Shown: positions 1 through 64,000 of the stretch, one piece after another
Layout: each line of letters begins with the position of its first letter
How positions within the stretch are numbered: the first letter of the stretch is position 1
Translations under genes and position numbers: made by a program
Source of the DNA: a virus
Taxonomy: Duplodnaviria > Heunggongvirae > Uroviricota > Caudoviricetes
DNA: 64,000 bases
Direction: 5' to 3' (one strand)
IMG/VR virus record: IMGVR_UViG_2974665086_000001
Location: 54,700-118,699 of that record
The notes under the pieces: generated by a model
The model's input: the letters and a program-made list of their open reading frames with translations, nothing else
Databases searched by the model: none
Told to the model about the DNA's origin: nothing

Positions 1-1
1 T

Positions 2-496
2 TACAACCCTAACAAGGCTAGATTCAGTCTCGTTAACATTACAAACAAAAACGTAATTGCTCACGGTGAAGATAAACTACCAGGTGGTGATGAATCAGTT
101 AACCACTCAATCGCGGTTTATGGTTATGTTCTGACAGAAGAAGACGAACAGACTATTACGCGAGAGAACCGAGATTCTATCAAGGATCGCGGGGAGGTGA
201 AGCTAGACCTGCAAGCCGATTGGATTAACACCAAGGAACAAGCAGATCAGCTAGCTAAGTGGGTAGTAAAGAACTTTGCAGAACCCAAGGACGTAGTAAC
301 AGTAGAAGTCTTTGGCGATGCTTCGTTCTCCATTGGAGATAAGCTTAACGTATTATATGAGAAGGCAGGGATTAACCCAGATTGGCTTTACATTGTTACT
401 AGATGTTCGTATAGCTACTCTGTTGATGGTTTGAAGACAGAACTTGAAATCAGAAGAGTACGCAACAATTACGTGCCTAGCGATGATGAAATGTAA
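2..496 (+). CDS. structural (tail-associated?) protein, 5' end truncated by the window edge
   Basis: Frame is open from nt 2 into listed ORF 197..496; sits directly upstream of the tail-fibre genes. Confidence 0.4.
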   Translation, partial: YNPNKARFSLVNITNKNVIAHGEDKLPGGDESVNHSIAVYGYVLTEEDEQTITRENRDSIKDRGEVKLDLQADWINTKEQADQLAKWVVKNFAEPKDVVTVEVFGDASFSIGDKLNVLYEKAGINPDWLYIVTRCSYSYSVDGLKTELEIRRVRNNYVPSDDEM

Positions 497-513
497 TATG
501 GTATGATTATTGG

Positions 514-849
514 ATGGGTAAAGAAAACAGTAAGTATTTCTTCCGACAGGATGAAATTGATACAGAAGTTGGATTAGTTGAAAATGTTCCACCTGATCTA
601 GAATGGGCAGTTAAGGCCAAAAAGGTAGTTGTACCTACTCTTAACACTGTTTATAGATTGGACGGCAGCGAGCCTAATTATGGGGATCAAGTTTTTGTTC
701 CTCAAGAGCCGAAGCCAGAGGTTCCGCGTGTACTTGGTATTAAAAGACAGCAAGTATATCAAGACCCACAGGGGACAAGTCTTGTCTCAGTTACATTCGA
801 TGTGTCGAACATCGATAACGTCGAATATGAGATAAGGATTACTCAATGA
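514..849 (+). CDS. hypothetical protein (tail region)
   Basis: 111-aa ORF, end overlaps start of next gene (ATGA). Confidence 0.4.
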   Translation: MGKENSKYFFRQDEIDTEVGLVENVPPDLEWAVKAKKVVVPTLNTVYRLDGSEPNYGDQVFVPQEPKPEVPRVLGIKRQQVYQDPQGTSLVSVTFDVSNIDNVEYEIRITQ

Positions 850-1649
850 TAACAACTAATGGTCAGAATCAATTACTGAATATTGTCGCGGGAAAATCCT
901 ACAAGTTTGCGGACTTGTTCGTGGTTGGTGCTAGTTCGGCAGTTTTGCCGGTATCAGCAACAGCCCTGGATTTTCCCTGGGCAACTACACCAGTCTTAGA
1001 CGCATTCGTAGATACACAGAATCAACAGGTTTTGTATCACGGAACCCTGCCAGCGAATATCGCCGGGGACATAAACGAGATTGGTCTAATTAGTCTTAAC
1101 TCAGAGTTCATCAGTACAGGATTACCAACAAGCCTTGTCTACTCATTCGAGTCAGGCGAGCAATGGTTCAGTGATGGTGAGTTCGAAGTAACCAATGAGT
1201 CAAGTATCGGAGCTAACAGCTACGTACTGAACAATGTGGTTGCAGATCAGTATCTAGCAAAGCTAGTGAGCGCAGTGAATATCAGTCGATACGATACAGT
1301 TAAGTTACGTATCAAGAGCACAGCAGTTACTCAGATCAAGCTTGTTATGAAGACTGATGAAGCAAATTACGCATGGAAAAATATTAATCTAACTAATGGT
1401 GCAAACGATATCAAGACTACAATGGATACGTTTACCAAGGTTGGCACTTTCGATGCGAAGAACATTCAGGAGATAAGAATCGTTATCAATACAGTTTCAA
1501 ACGCAACAAATTCAATTGACTTTGATGCCCTTACGTTAAGCAGTGATCTTAACGGAGGGTTAGTTGCACGTACCGTTTTGAGCGTTGCGAAGTTTAAGCG
1601 TCTCGGCGCTAGTATGGAAATAGAATTCGCGGTGGCGCTAAATGGCTGA
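846..1649 (+). CDS. hypothetical tail/fibre-associated protein
   Basis: 267-aa ORF, overlaps next gene by 8 nt, same strand as fibre gene. Confidence 0.45.
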   Translation: MITTNGQNQLLNIVAGKSYKFADLFVVGASSAVLPVSATALDFPWATTPVLDAFVDTQNQQVLYHGTLPANIAGDINEIGLISLNSEFISTGLPTSLVYSFESGEQWFSDGEFEVTNESSIGANSYVLNNVVADQYLAKLVSAVNISRYDTVKLRIKSTAVTQIKLVMKTDEANYAWKNINLTNGANDIKTTMDTFTKVGTFDAKNIQEIRIVINTVSNATNSIDFDALTLSSDLNGGLVARTVLSVAKFKRLGASMEIEFAVALNG

Positions 1650-4600
1650 GATTCAACTACAAGGATTGCAGCCAGGACAGCAGTGCTTCGTTCAGGTTAG
1701 AACAAAGGCCAAGGGCGATCCTAACAAGGTTTCCGAATGGAGTAGCGTATTCCGTTTCAATGTAACAAATGACTTGATTGCACCTAAGCCAGTAACAAAC
1801 TTGACACTGGTGTCAGAGGGCAGCGCGTTTATTGCTAAATGGAATGCACCAACTCAGAACGCGAACGGAACAAACTGTACTGACCTAGACGGTTACTACT
1901 TGGTGTTCAAGAACACAGATAACTTAAGCGAGGTTACCCGAGAGGTATACTCGTCTGCACGCAGCTTTACACTGGACTTTGAAACTAACAAAGAAATGTT
2001 CGGTACAGCGCGAGGTAACCTGACAGTAGAAGTAAAAGCAGTTGACCGAGTAGGTAACAGAAGTACAGCAACAACAGCTTCGGCAAGCAACCCACGACCA
2101 GCAGACGTAACAGGCTTGGTTGTAACTGCGGCTATCGAGGCAGTTGCTATGAGCTGGGACAAGAACACAACTGATATTGACTTGGTTGGTTATGAAGTTC
2201 ACTCGTCTACTTTGAGCGCTGGGTTTACTCCCGGTCCTTCAACTTTGCGTTGGTCTGGTACAGGCACAGGTTATACTCTGCCTACAAGTAACCCAGTTCC
2301 GCATCACGTTAAGGTTTTCGCGGTTGATATCTTCGGTCTGACTTCTCAGAACGCAGCGTACGGCGTAGCGACACCTAGAACAACTACAAGCACAGACGGC
2401 ACACCGCCAGGGGCACCGACAGCAGTTACAATTACTAGCGCAGCAGACGGTAAGAATGCAGCGATCAAATTGGGCTGGACTCCTCCGATTGATGCTGACT
2501 TAGATCACTACGATATTCGTTATTCACTTGACAACGTAGACTGGTCTTACTTAACTGTGCCAGCAGGAACTAATGAAGCACGCTTGCCTAGCTTGCTTGC
2601 CAATACACCTTATTATGTTGGAATCCGAGCAGTAGACTTTTCTGCGAACAGATCGGGGTGGACAAATGCTCCAACCTACCCATTTACGACTGTTCCTGAT
2701 ACAACTCCTATTCCTACACCAGCCGCTCCGGTTGCTATGTCAGGTGTATCTAAGGTTCTCGTTGCTCACACGCTAGAGGATTCAACTGGTACGTTTATGA
2801 CAGGTCTGGATCGTCTTGAAATTCACATGCAGAATGATGACAGTACGCCAGCACCAGGTCCGTTCTCACGTCTAGCTGAAATCACAGTAGTAGGCGCGAC
2901 GTTTGGTGTTTCTACTTTGGTCAGTCTTGTAACAGAGCCAGATACAGATTATTACTGGTACGTTGTTGCAGTCGGTGAAAACGGTATGAGGTCCGCAGCT
3001 TCGGCAATAACTCTGGCTACACCAGGGTTGATTGAGGGTGCTTATATTGCTGACGCTACTATTGACGATGCTAAGATCAATAACCTAAGCGCGAACAAGC
3101 TACAGGCAAACACAGCTTTCATCAACGATTTGTTTATTCGCAGCAAGCTAACTATTGACGACGTAACTGGTCAGATTGTGTCTAGCGATTACAATGCTGG
3201 AACGGTAACAGGTTGGAAGATTGACAAGAGCGGTATTATCGTGAATGACGGTAGTATCAAGGCTAAGGCTCTCGAGATTCAGTCAAGTCCTAATATCTGT
3301 CCTCCACAGTATTCAGGCTTCGAGTTCAATAAGCAGATGTACTCTGACAGTTCGGATAATGCAAATACGACGTACATAACAACCAGCAGCGCTTTAATGA
3401 AGCTGACTATGGGGCTGGATACTAAGTACGGCAATCAGGCTTTGCTTGTGACTGACTCAGGTACAGCAGCGAACAGCACTCTAGACCTTGCGCCTTCGGG
3501 CGGGTGGACTGTAGATGTTGACGCATTACAGACTTACATTATCAGTGCCTACATTAAGAATACTAGCGCTACAAGTCGTACTAATCGTTTGCAGGTAACT
3601 ACAAACGGTGGTCAGACTTTCCAGGCGACTGTAACAGGCACAAGCGGTAATGGTTATCAGCGTGTGTCAGTGGTTGCAGCTCTGAATAATACTTCGACTA
3701 AGCTAAAGGTTTCTATCGTCAAGGTAGATGCAGCAGCAACAGAATACTTGCTAGATGGTGTTCAGATTGAACGTAAGATTGGTGCATTAAACACACCAAG
3801 TAACTACAACCCTCCCGGTTTGACAAGTCTTAACGGTGAAGGTATTGTAACCGGATCAATCAGAAGCTCTGCGCCTGCAATTGGTATCCCAGGACAGCCA
3901 GCTTGGTCTCTGAACACTCAGGGAAACATGCAGGTGGGCGATGCTCTAGTTCGAGGTAACCTTGTCGTAGGTGCTGGTGCAGACACTACAAACAGTATGG
4001 TAAAGTCATCCAATTACAATGTTGGTTCAGCAGGTTGGATGATCAACGGTGCTGGTGACGTAGAGTTTAATTCAGGTATCTTCCGAGGTACTTTGGGTGC
4101 AGGCACAGTTACTACTAACAGCTTGGCAGCAGGTTTGGTTCTATCCGATAGAATCGTGGCCGGTGTAGCCAATGGTGCTCGTGTAGAAATGATGGGCGGT
4201 ACTGGTGCTAATGCCGGTCTCGTTGCTTACAGTGCTGCAACTACTAAGAGTATGCAGATTAATACTAGTGGTGTGTTTACTTCGTATAACACCGCTGGAC
4301 AAAGAACAATCGAAATGGATGCCGCTGGTAACTTTAGAACATACAACCCAGCGAGTCAGACTGCCGTGTTCACACTGTCCAACACTGGTTCTATTGCCAT
4401 TGCCAACAGTGGTGGTGATACCTTTACTGCTTCGGCAGCAGGTGACATTGTTGTTCGTGGTACTATTAAGACTGCTAACTCAGGTGCTCGTATTGAGATT
4501 CAGCCTGCCGTTGGTATTACTTTTTACGCAGCAACAACAAGCACTAGTCCTCGAAACTATACTAGATGGATTCACTCAACCTTTACCGACTTAGACAGCG

Positions 4601-5568
4601 TGTCAAAGGCTGGATTCACAATTAACTCACCTAGTATTCAGGCTTTGAGATTCTACAATGGCGACACTCGTCAGTTCTATAGTAGAATGACAATGGCTTC
4701 GAGTTCTACTGAAATGTGGGCTTTCCGCGTTTTGGAAGAATCGAACAACCGAGAACATTCTCGTATGATGATTCGTGCGAAGGATATCGAAATTGTCGGC
4801 GGTCCTACAACTAACGCTGAGTCAACTGACGCTGCATACGTACAAAACAACTGGGCACCTATGCTTTATATGCCTTGGGGTGGGCACGCAGGTGGCGGTA
4901 CACCAGGTAGACCGATTATTATGCTTTCTCACTTGAGAAACGATCCTGCCAGTGCGCCTTTGCACCGTTCAGGTTTTCAGGCATCGGTTGATCCTAATAT
5001 TACTGCTGTCATCTACTCAAACAACGGTTTGATTTTGCGTGACTTTACAAATAGTTATTACACAACATTCACCGCTGGTGATATCAATGGTGGTATTATT
5101 AAGTACAACCAGCTAGTGCAGAACACTTCTGGTGTGCAATTTAAGGAAAACTTTGAGAAGCTTCCAGAAATGGGATTGGACGTATTGAGAAATGCGCCTA
5201 TCTCTCGCTGGAACTACAAGGATAAGCCAGATGAAGCACGTATCGGTCCAATTGCGACCGACTTGCCAGACTGGTTAACTGTTGCTTCTACTCAGTTGCA
5301 TGAGGAAGAGGAAGACGCCGGGGACTACACAAAGACCAAGGTGCTAGCAACAAAGCAAGCAAACTCTAGTTATGAACTTACCTCCATTATCGGTGTAATG
5401 TGGCAAGCAATTAGAGAGCTAGACGAAGAGTTGGATGCTTACCGAACAGAACTCGGTCGTGAGCTACCTAAGAGACGACACACTCATAAGGCAGCAAAGG
5501 CTAAGGAGACTTGGGTTGAGAATATCGCAGAGCAGACAAACAAAATAGACACCGAAGAAAGTAAATGA
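1642..5568 (+). CDS. tail fibre/spike protein with FN3-like repeats and C-terminal intramolecular chaperone (peptidase S74-like)
   Basis: 1308 aa; repeated PxxPxxxT/FN3-like segments, Gly/Thr-rich beta-rich middle, C-terminal ...QFKENFEKLPEMGLDVLRNAPISRWNYKD... resembling autoproteolytic chaperone domain of tailspikes. Confidence 0.75.
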   Translation: MAEIQLQGLQPGQQCFVQVRTKAKGDPNKVSEWSSVFRFNVTNDLIAPKPVTNLTLVSEGSAFIAKWNAPTQNANGTNCTDLDGYYLVFKNTDNLSEVTREVYSSARSFTLDFETNKEMFGTARGNLTVEVKAVDRVGNRSTATTASASNPRPADVTGLVVTAAIEAVAMSWDKNTTDIDLVGYEVHSSTLSAGFTPGPSTLRWSGTGTGYTLPTSNPVPHHVKVFAVDIFGLTSQNAAYGVATPRTTTSTDGTPPGAPTAVTITSAADGKNAAIKLGWTPPIDADLDHYDIRYSLDNVDWSYLTVPAGTNEARLPSLLANTPYYVGIRAVDFSANRSGWTNAPTYPFTTVPDTTPIPTPAAPVAMSGVSKVLVAHTLEDSTGTFMTGLDRLEIHMQNDDSTPAPGPFSRLAEITVVGATFGVSTLVSLVTEPDTDYYWYVVAVGENGMRSAASAITLATPGLIEGAYIADATIDDAKINNLSANKLQANTAFINDLFIRSKLTIDDVTGQIVSSDYNAGTVTGWKIDKSGIIVNDGSIKAKALEIQSSPNICPPQYSGFEFNKQMYSDSSDNANTTYITTSSALMKLTMGLDTKYGNQALLVTDSGTAANSTLDLAPSGGWTVDVDALQTYIISAYIKNTSATSRTNRLQVTTNGGQTFQATVTGTSGNGYQRVSVVAALNNTSTKLKVSIVKVDAAATEYLLDGVQIERKIGALNTPSNYNPPGLTSLNGEGIVTGSIRSSAPAIGIPGQPAWSLNTQGNMQVGDALVRGNLVVGAGADTTNSMVKSSNYNVGSAGWMINGAGDVEFNSGIFRGTLGAGTVTTNSLAAGLVLSDRIVAGVANGARVEMMGGTGANAGLVAYSAATTKSMQINTSGVFTSYNTAGQRTIEMDAAGNFRTYNPASQTAVFTLSNTGSIAIANSGGDTFTASAAGDIVVRGTIKTANSGARIEIQPAVGITFYAATTSTSPRNYTRWIHSTFTDLDSVSKAGFTINSPSIQALRFYNGDTRQFYSRMTMASSSTEMWAFRVLEESNNREHSRMMIRAKDIEIVGGPTTNAESTDAAYVQNNWAPMLYMPWGGHAGGGTPGRPIIMLSHLRNDPASAPLHRSGFQASVDPNITAVIYSNNGLILRDFTNSYYTTFTAGDINGGIIKYNQLVQNTSGVQFKENFEKLPEMGLDVLRNAPISRWNYKDKPDEARIGPIATDLPDWLTVASTQLHEEEEDAGDYTKTKVLATKQANSSYELTSIIGVMWQAIRELDEELDAYRTELGRELPKRRHTHKAAKAKETWVENIAEQTNKIDTEESK

Positions 5569-5580
5569 TAGGATAAGTAT

Positions 5581-5748
5581 ATGGAAATTGACGCACAGAA
5601 AGTAATAGATAGACTCCGCAATAAGCTGTCCGAGAAGGACTGGGAGATTGTCTTACTAGAAACACAGATCGTAGACTTGCATGAAAAGTTAAATAAGCTC
5701 GAACCCAAGGACGGGCCGCAAGAGGGTGCAGAAATTGAAGTATCCTAA
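5581..5748 (+). CDS. small coiled-coil protein (not in ORF track, <60 aa)
   Basis: ATG 5581 preceded by AGGATAAGTAT; 55 codons to TAA at 5746. Confidence 0.25.
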   Translation: MEIDAQKVIDRLRNKLSEKDWEIVLLETQIVDLHEKLNKLEPKDGPQEGAEIEVS

Positions 5749-6088
5749 CGGCATCCTTGTAGAAAAGGGCGGTTGGGTGTATCGCGTTGCCAATGATACA
5801 CTGATCCCGCTCAGCAGTTGGCGTGCAGTCGAGTCCTGGCAGCAGCCTATTTTGGTGGGGGAAGAAGACTTGCTAGACGGTTATACTGTCTCTAGTGCCA
5901 AGCTTGGCTTTCGACCTGCATCAGTGGTAGAGTCCTTTACCACAGGTAAGAAATATTTTATCGAAGGAACGGTCAAGAGACTTATCTCGAATCCGGACTT
6001 TTGGGAACTTGGTTTCAACGAATGGGAAAACTTGATTTGCTCAGACGACGAAATTAATTTCCACGCAGACGGTGAACCACTTGTCTAG
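5726..6088 (+). CDS. hypothetical protein
   Basis: 120-aa ORF. Confidence 0.4.
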   Translation: MQKLKYPNGILVEKGGWVYRVANDTLIPLSSWRAVESWQQPILVGEEDLLDGYTVSSAKLGFRPASVVESFTTGKKYFIEGTVKRLISNPDFWELGFNEWENLICSDDEINFHADGEPLV

Positions 6089-6518
6089 TGCAAACTTTAA
6101 ACGAATTACCTTTGGCACTGGACCGCTTAGCGCAGAAAAGCTAAACGCCCTACAAGGCAACACTGAATATCTGTTTGATCGAATGCTACGTGGATACGTT
6201 GCAACAGACGGTTTGAACCGAGACACTAATATCCGAATTCAGGGTTTTATCTGTCAGGCAACAACCAGTTTGAATAATGTGTCTCGTTATAGTAACGTCT
6301 ACTGGCCTAAGCCTTTCGCTGCGGGTTGTAGACCGATTATGACCTATGGACATTTCTTCACAGAAGCGTTGATTCATAGCGTAGGGTTCAGACACATTGC
6401 TGGTGGAGTTTTCCCCGACAATGCTGGATTTAGAATTGAAGTGTTCGCACCTACTACAGAGTATGGTGACGAATGGCGCGGTACTCACTGGTACTCAGTT
6501 ATGGGTCTCGGTTGGTAA
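6072..6518 (+). CDS. hypothetical protein
   Basis: 148-aa ORF. Confidence 0.4.
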   Translation: MNHLSSANFKRITFGTGPLSAEKLNALQGNTEYLFDRMLRGYVATDGLNRDTNIRIQGFICQATTSLNNVSRYSNVYWPKPFAAGCRPIMTYGHFFTEALIHSVGFRHIAGGVFPDNAGFRIEVFAPTTEYGDEWRGTHWYSVMGLGW

Positions 6519-6535
6519 TTATTGAAAGAACATAG

Positions 6536-7345
6536 ATGACTAATGATTTAAAATGGATGCTTTCTAGTGATCAGCATATTCCTTACCACGATCCACGCAG
6601 GTTGGATTTATGGTTCCAGGTTATGCGTTGGTATCGCCCAGATGTAGTAGACTACTTGGGCGATACCTCAGATCAGGACTGTTTCAGTAAGTACAGTATA
6701 GGAACTTCAAATGAGTTTCTTAACCAAGTTGCTAAGCCAGTCAGTGAAAGCATCAAACCTTTTATCTTTGAGCAAGAGCGACCCGTTGGCGAGTTCTATG
6801 CACAAACCAGAAAGATGCGTCCAAAGGCAGATATCTTTGTCGCTCTAGGCAACCACGATGTACGTATTTTCGATTACGTAGACCGAAAATTGCCGGAAGA
6901 CAGAGAAGCGATGACCCCGGAAGCATTATGGGGACTGGACAAACTAGGGATAGGTTATATCCATTATGGCGATATGCCTAAACACCGATATGGTGACATT
7001 CACGTTCATCACGGCGTAGCAGTATCTCAGTATGCAGGCGAGTCAGTTCGCAAGGATATTGAGAATTTTGGCGTCTCGATTATTCGTGGGCACAGTCACC
7101 GAGCAGGCAGTTTCTTCAAGACATATGAATTAAGAAACAATGGTCAGGGTGAGACTTTGCGAGGCTGGGAAATTGGTCACATGACTGATACCAAGTCCAC
7201 CGGAATGTCATACACCAACGTACGAAACTGGCAAGCTGGTTTCATGGTTGGCGTAATCGAAGACGGAGTGTGGCCTCACTTACAGTTTATTCAAATTTCA
7301 GATGACTACACCTGTTACGTGCATGGGAAAAAGTTTAGTGCATGA
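6536..7345 (+). CDS. calcineurin-like metallophosphoesterase
   Basis: Motifs DQHIPYHD, LGDTSD, GNHDV, GHSH typical of metallophosphatase fold. Confidence 0.65.
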   Translation: MTNDLKWMLSSDQHIPYHDPRRLDLWFQVMRWYRPDVVDYLGDTSDQDCFSKYSIGTSNEFLNQVAKPVSESIKPFIFEQERPVGEFYAQTRKMRPKADIFVALGNHDVRIFDYVDRKLPEDREAMTPEALWGLDKLGIGYIHYGDMPKHRYGDIHVHHGVAVSQYAGESVRKDIENFGVSIIRGHSHRAGSFFKTYELRNNGQGETLRGWEIGHMTDTKSTGMSYTNVRNWQAGFMVGVIEDGVWPHLQFIQISDDYTCYVHGKKFSA

Positions 7346-8169
7346 TTCGAGACGATTGCGAGATATACGTAATCGGCAAGGGCTTCGTCAAGCCAGATGA
7401 GTTGACTTGCGGAAATCAAGTCCACACGCTTGACGGACTTGCGCCGACTGTGACGGAAGTGCAGAATGTGACTTCTGACTGGGTTACGGGTAGAATCAAT
7501 TCTATCGACTCGGGTGCACACAACGTGGACTTGACAGATGACGCAAGATCGCTATACTACTCTGACCGTCATGGATTAAAGTTTATCAGTTGGGGTGAGA
7601 TTTATAAGCACACTGCTGACAAGCGTTACATGCCGACCAAGTATCAACCTGTGTTAAGCTATCCTGACTTGCAGACACCGCCAGTGCACAAGGATAGTGA
7701 GTTAGAACAAATAGCTAGAATGATAGCAGTACATGAGTACGACCGAGAATTATTTCGGTCTATCGCGGATAGTGCAACCAGTTTGGATGCTCTGATGCTT
7801 ATTGATATGCTCGAATTCTGGTGCAGCGTGACTCCTGGCAAGGGATGGTTTGAGAGGGTTTCCGTCAAGTCACGCTCACACTTAATCAAGGATCGCTACT
7901 TTCTGGACGAACTTTGTAGACTTGCCGTATTGGCGGGGTATACAGCGGCAGTAACCGACTATATACCTTACCAATGGATGCTAAAGGTAAGCTATGAATC
8001 TATGCCCATTCCAGGGAGTAGACCCAAGAACCAGAAATATTATAAGATATTTCATACTGGATTGATGTATAATATAGATGCAGGCAATAAGCCGATATTA
8101 GGCCGAAGCAAAGGTAGGTGTTTTTATTTGCCTACCGCATCTATATTGAATCAGAAAGGGATGAAATGA
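7342..8169 (+). CDS. hypothetical protein
   Basis: 275-aa ORF, ATGA overlap with upstream gene. Confidence 0.45.
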   Translation: MIRDDCEIYVIGKGFVKPDELTCGNQVHTLDGLAPTVTEVQNVTSDWVTGRINSIDSGAHNVDLTDDARSLYYSDRHGLKFISWGEIYKHTADKRYMPTKYQPVLSYPDLQTPPVHKDSELEQIARMIAVHEYDRELFRSIADSATSLDALMLIDMLEFWCSVTPGKGWFERVSVKSRSHLIKDRYFLDELCRLAVLAGYTAAVTDYIPYQWMLKVSYESMPIPGSRPKNQKYYKIFHTGLMYNIDAGNKPILGRSKGRCFYLPTASILNQKGMK

Positions 8170-8424
8170 GTGGCATTTACAGTTAAGGGTAAGAGCTATA
8201 ATGTAGCCAATATCAGAAAGTCTATTGTAGCCTTTCTAGGTACTTTGATTACGTTTATTGGTTCGTTTGCACTATTGGTAAACGATGTACTACCAGCAGA
8301 ATGGGTCGCTGGTGTCGGTATCGCAGGCGCGGTACTTACTGGCGTGGTAGCATTCCTGATTAAGAATGCAGCACTTATCGATGGTATCGATGGTGTTGAT
8401 CCCGAAGACACACCGTTGTTTTAG
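8170..8424 (+). CDS. small membrane protein (2 TM segments)
   Basis: Hydrophobic stretches IVAFLGTLITFIGSFALLV and VAGVGIAGAVLTGVVAFLI; followed by rho-independent terminator. Confidence 0.45.
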   Translation: MAFTVKGKSYNVANIRKSIVAFLGTLITFIGSFALLVNDVLPAEWVAGVGIAGAVLTGVVAFLIKNAALIDGIDGVDPEDTPLF

Positions 8425-8448
8425 TTAACGACTTAGTGTATACTCAGA

Positions 8449-8476
8449 AACGCATCCCTTCGGGGGTGCGTTTTTG
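8449..8476 (+). terminator. rho-independent terminator
   Basis: ACGCATCCC-TTCG-GGGGTGCGT hairpin followed by TTTTT. Confidence 0.7.
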
Positions 8477-8490
8477 CTTAGGGAGAAACA

Positions 8491-8970
8491 ATGAATAACA
8501 TAATTCCAAACTACTTTTTTATAGACAACAAGCTGCACATGAAAATTAAAGTTGTGCGATCCGATGATGCAGTGGTAGCATTCTGCTACGAAGATGAATC
8601 ACGTCCTTGGTTAAATAGAACGATGGTTCGTAAGTATTATAAAAAAGCATATACACTTTCTCAGGCAGCAAGGCTTATGAATGTGAAACGAGCTACGCTT
8701 GATGAACTGATTAAGAAAAAGCTAGTACCAATGCCGAAGAAAAGCTATGATCTTGCCAATTATCAACCCTTGCGTAGTTATATTAGCGAGCAAGATATGT
8801 TAGACTATAGGCAAGCGGCATGGGATCAATTACCCAAAAACCGATTCGGTGAGCCGTACAGAGATACAATGCTCAGCGAAGTTGAGTTAATACATGCAAT
8901 GTCTAAGAATGACGATAGAGATTTCGTTATCGAAGGTGATGATGTAATAAAGATATTTAAGAGTAGTTGA
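8491..8970 (+). CDS. HTH DNA-binding protein (MerR/excisionase-like)
   Basis: YTLSQAARLMNVKRATLDELIKKKLVP helix-turn-helix-like segment. Confidence 0.45.
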   Translation: MNNIIPNYFFIDNKLHMKIKVVRSDDAVVAFCYEDESRPWLNRTMVRKYYKKAYTLSQAARLMNVKRATLDELIKKKLVPMPKKSYDLANYQPLRSYISEQDMLDYRQAAWDQLPKNRFGEPYRDTMLSEVELIHAMSKNDDRDFVIEGDDVIKIFKSS

Positions 8971-8974
8971 GGCT

Positions 8975-9292
8975 ATGCAGTATAAGAAATTTGATACCAG
9001 GATTAAGAATCAAGACGATATCGAGATTACCGATATCCTGGTTCATGCTGTCCAGATTCTAGATCACGCAGCAAATATCGCAATAGAGAAGCAAGACACA
9101 CGTGATCTAATTAAAATCTACGACAACATGTTAGCAGCGAGCGATAGGTTAACGTCTATCGCATTGCATTTTGCAGAACAGGAGGACGAAAATGAGCGAA
9201 CTACAGAATCAGAGTCAAACGACTTCGGATTCAAATACACTGAATCAGCTACCAAGGGTTTCCCTGACAGTGAAGAAGACGGTGGAGCATAA
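8975..9292 (+). CDS. hypothetical acidic protein
   Basis: 105-aa ORF. Confidence 0.35.
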   Translation: MQYKKFDTRIKNQDDIEITDILVHAVQILDHAANIAIEKQDTRDLIKIYDNMLAASDRLTSIALHFAEQEDENERTTESESNDFGFKYTESATKGFPDSEEDGGA

Positions 9293-9434
9293 GAATGGCT
9301 GGCTAAGTCTCGAAGTTGGATTGTCGGAAGACGTACAGCCTAATGGTAAGAAGTCAGAAAAGCTAAACGAATTAGCTATGCAGGCGAACGCTTGGCTTAC
9401 GACACAATTTAAAGAAGCCGGGGTTCTAGATTGA
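9192..9434 (+). CDS. hypothetical protein (start chosen at internal Met to limit overlap)
   Basis: ORF 9171..9434 overlaps previous gene; MSELQ start at 9192. Confidence 0.3.
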   Translation: MSELQNQSQTTSDSNTLNQLPRVSLTVKKTVEHKNGWLSLEVGLSEDVQPNGKKSEKLNELAMQANAWLTTQFKEAGVLD

Positions 9435-9745
9435 GCGTCAGTATGAAGCAAGTCAAAGTGGTAATGGATTACTTTCAAGAGATTCAACGAGAGTATAACT
9501 ACCGTGAGACTGGTAACTTGCTTATGTTGCAGTGGGATTTTCGCATGATTTGCGAACAGATTCCCAACGGTGAAGAGCTGAGATTGCTTATTCAATACTT
9601 CTGCTATTTGTCTGATGACAAGTCGATGGAATGCTTCAAATACGAATATGCGGATATGCGCGAAAGTATGCACCAGAAGATTCGTGAAATGAATGAGCTT
9701 GAGGCTTTGCAGAAAGAAACCGTGAAAGGTATGAAAAAGGTTTGA
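9431..9745 (+). CDS. hypothetical protein
   Basis: 104-aa ORF, ATGA overlap couplings on both sides. Confidence 0.4.
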   Translation: MSVSMKQVKVVMDYFQEIQREYNYRETGNLLMLQWDFRMICEQIPNGEELRLLIQYFCYLSDDKSMECFKYEYADMRESMHQKIREMNELEALQKETVKGMKKV

Positions 9746-11055
9746 ACCACGAGTCACGAGTGCTTAGTGCACTCTTAATTAATCAGGATATGGTGTCAGT
9801 AATGGCAGACAATCTGGGAAACTTGATTGTCACTCATGCCGATATCTGGCAGTTTATCTATAGATATTACCAAAAGAATAAGTCAGTACCTCCCGTATCG
9901 ATCGTTAAGGAAAAGTTCGAGGATTTCGAATTTAATCCTGACCTCGAAGGTGCTACCAAGCACTATGTTGAAACCTTGCGTGAAGCACGAGCTAAGGCCG
10001 ATCTAGAGCGCTTGGCGACGGGTGCCCTAAAGGCAATGGAATCGGGCGAGGCTTCTATGGAGCAGATTCTCTCCCATTTCAGTAAGCGCACAGCAGAGAT
10101 TCAACGTAATACAGGTACATCGCGTTCAGTTGATGTTAGAGATATTGACGACGCATCCGACCACTACGACGAAGTTCGTAAGCGAGCCGCAGAACACGGT
10201 GGTCGTCCTGGCATTATGACCGGGTTTGAATACATGGACGAATACTATCCAACAGGATTCGCACCAGGACACTTTATCGTGTTGCTTGGTTATTCTGGTC
10301 TGGGTAAGACTTGGTTCGGTATCAAGCTTATGATTAATGCTTGGTTGCAGGGCTATGCTCCGATGATTATCAATCTAGAAATGTCACCGGAAGAACTACG
10401 AGACCGTATTATCTTCCTTATTTCAGAGTACAGTATGGATGATCTTGTTAGAGCCGAAATTGATCCAGATGACTTTAAGCGCTGGGGACAAGAGTTTATG
10501 GACGGTAAAGCCGCTTTCCATCTTGTCGGCAACGAAGGCTTTGGTGACTTTACAACTGATATGGTTCAGAGTAAGATCGAGCAGTTCAAGCCTGATATTA
10601 TTCTAGCTGACTACTTGCAGTTGTTTAGTGACCGTGCACGAAGTCAGAATGAGATTACTAGGGCTAAGTCAACAGCACGTGAGTTTAAGCAACTTGCTAT
10701 GGCTACACAGATTCCAGTCGTTGTTATTACTGCCGTCACAGGTAAGGATAAGAAAGACCGCGTTAATGTGCCCGACGTATCTCAGGTGGCATGGTCGTCA
10801 GAGATTGAGTATGCAGCAAACCTAGCGTTCGCAGTGCATACAGATCGTGATGCAAATCAGAAGGCCAAGACTACACATATCGTTGGACGTAAGAATCGAC
10901 ACGGACCTTTGTTCGCGTTTCAGGTTAAAATGGACCTGGACGTAGGAACAATTATCCAGGTTGATCCTACCGAAGAAGACGGTACAAGTTGGAAGCAATC
11001 CGACGACTTTGAATTCCTTAAGGGCGCTAAGCTCGAAAAGGATGCTAATGCATGA
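9742..11055 (+). CDS. dnaB: DnaB-family replicative helicase
   Basis: N-terminal DnaB-like domain; Walker A GYSGLGKTWFG; RecA-fold motifs typical of DnaB. Confidence 0.8.
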   Translation: MNHESRVLSALLINQDMVSVMADNLGNLIVTHADIWQFIYRYYQKNKSVPPVSIVKEKFEDFEFNPDLEGATKHYVETLREARAKADLERLATGALKAMESGEASMEQILSHFSKRTAEIQRNTGTSRSVDVRDIDDASDHYDEVRKRAAEHGGRPGIMTGFEYMDEYYPTGFAPGHFIVLLGYSGLGKTWFGIKLMINAWLQGYAPMIINLEMSPEELRDRIIFLISEYSMDDLVRAEIDPDDFKRWGQEFMDGKAAFHLVGNEGFGDFTTDMVQSKIEQFKPDIILADYLQLFSDRARSQNEITRAKSTAREFKQLAMATQIPVVVITAVTGKDKKDRVNVPDVSQVAWSSEIEYAANLAFAVHTDRDANQKAKTTHIVGRKNRHGPLFAFQVKMDLDVGTIIQVDPTEEDGTSWKQSDDFEFLKGAKLEKDANA

Positions 11056-11329
11056 TAGAATCAGGCTATTCAGCGAAGAAGGCATAATCGCTGATGATAA
11101 ATACTTCTGGCGTCAGAAAGATAATTTTATCGGACTGCTAGAAGAGAAAATGCGCGCTAGCGGTTATGTCCCGCACCTAGACCTCAGTCCCGAATGGTCA
11201 ACAAGCCTTCGGGATGATGAGAGCTACGCCTTTAAGATTAGTTGGGGCGGCGTATTTGTAGGAAAGGAAATATCGTTATCAAAAGATCCAACAGCGTACT
11301 CGGATGGGAAACTGATTCGCATAAGATGA
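10961..11329 (+). CDS. hypothetical protein
   Basis: 122-aa ORF overlapping helicase end and primase start; may be part of primase N-terminus in another frame. Confidence 0.3.
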   Translation: MILPKKTVQVGSNPTTLNSLRALSSKRMLMHDRIRLFSEEGIIADDKYFWRQKDNFIGLLEEKMRASGYVPHLDLSPEWSTSLRDDESYAFKISWGGVFVGKEISLSKDPTAYSDGKLIRIR

Positions 11330-12267
11330 GTCAGGGTCAAGTTGCACGAATGTTAAACGAACTTGGTTTAACAGTGGAATTTGAAGATGATACTCACCTA
11401 ATGATCTTTTGTCCGTTTCACGACAACCGACACTCAGCAGCATGTTCGGTTGCCAAGAATACGGGATACTACTTTTGTCACGGTGCAAGTTGTGGTTCCC
11501 AAGGTCGTTTCGTACAATTAGTAAGACACGTGCGACCTTGGGACGCAATGCGCGCAATGAGATTTATTGAGAAGCATCAATCAGGCCAATTAAGCGTAGA
11601 GAAGATTCTCGAAGATATCTATGCTGACAAGGAAGAAATGCCGGAATTCCCCGAGCATATCTTAAAGGCCATGCAAGAGGCTTACTTGACAAAGCAAGCT
11701 CCACAAGACTATATTAGTGGACGCGGGATCAAACCTGGGACTGCAAGATACTTTGGGCTTGGTTACGATGCCTCACTCAATATGGTTGTAGTTCCCATGT
11801 ATGATACTGACAATAGAAACATTGGCGTTATCGGTAGAACGATTAGCGGTCCAAAGCGTTTCAAGAACTCGAAAAAGCTTCCGAGCAAAAAGAGTTTGTT
11901 TAACATTAACAATGCAAAACGAGCGGGTAGTGAAAGTCTGATACTGGTAGAGTCGAGTTTCGATGCTATTAGAATACATCAGTCAGGCTATCCAAACGTC
12001 TGCGCCACACTCGGTGGTACATTCTCTCCATTCCATTTGTCACAAGTCAATCGTCACTTTAACCGTTTGGTTCTAATGATCGATGTTGACGAACCTGGAA
12101 TGAAGTTTGCAGAAAGCATTGCACATAAAGTAAGAGAATCCGGCACATCGGTTTATCGGGGAAGATACTCAGAATCAGAACTGTTTCCCGAAGGTGCTAA
12201 AGATGCCTGTGATATGTCAGACGAAGATATAGCATGGTGCATTAGAAATGCTAGTATAATGATCTAG
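11242..12267 (+). CDS. DnaG-like DNA primase (zinc-binding domain + TOPRIM)
   Basis: CPFHDNRHSAACSV...YYFCHGASCG zinc-ribbon; TOPRIM-like LVESSFDAI...MIDVDEPG. Confidence 0.7.
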   Translation: MGRRICRKGNIVIKRSNSVLGWETDSHKMSQGQVARMLNELGLTVEFEDDTHLMIFCPFHDNRHSAACSVAKNTGYYFCHGASCGSQGRFVQLVRHVRPWDAMRAMRFIEKHQSGQLSVEKILEDIYADKEEMPEFPEHILKAMQEAYLTKQAPQDYISGRGIKPGTARYFGLGYDASLNMVVVPMYDTDNRNIGVIGRTISGPKRFKNSKKLPSKKSLFNINNAKRAGSESLILVESSFDAIRIHQSGYPNVCATLGGTFSPFHLSQVNRHFNRLVLMIDVDEPGMKFAESIAHKVRESGTSVYRGRYSESELFPEGAKDACDMSDEDIAWCIRNASIMI

Positions 12268-12334
12268 CTTATGATATACTTATATTAAGTCGCTGACAAA
12301 AGCGCGAAATATAATAGGAGAAAAAACAAACAAA

Positions 12335-13072
12335 ATGGCAATTTTTAGTAATTTAGCATCACTTAAGACTAAGCAGGAAGCATTCGATAAGCGTCAGGCT
12401 GATCGAGATTTACCAAAGGCTACATGGTTTACAATTCCAAAGGATGGAAGCGCACTTAAGATTCGTTTCTTGCAGGAATTGGACGATCAAGCTGAGAACT
12501 ATGATAAGAAGGCCGGTACCTTTCTAGGTGCAGTTGAGCACCAGGCACCAGGACCAAAGGGATTTTTGTCTAGAGCACTAGACACAACAGAAACCGATCC
12601 AGAAGGCAGAGACTTTGCAGTAGAAATGCTTGCGAAGACTGGCGATAACGATTGGCGTGCACGTGAAAACTTTTACATCAATGTTGCAGTAGAACGTGAT
12701 GGTAAGGTACAGCCCGAGATTATGTCTCGTAATCTTCACTCTACTTTCGTTAAGACACTTGTTCGTAAGTACGAGCGTAGCGGCGGCAAGGGTATTACAG
12801 GACGCACTTTCGAAATCTTTAAGCAAGGTTCAGGTCCACAGACACAGTGGATTCTAGAAGACTTGAATGAAGATTTGGATATTACAGGTGTTGAGCCTTG
12901 GGACTTGAATACATATGCGATTCGCGAGATTCCATATGACAAGCAAGAGGAATACTACTTGAAGAACTACGAACCTAAGAAGGAAGAGTCTGCCGGTGAA
13001 GGCACTCTAGCCGTTTCAGGTTCAAAGGGTTCTGAGGATAGCGGCTCTGGCTCTACAGAATTTAAGTGGTAA
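12335..13072 (+). CDS. single-stranded DNA-binding protein (T4 gp32-like)
   Basis: N-terminus ...KATWFTIPKDGSALKIRFLQ resembles gp32 N-terminal region; acidic Ser/Gly/Glu C-terminal tail; strong RBS AGGAGAAAAAACAAACAAAATG. Confidence 0.6.
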   Translation: MAIFSNLASLKTKQEAFDKRQADRDLPKATWFTIPKDGSALKIRFLQELDDQAENYDKKAGTFLGAVEHQAPGPKGFLSRALDTTETDPEGRDFAVEMLAKTGDNDWRARENFYINVAVERDGKVQPEIMSRNLHSTFVKTLVRKYERSGGKGITGRTFEIFKQGSGPQTQWILEDLNEDLDITGVEPWDLNTYAIREIPYDKQEEYYLKNYEPKKEESAGEGTLAVSGSKGSEDSGSGSTEFKW

Positions 13073-13096
13073 CACACTAAGCTAACTTAGCAAAAA

Positions 13097-13132
13097 GTTG
13101 ACAGGGGTCGGACTAATCATCCGGCCCCTGTT
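13097..13132 (+). terminator. stem-loop downstream of SSB gene
   Basis: ACAGGGGTCGGA...TCCGGCCCCTGT 12-bp hairpin. Confidence 0.5.
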
Positions 13133-13187
13133 TAAGTTATAAAACAAGTCTGTTCCCACAAGGGACGCGGCAGACAGAGAGATATAA

Positions 13188-14099
13188 ATGGAATACACAG
13201 AACTACATTTGCATACTCAGTATTCAATTCTAGATGGACTTTCTACTCCACGTGAATACTGTGAACGAGCCAAGGAACTTGGTATCGAAAATCTAGCTAT
13301 CACTGATCACAGTACAATGACTGGTCATATTGATATGCTAAAGGCTTGCATCGAGTTCAATATCAAAGCGATATTGGGTGTCGAAGCACACTACTCTGCA
13401 AGCACTGATGGTCGTTTCGACCGACGTTCAAAGGCAAAGCGTCAAGAGGGTGAAGATATGTATAATCACCTGATCTTGCTTGCCAAGAACGAAAATGGAC
13501 TTAAGAATCTGCACAAGATCGAAGAATCTGCCTGGACAGAGGGCTTCTACGGAAAGCCTCGCTGTGACTGGGAATTGCTGGATCAGTTTGGTGATGACCT
13601 TATTATCACCAGCGCGTGCGTGTCGGGGTTGATCGCGAGAAACCTAATCAACGACAGAGAAGACGAAGCACTCATGTGGTTGAATAAGTTTAAGGATCGC
13701 TTCGGTGAAGACTTTTACGTAGAGATTCAAGAGCACAACGAGCAGATCAGTAAGAACCTGAATCATCGTTTGCTTGATATCGCAGACAATAATAACGTCA
13801 AGACGATTATCACTAGTGACTGCCATTTTCACAGTCCAGAAGTACGTTGGATCGAAGAGGCTTTGCTTATTCTGAATACCAACCCAAAAAAGAATCCAGA
13901 TGCAGACCTAAGCAAGGCACGCAAAATGGACCTAATGGATCGTTTCAATTACCTGTACCCAGAACGTCAGATGACTTTCGAGCACATCGACGTTTACTTA
14001 CAGTCCGCAGAAACGTTGCACCAAAAGATGCAGAAGCAAGGTATTGATCGTACCGATATCTTCTCGAACACTATGGAGATTGCGAGCAAAATCGGATGA
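13188..14099 (+). CDS. dnaE: DNA polymerase III alpha (DnaE) N-terminal PHP domain, separate ORF
   Basis: LHLHTQYSILDGLSTP...ITDHSTMTGH PHP motifs; stop overlaps next ORF start (ATGA, different frame). Confidence 0.8.
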   Translation: MEYTELHLHTQYSILDGLSTPREYCERAKELGIENLAITDHSTMTGHIDMLKACIEFNIKAILGVEAHYSASTDGRFDRRSKAKRQEGEDMYNHLILLAKNENGLKNLHKIEESAWTEGFYGKPRCDWELLDQFGDDLIITSACVSGLIARNLINDREDEALMWLNKFKDRFGEDFYVEIQEHNEQISKNLNHRLLDIADNNNVKTIITSDCHFHSPEVRWIEEALLILNTNPKKNPDADLSKARKMDLMDRFNYLYPERQMTFEHIDVYLQSAETLHQKMQKQGIDRTDIFSNTMEIASKIG

Positions 14100-16966
14100 C
14101 AACTACAATTGTAAAGCAGGCTTATACACTCAAAGAGGGATTGGAAACTCTACCTAAGGGTAAGTTTGGCAAGACCAAAAAGACAGACGAAGAAATCAAT
14201 ATTGCAATCCGTCAACTGTGTGAAGCAGGATTGCGACGTATTGGTAAGTTCAACGACCAGGTTTATCAGGATCGTCTAGACGAAGAGCTTAAGGTTATCA
14301 TCGGTAAGAACTTTGCCGTGTACTTTATCATCCTGTGGGATATGATGAACTTCTGCCGTCACGAAGGTATTGCTACGGGCGCGGCGCGTGGTAGTGCTGG
14401 CGGTAGTCTAGTATCATACTTGCTGGAAATCACAGCTCTCGACCCCATTGAAGATGGTTTGCTATTCTGGCGCTTTCTTGATCCCAGTCGAGAAGAAGCA
14501 CCTGATATTGATATCGATATCGCTGATAAGGACCGCGCACGCGTTAAGCTTTACTTGGAAGAAGAATATGGTTCTGAGTTTGTTGCCTCGATCAGTACGT
14601 TTAACTACTACTCGTTCAAGTCTGCATTCAAGGGCGCTGCACGCGTTCTAGCTCTGCCTTATTCTGATGCCAATGACGCAGTTCGTAACGTAGAGACTTT
14701 TGAAGATGCAAAGCTAAGTCCCGCGTTTATTAAGGTAGTCAGGGAAGACCCAGCTATCTACAAGCTGACAAAGGCTCTGGAAGGCCGTATCAGTGGTGTA
14801 GGAATGCACGCCGCAGGTGTGGTGATCAGCAACGTTGCGCTGTCTGAAATCACAAGCCTAGAGTCTCGTGGCGCGGCGGGTGAAGAGTTCCGACAGAAGG
14901 TTGTCGGACTCGATAAGAAAATGGCAGAGCTGATCGGTCTAGTTAAGATCGACTTGCTAGGACTTAAAGCCCTATCTGTCATTGATGATGCTGAACAACT
15001 GATTAAGAAAAACCACGGACGTATCGTTAACTGGAAGAACCTGGAACGTAACGATAAGCTAGTGTTCGATATGCTCAGTCAGGGACATACTCTTGGTATC
15101 TTCCAGGCAGAGCAGAGTGCATCAACAAAGCTAATTAAAGATATGGGTATCCATAGCTTCACTGACCTGGTGGCTAGTAACGCACTGGTTCGTTCTGGTG
15201 CGTGGAATGCGTTCGGACCTGAGTTCGTTGCACGAAAGAAGGGTCACAAAAAGGCGAAGTCAATTCATCCTGATTGTGATTGGTTCTTGAAGGATACGCA
15301 GCAGCTAGCTTTGTACCAGGAACAGACAATGCTTATGTGTACTGAACTTGCTGGTATGTCGATGCAGGACGCTAACGCGGTGCGTAAGCTGACAGCCCGA
15401 AAAGAAGATAAGTCTACTCTGGCACCATACAAGGACAAGTTTATTGGTGGTGCATCACTTAAGATTAGTCTTAAGGAAGCAGAGAAGCTTTGGGAGAACA
15501 TCGAGATTACTTCTGAGTACCAGTTCAATAAGTGCTTGGTTGGCAATACAAAGGTTGAGGTTCGTTATCGTAATGAGTCCGAAGACTGGACTAATGCGTG
15601 CATGACAATGGAGCAACTCTATGTAATGTGGAACGAAGGTATTTTCCAGGTTCAGGTTCTCGGACCTGACAAGGTTAATGAGCGTGGTTGTGAAGATGAG
15701 CAATGGCACACTATTACTCACGTTACAGACCAGGGTGAAAAGCCTACGGTTCGTATCTGGGTTTCTAGTGGATCATATATTGATTCAACAAACGATCACC
15801 GCCACCGTTTGAGTCATAACTGGAAAGAAGCATATCGTATTCACCAGGGTGACCAGATATGGACTCGCGACGGTAAGCAGACAGTTGCAGGCCGTCGTCA
15901 GCTCGGGGTTCAGCAGGTGTATGATCTAGGTATTGAGACAGAGCATGAAGCATTTTATGCTAATAACTTTGTCACTCATAACAGTCACTCAGTAGGTTAC
16001 TCTCGTGTCAGTTATGCTATGGCTTGGTTGAAGTACCATTACCCAGCAGAGTTTATGGTAGCATTGCTTAACAACGAGAAGGATCAGGGTTCGGTATCAG
16101 ATTACTTGGCAGAATGCAAGCGACTTGGTATCAAGGTGGAGACACCTGACGTTAACTTGTCTGATATGCACTACAGTACGAAGAACAACAAAATTTATAT
16201 TGGGTTGTCTAGTATCAAGTATATCTCTGACAAGCTGGCAGAACGCATTATCAAGCAGCGTCCGTATAGCAGTTATGCGGATATGCGCGAGCGAATGATG
16301 GCTAAGGGTAGTGGATTAAGCAGTCGCGTTATTGCAAGTTTAAATGCGATTGGTGCTTCACGATTCGATGACCATCCGATTGACCCAGAAGAAATTAGAA
16401 ACAACATGTACGAATACTTAGGTATTCCTAGTTTCGATCAGGGTATGATTAACGCTGATATGCGTACGCGTATGATCCAACTGCCGGATTACGACGAGCG
16501 CGGTACACAGATGGTTGCTGCCATTGTAAAGGATATTGTATCTAAGAATGGTTGGACCCGTATTGAGATAATCGACGGTAATGGTTCTGCGTCATTTTTC
16601 GCAGAAGCAGATCATGGGTTGATTAAAGGCCATAAGTATATTATGCTTATTGCTAACAACAGTTTGATCGATGCAGTTGACCTTGCGAATTACAATAGTA
16701 ATCATCCGCTGGTTCGTTACTTGCGTGGACACAATGATACTGATTTCTGGTTGGTTGGTGCTAAGGCACGAGTCACAAAGAACAATAAGCATCTAGCCAC
16801 AATGGTATACAGTCAGATGGGTAGACTACGTAGCTGCATGGTATTCAGTACAAAGCTAGAATTAGCTCGAACTGTACCACGCGGAAGTAAGATTAGAATT
16901 GCTATCGGACAGATGAAAGATGGAACAGAATTTTTGGAGAATATTAAAGTAGATGAACGAGTTTGA
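14096..16966 (+). CDS. dnaE: DNA polymerase III alpha (DnaE) polymerase core, interrupted by a mini-intein
   Basis: HAAGVVIS, GLLK.D.LGL, and FNK/SHSVGYSRVSYAMAWLKYHYPAEF motifs of Pol III alpha; intein inserted inside the conserved FNK|SHS block. Confidence 0.85.
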   Translation: MTTTIVKQAYTLKEGLETLPKGKFGKTKKTDEEINIAIRQLCEAGLRRIGKFNDQVYQDRLDEELKVIIGKNFAVYFIILWDMMNFCRHEGIATGAARGSAGGSLVSYLLEITALDPIEDGLLFWRFLDPSREEAPDIDIDIADKDRARVKLYLEEEYGSEFVASISTFNYYSFKSAFKGAARVLALPYSDANDAVRNVETFEDAKLSPAFIKVVREDPAIYKLTKALEGRISGVGMHAAGVVISNVALSEITSLESRGAAGEEFRQKVVGLDKKMAELIGLVKIDLLGLKALSVIDDAEQLIKKNHGRIVNWKNLERNDKLVFDMLSQGHTLGIFQAEQSASTKLIKDMGIHSFTDLVASNALVRSGAWNAFGPEFVARKKGHKKAKSIHPDCDWFLKDTQQLALYQEQTMLMCTELAGMSMQDANAVRKLTARKEDKSTLAPYKDKFIGGASLKISLKEAEKLWENIEITSEYQFNKCLVGNTKVEVRYRNESEDWTNACMTMEQLYVMWNEGIFQVQVLGPDKVNERGCEDEQWHTITHVTDQGEKPTVRIWVSSGSYIDSTNDHRHRLSHNWKEAYRIHQGDQIWTRDGKQTVAGRRQLGVQQVYDLGIETEHEAFYANNFVTHNSHSVGYSRVSYAMAWLKYHYPAEFMVALLNNEKDQGSVSDYLAECKRLGIKVETPDVNLSDMHYSTKNNKIYIGLSSIKYISDKLAERIIKQRPYSSYADMRERMMAKGSGLSSRVIASLNAIGASRFDDHPIDPEEIRNNMYEYLGIPSFDQGMINADMRTRMIQLPDYDERGTQMVAAIVKDIVSKNGWTRIEIIDGNGSASFFAEADHGLIKGHKYIMLIANNSLIDAVDLANYNSNHPLVRYLRGHNDTDFWLVGAKARVTKNNKHLATMVYSQMGRLRSCMVFSTKLELARTVPRGSKIRIAIGQMKDGTEFLENIKVDERV
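15533..15982 (+). other. mini-intein (150 aa) within dnaE
   Basis: Begins with Cys (CLVGNTKVEV...), ends ...FYANNFVTHN followed by Ser; removal restores the conserved DnaE motif FNKSHS. Confidence 0.7.
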
Positions 16967-17219
16967 AGATGAGTCGTTGGTTCAGGAAACTGATCGCAAC
17001 GCAGCGTTACTAATGTGTGTAGCTATTTTGGCTTACCAGATTGAATTCGGTGAGCCTGTTAATGTCGATGCGAATATCGTAAACGACATTATCAAGAGCA
17101 GCCAGCACACAAATAAGTCAGTACCGAAGATTGAGTTCCTTGGTAATGGCGAAGGCCGCATGACTGTAAAGGTCAGTATGCACGAGCCAGAAGAGTTTGA
17201 TCTAGGTGATGCAGAATGA
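16953..17219 (+). CDS. hypothetical acidic protein
   Basis: 88-aa ORF. Confidence 0.35.
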   Translation: MNEFEDESLVQETDRNAALLMCVAILAYQIEFGEPVNVDANIVNDIIKSSQHTNKSVPKIEFLGNGEGRMTVKVSMHEPEEFDLGDAE

Positions 17220-17557
17220 GTGTAATGAGTTTGGATGAATACCAGCTTAAGGCATTGAAGACTGCAATCTATCCCGGTTCGGGAGAAGTTCTAGGTTTAG
17301 CTTATGTCGGGCTTGGTCTTGGCGAAGCTGGTGAGATTCAGGGTAAGATCAAAAAGATTTTGCGTGACGACAATGGCGTTATTTCTGACGAGAAGAAAGA
17401 GGCTATCGCTGCCGAAGCAGGAGACTTGCTTTGGTACATAGCTTTGCTCGCGAAAGAGCTAAACTATACGCTCGAAGAAATTGCTATTGTCAATCTAGTC
17501 AAGCTCGATAGCCGAAAAGAACGCGGTGTCTTGGGTGGCAGCGGTGATTATCGTTGA
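17216..17557 (+). CDS. mazG: MazG-like nucleoside triphosphate pyrophosphohydrolase
   Basis: LGEAGEIQGKIKK...EAGDLLWYIALLA EExxE/D MazG signature. Confidence 0.7.
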   Translation: MSVMSLDEYQLKALKTAIYPGSGEVLGLAYVGLGLGEAGEIQGKIKKILRDDNGVISDEKKEAIAAEAGDLLWYIALLAKELNYTLEEIAIVNLVKLDSRKERGVLGGSGDYR

Positions 17558-18660
17558 GTAATAAGGATGACTTTCTAGCAAGGCTAAACCCTAAACTGGC
17601 AAAAGCCATACAGACAGCCGAAGAAGTAGAAACGATTCGTTATCCACTTGCCAGCATTGGCCTCACTCATGCGCTCGGAGGCGGCATAGGTGCAGGCCGT
17701 GTTGGTACCATATTCGGTAACCAGTCAGCAGGTAAGTCGATGCTTACCTTGCAGTCTATCGGTGAGCTACAAAAGGCCGGGTTGGTATGTGCATTCGCAG
17801 ACGTTGAAGGTACATACGATAAAGAGTTCGGTGCTAAGCTAGGTATTAACAACAGTGAACTGTTTCTTACTCGCAGTAAGTCGTCAGGTCGATTGTCAGA
17901 TACGATTATCCCTTGGATCGAAGCAGAACTAGATTTACTTATCATTGATAGTATCTCTGATATTCTGCCAGAGAGCTTTGTGGATAAAGACGGTACGATT
18001 AAAGACGCGGATGATCGTAAGCAGATTGGTGCACAGGCTAAGGCCATTACCAATATGATTAACGCCATTCACTACTCGAATAAGAAAACCGCAGTATTGC
18101 TTTTGAGTCAAACCACAACTAAGATGGAAACTTGGGGAACTGTTCAGGTTCCGCACGGTGGAAACAAGGTTCTGTTCGGCTCAAGTCAGATCGTGAAGTT
18201 GCAGTCAAGTAACACATACGATAAGGCTAAAAAGCGATCGATCCCTCAGGGTAATAAGATGGTCGAACAATTAATTGGTCGTCCTGTAGAAGCTAAGGTT
18301 GAAAAGAACAAGCTGGGTAACCAGTCAACCACAGCGAAGTACAATATCTATTACGCTGGTGATCACATCGGTATCGACCAGGTAGACGAAATGCTTACTC
18401 TGGGCGTTCAGTTTGGTACAGTGAAGCAATCCGGAAGCTGGTTCAGTTATGGTGAGGACGTAAGTGCTCAGGGCCAGGATAAGTTAGCTGCCATTGTCCG
18501 TAAGGACCATGATCTTAGACTGCAAATTAAGTCTGATCTAGAGCAAGCTATGAACGAAAAGCCAGCAGAAGCAGAGGCAGAAGAAGAGACGGTGGACCTA
18601 ATGGAAATCACCATGTCTGACGAACCTTCGCTTAAGTTAGCAACTAAAAAAGAAATGTGA
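17554..18660 (+). CDS. RecA-family recombinase (UvsX/Sak4-like)
   Basis: Walker A GNQSAGKS, RecA-like core, acidic C-terminus. Confidence 0.65.
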   Translation: MSNKDDFLARLNPKLAKAIQTAEEVETIRYPLASIGLTHALGGGIGAGRVGTIFGNQSAGKSMLTLQSIGELQKAGLVCAFADVEGTYDKEFGAKLGINNSELFLTRSKSSGRLSDTIIPWIEAELDLLIIDSISDILPESFVDKDGTIKDADDRKQIGAQAKAITNMINAIHYSNKKTAVLLLSQTTTKMETWGTVQVPHGGNKVLFGSSQIVKLQSSNTYDKAKKRSIPQGNKMVEQLIGRPVEAKVEKNKLGNQSTTAKYNIYYAGDHIGIDQVDEMLTLGVQFGTVKQSGSWFSYGEDVSAQGQDKLAAIVRKDHDLRLQIKSDLEQAMNEKPAEAEAEEETVDLMEITMSDEPSLKLATKKEM

Positions 18661-18663
18661 TGT

Positions 18664-18987
18664 ATGCCTGATGATAAATCAGAGGCATATGAATTAAGTC
18701 GCTTAGGTGCCGTGCCCACTAAAAACAGTGGGCGCGGCGCTTTTAATAAGGGCGATGGAATTCTATATGACTCTAACGATGAAAAGATATTCACAGTAGA
18801 TGTGAAAGAGTATACAAACTCGTATGCTCTGTCTATCAAGAATATCGCTAAGGTGTCTACGGATGCCGTTAAGAATGGAACAGAGCCTTTACTGCATGTA
18901 GTCTTAGGCAGTGAAGAACCTAGACTAAGGTGGGTAGCAATACCCGAGAGTATGTTCCTTCTTTTGTGGGAAGCTTATAACAAATGA
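18664..18987 (+). CDS. hypothetical protein
   Basis: 107-aa ORF. Confidence 0.35.
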   Translation: MPDDKSEAYELSRLGAVPTKNSGRGAFNKGDGILYDSNDEKIFTVDVKEYTNSYALSIKNIAKVSTDAVKNGTEPLLHVVLGSEEPRLRWVAIPESMFLLLWEAYNK

Positions 18988-19313
18988 CAGAAGAGCAAGA
19001 CATACTACGTGACCTGAATTCGGTTGCAGAGTTTAATGATATCAGCAAGCTACTGAATGACCCGACGATCGATAAAGCATTAACGTACACGATTCAGTTG
19101 CTAGCAAAACCCGACGTTCCAGCCAAGGTGGCAGCACCTTTGATCGTTGAGCTAGAGGCAATGGCTTTCAAGTTCAAAATGCAGGGCAAGTCGTACATGA
19201 TTATCAATAAGTCACAACCGAAGGCAGCAGAGAAGAAAAACATCTATCTGTCTATGTCAGAAGGCTTGCAGAGACTAGCCGATAGCCTGAAATACTTAGT
19301 ACGTACTTTCTAG
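18984..19313 (+). CDS. hypothetical protein
   Basis: 109-aa ORF. Confidence 0.35.
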   Translation: MTEEQDILRDLNSVAEFNDISKLLNDPTIDKALTYTIQLLAKPDVPAKVAAPLIVELEAMAFKFKMQGKSYMIINKSQPKAAEKKNIYLSMSEGLQRLADSLKYLVRTF

Positions 19314-19320
19314 TTATACA

Positions 19321-19331
19321 ATTGTGATATA
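19321..19331 (+). promoter_or_regulatory. extended -10 promoter (TGaTATAAT)
   Basis: gtgatataatgg upstream of 19363 gene. Confidence 0.4.
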
Positions 19332-19362
19332 ATGGAAAGAAACAGAAAAGGAAGTATTTCAA

Positions 19363-20133
19363 TTGACAGAGTTAAATGATGTACTGTGGGTAAAAACTAC
19401 AGATGAAATTAAAGAGATAGTAGAAGGAATTAAAGGGTCTTTCGTAGAAAAAGAAACTACGGGATTTGTACAAAAGAAAAGCTTTAGCCCTAGCCGTTTG
19501 GCGTGGGGTTCAGGCGGGTGCCCGAGAAACTGGTATTTCCTGTTCAAGGGTGTAGAAGGAAAGCGTGTAGATAGTTCCGACTCGTTAGATACAATGAGAA
19601 ACGGTACTGACAGTCACGCTAGAATTCAAGCTAGATTGGTTGATGGTCCGCTTGACATTACGATTGAAGAGCAACTACAATACGACGATCCTCCGATCAA
19701 TAGTTATTGTGACGCGATTGTAGAACGTCCTGACGGTCGTCGCATTCCTGTTGAAATTAAGACAACTAAAGCGGAAGCGTTTGCGTTCAGACAAACCAGC
19801 TTGGCCCCAGCAGAATATCACGTGTTTCAGCTTCTAGTTTATATGAAGATTCTAAATACAGATTTAGGATTTATCATGTACGAAAACAAGAACGATTATC
19901 GTAAGCTTTTGATGCCTGTTCATATGGACGAGACTAACAAAAAGATTATCGATGATGCGTTCAACTGGATGCGTGAAACTCGTACAGCTTATCTTGACGG
20001 TAACGTTCCCGAGTATTTCGAGGGACGCAGAAAGAACAGCAAAATTTGCGGGCAGTGTGATCTAAAGACACTGTGTGATTCCGTTGGTCAGGGTACTGTT
20101 CCCATTCCCTTGCTTAAGGATTACAACAAGTGA
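19363..20133 (+). CDS. PD-(D/E)XK (RecB/Cas4-like) exonuclease with C-terminal Cys cluster
   Basis: D...EIK nuclease core, QxxxY motif, CGQCDLKTLCD cysteines. Confidence 0.55.
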   Translation: MTELNDVLWVKTTDEIKEIVEGIKGSFVEKETTGFVQKKSFSPSRLAWGSGGCPRNWYFLFKGVEGKRVDSSDSLDTMRNGTDSHARIQARLVDGPLDITIEEQLQYDDPPINSYCDAIVERPDGRRIPVEIKTTKAEAFAFRQTSLAPAEYHVFQLLVYMKILNTDLGFIMYENKNDYRKLLMPVHMDETNKKIIDDAFNWMRETRTAYLDGNVPEYFEGRRKNSKICGQCDLKTLCDSVGQGTVPIPLLKDYNK

Positions 20134-20672
20134 GGATAATGGGGATTGACTGTTCAACTAACAGTCTAGCTTGGGGCTTGATAGAAGACGGTGTGTTAGT
20201 CAACTATGGCGAATACTTTTTCGCAGGCTCAGATGTTTACAAACGTATGGTAGACGCACGTCGCAAGACGGAAGCACTCGCCGCTGACGGTCTGTTCGAT
20301 GTTGATTTCGTCGTATTCGAACAGGCCGTCATGGTCAAGTCTGTTGCTGTCGCTATTAAAATGGCGTCAGTATTCGGTGTTGTGATGAGTATTATTCTCG
20401 AACGCGGTGGCAAGGTTGTAGAAGTACAGCCGATGGTTTGGCAAGAGCATATCGGCAATCCAGTTTTGCGCGGTAAGGCTAGAACCCAGATTCTGTCAAG
20501 TCACCCCGAGCTTAAGACTAAATCACAAAGCGATACGTTCATTCGCAACTATCGCAAAAAGTTAACTGCTGACTGGGTAGAAACTGCATACGAAGTTGTT
20601 GCAGCAAACGATAACGTCAGTGACGCAATTGCTATTGCAAGTTTTGGATGGGATAGATTAAAACGTGCCTAA
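20130..20672 (+). CDS. RuvC-like Holliday junction resolvase
   Basis: MRIMGIDCSTNSLAWG N-terminus and acidic catalytic residues spaced as in RuvC. Confidence 0.7.
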   Translation: MRIMGIDCSTNSLAWGLIEDGVLVNYGEYFFAGSDVYKRMVDARRKTEALAADGLFDVDFVVFEQAVMVKSVAVAIKMASVFGVVMSIILERGGKVVEVQPMVWQEHIGNPVLRGKARTQILSSHPELKTKSQSDTFIRNYRKKLTADWVETAYEVVAANDNVSDAIAIASFGWDRLKRA

Positions 20673-20895
20673 GGTATATGATAGTAAAGCTTGGCTACAA
20701 CTTGAGTTTGTGACAAGACGTAAAACAGTTGAGCAGATTGCCAAGGAACAAGGAGTCGCGAAAAACACTATTCGCGAGAGACTAAAGAAATTTGGACTAA
20801 TTAGATGATGATTCATATTAGAGGAATTGATAATGAACTTCCTCAGACCCTTTTAGTTGGATGCGAGTTTAAGAATTTAAACGAAGCTCTAGCGT

Positions 20896-21465
20896 TTGCT
20901 GGTCGTCTTCAAAACATGCTTGGTGATGAGTGGGAGGCTCCAAGTGAGTAACATTTACTTTACTGGTGCAGGTGGTACCGGCAAGACAACTTTGCGTGAC
21001 TTGCTGGCACCTAAGCTCGGTCTTAAGACTGTAGAATCTGTCAGTCGCAGCAGCCCGTTTACGCCGGGTACAGCGGAGCACCAGGATTATGTTTCTGGAC
21101 GTATCTATGACGACGCGGTAGAGAAAGACGGTTATCTGTTAGACCGTACTCCATTTGACGTAGTGGCATACGACTATGCTTATGACGTTGGTAATAAGGC
21201 ACGTGACAGATGGTTAGCCAACTTTTTCGTAACTAAAAAGCGACCACTGATATTCTACTTTCCTATCTATTGGCAGGCAGAAGAAGATGGTTTCCGTCCA
21301 ACCGATCAAAAGCTTTTAGACGCGGTGGACGAGACTATTAAAATACAGTTGGACTTTTTTAGATTGGACTATTATACTGTACCTAATGAAACTCCCGAGC
21401 GCAGGCTAGAACTTGCTCTAGAGTTTCTAGAAAAGAGGAAGCAGAATGCCCGTATACTCATATAA
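20896..21465 (+). CDS. P-loop NTPase (putative nucleotide/nucleoside kinase)
   Basis: Walker A FTGAGGTGKTT at N-terminus. Confidence 0.5.
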   Translation: MLVVFKTCLVMSGRLQVSNIYFTGAGGTGKTTLRDLLAPKLGLKTVESVSRSSPFTPGTAEHQDYVSGRIYDDAVEKDGYLLDRTPFDVVAYDYAYDVGNKARDRWLANFFVTKKRPLIFYFPIYWQAEEDGFRPTDQKLLDAVDETIKIQLDFFRLDYYTVPNETPERRLELALEFLEKRKQNARILI

Positions 21466-21561
21466 AACTGAGTCCGGTGAAATCGTTGAGCGTATTGTAC
21501 CTATTGCAGAACGAGACAACCAACCCAATCTAGAAAGATTGATTGAATTTAATGGATCAGT

Positions 21562-21888
21562 TTGGGCACCAACCTCGGGAGGTATGCGCTAATGGTGCGT
21601 CAGAAGAAAGCCGTAAAAGACGTATTAGGACCATACTGGTACAATCCTAATATTAGGTTGGTGTATGAACTACCGTTTAAAAAAGATGTAATCGTTCCTG
21701 GAACTTTACTTAAGCTTACAGGCAGCGACAGGTCAATATATCGTTTTGTGTGTCTCGTAGTCAATAGCGAGACTGGCAAAGAATGGATAGATGTATTTGA
21801 TACTAACTTAGGAGGTAAGCGCAGCTTTTATGTTGACCGTATCAAAGCTATTCACATAGCTAAGAAAAGTCGCGCTAAGAAAGTATGA
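21562..21888 (+). CDS. hypothetical protein
   Basis: 108-aa basic ORF. Confidence 0.35.
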   Translation: MGTNLGRYALMVRQKKAVKDVLGPYWYNPNIRLVYELPFKKDVIVPGTLLKLTGSDRSIYRFVCLVVNSETGKEWIDVFDTNLGGKRSFYVDRIKAIHIAKKSRAKKV

Positions 21889-22406
21889 GCGAGATTGAAC
21901 CCGCTCTAGATGCTGAAACAGATCGTAATATGATGATCGTCCGTTTGACTTCGGAGGGCCGCAATGCAGCCTATATCCAGAGTCAAACGGGTGCACCTAG
22001 AGCAGTACAGAGAGACGTTATCGAGAAGTTTAAACACTACGCTCGAAACGATTTATATACACAGCAGAGAAGTCGAGAAATTGTCGGCTTCTCAGATCAG
22101 CATTTCGGAAGCATTATAGAACAACTGTATGAAGTTGTCAGTGAAGCTGATATGAATAGCGACTACAAAAACAAGGCAAACACACTTAAGATGATTGCCG
22201 AGATTGAAGCTAAGCGTATCGACTTCCTGCAAAAGGCAGGTGTTCTTTCAGCTCAGAATATTGGTGATGAAGTAGCACAAGCAGCAATAGTCAAGGAACA
22301 AATTATCGGAATCCTTAAAGAGACTATTACTAAGTTCCCCCAAACTAGATCGTTTATTGAGGCACAGCTACTAGAACTAAATAACAGTGGTGCGGCTAAT
22401 GGCTGA
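21885..22406 (+). CDS. candidate terminase small subunit
   Basis: 173-aa ORF immediately upstream of, and overlapping, terminase large subunit; position only. Confidence 0.35.
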   Translation: MSEIEPALDAETDRNMMIVRLTSEGRNAAYIQSQTGAPRAVQRDVIEKFKHYARNDLYTQQRSREIVGFSDQHFGSIIEQLYEVVSEADMNSDYKNKANTLKMIAEIEAKRIDFLQKAGVLSAQNIGDEVAQAAIVKEQIIGILKETITKFPQTRSFIEAQLLELNNSGAANG

Positions 22407-24171
22407 CTTTACTGATTTCCTCGATGCGTTATCCGATGACGTGTTCGAGGAAATGCCCGTAGACTTGAATACATTTTTGTATGACAAGAACTTTATGCGC
22501 TTGCCACCCCTCAGCTTGATTCAGGAAGAGGTTATCGAGCGCGGTAGTCAAATCTATAAAGAAGAAACTCTGATTAAACTTTATGGACCCGAAAAGGGAA
22601 GGGATATCTGGGAAAAGAAAACAACTGTAAATATGCTACTGATGCTAGGTAAGGGTTCCGGTAAGGACTTCGTATCTCGTATTACTTGTGCATATTCCGT
22701 ATATAAACTATTGTGTTTACGTGATCCAGCAGCTTACTTCGGTAAGCCTAGTGGTGACGCGATTGATATTGTCAACATGGCTATCAACGCTCGTCAGGCT
22801 ATTAACGTATTCTTCAATGGTTTACTGAAAGATATTAAGAACTGTGCTTGGTTCGCGGGTAAGTTTAGTGCGCGTGCCAATGATATTAAGTTCGACAAGG
22901 AAATCACTGTTCACTCACTGCACTCTAGTTATGAAGCAGCCGAAGGTTTGAACATTATGATTGCCGTACTTGACGAAATCGACGGTTTCGAGACAGAAGG
23001 CCAAGCAGATAAGATTTATGACGCTCTGTACGGTACTGTAAGCTCTCGTTACCCAGACGTAGGCAAGGTTATTTGTCTGTCATTCCCCCGTACAAAAGAC
23101 GGGTTTATGATGCGTACCTATAACGATGCGGTGATCGACAAGACTGTAGAGCAGTTTAGTCACACATTTAAATTAAATGAAGATTTACCTGACGGTATTG
23201 TAGAAAATGAATTCACTGTTACTTGGACTGAGGATAGTAATCTAGGTTACAAGTACAGCAACTTCTTTGCTTTGAAGGCTCCGACATTTAGAGTTAACCC
23301 AACTCGTCATATCGAAGACTACAAAATGCCTTTCTACAAGGACTTCCAAAAGGATACGCAGGATACGCTTATGCGTGTGTGTGCTAATCCACCGGACCAC
23401 GACAGTACAAGCTTCTTTAAGAACCACGCAAAGCTAGAAAAGTTATTTGCGGGTCCGAACGGGTGGCACAAGGATGAATTACAACTTAACTCAGACTTCG
23501 GTAATGAATACTATATTCACGTTGACCTTTCAAAGGTCTCTGACCGATGTGTAGTAGCAATGGGACACGTTTCGGCGTGGCAAGCAATGGACTTGGGAGC
23601 ACAACAGACTACTCCCCGCCCATTTATAACTATTGACTTATTCAGAGTTTGGGAACCAACTAGATCAGACCCAGTAGACCACGGACAGGTAAGAGACTTT
23701 ATTGTAAGTTTGTCACACGTGTTCAATGTGAAGAAAGTCACATTCGACCAGTGGGGTAGCTTCGATATGATTGAATACCTAAACAACGTTGGTGTAATTG
23801 CAGAAAAGAACAGCTTGGCTCGTGAAGAGTATCAAGAATTCTTAACTGTAGTTGGTGAGGAACGTCTCGACGCACCGTACGACGAACGCTTGCTCCGTGA
23901 GCTTAAGCACCTTATAATTACGCCTACGGGAAAAGTTGACCACCCCAAGGGTGCAGACCAGTACAACGATATTTCAGAAGCCGTATGTGGCGTTATCAAC
24001 AACTGTATTGAGAACGCTCGCGAATCGGCAGACCTGCAAATCGTGGACCTGACCAGCCTAAGACGCGATAACTTGCGCGACGAAGCACAAGTTGATAGTG
24101 TGTTTTCAGTGGCAAACAGAGAAATGCCAGATGATATTCGTAAGTTCTTAGATGGATTAGGTGGTGTATGA
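22387..24171 (+). CDS. terL: terminase large subunit
   Basis: Walker A-like LGKGSGKDF, ATPase then RNaseH-like nuclease domain, 594 aa. Confidence 0.75.
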   Translation: MVRLMADFTDFLDALSDDVFEEMPVDLNTFLYDKNFMRLPPLSLIQEEVIERGSQIYKEETLIKLYGPEKGRDIWEKKTTVNMLLMLGKGSGKDFVSRITCAYSVYKLLCLRDPAAYFGKPSGDAIDIVNMAINARQAINVFFNGLLKDIKNCAWFAGKFSARANDIKFDKEITVHSLHSSYEAAEGLNIMIAVLDEIDGFETEGQADKIYDALYGTVSSRYPDVGKVICLSFPRTKDGFMMRTYNDAVIDKTVEQFSHTFKLNEDLPDGIVENEFTVTWTEDSNLGYKYSNFFALKAPTFRVNPTRHIEDYKMPFYKDFQKDTQDTLMRVCANPPDHDSTSFFKNHAKLEKLFAGPNGWHKDELQLNSDFGNEYYIHVDLSKVSDRCVVAMGHVSAWQAMDLGAQQTTPRPFITIDLFRVWEPTRSDPVDHGQVRDFIVSLSHVFNVKKVTFDQWGSFDMIEYLNNVGVIAEKNSLAREEYQEFLTVVGEERLDAPYDERLLRELKHLIITPTGKVDHPKGADQYNDISEAVCGVINNCIENARESADLQIVDLTSLRRDNLRDEAQVDSVFSVANREMPDDIRKFLDGLGGV

Positions 24172-24674
24172 TAGTTGAAGAACAAAAGTTAAGGCAAGCT
24201 CAAATTGTCGAACTTTTGATTAAGCGCGATGGAGATTTTTGTCAGTTCTATGACTGCCCTGGTGACAGGTATAAGTTTACTGACGACAACTTCCGTACTA
24301 TCGACCACGTTCTACCCCGAAGCAAGGGTGGAACTGATACAATGGACAACTATGTGTTGATGCACTTCAAGTGCAACAATAAAAAGTCTGACCGTTTGTA
24401 CCTGGAAGATGGTACACTGGAACCGTTGCCTTACAGGGAACCAAAGAATAAGGTTGTCAAGCGTGCTCCTATGAGCTGCTGCAACGAAGGTAGAAATTTG
24501 TCGCGAGACGAAATCTGCGAAACTTGTGGTATGCTTCCACAACCTTATTCTTTTCCCAAGTGGGCGCAGCGGGACTCGAAAGACTGTGATCATAGTATGT
24601 ATCACTGCAAGTGGTGTATCATCGGTATCTACGAGAGAACACCTGTAAGCCGCAATCTATTTGGATTGAATTGA
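24168..24674 (+). CDS. HNH endonuclease
   Basis: HVLPRSKGGTDTMDNYVLMHFKCNNKKSD HNH motif plus Cys clusters; typical HNH partner of terminase. Confidence 0.7.
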   Translation: MIVEEQKLRQAQIVELLIKRDGDFCQFYDCPGDRYKFTDDNFRTIDHVLPRSKGGTDTMDNYVLMHFKCNNKKSDRLYLEDGTLEPLPYREPKNKVVKRAPMSCCNEGRNLSRDEICETCGMLPQPYSFPKWAQRDSKDCDHSMYHCKWCIIGIYERTPVSRNLFGLN

Positions 24675-24681
24675 TAGGACT

Positions 24682-25155
24682 ATGACAGATAACGAAATTA
24701 ACGAAGAGGAAATGTCTGCTCTGATTGCAGATGCACAGGAGTCCGAACAGGATATCCGTGCGTTGCATATGACAGATTTTATCAACAAGTGGCAGCAAGT
24801 TAGATTGGATAATATTCCTGTCCAGTTCTTGAATTTCCGTTTGATCAACAGGTTCGTGTATGATCGTAATCCTGACGCCCTCGGGCACTGGGATGCAGTC
24901 AAGCCCGCAAGCCCTGATGCGATCAAGCAGATTCTTGGTTTTGAGTTGGGCGCAGCCTTTATTGACTGGCTCACGATGACTAGAACTGCATACGTGTTGC
25001 AGCAAATGAGCACGAACATGAAGTTTAACTTTATCGAAATGGGTATGGACAACGAAGGTAACGTTTGTTACAGTGTTGTTGAGTCAAATCCTAAGCTAAC
25101 TGATGAACTTCGCAGTCATGTGGAGAGAGTTATTGCAGCAAATTCAAGGGTTTGA
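24682..25155 (+). CDS. hypothetical protein
   Basis: 157-aa ORF. Confidence 0.4.
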   Translation: MTDNEINEEEMSALIADAQESEQDIRALHMTDFINKWQQVRLDNIPVQFLNFRLINRFVYDRNPDALGHWDAVKPASPDAIKQILGFELGAAFIDWLTMTRTAYVLQQMSTNMKFNFIEMGMDNEGNVCYSVVESNPKLTDELRSHVERVIAANSRV

Positions 25156-25357
25156 CGATCTAGATTTGAGCGACTATGCTCAAGATGTTGCCGATTTTAT
25201 GGCAAGTTATGCTAACCTGTGTCAGGCTTACGGCGGGGAAGAAGAAGTCCGTCGTATACAACAGGAAATAAAGTTTCAGGCGAGCCGGGGTGCAGACTTA
25301 GTTGTTGCCATTGCGGAAAGCTTTGAACATTTTAAACGAAAGTATGGTATTGAATGA
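25103..25357 (+). CDS. hypothetical protein
   Basis: 84-aa ORF. Confidence 0.3.
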   Translation: MNFAVMWRELLQQIQGFDDLDLSDYAQDVADFMASYANLCQAYGGEEEVRRIQQEIKFQASRGADLVVAIAESFEHFKRKYGIE

Positions 25358-25510
25358 GTGGATTTGACGAAGGGTTAGAATCCATCGAGGTTGGCAGTTT
25401 GACAATCGGCCTTGGTGTGTTAGGATTAGTCGCAGACGGTGCAGCCGCAATTGCAGAAACAGCAACGGCAGGAATGCTTAAGATTGCTAATCGCTTGCAG
25501 AACATCGTAG

Positions 25511-25798
25511 GTGTTGACAATGACTGACGTTAACGTTACGCTTGAACCTGACGACGAACTTCCAGATGAAGCAGAAGTTATGCTAATTCTTGGCAAGGAA
25601 GAAGTTATTGTCCTACGTGAACTTCTTTTTGTAACTCAGTTGAGTACAAAGGGAAAGGGTGCTATTGTTGCAGCAATTGCAAAGGCACTCGATGATCTAG
25701 GGTTCGACCCGGAGCTAGATGAAGATTGGCTAACAAATCTGTGTACTGGTAAGATTATCACACAGAAGTCAGTTGACACCGGCATCTATTGGGTGTAA
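25511..25798 (+). CDS. hypothetical acidic protein
   Basis: 95-aa ORF. Confidence 0.4.
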   Translation: MLTMTDVNVTLEPDDELPDEAEVMLILGKEEVIVLRELLFVTQLSTKGKGAIVAAIAKALDDLGFDPELDEDWLTNLCTGKIITQKSVDTGIYWV

Positions 25799-25805
25799 AA
25801 TAAAT

Positions 25806-25843
25806 AGTACCCGAGCGTACTTCTCACGACTACGCTCGGTACT
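25806..25843 (+). terminator. stem-loop terminator
   Basis: CCGAGCGTA...TACGCTCGG 9-bp hairpin directly after the gene stop. Confidence 0.55.
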
Positions 25844-25846
25844 TAT

Positions 25847-25932
25847 ATCAGAGTCACAATGATGGTTAATTGTAGCTAGACTTTCAATCTAGTGTCCGTA
25901 AGGACTCGCGGGTTCAATTCCCGTCTCTGATA
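25847..25932 (+). tRNA. tRNA with long variable arm; anticodon loop CTTTCAA (UUC?) - identity uncertain
   Basis: Acceptor ATCAGAG/CTCTGAT, D-arm ACAAT..ATTGT, T-arm GCGGGTTCAATTCCCGT. Confidence 0.5.
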
Positions 25933-25989
25933 CGTTAAAGGATGAGTAGCGCTTAAATCATCCAAAAACCATCTAGGTTGCAAACTAGA

Positions 25990-26068
25990 TGAACAAAGGT
26001 ATTCAAATAGTGTTTAATGGCAACACACCCTGGTAATGGGAGTTCTGGGTTCGATTCCCAGTTTGTTT
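25990..26068 (+). tRNA. tRNA-like element (clean T-arm, noncanonical body)
   Basis: CTGGGTTCGATTCCCAG T-arm, acceptor GAACAAA/TTTGTTT; D/anticodon arms do not fold canonically. Confidence 0.3.
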
Positions 26069-26080
26069 ATTCTTTGTTAT

Positions 26081-26153
26081 GGGGTAGATTGTATAATGGC
26101 ATACTGCCAGCCTTCCAAGCTGGATTTAGCGGGTTCGATCCCCGTCTGCCTCA
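26081..26153 (+). tRNA. tRNA-Gly (UCC)
   Basis: Acceptor GGGGTAG/CTGCCTC, anticodon arm CCAGC-CTTCCAA-GCTGG, T-arm GCGGGTTCGATCCCCGT. Confidence 0.75.
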
Positions 26154-26159
26154 CGTTAT

Positions 26160-26258
26160 GAACCGGAGTTAGTTGTTTATCTGTTGCCAAAGTAGTATCG
26201 GTGAACCAACTATTCACCAGCCCGAGAAATCGGGTTTAACAATTAGCACAACAAGTTC
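26160..26258 (+). ncRNA. Y RNA-like element a (family of 12)
   Basis: 5' GAACCGG-N9-GTTTATC; 3' partner CAAGTTC; position 3 A pairs with T. Confidence 0.55.
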
Positions 26259-26267
26259 ATATCCAAT

Positions 26268-26338
26268 GTGACGTTGGTATAATGGTATTACATTTGCTTG
26301 CCAAGCAAATAACGCGGGTTCGATTCCCGTACGTCGCT
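26268..26338 (+). tRNA. tRNA-Gly (GCC)
   Basis: Acceptor GTGACGT/ACGTCGC, anticodon arm TTTGC-TTGCCAA-GCAAA, T-loop TTCGATT. Confidence 0.6.
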
Positions 26339-26345
26339 CTCGTTG

Positions 26346-26453
26346 AGCCGATTAGATATCGGTTATCATACTGGTTCGAATCCGGTCTTGTCTCTTTCGA
26401 GGGCACGATCAAGCACAATTTGGGTGCTATAATCCGATTCTTACACCATGCTC
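26346..26453 (+). ncRNA. Y RNA-like element b, contains internal T-arm (ACTGGTTCGAATCCGGT)
   Basis: 5' GAGCCGA-TTAGATATC-GGTTATC; 3' CATGCTC (G:C covariation). Confidence 0.6.
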
Positions 26454-26470
26454 AACTATAATTTAATGCT

Positions 26471-26647
26471 GAACCGATTGGTAGTTGGTTACCACGATAA
26501 AGCTGGACGAAAGAGCCAGCATACAAGTGTGGTCAATAAAAGGCTTAACACTTATGGTTTTACCCCGTTAGACGCTTTACCTTTTTGGCATCCGCAGGTA
26601 AAGTGAACGCTAGGATACGCCACTTCCAACAATCAGATAACATGTTC
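26471..26647 (+). ncRNA. Y RNA-like element c (long, ~177 nt)
   Basis: 5' GAACCGA-TTGGTAGTT-GGTTACC; 3' AACATGTTC; -10-like CTATAAT 9 nt upstream. Confidence 0.55.
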
Positions 26648-26739
26648 AGTTAAAGTTTCTAGGCCAGCGAATTTACAAAGGAGTCCCCGAGGGGAAAGTT
26701 TCAGCTTGTGCCTAGAAGGCCAGGGTTCGCCCTGGTTCT

Positions 26740-26811
26740 ATCCCGTTCGTATAGCGGTCAATACACTAGATTCTCAATCTAGCAACAGGGGTTCAACTCC
26801 CCTACGGGATA
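26740..26811 (+). tRNA. tRNA-Glu (CUC)
   Basis: Acceptor ATCCCGT/ACGGGAT perfect, D-arm GTAT..ATAC, anticodon arm CTAGA-TTCTCAA-TCTAG, T-arm AGGGGTTCAACTCCCCT. Confidence 0.7.
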
Positions 26812-26950
26812 CTCATGGCACCGAAGTTAATTTGGTAAAAACACCGAATGGTAGACGTATCGTTAACTGTAGTAGTGACGACTCGATCAGTTTGGCCGGT
26901 AGGCCCGGAGATTGGTGGTTCGATTCCGCCCGGAGCAATCTAACTTAAGG
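26812..26950 (+). ncRNA. structured RNA region with degenerate Y-like 5' motifs and a terminal T-arm; not a canonical tRNA
   Basis: CACCGAAGTTAATTTGGTAAAAAC and ACACCGAATGGTAGACGTATCGTTAAC resemble the family 5' arm; GGTGGTTCGATTCCGCC T-arm at the 3' end. Confidence 0.3.
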
Positions 26951-27419
26951 AATATATTATGAACTGGATTGACAACTTCAATCAAGACTTGTTAGAGTTT
27001 TTGCGTGAAGATGATGTAATTCCTAAAGGGTATTCGATCCATGAAATTCAGACCAGAGAGAGCACTAAAAAGTGTGGCGAAGGAACCTGCGACCTTACTT
27101 ACTTTCCATTGACCATATGGGTAATAAACACGTGGAAAACAAATTGTAAGATAATCGAGTCGGAGTACGACTTTGCAGAATTTATGCAATGGGTTGCCAA
27201 CAAACAAAGATCGATTAAGGATTCTAAGTGAAATCTCTTATGAGCGCAGCAGTTCTGATAATCGCAGCAATAGGAGTTATTTCTCTTATTTACACGACTG
27301 CAATGTTCGGAATCGAAACAACGTTTAAGTGCGGTGCACTAGAGTCCGTGCCGGTTGCAGAAAAAGAATGCTGGCAGCCTTTTACAGGTAATGTTAAGCT
27401 AGACTAATCAGGAGATATA

Positions 27420-27665
27420 ATGGCAATTCAGTTCAAGAGACTGGGCAAGGTTCGTCCCAGTGCAGGGAGTCACTTCCCTTATACACAAACTAATGTGCAC
27501 TATTTCATCATCGAAAACGGTGTACCTGCTCCGATCTTTGTTGATCGACAGTTCGTTAAAGATATCAAGTCCAGTGACCCGGATATTTATGCAGTTTGGC
27601 CGGGTAAGTACACCAGTAATATGTTTGCCATTGACAAGCTAGAGCTTGCTAAAGCCTTTATCTAG
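27420..27665 (+). CDS. hypothetical protein
   Basis: 81-aa ORF with RBS GGAGATATAATG. Confidence 0.35.
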   Translation: MAIQFKRLGKVRPSAGSHFPYTQTNVHYFIIENGVPAPIFVDRQFVKDIKSSDPDIYAVWPGKYTSNMFAIDKLELAKAFI

Positions 27666-27674
27666 GAGTACAGT

Positions 27675-28127
27675 ATGAAGTACGCAATCGCAATCGGAGA
27701 TTACTCCGATGACGGGCATGGCAAATGTGATCGCTATGTGGTAGAGTCAGACAAAGACTTCGATTTAAAAGATATCGCAAAAGCCTACCAGCAGTCTCGT
27801 AAAGAGCTGGGTAAAGGTATTGAAGATATCGCTACGTCTTATGAGTCATGGCCTCTGGAATCAGATGCACAGGTTTTTGTTGATGCAGGTTTGCAATGGC
27901 CTAAGGACTGGTTTGATCCCGATGAGGACGATCCAGAAGACTTGGCAGAAGTGCTTGCAGAAAACTGGGACGAAGATGTTTGGGTTTATGTATTCGAGTT
28001 CATGGTAAAGCGTCATCTGCCTGAATTTAACTTAAAGATTGTTAAAAGTGATCTGCCCGTTTTGTTCGGGGATTGGGGAGCAGTAGCCACCAAGGGTCAA
28101 ATTGGCTACGGAACGTTTAGCATGTGA
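27675..28127 (+). CDS. hypothetical acidic protein
   Basis: 150-aa ORF. Confidence 0.4.
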   Translation: MKYAIAIGDYSDDGHGKCDRYVVESDKDFDLKDIAKAYQQSRKELGKGIEDIATSYESWPLESDAQVFVDAGLQWPKDWFDPDEDDPEDLAEVLAENWDEDVWVYVFEFMVKRHLPEFNLKIVKSDLPVLFGDWGAVATKGQIGYGTFSM

Positions 28128-28330
28128 TGATTTGGCTAGCTAATGCTATTATGATATTCTGTGTAGCAACTATGGCCGGGATGATAATTTTTGTGATAGC
28201 GACGATTGTCGGGCAAGTTCTCAAATGGGCTTGCACTTTCCTGCTAGACCTAGTAGAGTTCATCTCAGCGCAGATCAGAGACTACCGATCAGCTCGCAGA
28301 CACAAGCGCTTGACAGACAACAAGCACTAA
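28124..28330 (+). CDS. small membrane protein
   Basis: 68 aa, single long hydrophobic segment. Confidence 0.35.
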   Translation: MMIWLANAIMIFCVATMAGMIIFVIATIVGQVLKWACTFLLDLVEFISAQIRDYRSARRHKRLTDNKH

Positions 28331-28384
28331 GATAGACTGAATTACGAAACACAGTGAATGAAATTGTTGCCTAACAAAGGAATT

Positions 28385-28413
28385 TGACAATGCTCTGAAC
28401 ATAGTGTAGAGTA
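28385..28413 (+). promoter_or_regulatory. sigma70-like promoter TTGACA-N17-TAGAGT driving the ncRNA/tRNA array
   Basis: TTGACA at 28385-28390, 17-nt spacer, TAGAGT 28408-28413; predicted start about 3 nt before element f. Confidence 0.45.
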
Positions 28414-28423
28414 GAACAAGTAC

Positions 28424-28502
28424 GAAACGGATAGCACGTCGGTTATCAACCAATTTGAATTAGTTATGGCCTATGGCCTCTCCGACAGCTAATAACATTT
28501 TC
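28424..28502 (+). ncRNA. Y RNA-like element f (variant GAAACGG)
   Basis: 5' GAAACGG-ATAGCACGT-CGGTTATC; 3' CATTTTC - double compensatory change (C4>A with G>T) preserves pairing. Confidence 0.55.
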
Positions 28503-28512
28503 GTACTACCAA

Positions 28513-28585
28513 TGGTCACTAGCTTAACTGGCAAAGCTACACCCTGTTAAGGTGTCCGATGTAGGTTCGAATCCTACGTGATCAG
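28513..28585 (+). tRNA. tRNA-Asn (GUU)
   Basis: Acceptor TGGTCAC/GTGATCA, D-arm GCTT..AAGC, anticodon arm ACACC-CTGTTAA-GGTGT, T-arm GTAGGTTCGAATCCTAC. Confidence 0.75.
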
Positions 28586-28591
28586 CTTTAA

Positions 28592-28720
28592 GAACCGAAT
28601 GTAGAGTCGTTTATCCTTCTGCAAAAAGGCTAGACTGGGTTCGAATCCCGGTGCCCCTGCCAACTTAGGGGTATAGTGTAATGGTAGCACAGTAAAAACG
28701 CGATTCTCGGCAACATGTTC
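28592..28720 (+). ncRNA. Y RNA-like element d with internal permuted tRNA-like module
   Basis: 5' GAACCGA-ATGTAGAGTC-GTTTATC; 3' AACATGTTC; internal CTGGGTTCGAATCCCGG T-arm, TGCCCCT-gccaactt-AGGGGTA closed acceptor-like stem, then TAGTGTAATGGTAGCAC D-arm. Confidence 0.6.
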
Positions 28721-28749
28721 TTATCAACTTCAATCAGAATGGAAGCAAA

Positions 28750-28905
28750 ATGCCAGAAGAAACAGTAACGATTAGCAAGCAGCAGTATGATAGTCTTGTT
28801 GAGGACAGTGAATTTCTCCAAAGATTGCAAGACGGCGGGGTAGACAATTGGCCTGGATACAGCGATTGTTACACGCAAGAAAAATTCGAAGCAGCCTTCG
28901 GATAA
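28750..28905 (+). CDS. small protein (51 aa) embedded in the ncRNA array; not in ORF track
   Basis: ATG 28750 preceded by GGAAGCAAA; MPEETVTISKQQYDSLVEDSEFLQRLQDGGVDNWPGYSDCYTQEKFEAAFG. Confidence 0.3.
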   Translation: MPEETVTISKQQYDSLVEDSEFLQRLQDGGVDNWPGYSDCYTQEKFEAAFG

Positions 28906-28917
28906 CATAAACTTTCT

Positions 28918-29009
28918 GAACCGGCAAGGTATTGGTTATCTAACAATGAATAAAACAAATCGGGGCAACGGTAACACCGGCCCTATATCCGATCCTTAAA
29001 CACATGTTC
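28918..29009 (+). ncRNA. Y RNA-like element e1
   Basis: 5' GAACCGG-CAAGGTATT-GGTTATC; 3' CACATGTTC. Confidence 0.55.
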
Positions 29010-29034
29010 AGAACAACAATTTAAAAAGCTTTTT

Positions 29035-29150
29035 GAGCCGACTGGTAATTGGTTATCTTACAATTAATTTGATAATAAACCCGCGTGAGTTCGATTCTCA
29101 CTTGGTCACATGGCTGAGGGGACCAAATCTCCGATTCCAACAACATGCTC
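29035..29150 (+). ncRNA. Y RNA-like element e2 with internal T-arm plus closed acceptor-like hairpin
   Basis: 5' GAGCCGA-CTGGTAATT-GGTTATC (compare hY4 GGUCCGAUGGUAGUGGGUUAUC); GTGAGTTCGATTCTCAC then TTGGTC..GACCAA hairpin; 3' AACATGCTC. Confidence 0.6.
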
Positions 29151-29172
29151 AAAATTTAACTTAATATCTTAA

Positions 29173-29237
29173 GAGCCGGATGACAACGGTTAACCAACAC
29201 TCATATTGTTCCTACACCCGTTGTCAGTTACATGCTC
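29173..29237 (+). ncRNA. Y RNA-like element e3 (short, 65 nt)
   Basis: 5' GAGCCGG; 8-bp upper stem GACAACGG/CCGTTGTC; 3' CATGCTC; TAATAT -10-like 6 nt upstream. Confidence 0.6.
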
Positions 29238-29255
29238 TCAAGATCAAAGACTTAT

Positions 29256-29347
29256 GAACCGGAGAACTTCGTTTATCTTGTCAATTCGAGACGGTAGGGT
29301 TCGATTCCCTCCGTATGGGCTGGTGCCTATCGAAGTTCATAACACGT
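29256..29347 (+). ncRNA. Y RNA-like element e4 with internal T-arm
   Basis: 5' GAACCGG; 8-bp upper stem GAACTTCG/CGAAGTTC; AGGGTTCGATTCCCT; 3' CACGTTC. Confidence 0.6.
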
Positions 29348-29354
29348 TCATACT

Positions 29355-29425
29355 ATGTGGCACACCGTAGGCTGTGGGAGCGTGACTGTAAATCACTACT
29401 CTGAGAGTTCGAATCTCTCGTGCCA
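29355..29425 (+). tRNA. tRNA, anticodon GUA (Tyr?) with short variable arm - identity uncertain
   Basis: Acceptor GTGGCAC/GTGCCAC perfect, anticodon arm CGTGA-CTGTAAA-TCACT, T-arm GAGAGTTCGAATCTCTC; D-arm irregular. Confidence 0.45.
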
Positions 29426-29431
29426 CACCAA

Positions 29432-29490
29432 GCGAGCCGGATTGTGACGTTTATCTTATGGCATAAACACGTTACAAGCGAACATGCTTG
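29432..29490 (+). ncRNA. Y RNA-like element e5 (short)
   Basis: 5' GAGCCGG-ATTGTGAC-GTTTATC directly after the tRNA 3' end; 3' AACATGCTT. Confidence 0.5.
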
Positions 29491-29497
29491 CTATAAT
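29488..29497 (+). promoter_or_regulatory. extended -10 (TGcTATAAT) placing a start at the 5' G of element e6
   Basis: ttgctataat at 29488-29497; GAACCGC begins 29503. Confidence 0.45.
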
Positions 29498-29502
29498 TTT
29501 AC

Positions 29503-29633
29503 GAACCGCAGTAAATCGTTAATCAAAATCAGCTCAGATGTGGGTTCGAGTCCCACCCGTTAGGTTAAAAAACTTATCGGTAGCCCAACTGGCAGAGGCA
29601 GCCGACCCTTCTACGATTTATGACAACATGTTC
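29503..29633 (+). ncRNA. Y RNA-like element e6 with internal T-arm
   Basis: 5' GAACCGC-AGTAAATC-GTTAATC; upper stem CAGTAAATCG/CGATTTA; GTGGGTTCGAGTCCCAC; 3' AACATGTTC. Confidence 0.6.
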
Positions 29634-29647
29634 GTAATCAATACCCT

Positions 29648-29718
29648 AGTACCAGGCTAACAAACATAGGCGGCGGTCATAGTTTTCAGGTTCGAATCCT
29701 GATAGGGTAGCTTTTCTG
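29648..29718 (+). tRNA. tRNA-like element (acceptor and T-arm present, no foldable anticodon arm)
   Basis: TACCCTA/TAGGGTA acceptor and TCAGGTTCGAATCCTGA T-arm; body does not give canonical D/anticodon arms. Confidence 0.35.
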
Positions 29719-29842
29719 AGCCGACTATGTATCGGTTATCGCATTCGGAGCCGGAAGAGAAGGTTCGATTCCTTCACCCCCGACCATAGGGGGTTAGTGT
29801 ACTGGATAGCACTCTGTAAATCCCGATCATGCCAACATGCTC
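29718..29842 (+). ncRNA. Y RNA-like element g, directly upstream of rsr, with permuted tRNA-like module (paralog of d)
   Basis: 5' GAGCCGA-CTATGTATC-GGTTATC; GAAGGTTCGATTCCTTC T-arm, ACCCCC-gaccat-AGGGGGT closed stem, TAGTGTACTGGATAGCAC D-arm; 3' AACATGCTC. Confidence 0.65.
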
Positions 29843-29899
29843 AGAAACCAAACATATTCAACCAAAAGGGTTGAACCGAGAAGATAAAGAGGATGAAGA

Positions 29900-31504
29900 A
29901 TGTCAGCACTAGGTAATGTTAAGTTGAAGGAACCAAAGTCTACTCCGCAGACTGAAAAGGCGGTAAAGGGTCAGAAGCGTAACAACGCTGGTGGCTTTAG
30001 CTTTAAGATCGATGACAAGGATCGTTTTCGACGTTTCCTGACAATCGGTTCTGATGGTGGAACTTACTACGTGGGTGAGCAGAAGCTTACGGAAGAGCAC
30101 GTTAAGTTTGTTCAGAAGATCATCAAGCGTGATGGTTTGACAGCAGTCGAAGAGATTGTTAATGTCAGCTCTAACGCACTGGCACCGAAGAATACACAGG
30201 CTTTGTTCGCATTGGCTGTAGCATTCACTTCGGAAGACCTTAAGGTAAAGGCCGCTGCCAAGGCAGCATTGCCCAAGGTTGCTCGTACTTCTACTCATCT
30301 TTTTGAGTTCGCACAGTTCATCGAGAATATCGCTGGCTGGGGACGCGCTAAGACTAGTGCGGTTGCGAGCTGGTACGAAGACAAGACTCCTGATAGCCTT
30401 GCTTACCAGGCAGTTAAGTACCGTCAGCGTAATGGTTGGACTCACCGAGACCTGTTCCGTTTGTCTCATCCTCAGAAGGTTGACAGCGGACTTGCAGAGT
30501 GGATTCTGCGCGGGAACAACGAAAACGTTCCTGAAATTATCTCCATTTTCGAAGAGTTGCAGGCAGCTACCACAGAGGCCAAGGCACTTAAGATTATGAA
30601 GCGTAATGCAGATGCAAACATTGCATGGGAATTCTTGCCAACTGAGCTTCACAACTCGGCAAAGATTTGGTCTGAACTGTTCTACCGTGGAATGGGTCAC
30701 ACAGCTCTGCTACGTAACACAAGTCGTATGCACAAGCTTGGTCTGTTTAACGATATGAAGTTCGCAGCAGATTACGCAGCAGCTCTCGCAGACGAAAACC
30801 TTATTCGTAAGGGTCGTATGCATCCGATTCAGTACCTTAATGCTTACGCAGCATACAACGGTGATCCTGACGGACAGGCAAGTTACTGGGGTGGCGATTG
30901 CCATAAGGGTGTTGACGGTGCTAATAACAAGATCGTCGCAGCACTGGAAGCGGGATACAATTCTGCTTTCCAGAACGTTGAGCCTGCCAACAAGCGTACT
31001 TTGATGGGACTGGACGTGTCCGGTTCAATGTCTCAGGCCGCTTCTGGGCTTAAGCTCAGTTGTGCAACTTTGGGCGCAGCATTCAGTCAGACTTTGGTTA
31101 AGCGTGAACCTTACGCGGTTATCAAGGGCTTCACGAATGAGTTTAAGGACTTGGGAATCAGTGATTCCGATAACCTTAAGACTGTAATGTCCAAGGTGAC
31201 AAGGCAGAACTTCGGTCGTACCGATTGTTCACTGCCTATGGTTTGGGCACTGGAAAAGAAGGTAGAAGTTGATACCTTCGTGGTGTTCACGGACAACGAG
31301 ACATACGCGGGACGCCAGCACCCTCACCAGGCGCTAGAGCGTTACCGTCAGCAGATGGGCATTCCTGCACGCTTGGTTGTGGTTGCGGCTACAGCAACGC
31401 GTTTCTCGATTGCCGATCCTACGGACGCTGGTAGCCTGGACGTGTCGGGGTTCGATGCGAGCACGCTAAAGACTATCGCAGACTTTAGTGCAGGTCGTAT
31501 CTAG
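29900..31504 (+). CDS. rsr: Ro60/Rsr ortholog (TROVE domain + vWA domain)
   Basis: RFRRFLTIGSDGGTYYVGEQKL and ALFALAVA align with human Ro60 [22 protein letters not shown] / MLFALAIC; C-terminal MIDAS motif MGLDVSGSMS; 534 aa. Confidence 0.9.
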   Translation: MSALGNVKLKEPKSTPQTEKAVKGQKRNNAGGFSFKIDDKDRFRRFLTIGSDGGTYYVGEQKLTEEHVKFVQKIIKRDGLTAVEEIVNVSSNALAPKNTQALFALAVAFTSEDLKVKAAAKAALPKVARTSTHLFEFAQFIENIAGWGRAKTSAVASWYEDKTPDSLAYQAVKYRQRNGWTHRDLFRLSHPQKVDSGLAEWILRGNNENVPEIISIFEELQAATTEAKALKIMKRNADANIAWEFLPTELHNSAKIWSELFYRGMGHTALLRNTSRMHKLGLFNDMKFAADYAAALADENLIRKGRMHPIQYLNAYAAYNGDPDGQASYWGGDCHKGVDGANNKIVAALEAGYNSAFQNVEPANKRTLMGLDVSGSMSQAASGLKLSCATLGAAFSQTLVKREPYAVIKGFTNEFKDLGISDSDNLKTVMSKVTRQNFGRTDCSLPMVWALEKKVEVDTFVVFTDNETYAGRQHPHQALERYRQQMGIPARLVVVAATATRFSIADPTDAGSLDVSGFDASTLKTIADFSAGRI

Positions 31505-31508
31505 TTAG

Positions 31509-31543
31509 TTGTCGGGGAGTAGTGATAAATTACTCCCCGACTT
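31509..31543 (+). terminator. stem-loop terminator after rsr
   Basis: GTCGGGGAGTA...TACTCCCCGAC 11-bp hairpin. Confidence 0.6.
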
Positions 31544-31576
31544 CTCTTCCCTAACCCATCTATCAGAAAGTAAAAT

Positions 31577-32431
31577 ATGTTTTTGTTTATCACCGCGATT
31601 ATTTTGTTTATCGCAGCGGGTATTGCTTATCCTTTGTTCAAGAATGATAGTATTCTTCCCGCAGTTGGACTTGCGCTGGTTGGCTTGATTGCGCTAGTGT
31701 TTGCTTCAACTACAATCGTGTCAACAAAGAACGTCGGTGTGGTAACTACGTTTGGTCGTCCTACGGATAGCTTGTCGAATGGCTTGCATGTCAAGGCACC
31801 TTGGTCTAAGGTTACAGAGCTTGACGGCGCGGTTCAGATTAATCACGAAACTTCGGACGTTCGTCTCGGCAATAACAGCATGGCCGGGGTAGAGAATTCG
31901 ATTCAGTGGCGTATTACTCCTGACAAGGCCGATCAGCTTTTCTTGGATTACCGAAGCTTTGACTCCATTAAGGATAACCTGGTTTCTCGTCAGATCACTG
32001 CAAGTTTGAATGAAGTCTTTGCTAGCTACAACCCACTTGAAGCTGTAGCAATTGCTAAGCCGGGTGAAGCAGCAGTACCGGCCCAGCCGGGTATTGATCT
32101 GAATAAGCTTTCTAAGCTTGTTGAGGAAGACTTGCGTGAGCGAGTTAATGGTAAGGTTGAAATCATCAGCGTTATCATTCCCTTGGTTCGTTTCGATGAC
32201 CAGACACAGCAAAAGCTTGACGCTTTCCAGCAGGAAATCGGTAACACTCGTATCGCACAGCAGAAGGAACTTACTGCTGGTGCAGAAGCAGAAGCTAACA
32301 AGGCTTTGTCGGCATCTGTTAATAACGATCCGAACGTTCTCGTTTCGAAGTGCTTGGATATCGTCAAGTCAAACAACCACTCTCCGCTCGGTTGCTGGCC
32401 GGGTACCAATACAGTTATCCCAGCCAAGTGA
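31577..32431 (+). CDS. SPFH/band-7 (prohibitin/HflK-like) membrane protein
   Basis: N-terminal TM helix then SPFH-like core (VGVVTTFGRPTD...LHVKAPW...) and coiled-coil C-terminus. Confidence 0.6.
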   Translation: MFLFITAIILFIAAGIAYPLFKNDSILPAVGLALVGLIALVFASTTIVSTKNVGVVTTFGRPTDSLSNGLHVKAPWSKVTELDGAVQINHETSDVRLGNNSMAGVENSIQWRITPDKADQLFLDYRSFDSIKDNLVSRQITASLNEVFASYNPLEAVAIAKPGEAAVPAQPGIDLNKLSKLVEEDLRERVNGKVEIISVIIPLVRFDDQTQQKLDAFQQEIGNTRIAQQKELTAGAEAEANKALSASVNNDPNVLVSKCLDIVKSNNHSPLGCWPGTNTVIPAK

Positions 32432-32697
32432 GTCTCACAGCGATCTGTTTTCTACTCGCTCTAGTTCTAGGTGGACTGGCAGTAGGATCGTTTATCTTCG
32501 GGACCGTTAAAGATAATGTGTTCTTTATTATCTCTGGCGCAGTTCTCGTGGGAATGGTAGTTGCAGCATCCATTGCGGGTGCGGTAAGCTACAACGACAA
32601 TATTCGAGAATCACAGAACAGTTGCCTTGCTAACAGTGGGGTTATCTATTCAAACAAATGTGTTGATCGAGTGCCGCTAGAAATTCAAAAGCTCTAG
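32350..32697 (+). CDS. small membrane protein (true start probably downstream of 32431)
   Basis: Two hydrophobic helices; N-terminal part overlaps previous gene. Confidence 0.3.
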   Translation: MLGYRQVKQPLSARLLAGYQYSYPSQVSLTAICFLLALVLGGLAVGSFIFGTVKDNVFFIISGAVLVGMVVAASIAGAVSYNDNIRESQNSCLANSGVIYSNKCVDRVPLEIQKL

Positions 32698-32821
32698 TCG
32701 GTTGACAAACTCACTGCCAAGTGTTATGCTTTATGAATCAGTAAAGCACCGGTAGCGTCACCTTGCGTGAAGCGCGCCAATTCAGGTTTGTTAGTTTTCC
32801 TTGTCCCAAAAACTAACACAT

Positions 32822-32892
32822 GGGCTTATAGTTAAATGGTATAACCGCATACTCTTAATATGCAGTTCAGGGTTCAATTCCCTGTGGGCCTA
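32822..32892 (+). tRNA. tRNA-Lys (CUU)
   Basis: Acceptor GGGCTTA/TGGGCCT, anticodon arm GCATA-CTCTTAA-TATGC, T-arm CAGGGTTCAATTCCCTG. Confidence 0.6.
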
Positions 32893-33004
32893 CCGGCGTA
32901 GTTCTAGAAATAGAATCGAAAGCAAAATAAAGTGTCTTGGGATATCGTACGTATGCCTGGGATAACTATTGCGCGCAGCAGTGGTAAAAGCTCACGCCGA
33001 ACAT

Positions 33005-33078
33005 GCCTCTTTAGCTCAGTTGGTTAGAGCAATCGCCTCTTAAGCGATGGGTCGTCAGTTCGAATCTGACAAGGGGTA
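33005..33078 (+). tRNA. tRNA with anticodon loop CTCTTAA (second Lys-CUU-type)
   Basis: GCCTCTT-TA-GCTCAGTTGGTTAGAGC D-arm, anticodon arm ATCGC-CTCTTAA-GCGAT, T-arm GTCAGTTCGAATCTGAC. Confidence 0.55.
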
Positions 33079-33090
33079 CGCTTTAACTAA

Positions 33091-33162
33091 GCCCCGGTAG
33101 TTATAATGTAAAACCGCAGACTTTTAATCTGTCAGTTCTCGGTTCAAGTCCGAGTCGGGGTA
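33091..33162 (+). tRNA. tRNA-Lys (UUU)
   Basis: Acceptor GCCCCGG/TCGGGGT, anticodon arm GCAGA-CTTTTAA-TCTGT, T-arm CTCGGTTCAAGTCCGAG. Confidence 0.6.
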
Positions 33163-33362
33163 CGCAGAAGTTGTAGCTTAAGCCAAGCGAGTATTCTGGC
33201 GAAAGCGTCCGAGGACGGCAATCCTCCGATAGCGAGTAGTCTTAAAAAAGCAAGGAATATGTATGTTTGCCGACAGACATTAAAGCCCTGGGACTTAAAC
33301 CAGGAGATTTAGGTATCGAATCCTAACGCTTCGCATCACTTACAAAAATTAAATGAACTCTT

Positions 33363-33376
33363 TCCTGTATGCTATA
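33363..33376 (+). promoter_or_regulatory. extended -10 promoter TGCTATAAT within conserved ~40-nt upstream element
   Basis: aaatgaactctttcctgtaTGCTATAATtgaatag; near-identical element at 36631-36670. Confidence 0.5.
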
Positions 33377-33412
33377 ATTGAATAGTGTCGTACAGACACA
33401 GGAAGGAGAATC

Positions 33413-33934
33413 ATGGAATTACTTTTGATAGCAACGATTCAAATTCTATCACTTGTACTCCTTTCGAAAATTCAAAAGAAAAACAAAGGAGAAATTATGA
33501 GTTTACTAGATGACAGCTTGGCAGAACTACGTCGTGAAATCGATGCATTGCCTGGTCGTATTAACGACAAGATCGGTGCATTGACAGACGCGCTAGAACA
33601 GCTTAAGGTTCTTACAGACGAATACGCCGACTACCGCAAGGCAGAAGACGCAGAGGACGTAGAACAGAATGCAGCATTGGACGCCGTTCGAGCACAGCTA
33701 GAAGAACAGCTTACAATTGCTACACAGGCAGCAGCCGACATTTCAGCAGAAGCTAAGCGTTTGTCAGGTGTTGCAGCGGAAGAACCAGAGGTTGAACAGC
33801 CCGAGGAACCTGAAACACCAGAAGAGCCAGCTTTGCCGGAAACAGCAGGTGGCTTGCCAGTAATCGCAGATTCGCACCCTAACCCTAGTGTGCCGGATTC
33901 CGAAGTTACTGACGACGCGGCAGCAACAGAATAA
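33413..33934 (+). CDS. acidic coiled-coil protein
   Basis: 173 aa, Glu/Ala/Pro-rich. Confidence 0.4.
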   Translation: MELLLIATIQILSLVLLSKIQKKNKGEIMSLLDDSLAELRREIDALPGRINDKIGALTDALEQLKVLTDEYADYRKAEDAEDVEQNAALDAVRAQLEEQLTIATQAAADISAEAKRLSGVAAEEPEVEQPEEPETPEEPALPETAGGLPVIADSHPNPSVPDSEVTDDAAATE

Positions 33935-33945
33935 TTAAATAAACT

Positions 33946-33978
33946 CTTCCCTGGTACTATTGCCGGGGAAGAGTTCTT
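33946..33978 (+). terminator. stem-loop terminator
   Basis: AACTCTTCCC...GGGGAAGAGTT 10-bp hairpin. Confidence 0.6.
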
Positions 33979-33980
33979 AA

Positions 33981-34053
33981 ACCGTCATAGTTTAAAGGAT
34001 AAAACAACTCTCTCCTAAAGAGTAGATTTCGAGTTCGAACCTCGATGATGGTA
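33981..34053 (+). tRNA. tRNA-Arg (CCU)
   Basis: Acceptor ACCGTCA/TGATGGT, D-arm GTTT..AAAC, anticodon arm ACTCT-CTCCTAA-AGAGT, T-arm TCGAGTTCGAACCTCGA. Confidence 0.7.
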
Positions 34054-34087
34054 CAATTTCTTTGATCAAACTACCTAAGGATTTCTC

Positions 34088-34549
34088 ATGTATAACAAGC
34101 TTGCAGACGTAATCGCTTTAGCTGAGTTTGCACACCGCAATCAGGTTGACAAGGCCGGTATGCCGTATATCGAGCATCCACGTCGTGTAATGCAATCCGT
34201 GCAGAACCAAGGTGCTTTGCCCTATATTCAAATGGCAGCTATACTGCATGACGTAATCGAAGATACACCTTTCACAGCAGAAATGTTGATTGAACTTGGT
34301 GTACCGGCACCAGCAGTAGAAATTGTCGTATTGCTCACCAGAACTAAGACAGTCGCCCCACGAGATTACTATCTTGCAATTCGTGAGAATCCGGCGGCAA
34401 GGATGGTGAAGCTTGCAGATATCGATGACAATACTCAGGGTTGGCGTTTAAGTTATCTCCCATTGGAGACGCAACAGCGACTTGATAAAAAGTATTACAA
34501 CGCCAAGCTTGTTCTTAACTATGCCGATAATCTAGGATTGGAAAAATGA
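34088..34549 (+). CDS. SpoT/RelA-type HD-domain (p)ppGpp hydrolase (small alarmone hydrolase)
   Basis: HRNQVDKAGMPYIEHPRRV...AAILHDVIEDT matches the HD hydrolase motif of SpoT/Mesh1. Confidence 0.7.
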   Translation: MYNKLADVIALAEFAHRNQVDKAGMPYIEHPRRVMQSVQNQGALPYIQMAAILHDVIEDTPFTAEMLIELGVPAPAVEIVVLLTRTKTVAPRDYYLAIRENPAARMVKLADIDDNTQGWRLSYLPLETQQRLDKKYYNAKLVLNYADNLGLEK

Positions 34550-35565
34550 GCGAAGGCGAAAATCTCACAGCACAGGTCTTTCACGATGCAAAGAACAAGC
34601 TAGAAAATCCTGTTACTGGTGGAAAAATAATCGCGTCCAATAAGAACGGCATTACGCTTGATGCTACCGGACCCCTTATCAACTTTCAAACAAACGATCC
34701 GTTCTCAGGTTACAAAGCTACGTTTGTGTCCGAAGCATCACAAAAAGCTATGTACTTTATCAATGAACCGCAGCCAGAAAAGTCGCCCGAGCGATTTAAG
34801 ACGAATGCTATTCAGAATATTACTGCTGGTATTAATCAGGAGTGGAAGAATCTGTCGTCATCGCCGGGCAAGACAACTACACTGCGATACTTGATGAATG
34901 AGCTTCGGATCGATGTTGATTTCGGACCCTATACACCTAACATAGGTATTTCCGTTAAGATTAATATCGAAGCACGCGGAGCAAAGTTCTACCACTTGGA
35001 CCCGCTCACTCCTTGGCACGATCTGCTAAACATCGAACGTTGGCTCAAGGAAGAGCTTGCAGACGGATATGATGTTGTTTGCAACACACCGCAGACGTTC
35101 GTACGCATCACCAGCCCGTCACGTCAAGTAGAACTATCCGTCCCTGGCGGTTTTAAATCGGTCAAGTACGATGATCTGTACTACTACATGCTGGAATATT
35201 TTCCAGAGGCAGAACGTGACAAGCTAGCACGTCGATGGGGTCAGGTCTTTGTGCGTAAGATGTTCTACGATGAAGCAAGAGCTGATAGTCTGTCGGGTCT
35301 GGCAAACGAGTTGCCTGGAGTCAAGCAGAGAGTTAAGCATCCTATCAGCGGTGCTTATGATACCCTGATGCAGGTTGTTATAAGCTTGAATGACACTGCT
35401 AAGTGGACCCGAGAGCAGATTGCCGATTGGATTGAAACATTAGACGATGTTCCTGTATTTACCGTAAAGGTGGAAGAAAAAGTTGAGTATTCGGTCGTGG
35501 GCAAGATTACCCACGTGGTTACGATCAAACGAGTTCGTCAGGGCGAGGCTGACTTCGAACTCTGA
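34546..35565 (+). CDS. hypothetical protein
   Basis: 339-aa ORF. Confidence 0.45.
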   Translation: MSEGENLTAQVFHDAKNKLENPVTGGKIIASNKNGITLDATGPLINFQTNDPFSGYKATFVSEASQKAMYFINEPQPEKSPERFKTNAIQNITAGINQEWKNLSSSPGKTTTLRYLMNELRIDVDFGPYTPNIGISVKINIEARGAKFYHLDPLTPWHDLLNIERWLKEELADGYDVVCNTPQTFVRITSPSRQVELSVPGGFKSVKYDDLYYYMLEYFPEAERDKLARRWGQVFVRKMFYDEARADSLSGLANELPGVKQRVKHPISGAYDTLMQVVISLNDTAKWTREQIADWIETLDDVPVFTVKVEEKVEYSVVGKITHVVTIKRVRQGEADFEL

Positions 35566-35911
35566 GCAATACAAAAAAGAGAACGACGGTCCAGCAACAC
35601 GCTGTCATCCGTTCGATGCTAATCTAATTAGCTCTCGGTGTGACGAAAACACGCACAAACTTTTGCTTGACTTAGACTGCGAGCATCTGTATATTAAGAG
35701 TACCACCGAAGGTCACGGACACTTGATGTTCAATATTGATCTAGAACAAAAAGATATGCTTGAAGTTCTTGAAGTATTGTCTCGGCACGGTGTTATTCAA
35801 CATGGCTTCTATCAAGCTACTAAAGATCGCGGGTTTGCCTCACTGAGAATGCCCGGACAGACCAAAGGTAGCGTCGATGATAGATGGTTTTACGATGAAT
35901 TTAATTTCTAG
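35483..35911 (+). CDS. hypothetical protein (start probably internal)
   Basis: 142-aa ORF overlapping upstream gene by 83 nt. Confidence 0.3.
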   Translation: MSIRSWARLPTWLRSNEFVRARLTSNSEQYKKENDGPATRCHPFDANLISSRCDENTHKLLLDLDCEHLYIKSTTEGHGHLMFNIDLEQKDMLEVLEVLSRHGVIQHGFYQATKDRGFASLRMPGQTKGSVDDRWFYDEFNF

Positions 35912-35925
35912 GGAAGAAGGAAAAA

Positions 35926-36138
35926 ATGTCAACAGCAACAAAGATTGATGAAAAGGCCGACGAACTTAAGAAGGTTCTTGGCGAAATCGAGCTTAACGTG
36001 CTAGGAAACTACACGCTGGCCGATGCTATCCGCGAAGGCGGTTTGGTCACAGTCCAGGCGCATGACTGGGGTAATGGCGAGAGTGCCTGTGCCTTGTCGG
36101 CGGCAGTGATCGCAGCTCGTTCACGCGGGTTTATGTGA
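35926..36138 (+). CDS. hypothetical protein
   Basis: 70-aa ORF with RBS GGAAGAAGGAAAAAATG. Confidence 0.35.
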   Translation: MSTATKIDEKADELKKVLGEIELNVLGNYTLADAIREGGLVTVQAHDWGNGESACALSAAVIAARSRGFM

Positions 36139-36326
36139 CAACTGGCGCTAAATGCGCCTGGTGTGGATTAACACACAATTATGAGCAAAGTTGGGTCGTA
36201 GATAGACATAAGTCTAATTTTCTTTACGACCCAACTTTGCTCAAGTGGTCAAAAGATAGTTATCCAACAGAGCGCTTATACTTCTGCAAACATGCTTGCC
36301 GTAACCAATTTCTATATGGAATGTGA
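36135..36326 (+). CDS. small Cys-containing protein
   Basis: 63 aa, CAWCG...CKHAC. Confidence 0.35.
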   Translation: MTTGAKCAWCGLTHNYEQSWVVDRHKSNFLYDPTLLKWSKDSYPTERLYFCKHACRNQFLYGM

Positions 36327-36332
36327 ATCTAA

Positions 36333-36629
36333 ATGATCTTTAGCGATACGACTGACCCCGAGGTCATTAACGATCCGACAATAACCTTTAACCTGCCAGA
36401 CGATGTTTGGTATGTTGTAGTCGAACAACCAGGTTACGCCCCTACTTTTTACAGGCGAGCACCAGCTAAGACGAAGCTGTATCGTATTAGCAAGAGTGCT
36501 AACGCTCAGGTGTTCAAGCTTACTTCACACGGATTTAAGATTATCTTTGATGCCAATTCACCTGCCGGTATCGAATGGCGTAATAATCGACTAGGGACTA
36601 AAGACCTAATTAGACTGATTAGTTGGTAA
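36333..36629 (+). CDS. hypothetical protein
   Basis: 98-aa ORF. Confidence 0.4.
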   Translation: MIFSDTTDPEVINDPTITFNLPDDVWYVVVEQPGYAPTFYRRAPAKTKLYRISKSANAQVFKLTSHGFKIIFDANSPAGIEWRNNRLGTKDLIRLISW

Positions 36630-36648
36630 AATCTTAAATAAACTCTTT

Positions 36649-36662
36649 TGATTTGCTATAAT
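36649..36662 (+). promoter_or_regulatory. extended -10 promoter TGCTATAAT (second copy of the conserved upstream element)
   Basis: aaataaactcttttgatttGCTATAATtgactag. Confidence 0.5.
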
Positions 36663-36718
36663 TGACTAGTGAGAAAATTTATAATCTCATAGCAATATAG
36701 CACTAAGAAAGGTTTATT

Positions 36719-38245
36719 TTGACAATCGCAACATTTTTATGGGTTCCTGGAACCGGAGAATCTTACAAGGACGATGTAAGAACAGATATTCTCGAAGTTG
36801 GTTCAGTTGAAAACACAGGTTATGCTATCGCAGCAGAATTCGGTGCTACAATTGCTAACGTTTGGGTGGGATATGACTCTACTATTGGTCCCGCTGGCGG
36901 CGGTATCGGTGGACAGGATCACTTTACCAGTCGTGAAATTGGTAGAACAGCTTTGCTTGCCAAGGCTCGTGCTACAGAAGGTCCACTTATTTTCGGCGGG
37001 TACAGCCAGGGTGCAGGTATCGTCTGGGAAGTAATGCAGGAAATCTATGCAGGCAAGCACCCTGACCTATGGCCTAGAATGCTTTGTTCTGTGCTAGTAG
37101 CTAACCCATTCCGTGTTGCTGATCAGTCTGAAAATTCAATTACTTTTGTTCTTGATGGTACAGACACAGAGGCATTTTCTGGCTGGGGTGTAGCTAATGT
37201 TACAGGTACAGGTATTACACCTAGAATTCCTGAATTCAACTTGGTGAACGCTAAGGATATGATTTGCAATGCAGCACCAGATTCATTCTTGCGTGATATT
37301 GCAGACCTTATTGAATACATGGAGTTCAACGAAGACTCACTTAACTGGGGTCTAAAGACATACGAAAACGTAGCTAATGTTAACTGGGTAGCAGCAGCAG
37401 CGGGTTGGTTGGATATCCCTAACCAGATTCGACGCGTGCAGAATACTCTACGAGAGGTTGCAGGTTACATAAGCAAGAAGTCTAACAAGCACACAAGTTA
37501 CGATAATCGTAAGAACAACTTCCCAATTACTCAGATGGATGGGTCTACTGGTTCTATGTGCCAGTATCTAGGTCGTTATCTCGTAGCTCTAGCACCTTGG
37601 TTAATCACTAAGGCAGAAGAACGTGGACCAGTGCCACCAGTGGTAGCTTATGAAGACTTCCGTATTGACGGTGCAGGTTGGACCGGGTTCACAGGTAATC
37701 TAGGCAAGGCTAGAGTTAATACAGGCCGAGCAGGACAAAGTGCCTCGGGCGTTAATGAAGTAGTTAATATCCAGGGTGTGCATAATGCAACAGCACCATC
37801 AGATGATTACGCCATTGATGTATTACTTGCAGACGTATTGCAGGGTCAACTTGACAAGGGAGCTAACGGAGCGGCAGACTATTTCCGTATCCGTAATACA
37901 GCTACCTTTGGTGTAGGCACAGCGGTAGAGTTTAGACTACGTGCGTCAGGTGCAGTAGCAATTAGCTCTGTTTCTGGTGGTACAGTAACTCAGAAGGCAA
38001 CCGGAACAGGTAGCTTTACCTTCGCTCATATGTTAAGATTCCAAGCCAAGGGAAATGTGTACTCAATCATCAACTTGACTACAGGAACAACAATCTTGAC
38101 TTGGACTGATGCAGCAGGTATTATCAATACCGGTCCAAACAACCGCAGAGCTACAGCGGGGCAGACAAGTAATCATCCGTTTGCACAACCGCAGTGGAGT
38201 GGCTATGCTTTTGACAGCTTTGCAATTACTGATTTATCAGTATGA
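36719..38245 (+). CDS. cutinase-like serine esterase (GYSQG) with large C-terminal domain; LysB-like candidate
   Basis: GGYSQGAGIVWE nucleophile elbow as in cutinase/mycobacteriophage LysB; 508 aa. Confidence 0.55.
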   Translation: MTIATFLWVPGTGESYKDDVRTDILEVGSVENTGYAIAAEFGATIANVWVGYDSTIGPAGGGIGGQDHFTSREIGRTALLAKARATEGPLIFGGYSQGAGIVWEVMQEIYAGKHPDLWPRMLCSVLVANPFRVADQSENSITFVLDGTDTEAFSGWGVANVTGTGITPRIPEFNLVNAKDMICNAAPDSFLRDIADLIEYMEFNEDSLNWGLKTYENVANVNWVAAAAGWLDIPNQIRRVQNTLREVAGYISKKSNKHTSYDNRKNNFPITQMDGSTGSMCQYLGRYLVALAPWLITKAEERGPVPPVVAYEDFRIDGAGWTGFTGNLGKARVNTGRAGQSASGVNEVVNIQGVHNATAPSDDYAIDVLLADVLQGQLDKGANGAADYFRIRNTATFGVGTAVEFRLRASGAVAISSVSGGTVTQKATGTGSFTFAHMLRFQAKGNVYSIINLTTGTTILTWTDAAGIINTGPNNRRATAGQTSNHPFAQPQWSGYAFDSFAITDLSV

Positions 38246-38306
38246 GTTGACAAACGTAATCATATTCGATATGATTACTAGATAGTGAAACTGCGTTTCA
38301 TATAGG

Positions 38307-38329
38307 TCTGGCAGAACCTTAATCTGCCA
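38307..38329 (+). terminator. stem-loop (TGGCAGA...TCTGCCA)
   Basis: 7-bp hairpin after gene. Confidence 0.4.
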
Positions 38330-38334
38330 ATTAA

Positions 38335-38405
38335 TTCCTGATAGTGTAATGGCATCACAATTGACTCTGGCTCAATTAATCTTGGTTCGAATCCAGGTCG
38401 GGAAG
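38335..38405 (+). tRNA. tRNA-Gln (CUG)
   Basis: Acceptor TTCCTGA/TCGGGAA, anticodon arm ATTGA-CTCTGGC-TCAAT, T-arm CTTGGTTCGAATCCAGG. Confidence 0.55.
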
Positions 38406-38548
38406 CATAGCGGAAAACAGGATTTTCCGAGCAGTGAGACAATGACGTAGAAACTGATGCATAAAGACTATGTTAGGCTCACCAGTCCGAAAGGGCGAAT
38501 AAATGCCGGTTGCTCTAGGTCGTTTTCTGACTTAGGGCGCTGGTTATC

Positions 38549-38621
38549 CCTGTCGTAGTGTATGTGGTTAACATATCAGCTTGTGATACTGATGAATCGG
38601 GTTCGAATCCCGGCGACTGGA
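38549..38621 (+). tRNA. tRNA-His (GUG) candidate
   Basis: Anticodon loop TTGTGAT, T-arm TCGGGTTCGAATCCCGG, acceptor CCTGTCG/CGACTGG with one mismatch. Confidence 0.4.
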
Positions 38622-38692
38622 CAAACGACTTGGCCCTCCGAAACGACAGCCGAGCGGGTTATAAGTGTAGCTGCGGCAGCTTATAGCTATCT

Positions 38693-38780
38693 GGAAGATT
38701 GGCTGAGAGGTCTAAGGCACAGCACTGCTAATGCTGCGTGGGCATATGCTCCACCAAGGGTTCGAATCCCTTATCTTCCG
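38693..38780 (+). tRNA. tRNA-Ser (GCU)
   Basis: Acceptor GGAAGAT/ATCTTCC perfect, anticodon arm CAGCA-CTGCTAA-TGCTG, long variable arm, T-arm AAGGGTTCGAATCCCTT. Confidence 0.75.
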
Positions 38781-38806
38781 CTTCAAAAATAGATTAAGGA
38801 TTCATA

Positions 38807-39046
38807 ATGGATAAGTTTATGACCTATCAGGTTAGCCGTAGGCGACCAATTACGTTCGTAGACACCTTGCATAAGGTTCTAAAGATCAATAGTGAATGGC
38901 CCCGGCAGAATAACACAGCCGCGACTATGACTCTGTGGAAACTCAATGGTAAAGATTACATTTACATGTGTGAAGTAATGCTTAAAGAAGTTCCAGAAGA
39001 CAAGTACGAACTAGATGATTTTGTAAATAAACTACTCGAAGGCTAA
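38807..39046 (+). CDS. hypothetical protein
   Basis: 79-aa ORF with RBS AAGGATTCATAATG. Confidence 0.4.
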   Translation: MDKFMTYQVSRRRPITFVDTLHKVLKINSEWPRQNNTAATMTLWKLNGKDYIYMCEVMLKEVPEDKYELDDFVNKLLEG

Positions 39047-39047
39047 A

Positions 39048-40982
39048 ATGCTCGTAAACACAAAAGATATTAGAACCGAGGGCAGTCTCGGCGGTGAAGA
39101 AACAATTCAAATGAGCTTGGACGCTAACAGTCTAGTTCATATTATGTCTGTTCTTGCAGACTTGTATTCCGATCCAGCGGCAGCAGTTATTCGAGAGTAC
39201 ACAACTAACGCTCTCGATAGTCATATCGCAGCAGGACAAACACGTCCGGTTGAACTGAGTACACCTAGCCGATTGTCACCTTACTTTATCGTACAAGATT
39301 ATGGTCTTGGTATGTCAGTAGATGACGTTCGTGATGTTTATTCTAAGTTCGGTGCAAGTACCAAGCGTTTTACTAATGAGCAAGCAGGTATGCTTGGTCT
39401 CGGTTCAAAATCCGCCCTGACATACTGTGAGCAATTTACAGTTCGCGCAGTCAAGGACAAGTACCTAAGTATTATTTCGGTAAGCCGTAGCGCGAATGGT
39501 GCAGGCAGTATCGAGATTGTGGATACACGTCTGACGGACGAACCGAACGGGGTACAGATCAAGATTCCCGTTAATCGTGATCACGCTACGTTCTCAAGTA
39601 AGATTTATCAGTTCGCCCATTATGTCACAGACCCATTGCTAGTAGATGGTGTAAAAGTCACTACACCTAATGCAATTAAGCTAAGTGACACAATAACGCT
39701 GCATCCGACTGTGAACCGATATGACCGCGAGCGTGACCGTATCGTCATGGGCAACGTCAGCTATCCGGTAGAGGGCGCTCCGCTGTCGCAGGGTCGCTAC
39801 AAGGTGCTTTACAAAGTACCGATGGGTTCGGTAGACTTCACTCCAAGCCGCGAAGAGCTGCTGTATTCGGAAATTACCAAAGCAACGGTAAAGAAGATGA
39901 AGGAGCAGTTCGATAAAGATTTCTCAGCGTGGGTTCAAAGTTCGATTGATAATTGCAAGACTTATGCAGAAGCATGGTCAAAGCAGAATGAGATTAATCG
40001 ACAGTACAACACTCGGGTAAAGCTCAAGTGGCAGAACAAGGACTTGCCTGATTTCTATCTTGATGTAAAGTATTGCTACTTTGCTTCGGATGGTAAAGAT
40101 GTAGATTTCTCTACAACAAGTCGTAGCTTGACTTCGGTCGAGTCAACTGGTTTGATTATTACTAATTGGCATAACTCTCGCTTTGCACGTGTGCAGGCAG
40201 AGAAGATCAACAAGTATCTTGCTGAAAAGAAACTTGATTTCAAGAAGGCTATTCTTACTGACAAGGTTCAGTTTGAAGAATTGTTTACAGGTTGGACAAT
40301 TGTTGACTGGAATGATATCAAGAAGGTTAAGTCTGCTGCACGTGTACCACGAGTCGGTAAGCCTGTAAAGCGCTGGGAATCGTACGGAAATAGTGCGCTG
40401 GTAGAGGTTGACACGAGTAAAGATATTTACTACGCTAGTCGAACATGGCTTAACGGTCTCGGCGGTGAGTCAATTGCAGTAAGTAAGACTTCTGATTTTT
40501 ACTATGTGACTGACAAAGAAACCGCACGTTTTAAGAAAGATTATCCAAAGGCAGTTCATATGAGCGAGTTTGCTCGTAAGGCTGTCAAGGATTATATAGC
40601 AAGTTTGACCGCAGATGATTACGACTGGTTTAAGCACAGTATTCGTTTCAGTAATTCATCAGCAGTTGATATTGACAATGTTCTAGACCCAGACCTTAAA
40701 AAGGTTTTGACATATGCCAAGCAACGTAGTGAACAAACGGGTAGATATACAGCTTATCATAAGGCAAATCAAGCTCATCGCAAGCTAAGCTATGCTGATC
40801 GTAATTCAGCAGAGTTTAAATTGCCTGAATTCGAGCAGACTACTGGCTCTCGTATTCTTGATAAGTATCCGTTGCTTTCTAAGCCAAGTTTCTATAGTTC
40901 TGAAATGAAAAGCAATAAGCTACAAGAGCATATGACTGCTTATGTCAATATGATCTACAAGCGCGACAACAACATAATTTAA
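39048..40982 (+). CDS. rIIA: rIIA-like protein (GHKL ATPase N-terminal domain)
   Basis: IREYTTNALDSH, DYGLGMS, GMLGLGSKSALTY, VPMGSVDFTPSREEL align with T4 rIIA. Confidence 0.85.
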   Translation: MLVNTKDIRTEGSLGGEETIQMSLDANSLVHIMSVLADLYSDPAAAVIREYTTNALDSHIAAGQTRPVELSTPSRLSPYFIVQDYGLGMSVDDVRDVYSKFGASTKRFTNEQAGMLGLGSKSALTYCEQFTVRAVKDKYLSIISVSRSANGAGSIEIVDTRLTDEPNGVQIKIPVNRDHATFSSKIYQFAHYVTDPLLVDGVKVTTPNAIKLSDTITLHPTVNRYDRERDRIVMGNVSYPVEGAPLSQGRYKVLYKVPMGSVDFTPSREELLYSEITKATVKKMKEQFDKDFSAWVQSSIDNCKTYAEAWSKQNEINRQYNTRVKLKWQNKDLPDFYLDVKYCYFASDGKDVDFSTTSRSLTSVESTGLIITNWHNSRFARVQAEKINKYLAEKKLDFKKAILTDKVQFEELFTGWTIVDWNDIKKVKSAARVPRVGKPVKRWESYGNSALVEVDTSKDIYYASRTWLNGLGGESIAVSKTSDFYYVTDKETARFKKDYPKAVHMSEFARKAVKDYIASLTADDYDWFKHSIRFSNSSAVDIDNVLDPDLKKVLTYAKQRSEQTGRYTAYHKANQAHRKLSYADRNSAEFKLPEFEQTTGSRILDKYPLLSKPSFYSSEMKSNKLQEHMTAYVNMIYKRDNNII

Positions 40983-40991
40983 GGGAGAAAC

Positions 40992-41906
40992 ATGGCACGA
41001 TATAATAGTGTAGTAAACGGTTCGTTCGAATCGGTAACGGCGTATCTCGATGGTGAATTGCTTACTGTCGATAATGGTCATCCAAGGTTCGAGGAAATCG
41101 TTCGTCGTTTGAAGGCCGACGAAGTAGATGGACTGGCTCGTTTGTTCGATCCAGCGGCGGCTATTAGTAGCCACCTGGAAAAGCTTTCAACTCAGGTCTC
41201 AATTCGTGGCGGTAAGGTATTCTACGAAGGCGAGCCTGTTAATTCAACGTTGGCCGATCATATTGTTCGTACATATGAGCAGGGTGACGACGGGTACGAA
41301 GCATTTGCTTTGTTCCTAGAGAAGCTTTATCAGAATCCAAATGAAGATAGCCGTAACATGCTATTTGATTGGCTCAGCACTGGTGACTTCACTATCAACG
41401 AAGACGGTGACTTTATCGGATACAAGGGCGTTCGCAGCACTCGCGAAGATGGTCTGTATGAGTCTATCCATTCGGGTAATGGTATTGTCGATGGTACCGA
41501 GTACACTAATTCTCGTCTGCCTAACTATGCAGGTGCCGTAGTAGAAATGGCTCGTTCGGAAGTTACATTTGATCCGAACAACGGTTGTGCCTATGGTCTG
41601 CATGTTGGTACATGGGATTATGCGTCAGGATTTGCGAACATTGTACTTGAAGTCACTGTTAATCCGCGTGACGTTGTATCTGTACCCGCGTATGAGCATG
41701 AAAAGCTGCGTACGTGTCGTTACAAGGTTGTCGATGTAGTTAACAGCAAGTATGCAACTGCATACAAGCTTAGTGACGATATTGACGAAGACGAAGTTGA
41801 CAATGACTTCGAGGTGGACTACTCTGAACAAGAAGTCGCACCAGCCGTTGTAACAGGCGGCGGTCCTAAGCGTGATGCACGTGGACGGTTCGTAAAGAAG
41901 GTTTGA
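40992..41906 (+). CDS. rIIB: rIIB-like protein
   Basis: VSIRGGKVFYEGE..., FTINEDGDFIGYKGVRS, CAYGLHVG...VNPRDVVSVP...KLRTCRYKVVDVV align with T4 rIIB; immediately follows rIIA. Confidence 0.8.
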   Translation: MARYNSVVNGSFESVTAYLDGELLTVDNGHPRFEEIVRRLKADEVDGLARLFDPAAAISSHLEKLSTQVSIRGGKVFYEGEPVNSTLADHIVRTYEQGDDGYEAFALFLEKLYQNPNEDSRNMLFDWLSTGDFTINEDGDFIGYKGVRSTREDGLYESIHSGNGIVDGTEYTNSRLPNYAGAVVEMARSEVTFDPNNGCAYGLHVGTWDYASGFANIVLEVTVNPRDVVSVPAYEHEKLRTCRYKVVDVVNSKYATAYKLSDDIDEDEVDNDFEVDYSEQEVAPAVVTGGGPKRDARGRFVKKV

Positions 41907-41930
41907 CAACCTAGATAGACTGTAGTACAA

Positions 41931-41968
41931 TTAGTATCTAGCTTAGCTAATCGGTTAAGCTAGATACT
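41931..41968 (+). terminator. long inverted repeat (12 bp) after rIIB
   Basis: GTATCTAGCTTA...TAAGCTAGATAC. Confidence 0.5.
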
Positions 41969-41972
41969 ATAA

Positions 41973-42043
41973 TCCCGGATCGCTTAGTGGTAAAGCCTGT
42001 ATCTTGTAAATACATGCCCGGTGTTCGATTCACCGTCTGGGAA
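41973..42043 (+). tRNA. tRNA-Thr (UGU)
   Basis: Acceptor TCCCGGA/TCTGGGA, anticodon arm TGTAT-CTTGTAA-ATACA, T-arm CGGTGTTCGATTCACCG. Confidence 0.7.
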
Positions 42044-42059
42044 CGTTTTAATTTAATAT

Positions 42060-42139
42060 GCTGGAATTGCATAGAGGCCGAATGCACCGTTCTTGTAAAA
42101 CGGAATACCACACCGCAGGTTCGAATCCTGTTTCCAGCT
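42060..42139 (+). tRNA. tRNA with UGU-type anticodon loop and enlarged D-loop/variable region (identity uncertain)
   Basis: Acceptor GCTGGAA/TTCCAGC perfect, anticodon arm CCGTT-CTTGTAA-AACGG, T-arm GCAGGTTCGAATCCTGT. Confidence 0.5.
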
Positions 42140-42155
42140 CGTAACAACTAAATAA

Positions 42156-42226
42156 TTTCCCGTAGTGTAATGGCAGCACGAGATACTTTGGATATCTTTG
42201 ACTAGGTTCGAGTCCTGGCGGGAAAG
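42156..42226 (+). tRNA. tRNA-Gln (UUG)
   Basis: Acceptor TTTCCCG/CGGGAAA perfect, anticodon arm AGATA-CTTTGGA-TATCT, T-arm CTAGGTTCGAGTCCTGG. Confidence 0.7.
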
Positions 42227-42262
42227 CTTAATTGATGTTTCTACTCCGATCATCAATTATAT

Positions 42263-42334
42263 ATCTCGCAAGTGTAATGGTTGCACGGTGGTCTCCAAAG
42301 CCATAAAGACAGGGTTCGATTCCTTGGCGGGGTG
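42263..42334 (+). tRNA. tRNA-Trp (CCA)
   Basis: Acceptor ATCTCGC/GCGGGGT (G:U pairs), anticodon loop CTCCAAA, T-arm CAGGGTTCGATTCCTTG. Confidence 0.6.
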
Positions 42335-42353
42335 CTTACAGAAAAGAGTTTAG

Positions 42354-42680
42354 ATGGCATATGTAGAAACAACAGAAGAGCGTATTACCAGACTCAGAAG
42401 AATCCTGATTACACACTCTTGTTTGTATTATGTTTTCGATATGCCGATCTGGACGGATAAAGAGTTTGATTCTTTTGCTTACGAACTGGTAGAATTACAA
42501 AAGAAGTATCCAAAGATCAGTAAGTCAATTGCATATGAACAAGAAGCATATAAAGATTTTGACGGATCGACCGGATTTGATTTACCGATATGGACCGCAG
42601 AGGCACGTGGTAAAGCAGAGTATATCTACAAGCTCCATTGCGAATTACATCCAGAAAAGAATCTCAGAAAATGGCAGTAA
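42354..42680 (+). CDS. hypothetical protein
   Basis: 108-aa ORF. Confidence 0.45.
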   Translation: MAYVETTEERITRLRRILITHSCLYYVFDMPIWTDKEFDSFAYELVELQKKYPKISKSIAYEQEAYKDFDGSTGFDLPIWTAEARGKAEYIYKLHCELHPEKNLRKWQ

Positions 42681-42734
42681 GATAACTTAATAACACTTGC
42701 GTTCTAAGCCCGGTTTAGCTAGGCTTAGACACAT

Positions 42735-42802
42735 GCCAGCAGCAGGCTTGCCGAGCGAATCTCATAAGTTCGTTGGATGGGGTTCGAGTCCCTTTGCTGG
42801 TA
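42735..42802 (+). tRNA. tRNA with CAU anticodon (Met or Ile2), short D region
   Basis: Acceptor GCCAGCA/TGCTGGT, anticodon arm CGAAT-CTCATAA-GTTCG, T-loop TTCGAGT. Confidence 0.4.
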
Positions 42803-42826
42803 CTCCCGACAAACAAAGGAACGAAA

Positions 42827-43129
42827 ATGGATATTCCCGAGAAGTTGAACGACGCAGCATTGAAGGCAGTCGCAGAGTGCGGTGATCAAGAGGGTGTCTG
42901 GCATCCCGGCTACGTAGGTAAGTTCTACGGTGGCAAGGCCGCAGCACTTACAGATGCAAACACTTTTGCTCAGGCTGGGATCAGTGCACGAACCTTGCAT
43001 GATATGTTTTCCAACAAGCAAGCGATCAGTGAAGCTCACAAGCAGCAAGGCAACCTGGACACGGAATATACCGATGGTTATTCGGCGGGTGCTCTGGAAG
43101 TCAGTAAGTTGCTTGCCGGATCAGCTTAA
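42827..43129 (+). CDS. hypothetical protein (start moved to internal Met to clear the tRNA)
   Basis: ORF 42773..43129 overlaps tRNA; MDIPEKL start at 42827 has RBS AAGGAACGAAAATG. Confidence 0.35.
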   Translation: MDIPEKLNDAALKAVAECGDQEGVWHPGYVGKFYGGKAAALTDANTFAQAGISARTLHDMFSNKQAISEAHKQQGNLDTEYTDGYSAGALEVSKLLAGSA

Positions 43130-43247
43130 CACAGACTAGCGACTCCGAATCGCTTCGTACGTGCAGTTAATGTGACTGCAAAGAGCGTAGACATACGCAT
43201 TCGGAACAGGTACGCATATGAACAACACCTTTGTTCGCGTACCGCGT

Positions 43248-43318
43248 TGGTGATTGACCGAGTGGTTAGGTAGTGGATTGCAAATCCATGTAGGCCGGTT
43301 CGATTCCGGTATCACCTT
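43248..43318 (+). tRNA. tRNA-Cys (GCA)
   Basis: Anticodon arm TGGAT-TGCAAAT-ATCCA, T-arm GCCGGTTCGATTCCGGT, acceptor TGGTGAT/ATCACCT. Confidence 0.6.
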
Positions 43319-43378
43319 CTAAGAGAACTTTGCCGATTGGCGAAGTATTAAAGTTATCCAATTATAGAAAGAGAAAAT

Positions 43379-43990
43379 ATGACAAACCCAGATTTGACTT
43401 TGGTCGGTATTGTTGTCGATCGTTCAGGTAGTATGTCGGATATCAAGAAGGATATGGAAGGCGGCATCGCCAGTATCCTAGAGCAGCAAAAGACCCTTCC
43501 GGGCGATACAATTGTTACTCTCGCTGAGTTTGACAACCACTACAATCTTGTATACGGTATTACTCCGTTGGCCGAGATTAAGCCGTACAGCTTGGAACCT
43601 CGCGGAGTAACGGCACTGAACGACGCTACGGCCAAGTTTATTATCGAAACCGGCGAAGCTCTCGATAAGTTGCCAGAATCGGAGCGACCTGGTACAGTAA
43701 TTATTCAGATCATCACAGATGGTATGGAGAATGCGTCTCGGGAATGGGAAACTTCTGCGGTTAAGAATTTGATCGCCAAGCAGAAGGAAAAGTACGGTTG
43801 GGAATTTATCTTTATGGGTTCCGACCTGACTACTGAAAAGTCTGCTAGGGGATATGGAATTGGTGCTGAGCGCACGATTCGATATGCCAAGGAAGCTGTA
43901 GATTGTGGTGCGAATACGTCGTTCGGTATGACACGTAATATTCGTGCAGCAGGATACAGTATCGACCCACCAACACCAGCATCAGTTTAA
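43379..43990 (+). CDS. standalone vWA-domain protein
   Basis: MIDAS motif VVDRSGSMSD at N-terminus, 203 aa. Confidence 0.6.
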   Translation: MTNPDLTLVGIVVDRSGSMSDIKKDMEGGIASILEQQKTLPGDTIVTLAEFDNHYNLVYGITPLAEIKPYSLEPRGVTALNDATAKFIIETGEALDKLPESERPGTVIIQIITDGMENASREWETSAVKNLIAKQKEKYGWEFIFMGSDLTTEKSARGYGIGAERTIRYAKEAVDCGANTSFGMTRNIRAAGYSIDPPTPASV

Positions 43991-44322
43991 CTTAGGAGTC
44001 GGGTATGTGGCGTATCTTTTCATACAAATTAGGTTGTCCACATACCCGCATCCGGGGCATCTACGGTGACGAAATTATTTTCGGAACACCTTGCTTTGCA
44101 CGCTTGCAGTGTGTAGACTGTAGAAAGTACCTGGAAGGCCCGGTATCGTTGGCTAACTACTAGGAGTTGAAATGGAAAAGATGCAAATGGAAAGCGCATT
44201 GGTCAAAATCGTTGGTGATTGCAGCCACGGTGATGTACTCAAGTCGTTTAACGGTCGCAGAATTTGTTTTGACTGCGGAAAGTTAGTTGACACACTAGAG
44301 AAACTCTAGTACAATAAGTAAT

Positions 44323-44394
44323 GCCCCTATCGTATACGGGTTAATATAGTTCTCTGATAAGGAACAGCAGATGGTTCGACTCCATCTAGGGGTA
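44323..44394 (+). tRNA. tRNA-Ile (GAU)
   Basis: Acceptor GCCCCTA/TAGGGGT, anticodon arm GTTCT-CTGATAA-GGAAC, T-arm CAGATGGTTCGACTCCATC. Confidence 0.6.
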
Positions 44395-44416
44395 CGCATA
44401 TAATTTAATATACACT

Positions 44417-44506
44417 GGAAGGTCAATCCGAAAGACGGCGACGGAGATTGTCTTGAAAACAATTGAGCTGTGAAAAGCCTTAGGGGTTCGACCCCCCTAC
44501 CTTCCG
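44417..44506 (+). tRNA. tRNA-Ser (UGA)
   Basis: Acceptor GGAAGGT/ACCTTCC perfect, anticodon arm ATTGT-CTTGAAA-ACAAT, long variable arm, T-arm AGGGGTTCGACCCCCCT. Confidence 0.7.
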
Positions 44507-44632
44507 CTTTAAGTGTATCTGTTGTAGAAACAAATCCTTTTCCTGGTTTAAAAAGGGTGGAATGCAGCAGATGGTTGCCTTAGCGGGCAAACCTTTCTCA
44601 AGAGGATCAGGTTGAGAGAAAGCATTTATTAT

Positions 44633-44704
44633 GCCCTTGAAGACGAATGGATAGTCAACGCTTTTACACGGCGTGCAAAGCAGGTTCGATTCCTGTCAGG
44701 GGTA
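44633..44704 (+). tRNA. tRNA-Val (UAC)
   Basis: Acceptor GCCCTTG/CAGGGGT, D-arm GAC..GTC, anticodon arm ACGCT-TTTACAC-GGCGT, T-arm GCAGGTTCGATTCCTGT. Confidence 0.55.
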
Positions 44705-44926
44705 CTCGCGGGTTATCGTTATGTGGTAAACGAGTAGTCTCATAAGCTAAGATAGCGGATTCGAACGCCGTCCCCGCTCCCACTTCAATTAAGGAATGTA
44801 TGGCCGAACATGCTGTAGCAAGTTGGCGTCCTCATCGGATTGATCATCAAACAACTGTGTACTTCTGCACTTGCGGATATAGAACCACTGTCAGACAATG
44901 GATCGAAGAACATGTGAAGGAAAACA

Positions 44927-45133
44927 ATGGGTAGTTACGATAAGAGCAATGCTGATGTTCAGGTTAACATTAAAGCGTGTCATGCAAATGCCAAGATCGA
45001 TATCGACAAGCAGAGTTTTCTAGAGCTTATTACCCAGGCCATAAAAGCCGGGGTTGGCGATAGTGGGGCTAGTGTTAAGGTAGAGATTAACATCGAAGCT
45101 GTGCATGACTACAGTTCAGTAAATATCTTTTAA
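44927..45133 (+). CDS. hypothetical protein
   Basis: 68-aa ORF. Confidence 0.3.
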   Translation: MGSYDKSNADVQVNIKACHANAKIDIDKQSFLELITQAIKAGVGDSGASVKVEINIEAVHDYSSVNIF

Positions 45134-45134
45134 C

Positions 45135-45416
45135 ATGGTAGGCAAAGGCGGGTGTGTCAAACGACAACCTAAGTCACGTCCACCATCAAGTTATCTGAAC
45201 AAGCCCATACCAATGCCTGACTGGAAGAACTGTCCCTATGACACACCATTCGGTGTAATGATTCGAGGGAACGGGCCAACTACATACACACATAAAAACA
45301 ATGCAACGTTGGTAGTAACATATTCCAACGGCGTGACACAGAAATTTAGATTTACGTCTAGCAGAGACAAAGTAATTGTTTACGCAAGACACACGGCAAC
45401 AATAGTAGAGGATTGA
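45135..45416 (+). CDS. hypothetical protein
   Basis: 93-aa ORF. Confidence 0.35.
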   Translation: MVGKGGCVKRQPKSRPPSSYLNKPIPMPDWKNCPYDTPFGVMIRGNGPTTYTHKNNATLVVTYSNGVTQKFRFTSSRDKVIVYARHTATIVED

Positions 45417-45417
45417 A

Positions 45418-45618
45418 ATGCAGTTTAAGATTACGTACGTACGTCCAGGGCAGCGACGTTTCAGCTCGGGTTGGACGAAGGCAGAGTCAGCCGGGTACAG
45501 GGAGACACTTCTCTATACCTACGAAGACAAGGGTTTCAAGTCTACTAAGCTTGAAGAAAATAAGATTATTCTCAGCCATTCGGACCTTGGTGTTCGAGTT
45601 ATCGAATTTAAGGATTAA
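45418..45618 (+). CDS. hypothetical protein
   Basis: 66-aa ORF; preferred over overlapping 45413..45670 on composition. Confidence 0.3.
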   Translation: MQFKITYVRPGQRRFSSGWTKAESAGYRETLLYTYEDKGFKSTKLEENKIILSHSDLGVRVIEFKD

Positions 45619-45620
45619 TA

Positions 45621-45893
45621 ATGTCAGTAGATGGTGCACTGAATACTGCACGTCAGTTGCAGAAGCTTGAAGAGCACACTTTGGTTAAGTCCATTGACGG
45701 TGGTCAGATTCACAAAAAGCGTGGTAATCATTTCGTCGGTGCCAATGAACGCGGTAGTACCGCTGGCGGTGAGATTATCAGTCTGCTAGATTTGCGTTTG
45801 CCAGTAAGAGTTGTTGAGCCTGACTATAAGCTCGATGAGGTTCCGAAGAAGGCTTTGGAAGCTGAATTGCAGCGTAGGAAATATGCCTGGTAA
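45621..45893 (+). CDS. hypothetical protein
   Basis: 90-aa ORF. Confidence 0.35.
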   Translation: MSVDGALNTARQLQKLEEHTLVKSIDGGQIHKKRGNHFVGANERGSTAGGEIISLLDLRLPVRVVEPDYKLDEVPKKALEAELQRRKYAW

Positions 45894-46067
45894 TGGATGA
45901 CATTAAGCGTGTTGTCTCGCAGAGTATCGATGAAATTAATGAAGCATTTCAAGACGAGTTTGGCCGAGGCCCAACTAAGATCGAAGTGTTGTCACTGATC
46001 AGAGTAGAATTAATTTCTCGATATAGTTGACAATAGTTAAACGGATATGCTATTATAGATATCCTAT

Positions 46068-46140
46068 GGGGTTGTAGCTCAATTGGTAGAGCGTCTGTTT
46101 TGCAAGCAGAAGGTCGAGGGTTCGATTCCCTTCTTCTCCA
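46068..46140 (+). tRNA. tRNA-Ala (UGC)
   Basis: GGGGTTG-TA-GCTCAATTGGTAGAGC, G3:U70, anticodon arm TCTGT-TTTGCAA-GCAGA, T-arm GAGGGTTCGATTCCCTT; two U:U mismatches in acceptor. Confidence 0.6.
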
Positions 46141-46195
46141 CTCTAACTCCTAGTTGGAAAGGTTTTACGGTTCTCCTTTAAATAAGAATCGGCAT

Positions 46196-46270
46196 GTTGG
46201 TGCAGAACAGTCAGGAGTGTTCGCTACCCTGTCACGGTAGAGATCGCGGGTTCAAATCCCGTCACCAGCG
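46196..46270 (+). tRNA. tRNA-Asp (GUC)
   Basis: Acceptor GTTGGTG/CACCAGC perfect, anticodon arm CTACC-CTGTCAC-GGTAG, T-arm GCGGGTTCAAATCCCGT. Confidence 0.7.
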
Positions 46271-46286
46271 CGCTATAATTAAATAC

Positions 46287-46358
46287 CGGGTGCGAGGAAG
46301 ATGGTAATCCACTTGTTTTGGGAACAAGATAAACCGAGTTCGATTCTCGGGCATCCGA
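46287..46358 (+). tRNA. tRNA-Pro (UGG)
   Basis: Acceptor CGGGTGC/GCATCCG, anticodon arm CTTGT-TTTGGGA-ACAAG, T-arm CCGAGTTCGATTCTCGG. Confidence 0.7.
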
Positions 46359-46438
46359 CTTAAGTATATGTGATTCAGTGCACTGATAGCATATAGTTCA
46401 GTGCCGTTGTTGGAGGCGCTTAAAGTATTCAACAATAT

Positions 46439-46510
46439 GTCCCTTTAGCTCAATTGGAAGAGCACTAGATTGAAGTCCTAGCGGTCTCGGTTCGATCCCG
46501 AGGGGGGACA
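46439..46510 (+). tRNA. tRNA-Phe (GAA)
   Basis: GTCCCTT-TA-GCTCAATTGGAAGAGC, anticodon arm CTAGA-TTGAAGT-CCTAG, T-arm CTCGGTTCGATCCCGAG. Confidence 0.75.
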
Positions 46511-46536
46511 CTTTTTATGTCAAAAATAGGAGCATA

Positions 46537-46719
46537 ATGCCGGTATTTAAAGTAGTAATTGAAGGCAGTGGTTGGGAAGAGTATAATGTAGAAGCTCCCG
46601 ACATAGACACAGCCGCTGAACTGGTCGAAAAGGGTCAAGTAAAACCCGACTCGGTTGTAATCTCTTTGATTGAAAGTGTTCACATCAATGGAACACGATA
46701 CGGTGACGGATATGCCTAA
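46537..46719 (+). CDS. hypothetical protein
   Basis: 60-aa ORF with RBS AGGAGCATAATG. Confidence 0.3.
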   Translation: MPVFKVVIEGSGWEEYNVEAPDIDTAAELVEKGQVKPDSVVISLIESVHINGTRYGDGYA

Positions 46720-46879
46720 ATATATCGTAACTGAGCATGGTTGGGGTACTCGAATGTACCGGGTCGATGCAGACGATGAGCAATCAGCAAAAGATATCGT
46801 TGCAGACGGCGCAGAAGAAATATGGTTCGATGATTTTGACGTAGAACGAGTGGAAGTAGTATTACGCGATGAAGGTTAA
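46670..46879 (+). CDS. hypothetical acidic protein
   Basis: 69-aa ORF. Confidence 0.3.
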   Translation: MKVFTSMEHDTVTDMPKYIVTEHGWGTRMYRVDADDEQSAKDIVADGAEEIWFDDFDVERVEVVLRDEG

Positions 46880-47087
46880 AGAACTGCAAGAACTGCTTGC
46901 AGAACAAGACCCCGATACAATCATTTATGTTAGCTCCGATGAAGAGGGCAACGACTACAACGAGCTAGAAGGTTGGGGCGAAGCCTTTAGAGTCAAAAAG
47001 TTCGGTGATATTATTGATGTTGATGACATTAAAGAATATGGCTACGAACCGGATGAAACAGAAAGAATTATGATTCTGTATCCATAG
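46869..47087 (+). CDS. hypothetical acidic protein
   Basis: 72-aa ORF. Confidence 0.3.
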   Translation: MKVKELQELLAEQDPDTIIYVSSDEEGNDYNELEGWGEAFRVKKFGDIIDVDDIKEYGYEPDETERIMILYP

Positions 47088-47101
47088 AAAGTTGGATTAA
47101 G

Positions 47102-47395
47102 ATGGTAAGCAGAGATAAGCAAAAGAAGCATCACTATGAGGGTGTGAAGGCTGGCTGGCACTACAGCGGGGTTCAGCGTAGAGACTTCCGCAACAGCCAC
47201 GACGGACCCGAAGAGACAGGCCCACCGAGGGGCAAGAAACCCAGTAAGAGCAAATACTGTAAGCGAAACGACTACAAGCAACACGAGTATGTTTTCCATT
47301 ACTACAGGTGGCATACACCGATCTATTCGTGCGTGCACTGTGGCCGTCAGCAGTGGCGCTTCGCAGAACGAATCCCGTACTCATGGGAAGCTTGA
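47102..47395 (+). CDS. small basic Cys/His-containing protein
   Basis: 97 aa, Lys/Arg-rich, CVHCGRQQW. Confidence 0.3.
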   Translation: MVSRDKQKKHHYEGVKAGWHYSGVQRRDFRNSHDGPEETGPPRGKKPSKSKYCKRNDYKQHEYVFHYYRWHTPIYSCVHCGRQQWRFAERIPYSWEA

Positions 47396-47439
47396 CTTGA
47401 CACAAGTTGTAGGTATGATAGGATCATACCTACAACCGA

Positions 47440-47766
47440 TTGAGGGAGAACACAATGGCTCGCAAGATGGACTCACACGCTGATCTGATCGCACAGCTTG
47501 AAGCCAAGCAACGTGAAATCAAGAAGCACACGGCAGAAGCAAATGCAATCATCAATCCTTTGAAGAAGGAAGAAGAAGTATTGCAGGCTCGCTTGTTGAA
47601 GTCGATGAACGGTAGCTTGATCGGCACTGTTAAAGATAAGCCAAGGATTGAGGTTTACAACAGTGCACGTGAGACAGCTACACGTGAGCGCGTTTTGCTG
47701 TACGCTCCCGAGAAGGTAGACTTGATCTGCACCAAGGGGTACAAGCCGAAGATCAAGATCGTTTAA
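47440..47766 (+). CDS. hypothetical protein
   Basis: 108-aa ORF. Confidence 0.35.
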   Translation: MRENTMARKMDSHADLIAQLEAKQREIKKHTAEANAIINPLKKEEEVLQARLLKSMNGSLIGTVKDKPRIEVYNSARETATRERVLLYAPEKVDLICTKGYKPKIKIV

Positions 47767-47786
47767 ACTACTAGCAGGAGAGTCAA

Positions 47787-48152
47787 TTGCCGAACGCAGT
47801 ATTAGCCCGACAGATTTACGATCAGATCACTGAGTTTCCCGAGTCGCATAACCAGTTGCTTTGGGGTAAGAAGACTGAGTGTGGTACAGTTTGCTGTGTC
47901 GCTGGTCACGCGGGTTTGATCACAGGTGAAGCCTACTTTGACGGGTGGGGTAATATTGTTGCCAAGCACTTTATGACAATTAATGGCATGGCACAAGTCT
48001 TGCTAGACATTGATGATCGTCTTGCAACTTTCTTGTTCTATGTTACTGACAACGAAGGTGCCGTCAGTGTTATGAGACAACTGGCAGACGATGAACCAGT
48101 TGATCTTGATCGTGAAGCAGACTTGTTTGAAGAACGGTTGTTAAACAGCTAA
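47787..48152 (+). CDS. hypothetical protein
   Basis: 121-aa ORF. Confidence 0.4.
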   Translation: MPNAVLARQIYDQITEFPESHNQLLWGKKTECGTVCCVAGHAGLITGEAYFDGWGNIVAKHFMTINGMAQVLLDIDDRLATFLFYVTDNEGAVSVMRQLADDEPVDLDREADLFEERLLNS

Positions 48153-48209
48153 AAGTCTGCTACAATTTAATGACTAACGGGTTGGAGTTATCCGTAACTT
48201 CCAACTTTT

Positions 48210-48278
48210 GCCCTGTCTGGCGGACCCAGGCATGACTCTTCTAAGGTCGTTGAACCAGTTCGACTCTGGTACGGGGTG
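48210..48278 (+). tRNA. tRNA-Arg (UCU) candidate, short
   Basis: Acceptor GCCCTGT/ACGGGGT, anticodon arm TGACT-CTTCTAA-GGTCG, T-arm ACCAGTTCGACTCTGGT; D-arm irregular. Confidence 0.4.
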
Positions 48279-48400
48279 CTCTAAATTAGACTAAAGTGTT
48301 ATCCCGAGCTTTAGTAATCAATGGCCTATGGTTTTCTGAGGACTACGCCAGGTAAGCAATTCGTCAATGCTTACTATCGGAATTAATCTAGGTGCGCCCC

Positions 48401-48434
48401 TGTAGTAGAGAACAGGGGCGCACCAACTTAAGTT
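48401..48434 (+). terminator. strong 13-bp hairpin
   Basis: GGTGCGCCCCTGT...ACAGGGGCGCACC. Confidence 0.55.
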
Positions 48435-48504
48435 CCTATAGCCCAATGGCAGAGGCAGCAGACTTAAAATCTGTCAAGTGTCGGTTCGAGTCCGACTAGG
48501 AATA
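48432..48504 (+). tRNA. type-I tRNA with anticodon UAA (Leu-UUA reader?) - unusual
   Basis: Acceptor GTTCCTA/TAGGAAT perfect, anticodon arm GCAGA-CTTAAAA-TCTGT, short variable arm, T-arm GTCGGTTCGAGTCCGAC. Confidence 0.5.
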
Positions 48505-48526
48505 CGTGTTAAATAAAAAGCTTTAA

Positions 48527-48612
48527 GGCATCTTGGCGGAATGGCAGACGCGCTGGTTTCAAAAACCAGTCTGAGTGATCAGGTGAGGGTTCGAGTCCCT
48601 CAGGTGCTACCA
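48527..48612 (+). tRNA. tRNA-Leu (CAA), CCA encoded
   Basis: Acceptor GGCATCT/AGGTGCT, anticodon arm CTGGT-TTCAAAA-ACCAG, long variable arm, T-arm GAGGGTTCGAGTCCCTC, then ACCA. Confidence 0.75.
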
Positions 48613-48632
48613 CACGACTAAAGGAATATGAT

Positions 48633-48908
48633 ATGAAAAAGCTCGGATCGATCCTGTTGATTGTTCTGCCCATTGTTGCTATGATCCTTCTAGCGGGCAT
48701 CAGTACAGTACAGGCCAAGGAAGAATATGATTCAGATTTGTATGAGGCTCGTAAGCCCTTCTCGGATGGTATAGTATTGCAATGTGCTGGACGTAAAGAT
48801 TTCATCGATTGCAACTGGGATCGATACAACGCAGAACTCAATAAGAAAATTGCAGACCAAGCAGCAGCCAACGCAGAAGCCGAAAAGCTTTTGCTTGATC
48901 GTAAGTAG
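48633..48908 (+). CDS. secreted/lipoprotein-like small protein
   Basis: N-terminal signal-like MKKLGSILLIVLPIVAMILLAGISTVQA. Confidence 0.4.
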   Translation: MKKLGSILLIVLPIVAMILLAGISTVQAKEEYDSDLYEARKPFSDGIVLQCAGRKDFIDCNWDRYNAELNKKIADQAAANAEAEKLLLDRK

Positions 48909-49015
48909 GATATAATGACTATCGCACAAGCTTTACTAGTATTGATCTTCGGAGTTGCCTGTCTGACATATTCTATCGTCGGTTTGATCCGACTGGAAAG
49001 GCAGCAAAAGTAGTC

Positions 49016-49282
49016 ATGTTAGCAATTATCGGATTTTTTGTTATTATTATCGGCTTTATCATGGCTATCATTGGACTGAATACCAGAAATGGCGCACTTG
49101 CATTTATTGGAGTGCTGATTGCTTTCATGGGTCCACTGTTTATTGTTCAGTCTGGGGTTGACAATGACCGGCAAAAGCAATTAGACTGTGAACAACGCGG
49201 TGGGGCTATGATTCAAGACGGTCCTAGTTCAAACGCTTGTTACAAAATCATCAATGATAAGATGATTAAGATCGATCTGTGA
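49016..49282 (+). CDS. small membrane protein (2 TM)
   Basis: Hydrophobic N-terminal 50 aa. Confidence 0.4.
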   Translation: MLAIIGFFVIIIGFIMAIIGLNTRNGALAFIGVLIAFMGPLFIVQSGVDNDRQKQLDCEQRGGAMIQDGPSSNACYKIINDKMIKIDL

Positions 49283-49484
49283 TAAAATAGAGGCAGGAGG
49301 TAGAATGTTGTATACTCTTGCAGTTATTTTACTAGTGATCGTGTTGCTTGTAGTGCTTCTATAAGCTATAATTAAATACTAAGTGTCAGTAGGCAAACTG
49401 AAAGCCGTCCACCAAAGCGGGATAGTAGGGAATAAGTAAAAAGAATACCTACTATGCTAGAATCGAATCTAGCCTGACATATCT

Positions 49485-49567
49485 GCTCTCGTGGCGAAAC
49501 TGGCAGACGCGCTGGATTTAGGTTCCAGTCCTTCGGGGTGAGGGTTCGACTCCCTTCGAGAGTACCA
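49485..49567 (+). tRNA. tRNA-Leu (UAG), CCA encoded
   Basis: Acceptor GCTCTCG/CGAGAGT, anticodon arm CTGGA-TTTAGGT-TCCAG, variable hairpin CCTTCGGGG, T-arm GAGGGTTCGACTCCCTT, then ACCA. Confidence 0.75.
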
Positions 49568-49589
49568 TCGCAAACGTTACTTGCGACTG

Positions 49590-49672
49590 CATGAAGTTAC
49601 CGGATTTACCAATCGGTTTCGAATTGTCATAACATGCTATGAAAGTTAGTTGGTACCTAACAGTAACGGTAA
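49590..49672 (+). ncRNA. degenerate member of the Y-like family (outside the main array)
   Basis: TTACCGGATTTACCAATCGGTTTCG then ...TCATAACATGCTATG; weaker match to consensus. Confidence 0.3.
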
Positions 49673-49751
49673 GCGGTAGTATTCCCCCAGGCTACGAACC
49701 TGTCGTCAAAAGGATAATTGGAGTATGGAGGTTCGAGTCCTCTCTATCGCA
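49673..49751 (+). tRNA. atypical tRNA-like gene (ACG anticodon arm, no D-arm, long variable region)
   Basis: Acceptor GCGGTAG/CTATCGC perfect, CCAGG-CTACGAA-CCTGT arm, T-arm GGAGGTTCGAGTCCTCT; only 5 nt between acceptor and anticodon stem. Confidence 0.35.
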
Positions 49752-50023
49752 CGCTAAAAGAAGGAGCACAATTGAGCAAGCAGTTAGTAGCTTATACAAA
49801 CCTGGTGTCATGCAACCCATGCAAGGTAGTTCATCCTAAGTTGGAGGAACTGGTTGCAGAAGGTTATGACATTACGTTTAAGCATTTGCAAGACCAGCGC
49901 AATGCATTCATTGACGCAGACGTTCGATCAACACCAACGTTTATTATTTACGAAGATGGTGTAGAGATTGATCGCATGTACGGTCCACACACCAAACAGG
50001 AACTCATAGAAGTTCTAACGTAA
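49718..50023 (+). CDS. thioredoxin/glutaredoxin-like protein (CxxC); real start may be downstream
   Basis: CNPC motif, thioredoxin-fold-like pattern; annotated ATG overlaps the preceding tRNA-like gene. Confidence 0.5.
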   Translation: MEYGGSSPLYRTLKEGAQLSKQLVAYTNLVSCNPCKVVHPKLEELVAEGYDITFKHLQDQRNAFIDADVRSTPTFIIYEDGVEIDRMYGPHTKQELIEVLT

Positions 50024-50038
50024 AAGGAAAATCAAATA

Positions 50039-50539
50039 ATGTTGTTACTGAGAACCATCAGCGGCAGCAGGTTGTATGGTCTAAGCCATGCGAAATCGGA
50101 TTATGATTACTGGGAAGTTTATTCAAATAAGCTTCCCAGTCCTGCAAAATACATAAAGCAGACAATTTCGGGGGATTTAGACTTAACACAGTCTAACTTG
50201 TCTACCTTTATGAGAAACGCAAATAAGTGTACTCCCCAAGCGTTAGAGTGCATGTTCTCAGAACAAGCAGAAGTTGATGAGATATCAGAGCTACGCCGCA
50301 ACTATCGCCTAGACACTGCCAAGTTTTATCACGTGTATTTGAGTCTAATTCATATGAACTCTGACACAAGTAAAAAGAATGCAGCAAGGCATAGTCTGCG
50401 GCTAGCTTTGAATCTAAAGCAAGGCATGAAATATGCTAGATTCTGCCCAACTCTGACCGACAAACAAATCGAACGTATAGTTAATAGTTCTGAGCAAGAG
50501 CTATTCGAATGGCGAGACAAGGTAATTAACAACCTATGA
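50039..50539 (+). CDS. minimal nucleotidyltransferase (Pol-beta superfamily)
   Basis: GSRLYG...SDYDY = [GS]x9-13DxD NTase signature near N-terminus, 166 aa. Confidence 0.55.
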   Translation: MLLLRTISGSRLYGLSHAKSDYDYWEVYSNKLPSPAKYIKQTISGDLDLTQSNLSTFMRNANKCTPQALECMFSEQAEVDEISELRRNYRLDTAKFYHVYLSLIHMNSDTSKKNAARHSLRLALNLKQGMKYARFCPTLTDKQIERIVNSSEQELFEWRDKVINNL

Positions 50540-50814
50540 AAAACTCAATTACACCAGTGCTCAAGCCGGGAGTTAAGGCATACCAGTTCGACGGTCTGAA
50601 TGCCGACTGGTTCAAGAAAACCGTAGAAGCTCTCGGAGAAACCTACGTAGATATTTGGCCGGGTGACGGTTCATACATAGAACCCAGCGTTACCGTTTAC
50701 TGCCATTACCAGCAAGAATCTTTGTATGCAAATGATTGGTTGTTCATCAACGATAAAAAGCAGATTCAGGTAATTTATGGCACCGACTACGATGATTGGT
50801 ATAAATCAACATGA
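50536..50814 (+). CDS. hypothetical protein
   Basis: 92-aa ORF, translationally coupled on both sides. Confidence 0.35.
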   Translation: MKNSITPVLKPGVKAYQFDGLNADWFKKTVEALGETYVDIWPGDGSYIEPSVTVYCHYQQESLYANDWLFINDKKQIQVIYGTDYDDWYKST

Positions 50815-51554
50815 TCGATGACTTTAACTTTAAGCAGATCGCCTTTTGTGGCGACTGGCACGCGAATCGTCAGTTCGCATTGGATATGATCGACAGTTTC
50901 AATCGCTACGGCATTAAGGCTATCGTTCAGCTCGGAGACTTCGGGTACAAGTACAAGTCGAACTACCTGAACGATATGCAGGAAAAGCTCGAGAAGTACG
51001 ATATGTTTTTGTTCTTTGTTGATGGAAATCACGAAGAGTTTCCTAAGCTCTACAGTTATCCCATTATCGACGGGGTAAGGATGGTGCGTGATCGCATCGT
51101 TCATTTGCCACGTGGCCTTAGGTGGACCTGGAACGGATACAAGTTTCTCGCTCTCGGCGGTGCTCCCAGCATCGACAAGGATTACCGCGTCGTAGGCAAG
51201 AGCTGGTGGATCGAAGAGCAGATCAGCTTTAACGAAGCCGATAGGGCTATGCAGGGCGGCACGGTTGATGTTATGCTTACGCACGATTGTCCAACAGGTG
51301 TGGACATTCCTGGTATCACAAAGACAGCCGCACATGGTTGGCCGGAACATGCTCTAAAGGTTTCGGAAGCTCACCGTGATCTAGTGCGTATGGTCGTAGA
51401 TGAAGTTAAGCCAAAAAAGCTTCTTCACGGCCACTATCACCGACGCTATGATGGTTTGCTGGTTGGCGAGGATTATAAAACAGAGATTGTCGGTCTCGAT
51501 GCAGATATTGGTCGTTGGATCGATAACTTTATAGTCTGGAATCCCGACGAGTGA
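50811..51554 (+). CDS. Ser/Thr-type metallophosphatase
   Basis: GDWHAN, GDFGY, DGNHEEF, GHYH motifs. Confidence 0.7.
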   Translation: MIDDFNFKQIAFCGDWHANRQFALDMIDSFNRYGIKAIVQLGDFGYKYKSNYLNDMQEKLEKYDMFLFFVDGNHEEFPKLYSYPIIDGVRMVRDRIVHLPRGLRWTWNGYKFLALGGAPSIDKDYRVVGKSWWIEEQISFNEADRAMQGGTVDVMLTHDCPTGVDIPGITKTAAHGWPEHALKVSEAHRDLVRMVVDEVKPKKLLHGHYHRRYDGLLVGEDYKTEIVGLDADIGRWIDNFIVWNPDE

Positions 51555-51868
51555 GTCACGGACATAGATCACCACGTACGCCGACTTACCATAGTTGGAA
51601 TGCAATGAAGCAGCGATGCAGCAATCCAAGTCGCTATGACTACAAATACTATGGTAAGCTCGGTGTCACGTACGCAAAGGAATGGAAGTCTTTCGAACAA
51701 TTCTTAAATGATATGGGACAAAGGCCCTTGGGTACGAGTTTAGATAGAATTAATCCCTTCGGTAATTACGAACCAGGCAATTGCCGTTGGGCTAATAAGC
51801 AAGTGCAGTCTCAAAATCAGAGACGGTATTATGCAGGTAGACAAGAACAAGATTGGTATGACGAATAA
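51551..51868 (+). CDS. HNH endonuclease (HNH_3-like)
   Basis: LDRINPFGNYEPGNCRWANKQVQSQN. Confidence 0.5.
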   Translation: MSHGHRSPRTPTYHSWNAMKQRCSNPSRYDYKYYGKLGVTYAKEWKSFEQFLNDMGQRPLGTSLDRINPFGNYEPGNCRWANKQVQSQNQRRYYAGRQEQDWYDE

Positions 51869-52050
51869 TGGTTAATGAAGAAAAGAATCTGTTGAATACG
51901 CCGTACGGGCGAGCTATCCTGGTTGGTTTGCAGAAAAAGCTAATGTATTATGGCACTGTTCCAGCAGCAACAATTGCCAAGCGCCGTGCAGCAAATAAGG
52001 TTGCACGTAATCAGCGTAAGGTGAATCGCCAGAACGGCAGTGGTAGATGA
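51868..52050 (+). CDS. hypothetical basic protein
   Basis: 60-aa ORF. Confidence 0.3.
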   Translation: MVNEEKNLLNTPYGRAILVGLQKKLMYYGTVPAATIAKRRAANKVARNQRKVNRQNGSGR

Positions 52051-52301
52051 TCGAGAACCTGATTGAATCAGCGGACGAACGTCTTGAAGCTCTCGATGAA
52101 GAGATAATTGAATTAATCATCGAGAGAATGAATGCAGAATCGGCTCTAGAAGCACAATTACTTATCACGAATTCTATGGCAGATTTGAATAGTGCTGATC
52201 GTGAAAAGACTGTGGTTCAGAGATACACCGAAGCATTCGGAAATGACGACGGACCTCGGATTGCAGCAGGCGTTCTCGGTGGTTTACTGTATACTAGTTA
52301 A
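52047..52301 (+). CDS. hypothetical acidic protein
   Basis: 84-aa ORF. Confidence 0.3.
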   Translation: MIENLIESADERLEALDEEIIELIIERMNAESALEAQLLITNSMADLNSADREKTVVQRYTEAFGNDDGPRIAAGVLGGLLYTS

Positions 52302-52336
52302 ATAGGTTGGGTGCCTACCTTAAAGGCACCACTTAA

Positions 52337-52410
52337 GCCCCGGTAGCATAAACGGTAAATGCACCTATCTTATAAGTAGGCGATAGTCGGATCGTTACCG
52401 ACGCGGGGTA
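52337..52410 (+). tRNA. tRNA with UAU anticodon (Ile-AUA reader?), unusual T-loop ATCGTTA
   Basis: GCCCCGG-TA-GCATAAACGGTAAATGC, anticodon arm CCTAT-CTTATAA-GTAGG, T-stem GTCGG/CCGAC, acceptor 3' GCGGGGT. Confidence 0.5.
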
Positions 52411-52411
52411 C

Positions 52412-52660
52412 ATGACAATACTAGCTTGGATCGGTTTATATTTTGTCGGCTTTTTGCTAACCTGGTTTCTATCGGTACGATTAAGTAATCCGCATCCCGG
52501 TACAGAAGGCTGGACTATGTTGGAAAAGCTTCTTCCGTCTGTGATTTGGCCGGGGTACTTATTCAGCCTGTTGTGCATTGCCCTCATTGAGATTTTCCCA
52601 TATATATTCTTTCCCGACCGCGCTATTAAGAAAGGGATTGCAAAATGGAAGAGCAAGTAG
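52412..52660 (+). CDS. small membrane protein
   Basis: 82 aa, two hydrophobic helices. Confidence 0.35.
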   Translation: MTILAWIGLYFVGFLLTWFLSVRLSNPHPGTEGWTMLEKLLPSVIWPGYLFSLLCIALIEIFPYIFFPDRAIKKGIAKWKSK

Positions 52661-52896
52661 AAGTTCTCGTCACGTTTAAGTTTAACAAGATCGTAGACGA
52701 AGACAAAGACTTGGGCGTGCACAGCAGATATGTGCATTACGAATTCGATCATGCACGGTTAGAAGATCAGGGCGAGCTTACCGAGTCTGAACTAGATCAG
52801 ATAGCTGACTCGCTTGCACAGGTAGATAAAAATCAGATTGCACTTTCTCGTATGGTAGAAGTGTTCAGCCACGGAATTATGAAGGTAAACGAATGA
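52645..52896 (+). CDS. hypothetical acidic protein
   Basis: 83-aa ORF. Confidence 0.35.
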   Translation: MEEQVEVLVTFKFNKIVDEDKDLGVHSRYVHYEFDHARLEDQGELTESELDQIADSLAQVDKNQIALSRMVEVFSHGIMKVNE

Positions 52897-53486
52897 CCAG
52901 TCTTATTTATTATTCAAGCCCAGGACGTTACTATCATACGTTCACACATATTGGATACATGCTTGATAACTTGCGACAGTATTACGAGTTTGATCTAGAT
53001 AGCTTTGAGCTTGATGTAATGCGATGGGCAATTACTTATCACGACGTTGTGTATGATGCCACCGCACAGGATAATGAATTCCAGTCTGCGCTTGCTTTGG
53101 GCAAAGACTTGACGAAGTTGGAAATCTTTAATCGTCAAACTATTGGACGTGAAGCACAGCGATTGATTATGCTCACGCAGCATCACCGACCATCAAGCAC
53201 AGATAAGCTTGGACAGATCATTTGTGATCTGGATTTGGCGGGGTTGGCAAGCGATCAGTACAAGCATAATAGCCTTTTGATCAAGGCAGAGTATCAGTGG
53301 GCAGCAAAGCGTAATCCTCCCTACACCGACGATCTTTTTGATAAGGCATGGGCTGTAGGTAGAAAGAAGTTCCTGTCCGAATATCTGAACAGGAACAACT
53401 TGTTTTCTACTGAGGTTGGTAAGACATGGGAAGAGCTAGCTAAGATTAATATGGAAGCCGAACTTAAACATATTAATTCGCTTTAA
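52893..53486 (+). CDS. HD-domain phosphohydrolase
   Basis: HTFTH...ITYHDVVYD (H...HD) metal-binding pattern. Confidence 0.5.
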   Translation: MTSLIYYSSPGRYYHTFTHIGYMLDNLRQYYEFDLDSFELDVMRWAITYHDVVYDATAQDNEFQSALALGKDLTKLEIFNRQTIGREAQRLIMLTQHHRPSSTDKLGQIICDLDLAGLASDQYKHNSLLIKAEYQWAAKRNPPYTDDLFDKAWAVGRKKFLSEYLNRNNLFSTEVGKTWEELAKINMEAELKHINSL

Positions 53487-54220
53487 GCCATATAGCCGTT
53501 TTCCATAAAGTACCAACGGTTAACACGGCTACCCCAACCACGAGTACCCACGGCGTTTCGGTCCGAACAGATAGCGAAACCTACATAGACAGAACCGTCT
53601 AGAGGCATAGCTCCGTTCGGGTCGATTCGCGTGGAGTTCAAAACTCCGTTCCTATAGATTGCCCAACTGTTACCAGTTACACGAACCTCCCATTGTGTAT
53701 TTACAGGGCTAGTACCACTAGTTAAAGTAGCACTGGTCTGAGTACCAGAAGCATTGGTTGATCTGAAATAGCTAGTACCCGACGTGCAGTCTAAATATGT
53801 TGCACGTACGGTTGGAGGCTGGTTCGCAGATTGTGCAGTCATTTTACGACCAACATATAGTCTAGTTTCTAGTCCAGAGTTAACGGCATCACCAATCTGG
53901 AATCCGATTGTAAACTTATTGGTTCTCAATGGTCCAACATTGCTGTATAGATAACCGTAGTTTCTTACGTTATTTGTGTTAATGTCGCCAGCTACAACCT
54001 GATTGAGAGCTTGGAAGCATGTTGTTCCACGACTGCCGAACTTGTCGAAGTATGTGTCAAGTCCAGCACCGGATGAAGGTCCGCCGTCATTAAATTCATC
54101 AATGACTGTTGCGTCTACCCAACGCTGCCAAGCTAACTGTGTACCACGCATAACTTTTTGAACGGGAATGTTGCCGATACGTACGTCAGATATAGGGTTT
54201 CCTCCAATATAAATGCTCAT
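53483..54220 (-). CDS. tail fibre-associated protein (inverted cassette)
   Basis: 245 aa, Gly/Thr/Ser/Asn-rich beta-type composition, minus strand. Confidence 0.45.
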   Translation of the reverse strand: MSIYIGGNPISDVRIGNIPVQKVMRGTQLAWQRWVDATVIDEFNDGGPSSGAGLDTYFDKFGSRGTTCFQALNQVVAGDINTNNVRNYGYLYSNVGPLRTNKFTIGFQIGDAVNSGLETRLYVGRKMTAQSANQPPTVRATYLDCTSGTSYFRSTNASGTQTSATLTSGTSPVNTQWEVRVTGNSWAIYRNGVLNSTRIDPNGAMPLDGSVYVGFAICSDRNAVGTRGWGSRVNRWYFMENGYMA

Positions 54221-54810
54221 ACGATCACATACACCGTTTCGATATCCCAGCTACCTAAAGCGGTATATTCGGCTTGATTGCCAATCCACAAAGTTAAGTG
54301 ACGTCCAGGTGGGTTCATCACTGCACGGTTGTCTACATAAGTTTGAGCATCGGCGTACTTGCTGTCTGCATATAACTTAATTGCTACTTGGTTTGATGCG
54401 GTAGGCATAGGCGCAACAGGGCTACTGCTAAATGTCTTAATGCCTGCAATAGTTTCATTACCTGTGCTTTGTACCGAGCTGTCAGCCTTAGCTAATGTGG
54501 CTTCAAAGGGAGCTTCTACACCTTCTCGCTTGATTTCCCACTCACCATCGGCGGGGGAGTTGAATAATTGATTACCCCACTCACTAAATGCCTTCACCAA
54601 GTAAGACACATACATAGTATGAGGAGCGTCGGCAGTGCCACCGATCAAACCATATGAATAGAATGGATCGTCCAATGCGATGTTACTGTATCCAGGTAGC
54701 TTAATGATACCCTTCACTGCATCAGTAGCATCAGCTACTATAATATCCTTTTTCTTTGCTACTGAGTCGGGGGCTGTAGGTTCAGGTCCGACATATCTTA
54801 AGTTTCCCAT
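54217..54810 (-). CDS. tail fibre-associated protein
   Basis: 197 aa, coupled (ATGA) to downstream minus-strand gene. Confidence 0.45.
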   Translation of the reverse strand: MGNLRYVGPEPTAPDSVAKKKDIIVADATDAVKGIIKLPGYSNIALDDPFYSYGLIGGTADAPHTMYVSYLVKAFSEWGNQLFNSPADGEWEIKREGVEAPFEATLAKADSSVQSTGNETIAGIKTFSSSPVAPMPTASNQVAIKLYADSKYADAQTYVDNRAVMNPPGRHLTLWIGNQAEYTALGSWDIETVYVIV

Positions 54811-54874
54811 TTACCAATTCTATCACAAAACCCCCAACATAAATTAATATGTCAGGGGTTTTGATCAAATTTGA

Positions 54875-55987
54875 TTATCCAATTACGATAACACGGTACT
54901 GATTAGATGTAGGAACTACACCGAATGTAAGATCAACTGTGTTCACACCAGTAACAGATACACCGGTTAGAACAATATCACCTGAACTTGCTTCCTTAAC
55001 AGAAACCGAAACGTCTGTTGTATTCAAGTTGTGAGTAACTGTTACAGTAGTACCACTGGTACCAACAGTTCCAACATACTTACGAGCTACAACAGTAAAG
55101 TCAACACGAGTTGACGAACCGTCTGCGATAATACCTGCACCAGGCTGCACAGCAACAGTTCCAGCACTAGGGCTAGTTAGACCGTTACCAGCAACAGTAA
55201 ATCCACTTGAACTACCTGCAATAACGCGTGCCCAAGTCTGGTTAGTTGTTCCGATTACGATTGCAGCATCAGAAGTAATACCCCAAAGAGTATCGCCTTC
55301 GGTGCTACCTTCGCGAACAGCAATAAGTGTACCGGGAGCCAGTTCACCGTCTTGGTCTGCATCAGTTGTGCGAGTCCAAGCACCAGCAGCAACTAGGTAA
55401 ATACCGTTTGTTGAAGCAGTTGTTTGACCCGTTACTAGAACACGATCACCAACAGATAGTGCAATACCATCTACAGTTTGTGTAGCAGATAGAGTAATGT
55501 TAGACTTAGCTACTGCGCGAGCAGCAAGCTTAATCGAAACACCAGCAGCACCAGCGTTAGCAATTGCAGCAACAGCGTCTAGCTGAGACTTGCTAACAGC
55601 ATCGTTAGGAGCTGTACCGTTACCAATGTTAATCAACTTTTGTGAGTTAAGATTAACGCTTGCAGTTGGAATAGCGAACTGATCTAGACGACTCGATCTT
55701 GCTTGAGTATCGAAGTCAGTAATTGTACTCGCTGTCTGAGTACCTGTGTGGTTAGAACGGTTTAAGTAAAACGCAGCAGCCTGACCGTTTAGAGCGTCAG
55801 AGTCTGTAGCCTTAAGTGTCCAACCCGAACCGTTGCATACGTAAAAGCGCTTGTCAGTGCTATTGTATACTTCACGGCCTTCTTGAGCCGCTGTAGGAGT
55901 AGGTAAGCTAGTTACAACTTCTACCTTGCGGTTTCTAATTTCATAACCACCCGCGTCAACGTGGGTAGCGTACTTAATTAATGGCAA
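54875..55987 (-). CDS. tail fibre protein
   Basis: 370 aa, very Thr/Gly/Ala/Val-rich, as in fibre shafts. Confidence 0.5.
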   Translation of the reverse strand: MPLIKYATHVDAGGYEIRNRKVEVVTSLPTPTAAQEGREVYNSTDKRFYVCNGSGWTLKATDSDALNGQAAAFYLNRSNHTGTQTASTITDFDTQARSSRLDQFAIPTASVNLNSQKLINIGNGTAPNDAVSKSQLDAVAAIANAGAAGVSIKLAARAVAKSNITLSATQTVDGIALSVGDRVLVTGQTTASTNGIYLVAAGAWTRTTDADQDGELAPGTLIAVREGSTEGDTLWGITSDAAIVIGTTNQTWARVIAGSSSGFTVAGNGLTSPSAGTVAVQPGAGIIADGSSTRVDFTVVARKYVGTVGTSGTTVTVTHNLNTTDVSVSVKEASSGDIVLTGVSVTGVNTVDLTFGVVPTSNQYRVIVIG

Positions 55988-56040
55988 ATGTTTTCAATCC
56001 TTTCGTTTAATTTAAAAAATGTAAGCCTTATAGTATTATA

Positions 56041-56770
56041 TCATGCTATAATAGCTCGGCCGCTGGTATTAGAACCAAAAGCACCAACGTAAACTTTAAT
56101 TGTATTTAGGTCAATCTCTTCCCAAGGACACAATTGTAAATCCCCGTATTCTTCACTACCAGGAGTGCCTAAGTTAACTCGTACGGAGCTAATAACTCGA
56201 TTAAGATTGTGTTGAACAGTCCAGATTTCCGAGGGGTTCATTTGAGTATGCACGTAGTTATACTTAATAGTAACTCCACCAGCATCAATGATAGGAATCT
56301 CGATAGTATCTGTTCCCCCGTCTGAGTAGTAAACAGTTAAGATATTGCCAACTGCTTCCATTGACTCAATACCACGACCAGGATCACCCTTAGTAATGAT
56401 TACTCCACCTGATTCAGGCAGTGGCAGCAAGTCATCAATATCAATTATGTCTGGCATATCGGACGTAATTGATAGATTTACTTCTAGGTTTGTCCAACTG
56501 GGCTTGACATTGTACGTCCAGGCTGTAGGATTGATCCCAGGTTGATCGGTGACGATCAGATCAGCGGTGAACGTGCCGTCTTGCATCTGCACGATGCGAG
56601 GCCATGTATGCTCATCAAGATTAATTAACTCACCCTCGAACAAGATATCTTTGACGGAAGGACGAATTCTTATTTGACCTTCGGTAGGGCGTGACCTTTG
56701 CTCACCAGTGGCAACGTCAATATACACGTCACGAAACCTTCCAGTGATGGTTTTGTATTGTAAACTCATA
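56041..56770 (-). CDS. tail fibre-associated protein (start revised to Met at 56770)
   Basis: Listed ORF extends to 56835, overlapping the divergent + gene; the internal Met has upstream TATAAT...TTATAAT on the minus strand. Confidence 0.4.
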
Positions 56771-56804
56771 TAAGAATTATAACACGAAAGAGAGATTATA
56801 TCAT

Positions 56805-57113
56805 ATGTTTCTATACGAAGAAAAGACCTCGACAACTCATACTATTAAAGAGGACGAAGACGGCGACGTAACCGAGACTCGTTTGGAAACATGGGCAGAA
56901 ATCTGGGCACATATCAAGCCAGGTCAGACACCTGATATCAAGGCAGACCTTACCAGTTGGCTTCAGATTGGCACTCGTTGGGGTAACTATGTTACTTTCA
57001 GTCTCTCGCTAGATGAAATGAAGAAACTGTCCGAAACGTTCGCTCAGTTTTATGCCACGATGGTCGAAGAAAACTTTAAGCTCGAACAGGAAAGAAAGAA
57101 GCACGAAAAATGA
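56805..57113 (+). CDS. hypothetical acidic protein
   Basis: 102-aa ORF. Confidence 0.35.
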   Translation: MFLYEEKTSTTHTIKEDEDGDVTETRLETWAEIWAHIKPGQTPDIKADLTSWLQIGTRWGNYVTFSLSLDEMKKLSETFAQFYATMVEENFKLEQERKKHEK

Positions 57114-57781
57114 AATGGTTTTACAAGAATAAAGAAATCACCAGCCAGGCAGCAAAGTACATGGAAGATACTGGGCAGGCTAAGGTAAATGAGGCGCATT
57201 CGGGTGCAACTCCCGAGCATCTGGGCGGTGGTGATTCAGCGTGGGGTGTAATGGTTCCCGGTCCCGGTAACGTTTGGATTGAAAATCAACTGAACTCTAA
57301 GGTTCGTCTGTTCGATCCGACACTGGGAGATATTCAGCTCTACGACGGACATAAGCCTGGTCGTCTGAGCGCAGTTATTGTTGATCTGGACGGAACAGTT
57401 GCAGATCACAGTCAGAGACAGTGGAATGATTACTCAGATGTAATCAATGATAAGCCGATCCACAATGTAGTTAGTGCCGTTCGTAATGAAGACGAAATGG
57501 GCCATGAAGTAATCTTTATGTCCGGTCGTGAAGATGTATGTTACATTGACACGAAGCTGTGGATCGCACGAACGTTTGGCTGGCCTGCTGATTCTGTTAA
57601 CCTGTTCATGCGTGTAGCAAAGGACTACCGACCTGACTTTATTGTTAAGGAAGAACTGTTCCAGAAGCACGTACACGGCAAGTACAACGTACTGCGCTGC
57701 TACGACGATAGGGACCAGGTTGTAGCCCTGTGGCGTTACAAGGGTCTGACTTGCTTCCAGACGGCCTACGGAGCGTTCTAG
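57110..57781 (+). CDS. HAD-family phosphatase (polynucleotide 3'-phosphatase/nucleotidase-like)
   Basis: VIVDLDGTVADHS (DxDGT) and FMSGRED motifs. Confidence 0.6.
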   Translation: MKWFYKNKEITSQAAKYMEDTGQAKVNEAHSGATPEHLGGGDSAWGVMVPGPGNVWIENQLNSKVRLFDPTLGDIQLYDGHKPGRLSAVIVDLDGTVADHSQRQWNDYSDVINDKPIHNVVSAVRNEDEMGHEVIFMSGREDVCYIDTKLWIARTFGWPADSVNLFMRVAKDYRPDFIVKEELFQKHVHGKYNVLRCYDDRDQVVALWRYKGLTCFQTAYGAF

Positions 57782-58087
57782 ATGCTGGCATACTTCGGTG
57801 TGCTCGCGGTGCTGCTGCTGGCGGTTCTGGTCTGTATGATCGTAGCCGCCAGCAAGTACGGCAGTGGAGATAACTTAGGTTCAGGTTTCTGGCTAGTCTT
57901 ATCCATTGCAGGCATGGGAATACTTATCTGGTTCGCTATTGACGCGGGCGATTATGACAAGACCTCGCAAGAGTGCAGGTCACAGGGCTACACTTGGGTT
58001 CAAGAACATGGGTGCTATGACCTACGTCACATTCCTCAAAAAAACTTGGATAAAGTGTTGACACCGGAGCAAAACCAAGTAAAGTAG
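57782..58087 (+). CDS. membrane protein
   Basis: 101 aa, two TM helices at N-terminus. Confidence 0.4.
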   Translation: MLAYFGVLAVLLLAVLVCMIVAASKYGSGDNLGSGFWLVLSIAGMGILIWFAIDAGDYDKTSQECRSQGYTWVQEHGCYDLRHIPQKNLDKVLTPEQNQVK

Positions 58088-58149
58088 TTATCAGAACAGA
58101 GACGGACACACCGACTCACTGAAAAACTACTAGCACAGGAGCTAACATC

Positions 58150-59196
58150 ATGGTTGCAAACATTGAAGTCGTAGGCGACAAGGCAGCATTCGCATCCCAC
58201 CGAGTTCCCGCATGGCACGGACTTGGAACTGTTTTCACGGACGTCAAGACTCCGATGGAAATGCTCAAGGAAGCAAACATGACGGGCTGGAACATTCGTT
58301 CGATCCCGTTGGATACTATGTTGCCTCCCGGAGTTTCAAGCGACTTGAAGAAGTCGGTTATCATCCGTGACAATCCTTTTTTCAGTCAGGATTTGGCCGA
58401 CGATGCAAAGAAGAACGGTTTCGAGTACAACCAGGAGCCTTATAATGCTCTCGGTGTAACTGGTGAAGATTACTACATCAACCAGAACGAAGAACTTGCC
58501 GAGTTCGGTAGTTTCTTGCTCGAAGGTGCTCGCGGTGAAACTGCCGGATCGATCGACGGAGGTAAAACCGTCTTTATGTCTCTGGCACTCGAGACCAAGG
58601 TAACTATTGACGAGCAGGGTGCAAACGACGTAGTGAATCAGTACCTTATGATTAGCACGTCGCACAACGGAACCAGTGCTCTGATCGCGGGTGTTACTCC
58701 CGTCCGCGTAGTTTGCCAGAACACGTTGAATATCGCTTTGAAGAACATGCCCAACAAGATCAAGATTCGCCACACAAAGTCTATGCAGGAACGTATGGAC
58801 TTGGCGAAAAAGACTTTGAAGTTGAGCACGAACTACATCGAAGCGTTTCGTGAGAATGCCACGGAGCTTTACCAGCAGTCGGTCACCGATGATAAGTTCC
58901 TGGAAATCATCAAGGCCGCATACCCCGAACCGAACACAAACCAGGCAGCAACAACGCGTTGGGAGAATAAGCGTGACGCGCTGATGGATATCTGGAATGG
59001 TCCGACCGAAACCAATATCAAGGGAACCGGTTGGGGTGCACTGAATGCTCTGACCGAGGATCAGCAGTGGAACCGCATTATTTACAGCGGCAACCTGGAA
59101 CGATTCTTGGTCGCAGGTTCCGGACTTGACGAAACCGTCAACAAGGAACGTGATCGCCTGGCCGGGGTGGTCAATAAGGTTCTGGCAAACGTCTAG
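58150..59196 (+). CDS. DUF932-family phage/plasmid protein
   Basis: LMISTSHNGTSALIAGVTPVRVVCQNT core typical of DUF932. Confidence 0.5.
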   Translation: MVANIEVVGDKAAFASHRVPAWHGLGTVFTDVKTPMEMLKEANMTGWNIRSIPLDTMLPPGVSSDLKKSVIIRDNPFFSQDLADDAKKNGFEYNQEPYNALGVTGEDYYINQNEELAEFGSFLLEGARGETAGSIDGGKTVFMSLALETKVTIDEQGANDVVNQYLMISTSHNGTSALIAGVTPVRVVCQNTLNIALKNMPNKIKIRHTKSMQERMDLAKKTLKLSTNYIEAFRENATELYQQSVTDDKFLEIIKAAYPEPNTNQAATTRWENKRDALMDIWNGPTETNIKGTGWGALNALTEDQQWNRIIYSGNLERFLVAGSGLDETVNKERDRLAGVVNKVLANV

Positions 59197-59249
59197 AATC
59201 ACTGTCCTGGGTAAGACTAAAACTGCCCACTTATTACTCAAAGGAAGAA

Positions 59250-59480
59250 ATGAAAACGCTAGAAAAGCAAAATGAGTTTTGGCAGTATGCCATGCTGTGC
59301 GTTGCTATTTGTTATCTTATCCCATTGACTATCTGGCTTATGGGCGGGGCAGGTATTGGATGGATTGCCTACCTTACTGTCACGATGGTTGCCGTTCCTG
59401 TATTTATTAAATCCCAAATAATCTACGAAGCATACGTAGAAGAATTGACTGAGCGTGCAAGAAAGAAAGATATCGTATAA
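59250..59480 (+). CDS. small membrane protein
   Basis: 76 aa, two hydrophobic helices. Confidence 0.35.
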   Translation: MKTLEKQNEFWQYAMLCVAICYLIPLTIWLMGGAGIGWIAYLTVTMVAVPVFIKSQIIYEAYVEELTERARKKDIV

Positions 59481-59645
59481 ACTCTGGGCGCAAGACCCTA
59501 AGGTAGACGGCATTAGTCTTACCGAGTGGCATTGGTACGTAATGATGAACGATATGATTATGGACCAAGGTGTAGAGTTTAAAAAGCGCAAGGCAGTAAA
59601 ACGAATCAAACATTCGATTACTTTAGTCCTGAAAGCGACTCTCTA

Positions 59646-59657
59646 ACATGCTATAAT
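59646..59657 (+). promoter_or_regulatory. extended -10 promoter TGCTATAAT only ~8 nt upstream of the ATG (possible leaderless mRNA)
   Basis: aacaTGCTATAATggaaagATGG. Confidence 0.35.
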
Positions 59658-59663
59658 GGAAAG

Positions 59664-60104
59664 ATGGTAGAAACTAAAGTTATACGTATTATTGTTTATC
59701 TGATCGGACTGTATACTTTTCTGTCAGGTTTGCAGTTGATTATGACCGGGTTAGTGATTGAGGGAGCATTCAACCCTTGGATTCTTACTGCCGTGTCAGG
59801 AAATTACACAGTTGCCTATGCTTTAGTATTTGCATCAGCAGGTGTCGGTGCAGTAACCTTGCTCGCAGCATGGTTTAATAAGCGAAGATTTTTGCAAGCA
59901 GCACTGAGCAGCACTGCCGCGTATCAGATTCTTTTGTTTATTCTTAATGTTCTAGAATATGGTGGCCGAGGTACACCGGCGATCCCCGCTTTAATCCTGG
60001 GTTGTATCGCAGCGTTGCTTTGCGGCTACTACAGCATAAGACCGGAAGCCCTTGGGGACTTTGGAGAAGGAGAGTTAATAAATGACGACACAGACATTGG
60101 ATAA
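59664..60104 (+). CDS. membrane protein (4 TM)
   Basis: 146 aa, hydrophobic. Confidence 0.4.
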   Translation: MVETKVIRIIVYLIGLYTFLSGLQLIMTGLVIEGAFNPWILTAVSGNYTVAYALVFASAGVGAVTLLAAWFNKRRFLQAALSSTAAYQILLFILNVLEYGGRGTPAIPALILGCIAALLCGYYSIRPEALGDFGEGELINDDTDIG

Positions 60105-60348
60105 GGTTGATTCCGTCGAAACAGAAAAGACGGAGTTCAAATTCAACAAGCTACATCGTTGTGATGCTTGTGGAGCACAGGCTTATGTTCGTGTAGAGAA
60201 GGACAATAAAGATTTGATCTTTTGCGTTCATCACTCACGTGAGTTTGAGGCTACGTTTATTACTGGCGGCTGGACGATTGATGATCAGTCCAGTATTCTA
60301 GAAGAGGAAGTACGCAAGTACAATACTGTTTCAGATGACAACTTCTAA
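60082..60348 (+). CDS. small Cys/His zinc-ribbon-like protein
   Basis: CDACGAQAY...FCVHH. Confidence 0.35.
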   Translation: MTTQTLDKVDSVETEKTEFKFNKLHRCDACGAQAYVRVEKDNKDLIFCVHHSREFEATFITGGWTIDDQSSILEEEVRKYNTVSDDNF

Positions 60349-60386
60349 ACATTGATTTAATTCGTTTGTAGCAGTATACTTGCTGC

Positions 60387-60839
60387 ATGAGCAAATTAAG
60401 AATAGAAGCTAGTCACGAACACCTAATTGCGGTGCTTGGACCAAGGTACAAGGGCAATTACAGTTTAGTCCTGCCGGGAGTTATCAAGTCAATTGATACT
60501 GTAGAATCTGACGCAACAGAAACTAAAAGCGGATTCGTACTAGTACATGACGGGGTGACTTCCGGCATTACTGGTGAGGTAATGGAAGCTGTCAACAAGA
60601 CACAACCTGGATTAAGAAATCGCGGGCGTATGTTAAGTATGCGCAAGCTAGCACTGGATATAGAATTGCATGGTAAAGACTCCCATTTTCGTTGGGTTGA
60701 CGACGTGCTAACTTATAAGCCTGATTTGTTCTTGCTATTTGACAATGGGGAGTGGGAGCCAGTACGATATGCTGTACGCAAGGCAGCACAGCTAGACATT
60801 CCAATAAAACTAATCAAGATTCGTAAGGAACAACTTTGA
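60387..60839 (+). CDS. hypothetical protein
   Basis: 150-aa ORF. Confidence 0.4.
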   Translation: MSKLRIEASHEHLIAVLGPRYKGNYSLVLPGVIKSIDTVESDATETKSGFVLVHDGVTSGITGEVMEAVNKTQPGLRNRGRMLSMRKLALDIELHGKDSHFRWVDDVLTYKPDLFLLFDNGEWEPVRYAVRKAAQLDIPIKLIKIRKEQL

Positions 60840-61288
60840 TCACCGATGAAGAGTTTGATGCTTTTCTGCACGACGAAAATACAGATATCTTTATTGCATA
60901 TGACTGGGATATCTATGTAAAGAAAACCCTGTTGGGCTATGCCAAGGCTAAGAGCTTTCGAGGCGTTCTCGAGCCTGGCGAGCTTCCCGCACAGACGCAG
61001 ATCAAGCAGGCAGTACGTAAGGCTAAGGCGAAGTGGTGGCACCGTTCACCTGTGCGCTACGGACAGACCTTCGTGTTGCAGCCTGTAGGAAAGAAATACG
61101 CAGCCCTAGCAGCATGGGGTGCGCCGTGTGGCAATTTGCGTGGACATAACTTTACCGAGGATGATATTAATTTTATTCTCAGTCAGGATAACGTTACCGC
61201 AGTCGTGTTTGATCAATTCGGAGTAGGGACTTATTTTGAAGCAGAACCAGAAGATGTGCAAGCGTTGCAAGCGGGGGACAGTGAATGA
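60836..61288 (+). CDS. hypothetical protein
   Basis: 150-aa ORF. Confidence 0.4.
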   Translation: MITDEEFDAFLHDENTDIFIAYDWDIYVKKTLLGYAKAKSFRGVLEPGELPAQTQIKQAVRKAKAKWWHRSPVRYGQTFVLQPVGKKYAALAAWGAPCGNLRGHNFTEDDINFILSQDNVTAVVFDQFGVGTYFEAEPEDVQALQAGDSE

Positions 61289-61488
61289 CTATAGCTACCG
61301 CTCCGCAGGCGAACTCATCTGCGCCGACTGCCGGGTTGCAGAAATTTATGCCGAACGAACAATACTACAGCCGAGTTAGCACCCTGTTGTATTATCTAGA
61401 ATCATATGTACCGGAAGTTCACGAGTCTATTTTAAGTGAACTAAGTCAGCTCAAGGCTGAGACAGATATAAGATATCTAGCTCTATGA
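61285..61488 (+). CDS. hypothetical protein
   Basis: 67-aa ORF. Confidence 0.3.
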   Translation: MTIATAPQANSSAPTAGLQKFMPNEQYYSRVSTLLYYLESYVPEVHESILSELSQLKAETDIRYLAL

Positions 61489-61856
61489 AATACTGGATTG
61501 AAGTTAACAGCAAGAAACATGGCCTAATTAGTCGCTACATGATTCCTCGCTGGTTAGTCTCAGACTATGTAGATCATGGCAGCGTAATCTACTACCCAGG
61601 CGGGTATGTGGAGTGTATGTACCAAGAATACTGCGATTTATGCTTACGTATGAAGTCGGAGACAACCAAGCAGAGACTTACGGCGTGCCAGGACACAAAG
61701 ATTAATCATAATGCTGGCTATCCATTGAAAGTCTGTCTTGACTGTTACTACTACATCGAGTATGATAATGGTAATCATTCGCTACCGAAGACGTTTATGA
61801 AGCAATTTGAATCGGGATTTGTACCACATGAATTGGACAAATACCGCTACTTATGA
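61485..61856 (+). CDS. Cys-rich hypothetical protein
   Basis: 123 aa with several CxxC-like pairs. Confidence 0.4.
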   Translation: MKYWIEVNSKKHGLISRYMIPRWLVSDYVDHGSVIYYPGGYVECMYQEYCDLCLRMKSETTKQRLTACQDTKINHNAGYPLKVCLDCYYYIEYDNGNHSLPKTFMKQFESGFVPHELDKYRYL

Positions 61857-61920
61857 TATTATAAAGCTTAGAGTCTTAATTGACTTTGCGCAAAGTAATA
61901 AGATTAAGGAGGAAATTTAA

Positions 61921-62139
61921 ATGGCTTTTGAAGCAGAAACACCAGCATCACGTTTTGATCGTGATTACCTGCACATGGGTAAGAAGACAGTTCCCGAACC
62001 AGGTAAGGATGACGACCGTAAGAATCGTCAGTTGGATCAGCAGTCAACCGAGCGTCAGGCACGTTTGTATGTAAACGCGGCAACCGGAGAATCAGCTACC
62101 GGCAAGTCCGATCCAGCAGTAGATGCACTTTTTGACTAA
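61921..62139 (+). CDS. hypothetical protein
   Basis: 72-aa ORF, RBS AAGGAGGAAATTTAAATG. Confidence 0.4.
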   Translation: MAFEAETPASRFDRDYLHMGKKTVPEPGKDDDRKNRQLDQQSTERQARLYVNAATGESATGKSDPAVDALFD

Positions 62140-62375
62140 GTAATTTAGAATACAGCGGCTTTTGACAATATGTCAGGGTCGCTGTATTCTTATCTTTGAA
62201 AGGATTACGTTGAGCAATAGCAGCCAAGGTAATATAGTTAAACAATTAGTAAGAATGCAAGACACGATGGAAAAGATATTGGATGAACTAATTCTTATCA
62301 ATCGTGGAAAACCGCGTGAGGATATCGTTAGCATAGATAACCGATCGCACAAATCCGGTAATAAAAATTACAACA

Positions 62376-62624
62376 ATGATTCAACAAGAAAGTAAAATAA
62401 TGATTCTAACCTTTGATAATGCGGATCGTAAGATCGACCAGCTTAACAAGCAGGGCCACGATGTGTTTTGGGACGGATGGACTGTTGTCAGTTTCCGTCC
62501 GAGCGAAAAGGCTCAGTATAGTGCCAAGTATGGAGTGGTTCGCAAGGGACAGTTCGGTTATCTTAAGCGCTTCGAGGTAGATCAGGATGGGCTATGGCGA
62601 CTATATGGATTCGACAAGAAATAA
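62376..62624 (+). CDS. hypothetical protein
   Basis: 82-aa ORF. Confidence 0.35.
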   Translation: MIQQESKIMILTFDNADRKIDQLNKQGHDVFWDGWTVVSFRPSEKAQYSAKYGVVRKGQFGYLKRFEVDQDGLWRLYGFDKK

Positions 62625-62632
62625 ACAAATGA

Positions 62633-62950
62633 GTGGTGTGCTTGCCGGATAATTGGATTAACAAAGCTGACTGTCGTGACAAACCTGTAGAGTGGTTCTT
62701 TGAATCCTACGAACAAGACGTAACAGTAGCTTTAGACGTTGATGATCTTTGCAAGCATTGCCCAGTAAAAAGGGAATGTTTTTATAATGCTGTGGATACA
62801 GACAGTATATCTACTACTGGCGTACGAGCCGGTTTATATTTTGTACTTGGCAAACCAAGTAAGGCTAAAAATGGTCACAAAACTCCCGAAGAGTACGCAA
62901 GATTAGTTAAGCAGTATGAAGCAGTGAAGGAAGAAATTAGTGATAGGTGA
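62633..62950 (+). CDS. WhiB-like (Wbl) Fe-S transcription factor
   Basis: Four Cys in WhiB spacing: C(13)...LCKHCPVKREC, then GVRAG turn. Confidence 0.55.
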   Translation: MVCLPDNWINKADCRDKPVEWFFESYEQDVTVALDVDDLCKHCPVKRECFYNAVDTDSISTTGVRAGLYFVLGKPSKAKNGHKTPEEYARLVKQYEAVKEEISDR

Positions 62951-63206
62951 TACCACCTATAACATTATTCGTCAGGCCCTCGAATCGGTGCAATCGCCGG
63001 TTCGGGGCATGGCAATTGATATTATAGATTACGACGGTGCAATGTATGTGTATTGCATCTACCAAGATAACTTATCCGATAAATCAGATGCGGATCAGCA
63101 GCGGTTTGCCGAATGGTTGATCGAGCGTGCAGAGATAGCAACTAAGCTATCTGGTGTAACAGTCAGCATCGAGAAGCGAGAAAGCATGGAAGCACCTAAT
63201 GAATAA
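62940..63206 (+). CDS. hypothetical protein
   Basis: 88-aa ORF. Confidence 0.35.
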   Translation: MIGDTTYNIIRQALESVQSPVRGMAIDIIDYDGAMYVYCIYQDNLSDKSDADQQRFAEWLIERAEIATKLSGVTVSIEKRESMEAPNE

Positions 63207-63369
63207 GTTCGTAGTGTTCTACAAGGAAGAGGGCGTTATTGCCATTGGAACTGAAAGAGCATATGGTATGGACGTTCGATATTTTATGGAAGGTATTGAA
63301 TATTCTGCAACCTGTGAGCCTGAGGAGTATATCGTCATGCACGAACTTAATGATGAGTCTAGTTACTAA
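63199..63369 (+). CDS. small protein (56 aa; not in ORF track)
   Basis: ATG at 63199 overlapping previous stop (AATGAATAA). Confidence 0.25.
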   Translation: MNKFVVFYKEEGVIAIGTERAYGMDVRYFMEGIEYSATCEPEEYIVMHELNDESSY

Positions 63370-63404
63370 CTCGTTACATAAAGGTTAATTGATTTTTCTC
63401 TAAA

Positions 63405-63416
63405 TATGTCCGATAT
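63405..63416 (+). promoter_or_regulatory. extended -10 promoter TGaTATAAT
   Basis: gatatgaTATAATtgacttATG. Confidence 0.4.
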
Positions 63417-63430
63417 GATATAATTGACTT

Positions 63431-63805
63431 ATGTCGGATACTGTAGTAGTTGCTGTAATTGGTGTAGTTAGCACTATTGCAGCAGGTGGTTTGCTTGAAA
63501 TAGTTAAGAAAAGCCTTTCCAAAGCCAAAGATAAAACGGACGCGGACTCGGGCTTACGAAGTGAACTCCGACAAGATTTAGAAACAAAGCGCGACGAACT
63601 TTTAGCTTTAAAGAAAGAGCTAAAGGAACTCGAAATAGAGTCCGATAAGTGGCGTCAAGACTACTGGACATTATATGCCTTGTTCTTCCAACTTAAGTTA
63701 ATTGCAACAAAGCTTACTCAGAACGACCCTGAACTCAAACAACAAATTGAAAACATTCTAGCTCCACATGAGCGAATGCAACGAGAGGTTGAGTCTAATG
63801 AGTAA
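63431..63805 (+). CDS. coiled-coil protein with N-terminal TM helix
   Basis: 124 aa. Confidence 0.4.
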   Translation: MSDTVVVAVIGVVSTIAAGGLLEIVKKSLSKAKDKTDADSGLRSELRQDLETKRDELLALKKELKELEIESDKWRQDYWTLYALFFQLKLIATKLTQNDPELKQQIENILAPHERMQREVESNE

Positions 63806-63941
63806 TGATGAGCGTGTTGGCTTGCTGAAATGGAGAGAGAGACGTAAAGCTGAATCATCAGCCCGTAAACCTCGAAATAAAGCAAAGTATAGTCGTGAGG
63901 ACTATCGAAAGGAGAGCCAACGTGAACTCAAACACAGATAG
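63798..63941 (+). CDS. small basic protein (47 aa; not in ORF track)
   Basis: ATGA overlap with previous gene, Lys/Arg-rich. Confidence 0.25.
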   Translation: MSNDERVGLLKWRERRKAESSARKPRNKAKYSREDYRKESQRELKHR

Positions 63942-64000
63942 AGTTATAAACGGAGTGCGTGTCGGTCTAAATGTACTGTTATACGCACTTCGTTTTTCTC

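What the first reader, a model, noticed from the sequence alone, without database searches (positions are those of the whole stretch)
29900..32697. Phage-encoded Ro60/Rsr with an SPFH membrane protein downstream
The 534-aa protein aligns with human Ro60 across the TROVE core (FLTIGSDGGTYYVGEQKL) and has a C-terminal vWA MIDAS motif. It is followed by a terminator, then an SPFH/band-7 membrane protein and a small membrane protein. In bacteria, Rsr works with Y RNA and PNPase in structured-RNA decay and stress survival. Here it may act on the phage's own large tRNA and small-RNA pool, or on host rRNA/tRNA during infection.
Basis: partly seen in the sequence, partly recalled or inferred. Interest (0 to 1): 0.7.

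Follow-up and report, generated by a model that had tools for sequence, protein, structure and literature searches.

The report
Phage Ro60 gene with twelve Y RNAs
The gene is a genuine, already annotated phage copy of the RNA-binding protein Ro60. The neighbouring membrane-protein gene looks like an unrelated neighbour, and the new point is that the 3.7 kb upstream holds twelve unannotated genes for Ro60's small partner RNAs (Y RNAs), interleaved with tRNA genes.

Summary
The window is Rhodococcus phage Trina (MF668286). ORF 29900-31504 is a full-length Ro60/Rsr protein: TROVE 1e-38, Ro60-type vWA 2e-59 with an intact MIDAS motif, and E 2e-98 to D. radiodurans Rsr. A strong hairpin follows it, then an SPFH/Band-7 gene and a small membrane protein.

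None of this is new. GenBank already calls the gene 'Ro-like RNA binding protein', 358 phage records carry a homologue, and Chen et al. 2014 reported Y RNAs next to Ro60 in 22 phages.

The Ro-SPFH pairing appears coincidental. The sister phage NiceHouse and phages Peregrin and Grayson keep the SPFH gene without Ro. In Sixama and the cluster C mycobacteriophages checked, the two genes lie far apart.

Each has a terminal stem, an RCCG motif, a second stem and GUUAUC. Compensatory changes support both stems. Three units carry a complete tRNA-like domain and a fourth (N2) an incomplete one.

A covariance model trained on phage units finds all twelve. It also finds known YrlA sites upstream of bacterial rsr. 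It finds nothing in the Ro-less sister phage. Bacterial loci hold 1-4 units and other phage loci up to 7, so Trina has the most seen.

The parts
29900..31504 (+). rsr: Ro60/Rsr orthologue (Trina gp137), 534 aa
   Evidence: Pfam TROVE and vWA_Ro60. PDB 2nvo E 2e-98 and 1yvp E 3e-88. PHROG 850. Annotated 'Ro-like RNA binding protein' in MF668286.
29978..30556 (+). Best-matching part of the TROVE domain (residues 27-219). It includes K173, R177 and H190, which align to Xenopus K170, R174 and H187.
   Evidence: H187S abolishes Y RNA binding according to PMC11277228.
30995..31486 (+). Ro60-type vWA domain (residues 366-529). The MIDAS motif is DVSGS at 31013-31027, plus T441 and D465.
   Evidence: PF25045 at 1.7e-59. 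The residues are invariant in alignment A5.
31511..31541 (+). Intrinsic-terminator-like hairpin (13 bp, 7 G-C pairs) with a T-rich tail
31577..32431 (+). SPFH/Band-7 membrane protein (gp138). It is a neighbour and is not linked to Ro in other phages.
   Evidence: PF01145 at 4.7e-19. PHROG 200. Distribution across phages.
32428..32697 (+). Small protein with two hydrophobic segments (gp139, 89 aa); no family match
26157..26261 (+). Y RNA-like unit N1 (hairpin type), lying between two tRNA-Gly genes
   Evidence: R1 33.5 bits, not in its training set. R2 46.7 bits. Fold.
26342..26456 (+). Y RNA-like unit N2, with a T arm (26370-26386) and a D-like hairpin. It starts right after tRNA-Gly.
   Evidence: R1 35.9 bits. 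R2 51.1 bits. Anatomy.
26468..26650 (+). Y RNA-like unit N4, with a long insert of about 150 nt
   Evidence: Descriptor scan. R2 28.9 bits, E 2e-4, not in its training set.
28384..28412 (+). Promoter-like TTGACA-17-TAGAGT. Its -10 hexamer ends 7 nt before N3. A second site lies at 28310-28338.
   Evidence: The motif occurs 15 times on the + strand against 0.96 expected.
28419..28507 (+). Y RNA-like unit N3 (hairpin type). It ends 5 nt before tRNA-Asn.
   Evidence: R1 30.4 bits. R2 54.4 bits.
28513..28586 (+). tRNA-Asn(GTT), flanked by N3 and U1
28589..28723 (+). Y RNA-like unit U1 (full YrlA type). It has a T arm at 28635-28651, a closed 7-bp acceptor-like stem whose loop reads G-CCA-ACUU, and a D arm at 28674-28690.
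   Evidence: The Rfam YrlA model aligns T arm, acceptor stem and D arm. R2 34.1 bits, not in its training set. Anatomy.
28750..28905 (+). gp134, a T7 gp5.9-like RecBCD inhibitor embedded in the array. It is probably not part of the Ro module.
   Evidence: PF25708 at 3.4e-18. phrog_6234.
28914..29013 (+). Y RNA-like unit U2 (hairpin type)
29031..29154 (+). Y RNA-like unit U3, with a T arm (29085-29101) and a closed stem
29168..29246 (+). Y RNA-like unit U4 (hairpin type)
29253..29352 (+). Y RNA-like unit U5, with a T-arm-like hairpin. It ends 4 nt before tRNA-Tyr.
29357..29430 (+). tRNA-Tyr(GTA), 74 nt, with an encoded CCA. U7 starts at the next base.
   Evidence: Rfam tRNA 29.1 bits. GenBank annotation.
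29431..29492 (+). Y RNA-like unit U7 (minimal hairpin, 62 nt)
29499..29637 (+). Y RNA-like unit U8 (full YrlA type), with a T arm at 29540-29556, a closed stem and a D arm
   Evidence: Rfam YrlA 23.7 bits over the full model. R2 36.2 bits, not in its training set. Alignment.
29646..29713 (+). tRNA-like element with a 7-bp acceptor stem and a T arm but no clear anticodon arm. It may act as a processing signal.
   Evidence: Sequence and fold.
29713..29847 (+). Y RNA-like unit U10 (full YrlA type). It has a T arm at 29759-29775, an acceptor-like stem whose loop reads A-CCA-U, and a D arm.
   Evidence: R2 46.4 bits, not in its training set. Anatomy.

Best explanation
Trina carries a complete Ro60-Y RNA module.

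Shown:
- rsr encodes a full-length Ro60 orthologue. The residue tied to Y RNA binding (H190, aligned to Xenopus H187), two further conserved RNA-contact residues (K173, R177) and the MIDAS residues are all retained.
- The 3.7 kb upstream, on the same strand, holds twelve paralogous Y RNA-like genes.
- These genes share the stem module of the bacterial YrlA/YrlB family, which is the part expected to bind Ro.
- Three of the twelve (U1, U8, U10) carry a complete tRNA-like effector domain: T arm, closed acceptor stem and D arm. N2 has a T arm and a D-like hairpin but a poorly paired acceptor stem.

Inferred:
- The Y genes are transcribed together with tRNAs from SigA-type promoters. The last transcription unit would run from the promoter at 28384 through N3...U10 and rsr to the hairpin at 31511.
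- The Y RNAs are released by tRNA-processing enzymes, because several unit ends abut tRNA ends.
- Ro60 binds the conserved stem. The variable modules gate its cavity or tether it to partners such as host PNPase, as in D. radiodurans and Salmonella. This would specialise RNA surveillance or decay during infection.
- The module probably works alongside the phage's tRNA set and its RNA-repair genes: polynucleotide kinase, RNA ligase and nucleotidyltransferase.

The SPFH gene and the small membrane protein are adjacent but are not part of this module.
For: Protein identity rests.

Y units:
- All twelve share a terminal stem ending GARC/GYUC, the motif RCCGNN opposite NNAACAU, a second stem, and G(K)UUAUC.
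- Cognate 5' and 3' halves pair far better than swapped halves. Stem 2 averages -10.4 against -4.7 kcal/mol, and about 1 in 40,000 permutations reaches the cognate value.
- Pair counts give 91% of cells paired, 12 of 13 pairs changed on both sides, and 0 of 500 shuffles as high. Slid controls reach 30-46%.
- Model R1, built from eight units, found three new units.
- Model R2 finds all twelve, including four absent from its training set. It finds nothing else in the whole 139-kb genome and nothing on the minus strand.

Link to the known family:
- R2, trained only on phage units, gives 160 hits in 80 bacterial rsr loci, nearly all directly upstream of rsr and most on its strand.
- In the seven bacterial loci checked with Rfam, the YrlA model hit nine sites at significant E-values, each overlapping an R2 hit. 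One is in G. polyisoprenivorans, a species in which Chen et al. 2014 reported a YrlA.
- A consensus fold of 31 full-length units recovers stem 1, stem 2, the T arm, the closed acceptor stem and the D arm. Of 29 pairs, 25 show compensatory changes.

Co-occurrence with Ro:
- R2 gives 0 hits at E<=10 in 50 kb of the syntenic tRNA region of Ro-less NiceHouse and in 12.7 kb of Peregrin.
- In 80 IMG/VR Ro loci, all 188 hits lie on the Ro strand.

Promoter motif: 15 sites on the + strand against 0.96 expected, several of them ahead of tRNA clusters.

Precedent: Chen et al. 2014 (PMC4201824) report Y RNAs next to Ro60 in 254 bacteria and 22 phages, the Rsr-Y RNA-PNPase complex, and RNase P cleavage of M. 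smegmatis YrlA.

RNA-repair genes in Trina are listed.
Against: - There are no expression or binding data. No tool here can show that Trina Ro binds these RNAs or that host PNPase is recruited.
- The Rfam YrlA gathering score (69 bits) is not reached. The best Trina hit scores 23.7 bits. Actinobacterial YrlAs also fall below it, at 41-52 bits.
- The motif deviates from the published GNCGAAN0-1G in most units (RCCGNN).
- Alignment A3 was built from segments I chose, and A4 was fitted to the model, so the pair counts lean towards the structure.
- Co-transcription and tRNA-dependent processing are inferred from spacing and consensus motifs only.
- Why twelve paralogues are needed is not explained.
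- Whether the host R. erythropolis has its own Rsr was not established.
Confidence: 0.62

Rival explanations
1. Ro60, the SPFH protein and the small membrane protein form one functional module, for example a membrane-anchored RNA surveillance complex.
For: The three genes are adjacent and on the same strand. Both families occur in many of the same large actinobacteriophage groups: 358 phage records for Ro and 371 for SPFH.
Against: A strong terminator-like hairpin separates rsr from the SPFH gene. The SPFH gene is retained at 75-82% identity in NiceHouse, Peregrin and Grayson, which lack Ro. In NiceHouse it sits at the equivalent place in a syntenic tRNA region. In Sixama and cluster C mycobacteriophages the two genes are about 10 to 120 kb apart. 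The gene downstream of Ro in Francob and TunaTartare is unrelated.
Confidence: 0.05
2. The twelve units are not Ro partners. They are decayed or permuted tRNA genes, transcript-processing spacers, or a repeat family that spread within the tRNA region.
For: They lie among tRNA genes, and about half contain T-arm-like hairpins. GenBank annotators called part of the region a pseudo-tRNA.
Against: Six units have no tRNA-like part, yet all twelve keep the stem module. The stems are kept by compensatory changes, which means selection on RNA structure. The same module marks authentic YrlA sites upstream of bacterial rsr. The units are absent from 50 kb of the syntenic, tRNA-rich region of Ro-less NiceHouse.
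Confidence: 0.06
3. The Y-like RNAs mainly act on their own as tRNA mimics. They could decoy or titrate host tRNA-targeting defence nucleases, tRNA-modifying enzymes or a host Rsr, with phage Ro serving only to stabilise them.
For: Three units carry a complete tRNA-like domain without an anticodon loop, and a fourth carries a partial one. U1 and U10 place a genomic CCA at the tRNA 3'-end position. The phage carries 33 tRNAs and RNA-repair genes. The Salmonella rsr-yrlBA-rtcBA operon responds to tRNA damage (abstract of PMC7790460).
Against: Six of the twelve units have no tRNA-like element, and only three or four have a near-complete tRNA-like domain. The strict co-occurrence with Ro points to a ribonucleoprotein function. 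There is no direct evidence for a decoy activity.
Confidence: 0.15

Closest known systems
Ro60 orthologues and YrlA-like RNAs of mycobacteriophages such as ET08 (Chen et al. 2014, RNA 20:1715; PMC4201824)
   Same: Both are phage-encoded Ro60 with Y RNA-like genes nearby on the same strand, sharing the stem module and the tRNA-like domain. The cluster C phage Alice has three such units just upstream of its Ro gene.
   Different: Protein identity is only about 41%. Trina has twelve units against three. Its units are interleaved with tRNA genes and spread over 3.7 kb. Two of them have a genomic CCA in the acceptor loop. The host genus differs: Trina is the only Rhodococcus phage in the collection with Ro.
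M. smegmatis rsr with YrlA and YrlB (Chen et al. 2014)
   Same: The Y RNAs lie upstream of rsr. One type is tRNA-like with a 7-bp acceptor stem, and this one is cleaved by RNase P and receives CCA in vivo. The other type is a hairpin. Trina has both types.
   Different: This is a cellular locus, and the paper reports at least two Y RNAs there. In the 80 bacterial loci scanned here, R2 found 1-4 units per locus. CCA is added after cleavage rather than encoded.
D. radiodurans Rsr-Yrn1-PNPase and the Salmonella rsr-yrlBA-rtcBA operon
   Same: The protein family is the same (E 2e-98 to 2nvo). In these systems a Y RNA tethers Rsr to PNPase for decay of structured RNA, and the locus is associated with RNA repair genes.
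   Different: According to Chen et al. 2014, Yrn1 belongs to a separate Y RNA lineage. Trina has no RtcR or RtcB next to rsr. A PNPase partnership in Rhodococcus is untested.
Metazoan Ro60 with Y RNAs (four in humans)
   Same: Both combine a ring-shaped TROVE plus vWA protein with several Y RNA paralogues that share a conserved 5'/3' stem and differ in their loops. The metazoan motif GGUCCGA resembles Trina's GARCCGA/G. From my own memory of the sequences, hY1 and hY4 also carry GUUAUC after the stem.
   Different: Metazoan Y RNAs have no tRNA-like domain and are made by RNA polymerase III. The Rfam metazoan Y_RNA model gave no hit here.

Membership tests
Ro60/Rsr (TROVE + vWA RNA-binding protein) | N-terminal TROVE (HEAT-repeat ring) domain | tested here: met
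   PF05731 at E 1.3e-38. Colinear alignment to 2nvo and 1yvp over residues 11-533.
Ro60/Rsr (TROVE + vWA RNA-binding protein) | C-terminal Ro60-type vWA domain with a MIDAS motif, DxSxS...T...D | tested here: met
   PF25045 at E 1.7e-59. D372, S374, S376, T441 and D465 are invariant in alignment A5. The motif definition comes from PMC11277228.
Ro60/Rsr (TROVE + vWA RNA-binding protein) | Conserved RNA-contact residues equivalent to Xenopus K170, R174 and H187 | tested here: met
   K173, R177 and H190 align to them and are invariant in nine phage Ro proteins. H187S loses Y RNA binding.
Ro60/Rsr (TROVE + vWA RNA-binding protein) | NCBIfam equivalog cut-off for Rsr (NF041674, 900 bits) | tested here: not met
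   The score is 434.6 bits, E 4.6e-130. It is a clear family member but falls below the strict equivalog threshold.
Ro60/Rsr (TROVE + vWA RNA-binding protein) | Ring-shaped fold, and binding of Y RNA and misfolded RNA | not tested
   No structure was predicted, because the sequence match to solved structures was judged sufficient. Binding needs experiments.
Bacterial Y RNAs (YrlA/YrlB; Rfam RF02553) | Encoded close to rsr and on the same strand | tested here: met
   All twelve units are on the + strand, 53 to 3743 nt upstream of rsr. None occurs elsewhere in the genome.
Bacterial Y RNAs (YrlA/YrlB; Rfam RF02553) | Stem formed by the 5' and 3' ends, carrying the Ro-binding motif GNCGAAN0-1G on the 5' strand | tested here: inconclusive
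   The stem is present and supported by covariation. The motif is RCCG followed by variable bases, for example ACCGAAUG, GCCGACUG and GCCGGAUG. Few units match the published consensus exactly. Relatives such as Sixama do match it (GCCGAAG).
Bacterial Y RNAs (YrlA/YrlB; Rfam RF02553) | At least one Y RNA per genome has a tRNA-like domain in the order T arm, closed acceptor stem, D arm | tested here: met
   U1, U8 and U10 have it, and N2 has it in part.
Bacterial Y RNAs (YrlA/YrlB; Rfam RF02553) | Rfam gathering score of 69 bits | tested here: not met
   The best Trina hit scores 23.7 bits. Nine actinobacterial sites directly upstream of rsr, including one in G. polyisoprenivorans, a species with a published YrlA, score only 41-52 bits, so the threshold excludes this whole branch.
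Bacterial Y RNAs (YrlA/YrlB; Rfam RF02553) | Bound and stabilised by Rsr in vivo | not testable with these tools
   This needs immunoprecipitation and Northern blotting.
SPFH/Band-7 membrane proteins | SPFH domain with an N-terminal membrane anchor | tested here: met
   PF01145 at 4.7e-19, residues 47-236. Hydrophobic N-terminal segments are visible in the translation. PHROG 200.
SPFH/Band-7 membrane proteins | Conserved gene linkage with Ro60, as the finding implies | tested here: not met

The most novel reading that the evidence does not exclude
Ro-encoding actinobacteriophages have expanded the Y RNA family far beyond cellular genomes: 12 in Trina and up to 7 in other phage loci, against 1-4 in bacteria. 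They express these RNAs from within tRNA operons as a set of interchangeable adaptors. Each variable module would direct the single phage Ro60 to a different partner or RNA target. Alternatively, the modules could serve as anticodon-less tRNA mimics against host tRNA-targeting defences. Units U1 and U10, with a genomic CCA at the acceptor position, could be cut by RNase P into two-piece tRNA-like RNAs with a real CCA end.
Probability: 0.15. Interest if true: 0.7.

Novelty: new member of a known kind. Interest (0 to 1): 0.4.

Why it matters
The flagged gene is ordinary. Ro-like RNA-binding proteins are annotated in hundreds of actinobacteriophages, and their Y RNA partners were described in 2014.

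What adds value is the unannotated RNA content of the locus. Trina has twelve structured Y RNA-like genes, the largest set seen in 168 Ro loci that were fetched without regard to Y RNA content and scanned here, plus the hand-picked phage loci. In GenBank the Trina array carries no Y RNA annotation and part of it is labelled a pseudo-tRNA. In phage Alice, related units overlap tiny annotated ORFs.

The Ro-less sister phage lacks the units entirely. Phage loci also carry more units than bacterial ones. Together these make phages such as Trina a compact system for asking why Ro60 needs several Y RNAs, and what the tRNA-like module does. That question remains open for both bacterial and human Ro60.

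The covariance model built here also finds actinobacterial and phage Y RNAs that the Rfam threshold misses.

Tried and rejected
- Rfam at gathering thresholds found only tRNAs in the window and in eight phage Ro loci. YrlA appears only below threshold.
- My first strict regular-expression descriptor caught 4 of the 8 units known at the time, because stem 2 often has a bulge. A looser one caught 11 of 12, with one probable false hit at 55610.
- Running model R1 with filters off lost all units with long inserts, so default filters were used.
- The first swap test had a bug for U7, an early ACACG match. It was redone.
- A weak 'permuted tmRNA' hit over U1 (12.9 bits) was rejected as a T-arm/acceptor match.
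- The single-protein scan of bacterial genomes found no close relative. The alignment-based scan worked.
- Francob gp105 and TunaTartare gp103, which lie downstream of Ro, were tested as possible SPFH homologues. They have no Pfam hit, and BLASTP of the Francob protein gives E 1.3.
- The Sim et al. 2020 review could not be read, and the supplement tables of Chen et al. 2014 are not held. I therefore could not check how many Y RNAs per phage were reported before.
- No structure prediction was run. The sequence match to solved Ro60 structures made it unnecessary.


Full report
**Source and observation**

The window is 100% identical to Rhodococcus phage Trina, MF668286 / NC_042040, 139,262 bp. 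Adding 54,699 to a window coordinate gives the record coordinate. Trina is a virulent cluster CE siphophage with 33 annotated tRNAs (PMC13313380).

- ORF 29900-31504 encodes 534 aa with a TROVE domain (E 1.3e-38) and a Ro60-type vWA domain (E 1.7e-59).
- It aligns over its whole length with solved D. radiodurans Rsr (2nvo, E 2e-98) and Xenopus Ro60 (1yvp, E 3e-88).
- The MIDAS residues D372, S374, S376, T441 and D465 are intact. So are K173, R177 and H190, which align with Xenopus K170, R174 and H187. All are invariant in nine phage Ro proteins. H187S abolishes Y RNA binding in mouse Ro60 (PMC11277228).
- A 13-bp hairpin with a T-rich tail follows at 31511-31541.
- Next come an SPFH/Band-7 protein (31577-32431, E 4.7e-19) and an 89-aa protein with two hydrophobic segments (32428-32697).

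**How new is the flagged feature?**

It is not new.
- GenBank already names gp137 'Ro-like RNA binding protein' and gp138 'band-7-like membrane protein'.
- A tblastn search finds Ro homologues in 358 phage records: 212 Mycobacterium, 117 Streptomyces, 11 Gordonia, 10 Microbacterium and a few others. Nearly all of the records listed are annotated as Ro-like or RNA-binding protein. The closest are Streptomyces phages at about 51% identity.
- The protein falls in PHROG 850.
- Chen et al. 2014 state that mycobacteriophages were already known to encode Ro60. They reported YrlA-like RNAs near Ro60 in 254 bacteria and 22 phages.

**The SPFH neighbour**

The SPFH protein has homologues in 371 phage records.
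- The closest are Rhodococcus phages Peregrin and Grayson (82%) and NiceHouse (75%). None of these has Ro, because one search found Ro in no Rhodococcus phage other than Trina.
- NiceHouse belongs to the same genus, and its tRNA region is syntenic with Trina's. There the SPFH gene sits between tRNA-Lys and tRNA-Arg(CCT), as in Trina, but with no rsr upstream.
- In Sixama the two genes are about 10 kb apart. In cluster C mycobacteriophages they are about 120 kb apart.
- The proteins downstream of Ro in Francob and TunaTartare have no Pfam match, and the Francob protein is unrelated to SPFH by BLASTP.

Together with the hairpin between the genes, this makes the adjacency a matter of local gene order, not a functional module.

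The 1.3 kb between tRNA-Asn and rsr contains only one 51-aa ORF. Reading the sequence shows a repeated module:
- a terminal stem ending GARC, paired with GYUC;
- the bases CCGNN opposite NNAACAU;
- a second stem;
- then G(K)UUAUC.

Eight such units lie at 28589-29847. Four more lie further upstream among tRNAs and small ORFs: N1, N2, N4 and N3.

Several lines of evidence show that these are structured RNAs.
- Single-sequence folds give the expected stems.
- In a swap test, cognate 5' and 3' halves form stem 2 at a mean of -10.4 kcal/mol, against -4.7 for non-cognate pairs. About 1 in 40,000 permutations reaches the cognate total. The same holds for the outer part of stem 1.
- On a trimmed alignment, 91% of cells pair, 7 of 13 pairs change on both sides, and 0 of 500 shuffles score as high. 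Slid controls give 29-47%.
- On a 14-sequence alignment that includes relatives, 12 of 13 pairs change on both sides.

One caveat applies. I chose the segments for the first alignment, and the second was fitted to the model.

**Independent checks with covariance models**

- Model R1 was built from the eight array units. It found N1, N2 and N3, which it had never seen, at E 8e-6 to 2e-4.
- Model R2 was built from 14 R1 hits. It recovers all twelve units, including U1, U8, U10 and N4, which were not in its training set.
- R2 reports nothing else in the window at E<=1 and nothing on the minus strand. It finds nothing in the rest of the Trina genome.

**Link to the known family**

- R2 contains only phage sequences. 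Even so, it gives 160 hits in 80 bacterial rsr loci, nearly all in the few hundred bases upstream of rsr and most on its strand.
- In the seven bacterial loci checked with Rfam, the YrlA model hit nine sites at E 1e-5 to 6e-9, each overlapping an R2 hit. One is in Gordonia polyisoprenivorans, a species for which Chen et al. report a YrlA. All of these score below Rfam's 69-bit threshold. This explains why gathering-mode searches saw nothing in the phages.
- A consensus fold of 31 full-length units (4 from Trina, the rest from other phages and bacteria) recovers stem 1, stem 2, a T arm, a closed acceptor-like stem and a D arm. Of 29 pairs, 25 show compensatory changes. This is the published YrlA architecture.
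- In Trina, U1, U8 and U10 have the full tRNA-like domain. N2 has a T arm and a D-like hairpin. U3 and U5 have a T arm only. The other six are hairpin types, like YrlB.

**Co-occurrence with Ro and copy number**

- R2 finds no unit, even at E<=10, in 50 kb of the syntenic, tRNA-rich region of Ro-less NiceHouse, or in 12.7 kb of Peregrin.
- In 80 IMG/VR Ro loci, all 188 hits are on the Ro strand.
- By my tally of the hit tables, bacterial loci hold 1-4 units. Phage loci commonly hold 4-7; examples are Sixama with 7, Francob with 5-6 and L129 with 7. Trina has 12, the most seen.
- In Sixama and Francob the units are also interleaved with tRNA genes.

**Expression model (inferred)**

- The motif TTGACA-N17-TAnnnT occurs 15 times, all on the + strand, against 0.96 expected. 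Several sites sit just ahead of tRNA clusters. One ends 7 nt before N3.
- Unit ends abut tRNA ends. N1 and N2 flank a tRNA-Gly. N3 and U1 flank tRNA-Asn. U5 and U7 flank tRNA-Tyr.
- This suggests polycistronic transcripts cut by RNase P and by tRNA 3'-end processing enzymes. The last unit would run into rsr and end at the 31511 hairpin.
- U1 and U10 place N-CCA directly after the 7-nt 3' strand of the acceptor-like stem. This recalls M. smegmatis YrlA, which is cleaved by RNase P and receives CCA in vivo. Two such matches among four units would be unlikely by chance, but this is suggestive only.

**Function (inferred)**

By analogy with D. radiodurans and Salmonella, the Y RNAs would bind the outer face of the Ro ring through the conserved stem. 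Their variable modules would gate the ring or tether it to partners such as PNPase.

Trina also encodes polynucleotide kinase, RNA ligase, a nucleotidyltransferase, a tRNA methyltransferase and phosphoesterases. A role in RNA surveillance or repair during infection is therefore plausible. This could be connected with host attacks on tRNA. None of it is shown.

**Verdict**

The protein identification is right but already known. The SPFH link is not supported. The worthwhile result is the unannotated twelve-member Y RNA-like family, together with the general pattern of expanded, tRNA-interleaved Y RNA sets in Ro-encoding actinobacteriophages.

Noticed in passing
window 28750-28905: A 51-aa ORF (gp134) embedded between Y units U1 and U2 is a T7 gp5.9-like RecBCD inhibitor (PF25708 at 3.4e-18; phrog_6234 at 6e-21). 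The GenBank record (MF668286) calls it hypothetical; the RefSeq copy names it a host RecBCD nuclease inhibitor.
   Followed up: partly
window, + strand: 3820, 25514, 25773, 28310, 28384, 30137, 32702, 33581, 38247, 40408, 41797, 41903, 43530, 44287, 62162: The promoter-like motif TTGACA-N17-TAnnnT occurs 15 times, all on the + strand, against 0.96 expected. Several copies lie just upstream of tRNA clusters. They are probably host SigA-type promoters driving the tRNA and Y RNA operons.
   Followed up: partly
window 29578-29786: The GenBank 'tRNA-OTHER' pseudogene (209 nt) is an artefact. It joins the D arm of Y unit U8, a tRNA-like element and the T arm of Y unit U10.
   Followed up: yes
window 29646-29713: A tRNA-like element has a perfect 7-bp acceptor stem (TACCCTA/TAGGGTA) and a T arm but no recognisable anticodon arm. 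It sits between U8 and U10 and may be a processing signal.
   Followed up: partly
window 29357-29430: tRNA-Tyr(GTA) is only 74 nt long, has no long variable arm and has an odd D arm. It scores 29.1 bits with Rfam and is not called by ARAGORN. NiceHouse and Peregrin carry 84-nt tRNA-Tyr genes. An 89%-identical copy exists in Rhodococcus phage Dorin.
   Followed up: partly
window 29856-29876: An 8-bp hairpin (ATTCAACC AAAAG GGTTGAAC) lies between the last Y unit and the rsr ribosome-binding site. It could be a processing or regulatory element.
   Followed up: no
L005 (Mycobacterium phage Alice) 3568-3916: Three Y RNA-like units just upstream of Ro overlap the annotated tiny ORFs gp218 and gp219, which are therefore probably not genes.
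   Followed up: partly
L008 (Gordonia phage Sixama) 5980-7150: A tmRNA gene (88 bits) lies directly downstream of Ro. It is followed by Y RNA-like units alternating with tRNA genes, for seven units in all.
   Followed up: partly
window 26004-26069 and 26813-26958: There are further orphan tRNA-like pieces: an annotated 'tRNA-OTHER' with D-arm and T-arm motifs, and a gap with a T-arm-like hairpin GGTGGTTCGATTCCGCC. Model R2 does not recognise either as a Y unit.
   Followed up: no
window 30001-32000: The rsr/SPFH segment has higher G+C (0.487 against about 0.44) and the only negative AT skew in the window. This is compatible with acquisition from a source with higher G+C.
   Followed up: no
window 34088-34549, 50039-50539, 56809-57480; Trina record 10544-11089 and 12073-12648: The phage carries an RNA-repair and tRNA toolkit: HD phosphohydrolases, a nucleotidyltransferase, polynucleotide kinase, RNA ligase and a tRNA methyltransferase. 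These could act together with the Ro-Y RNA module.
   Followed up: no
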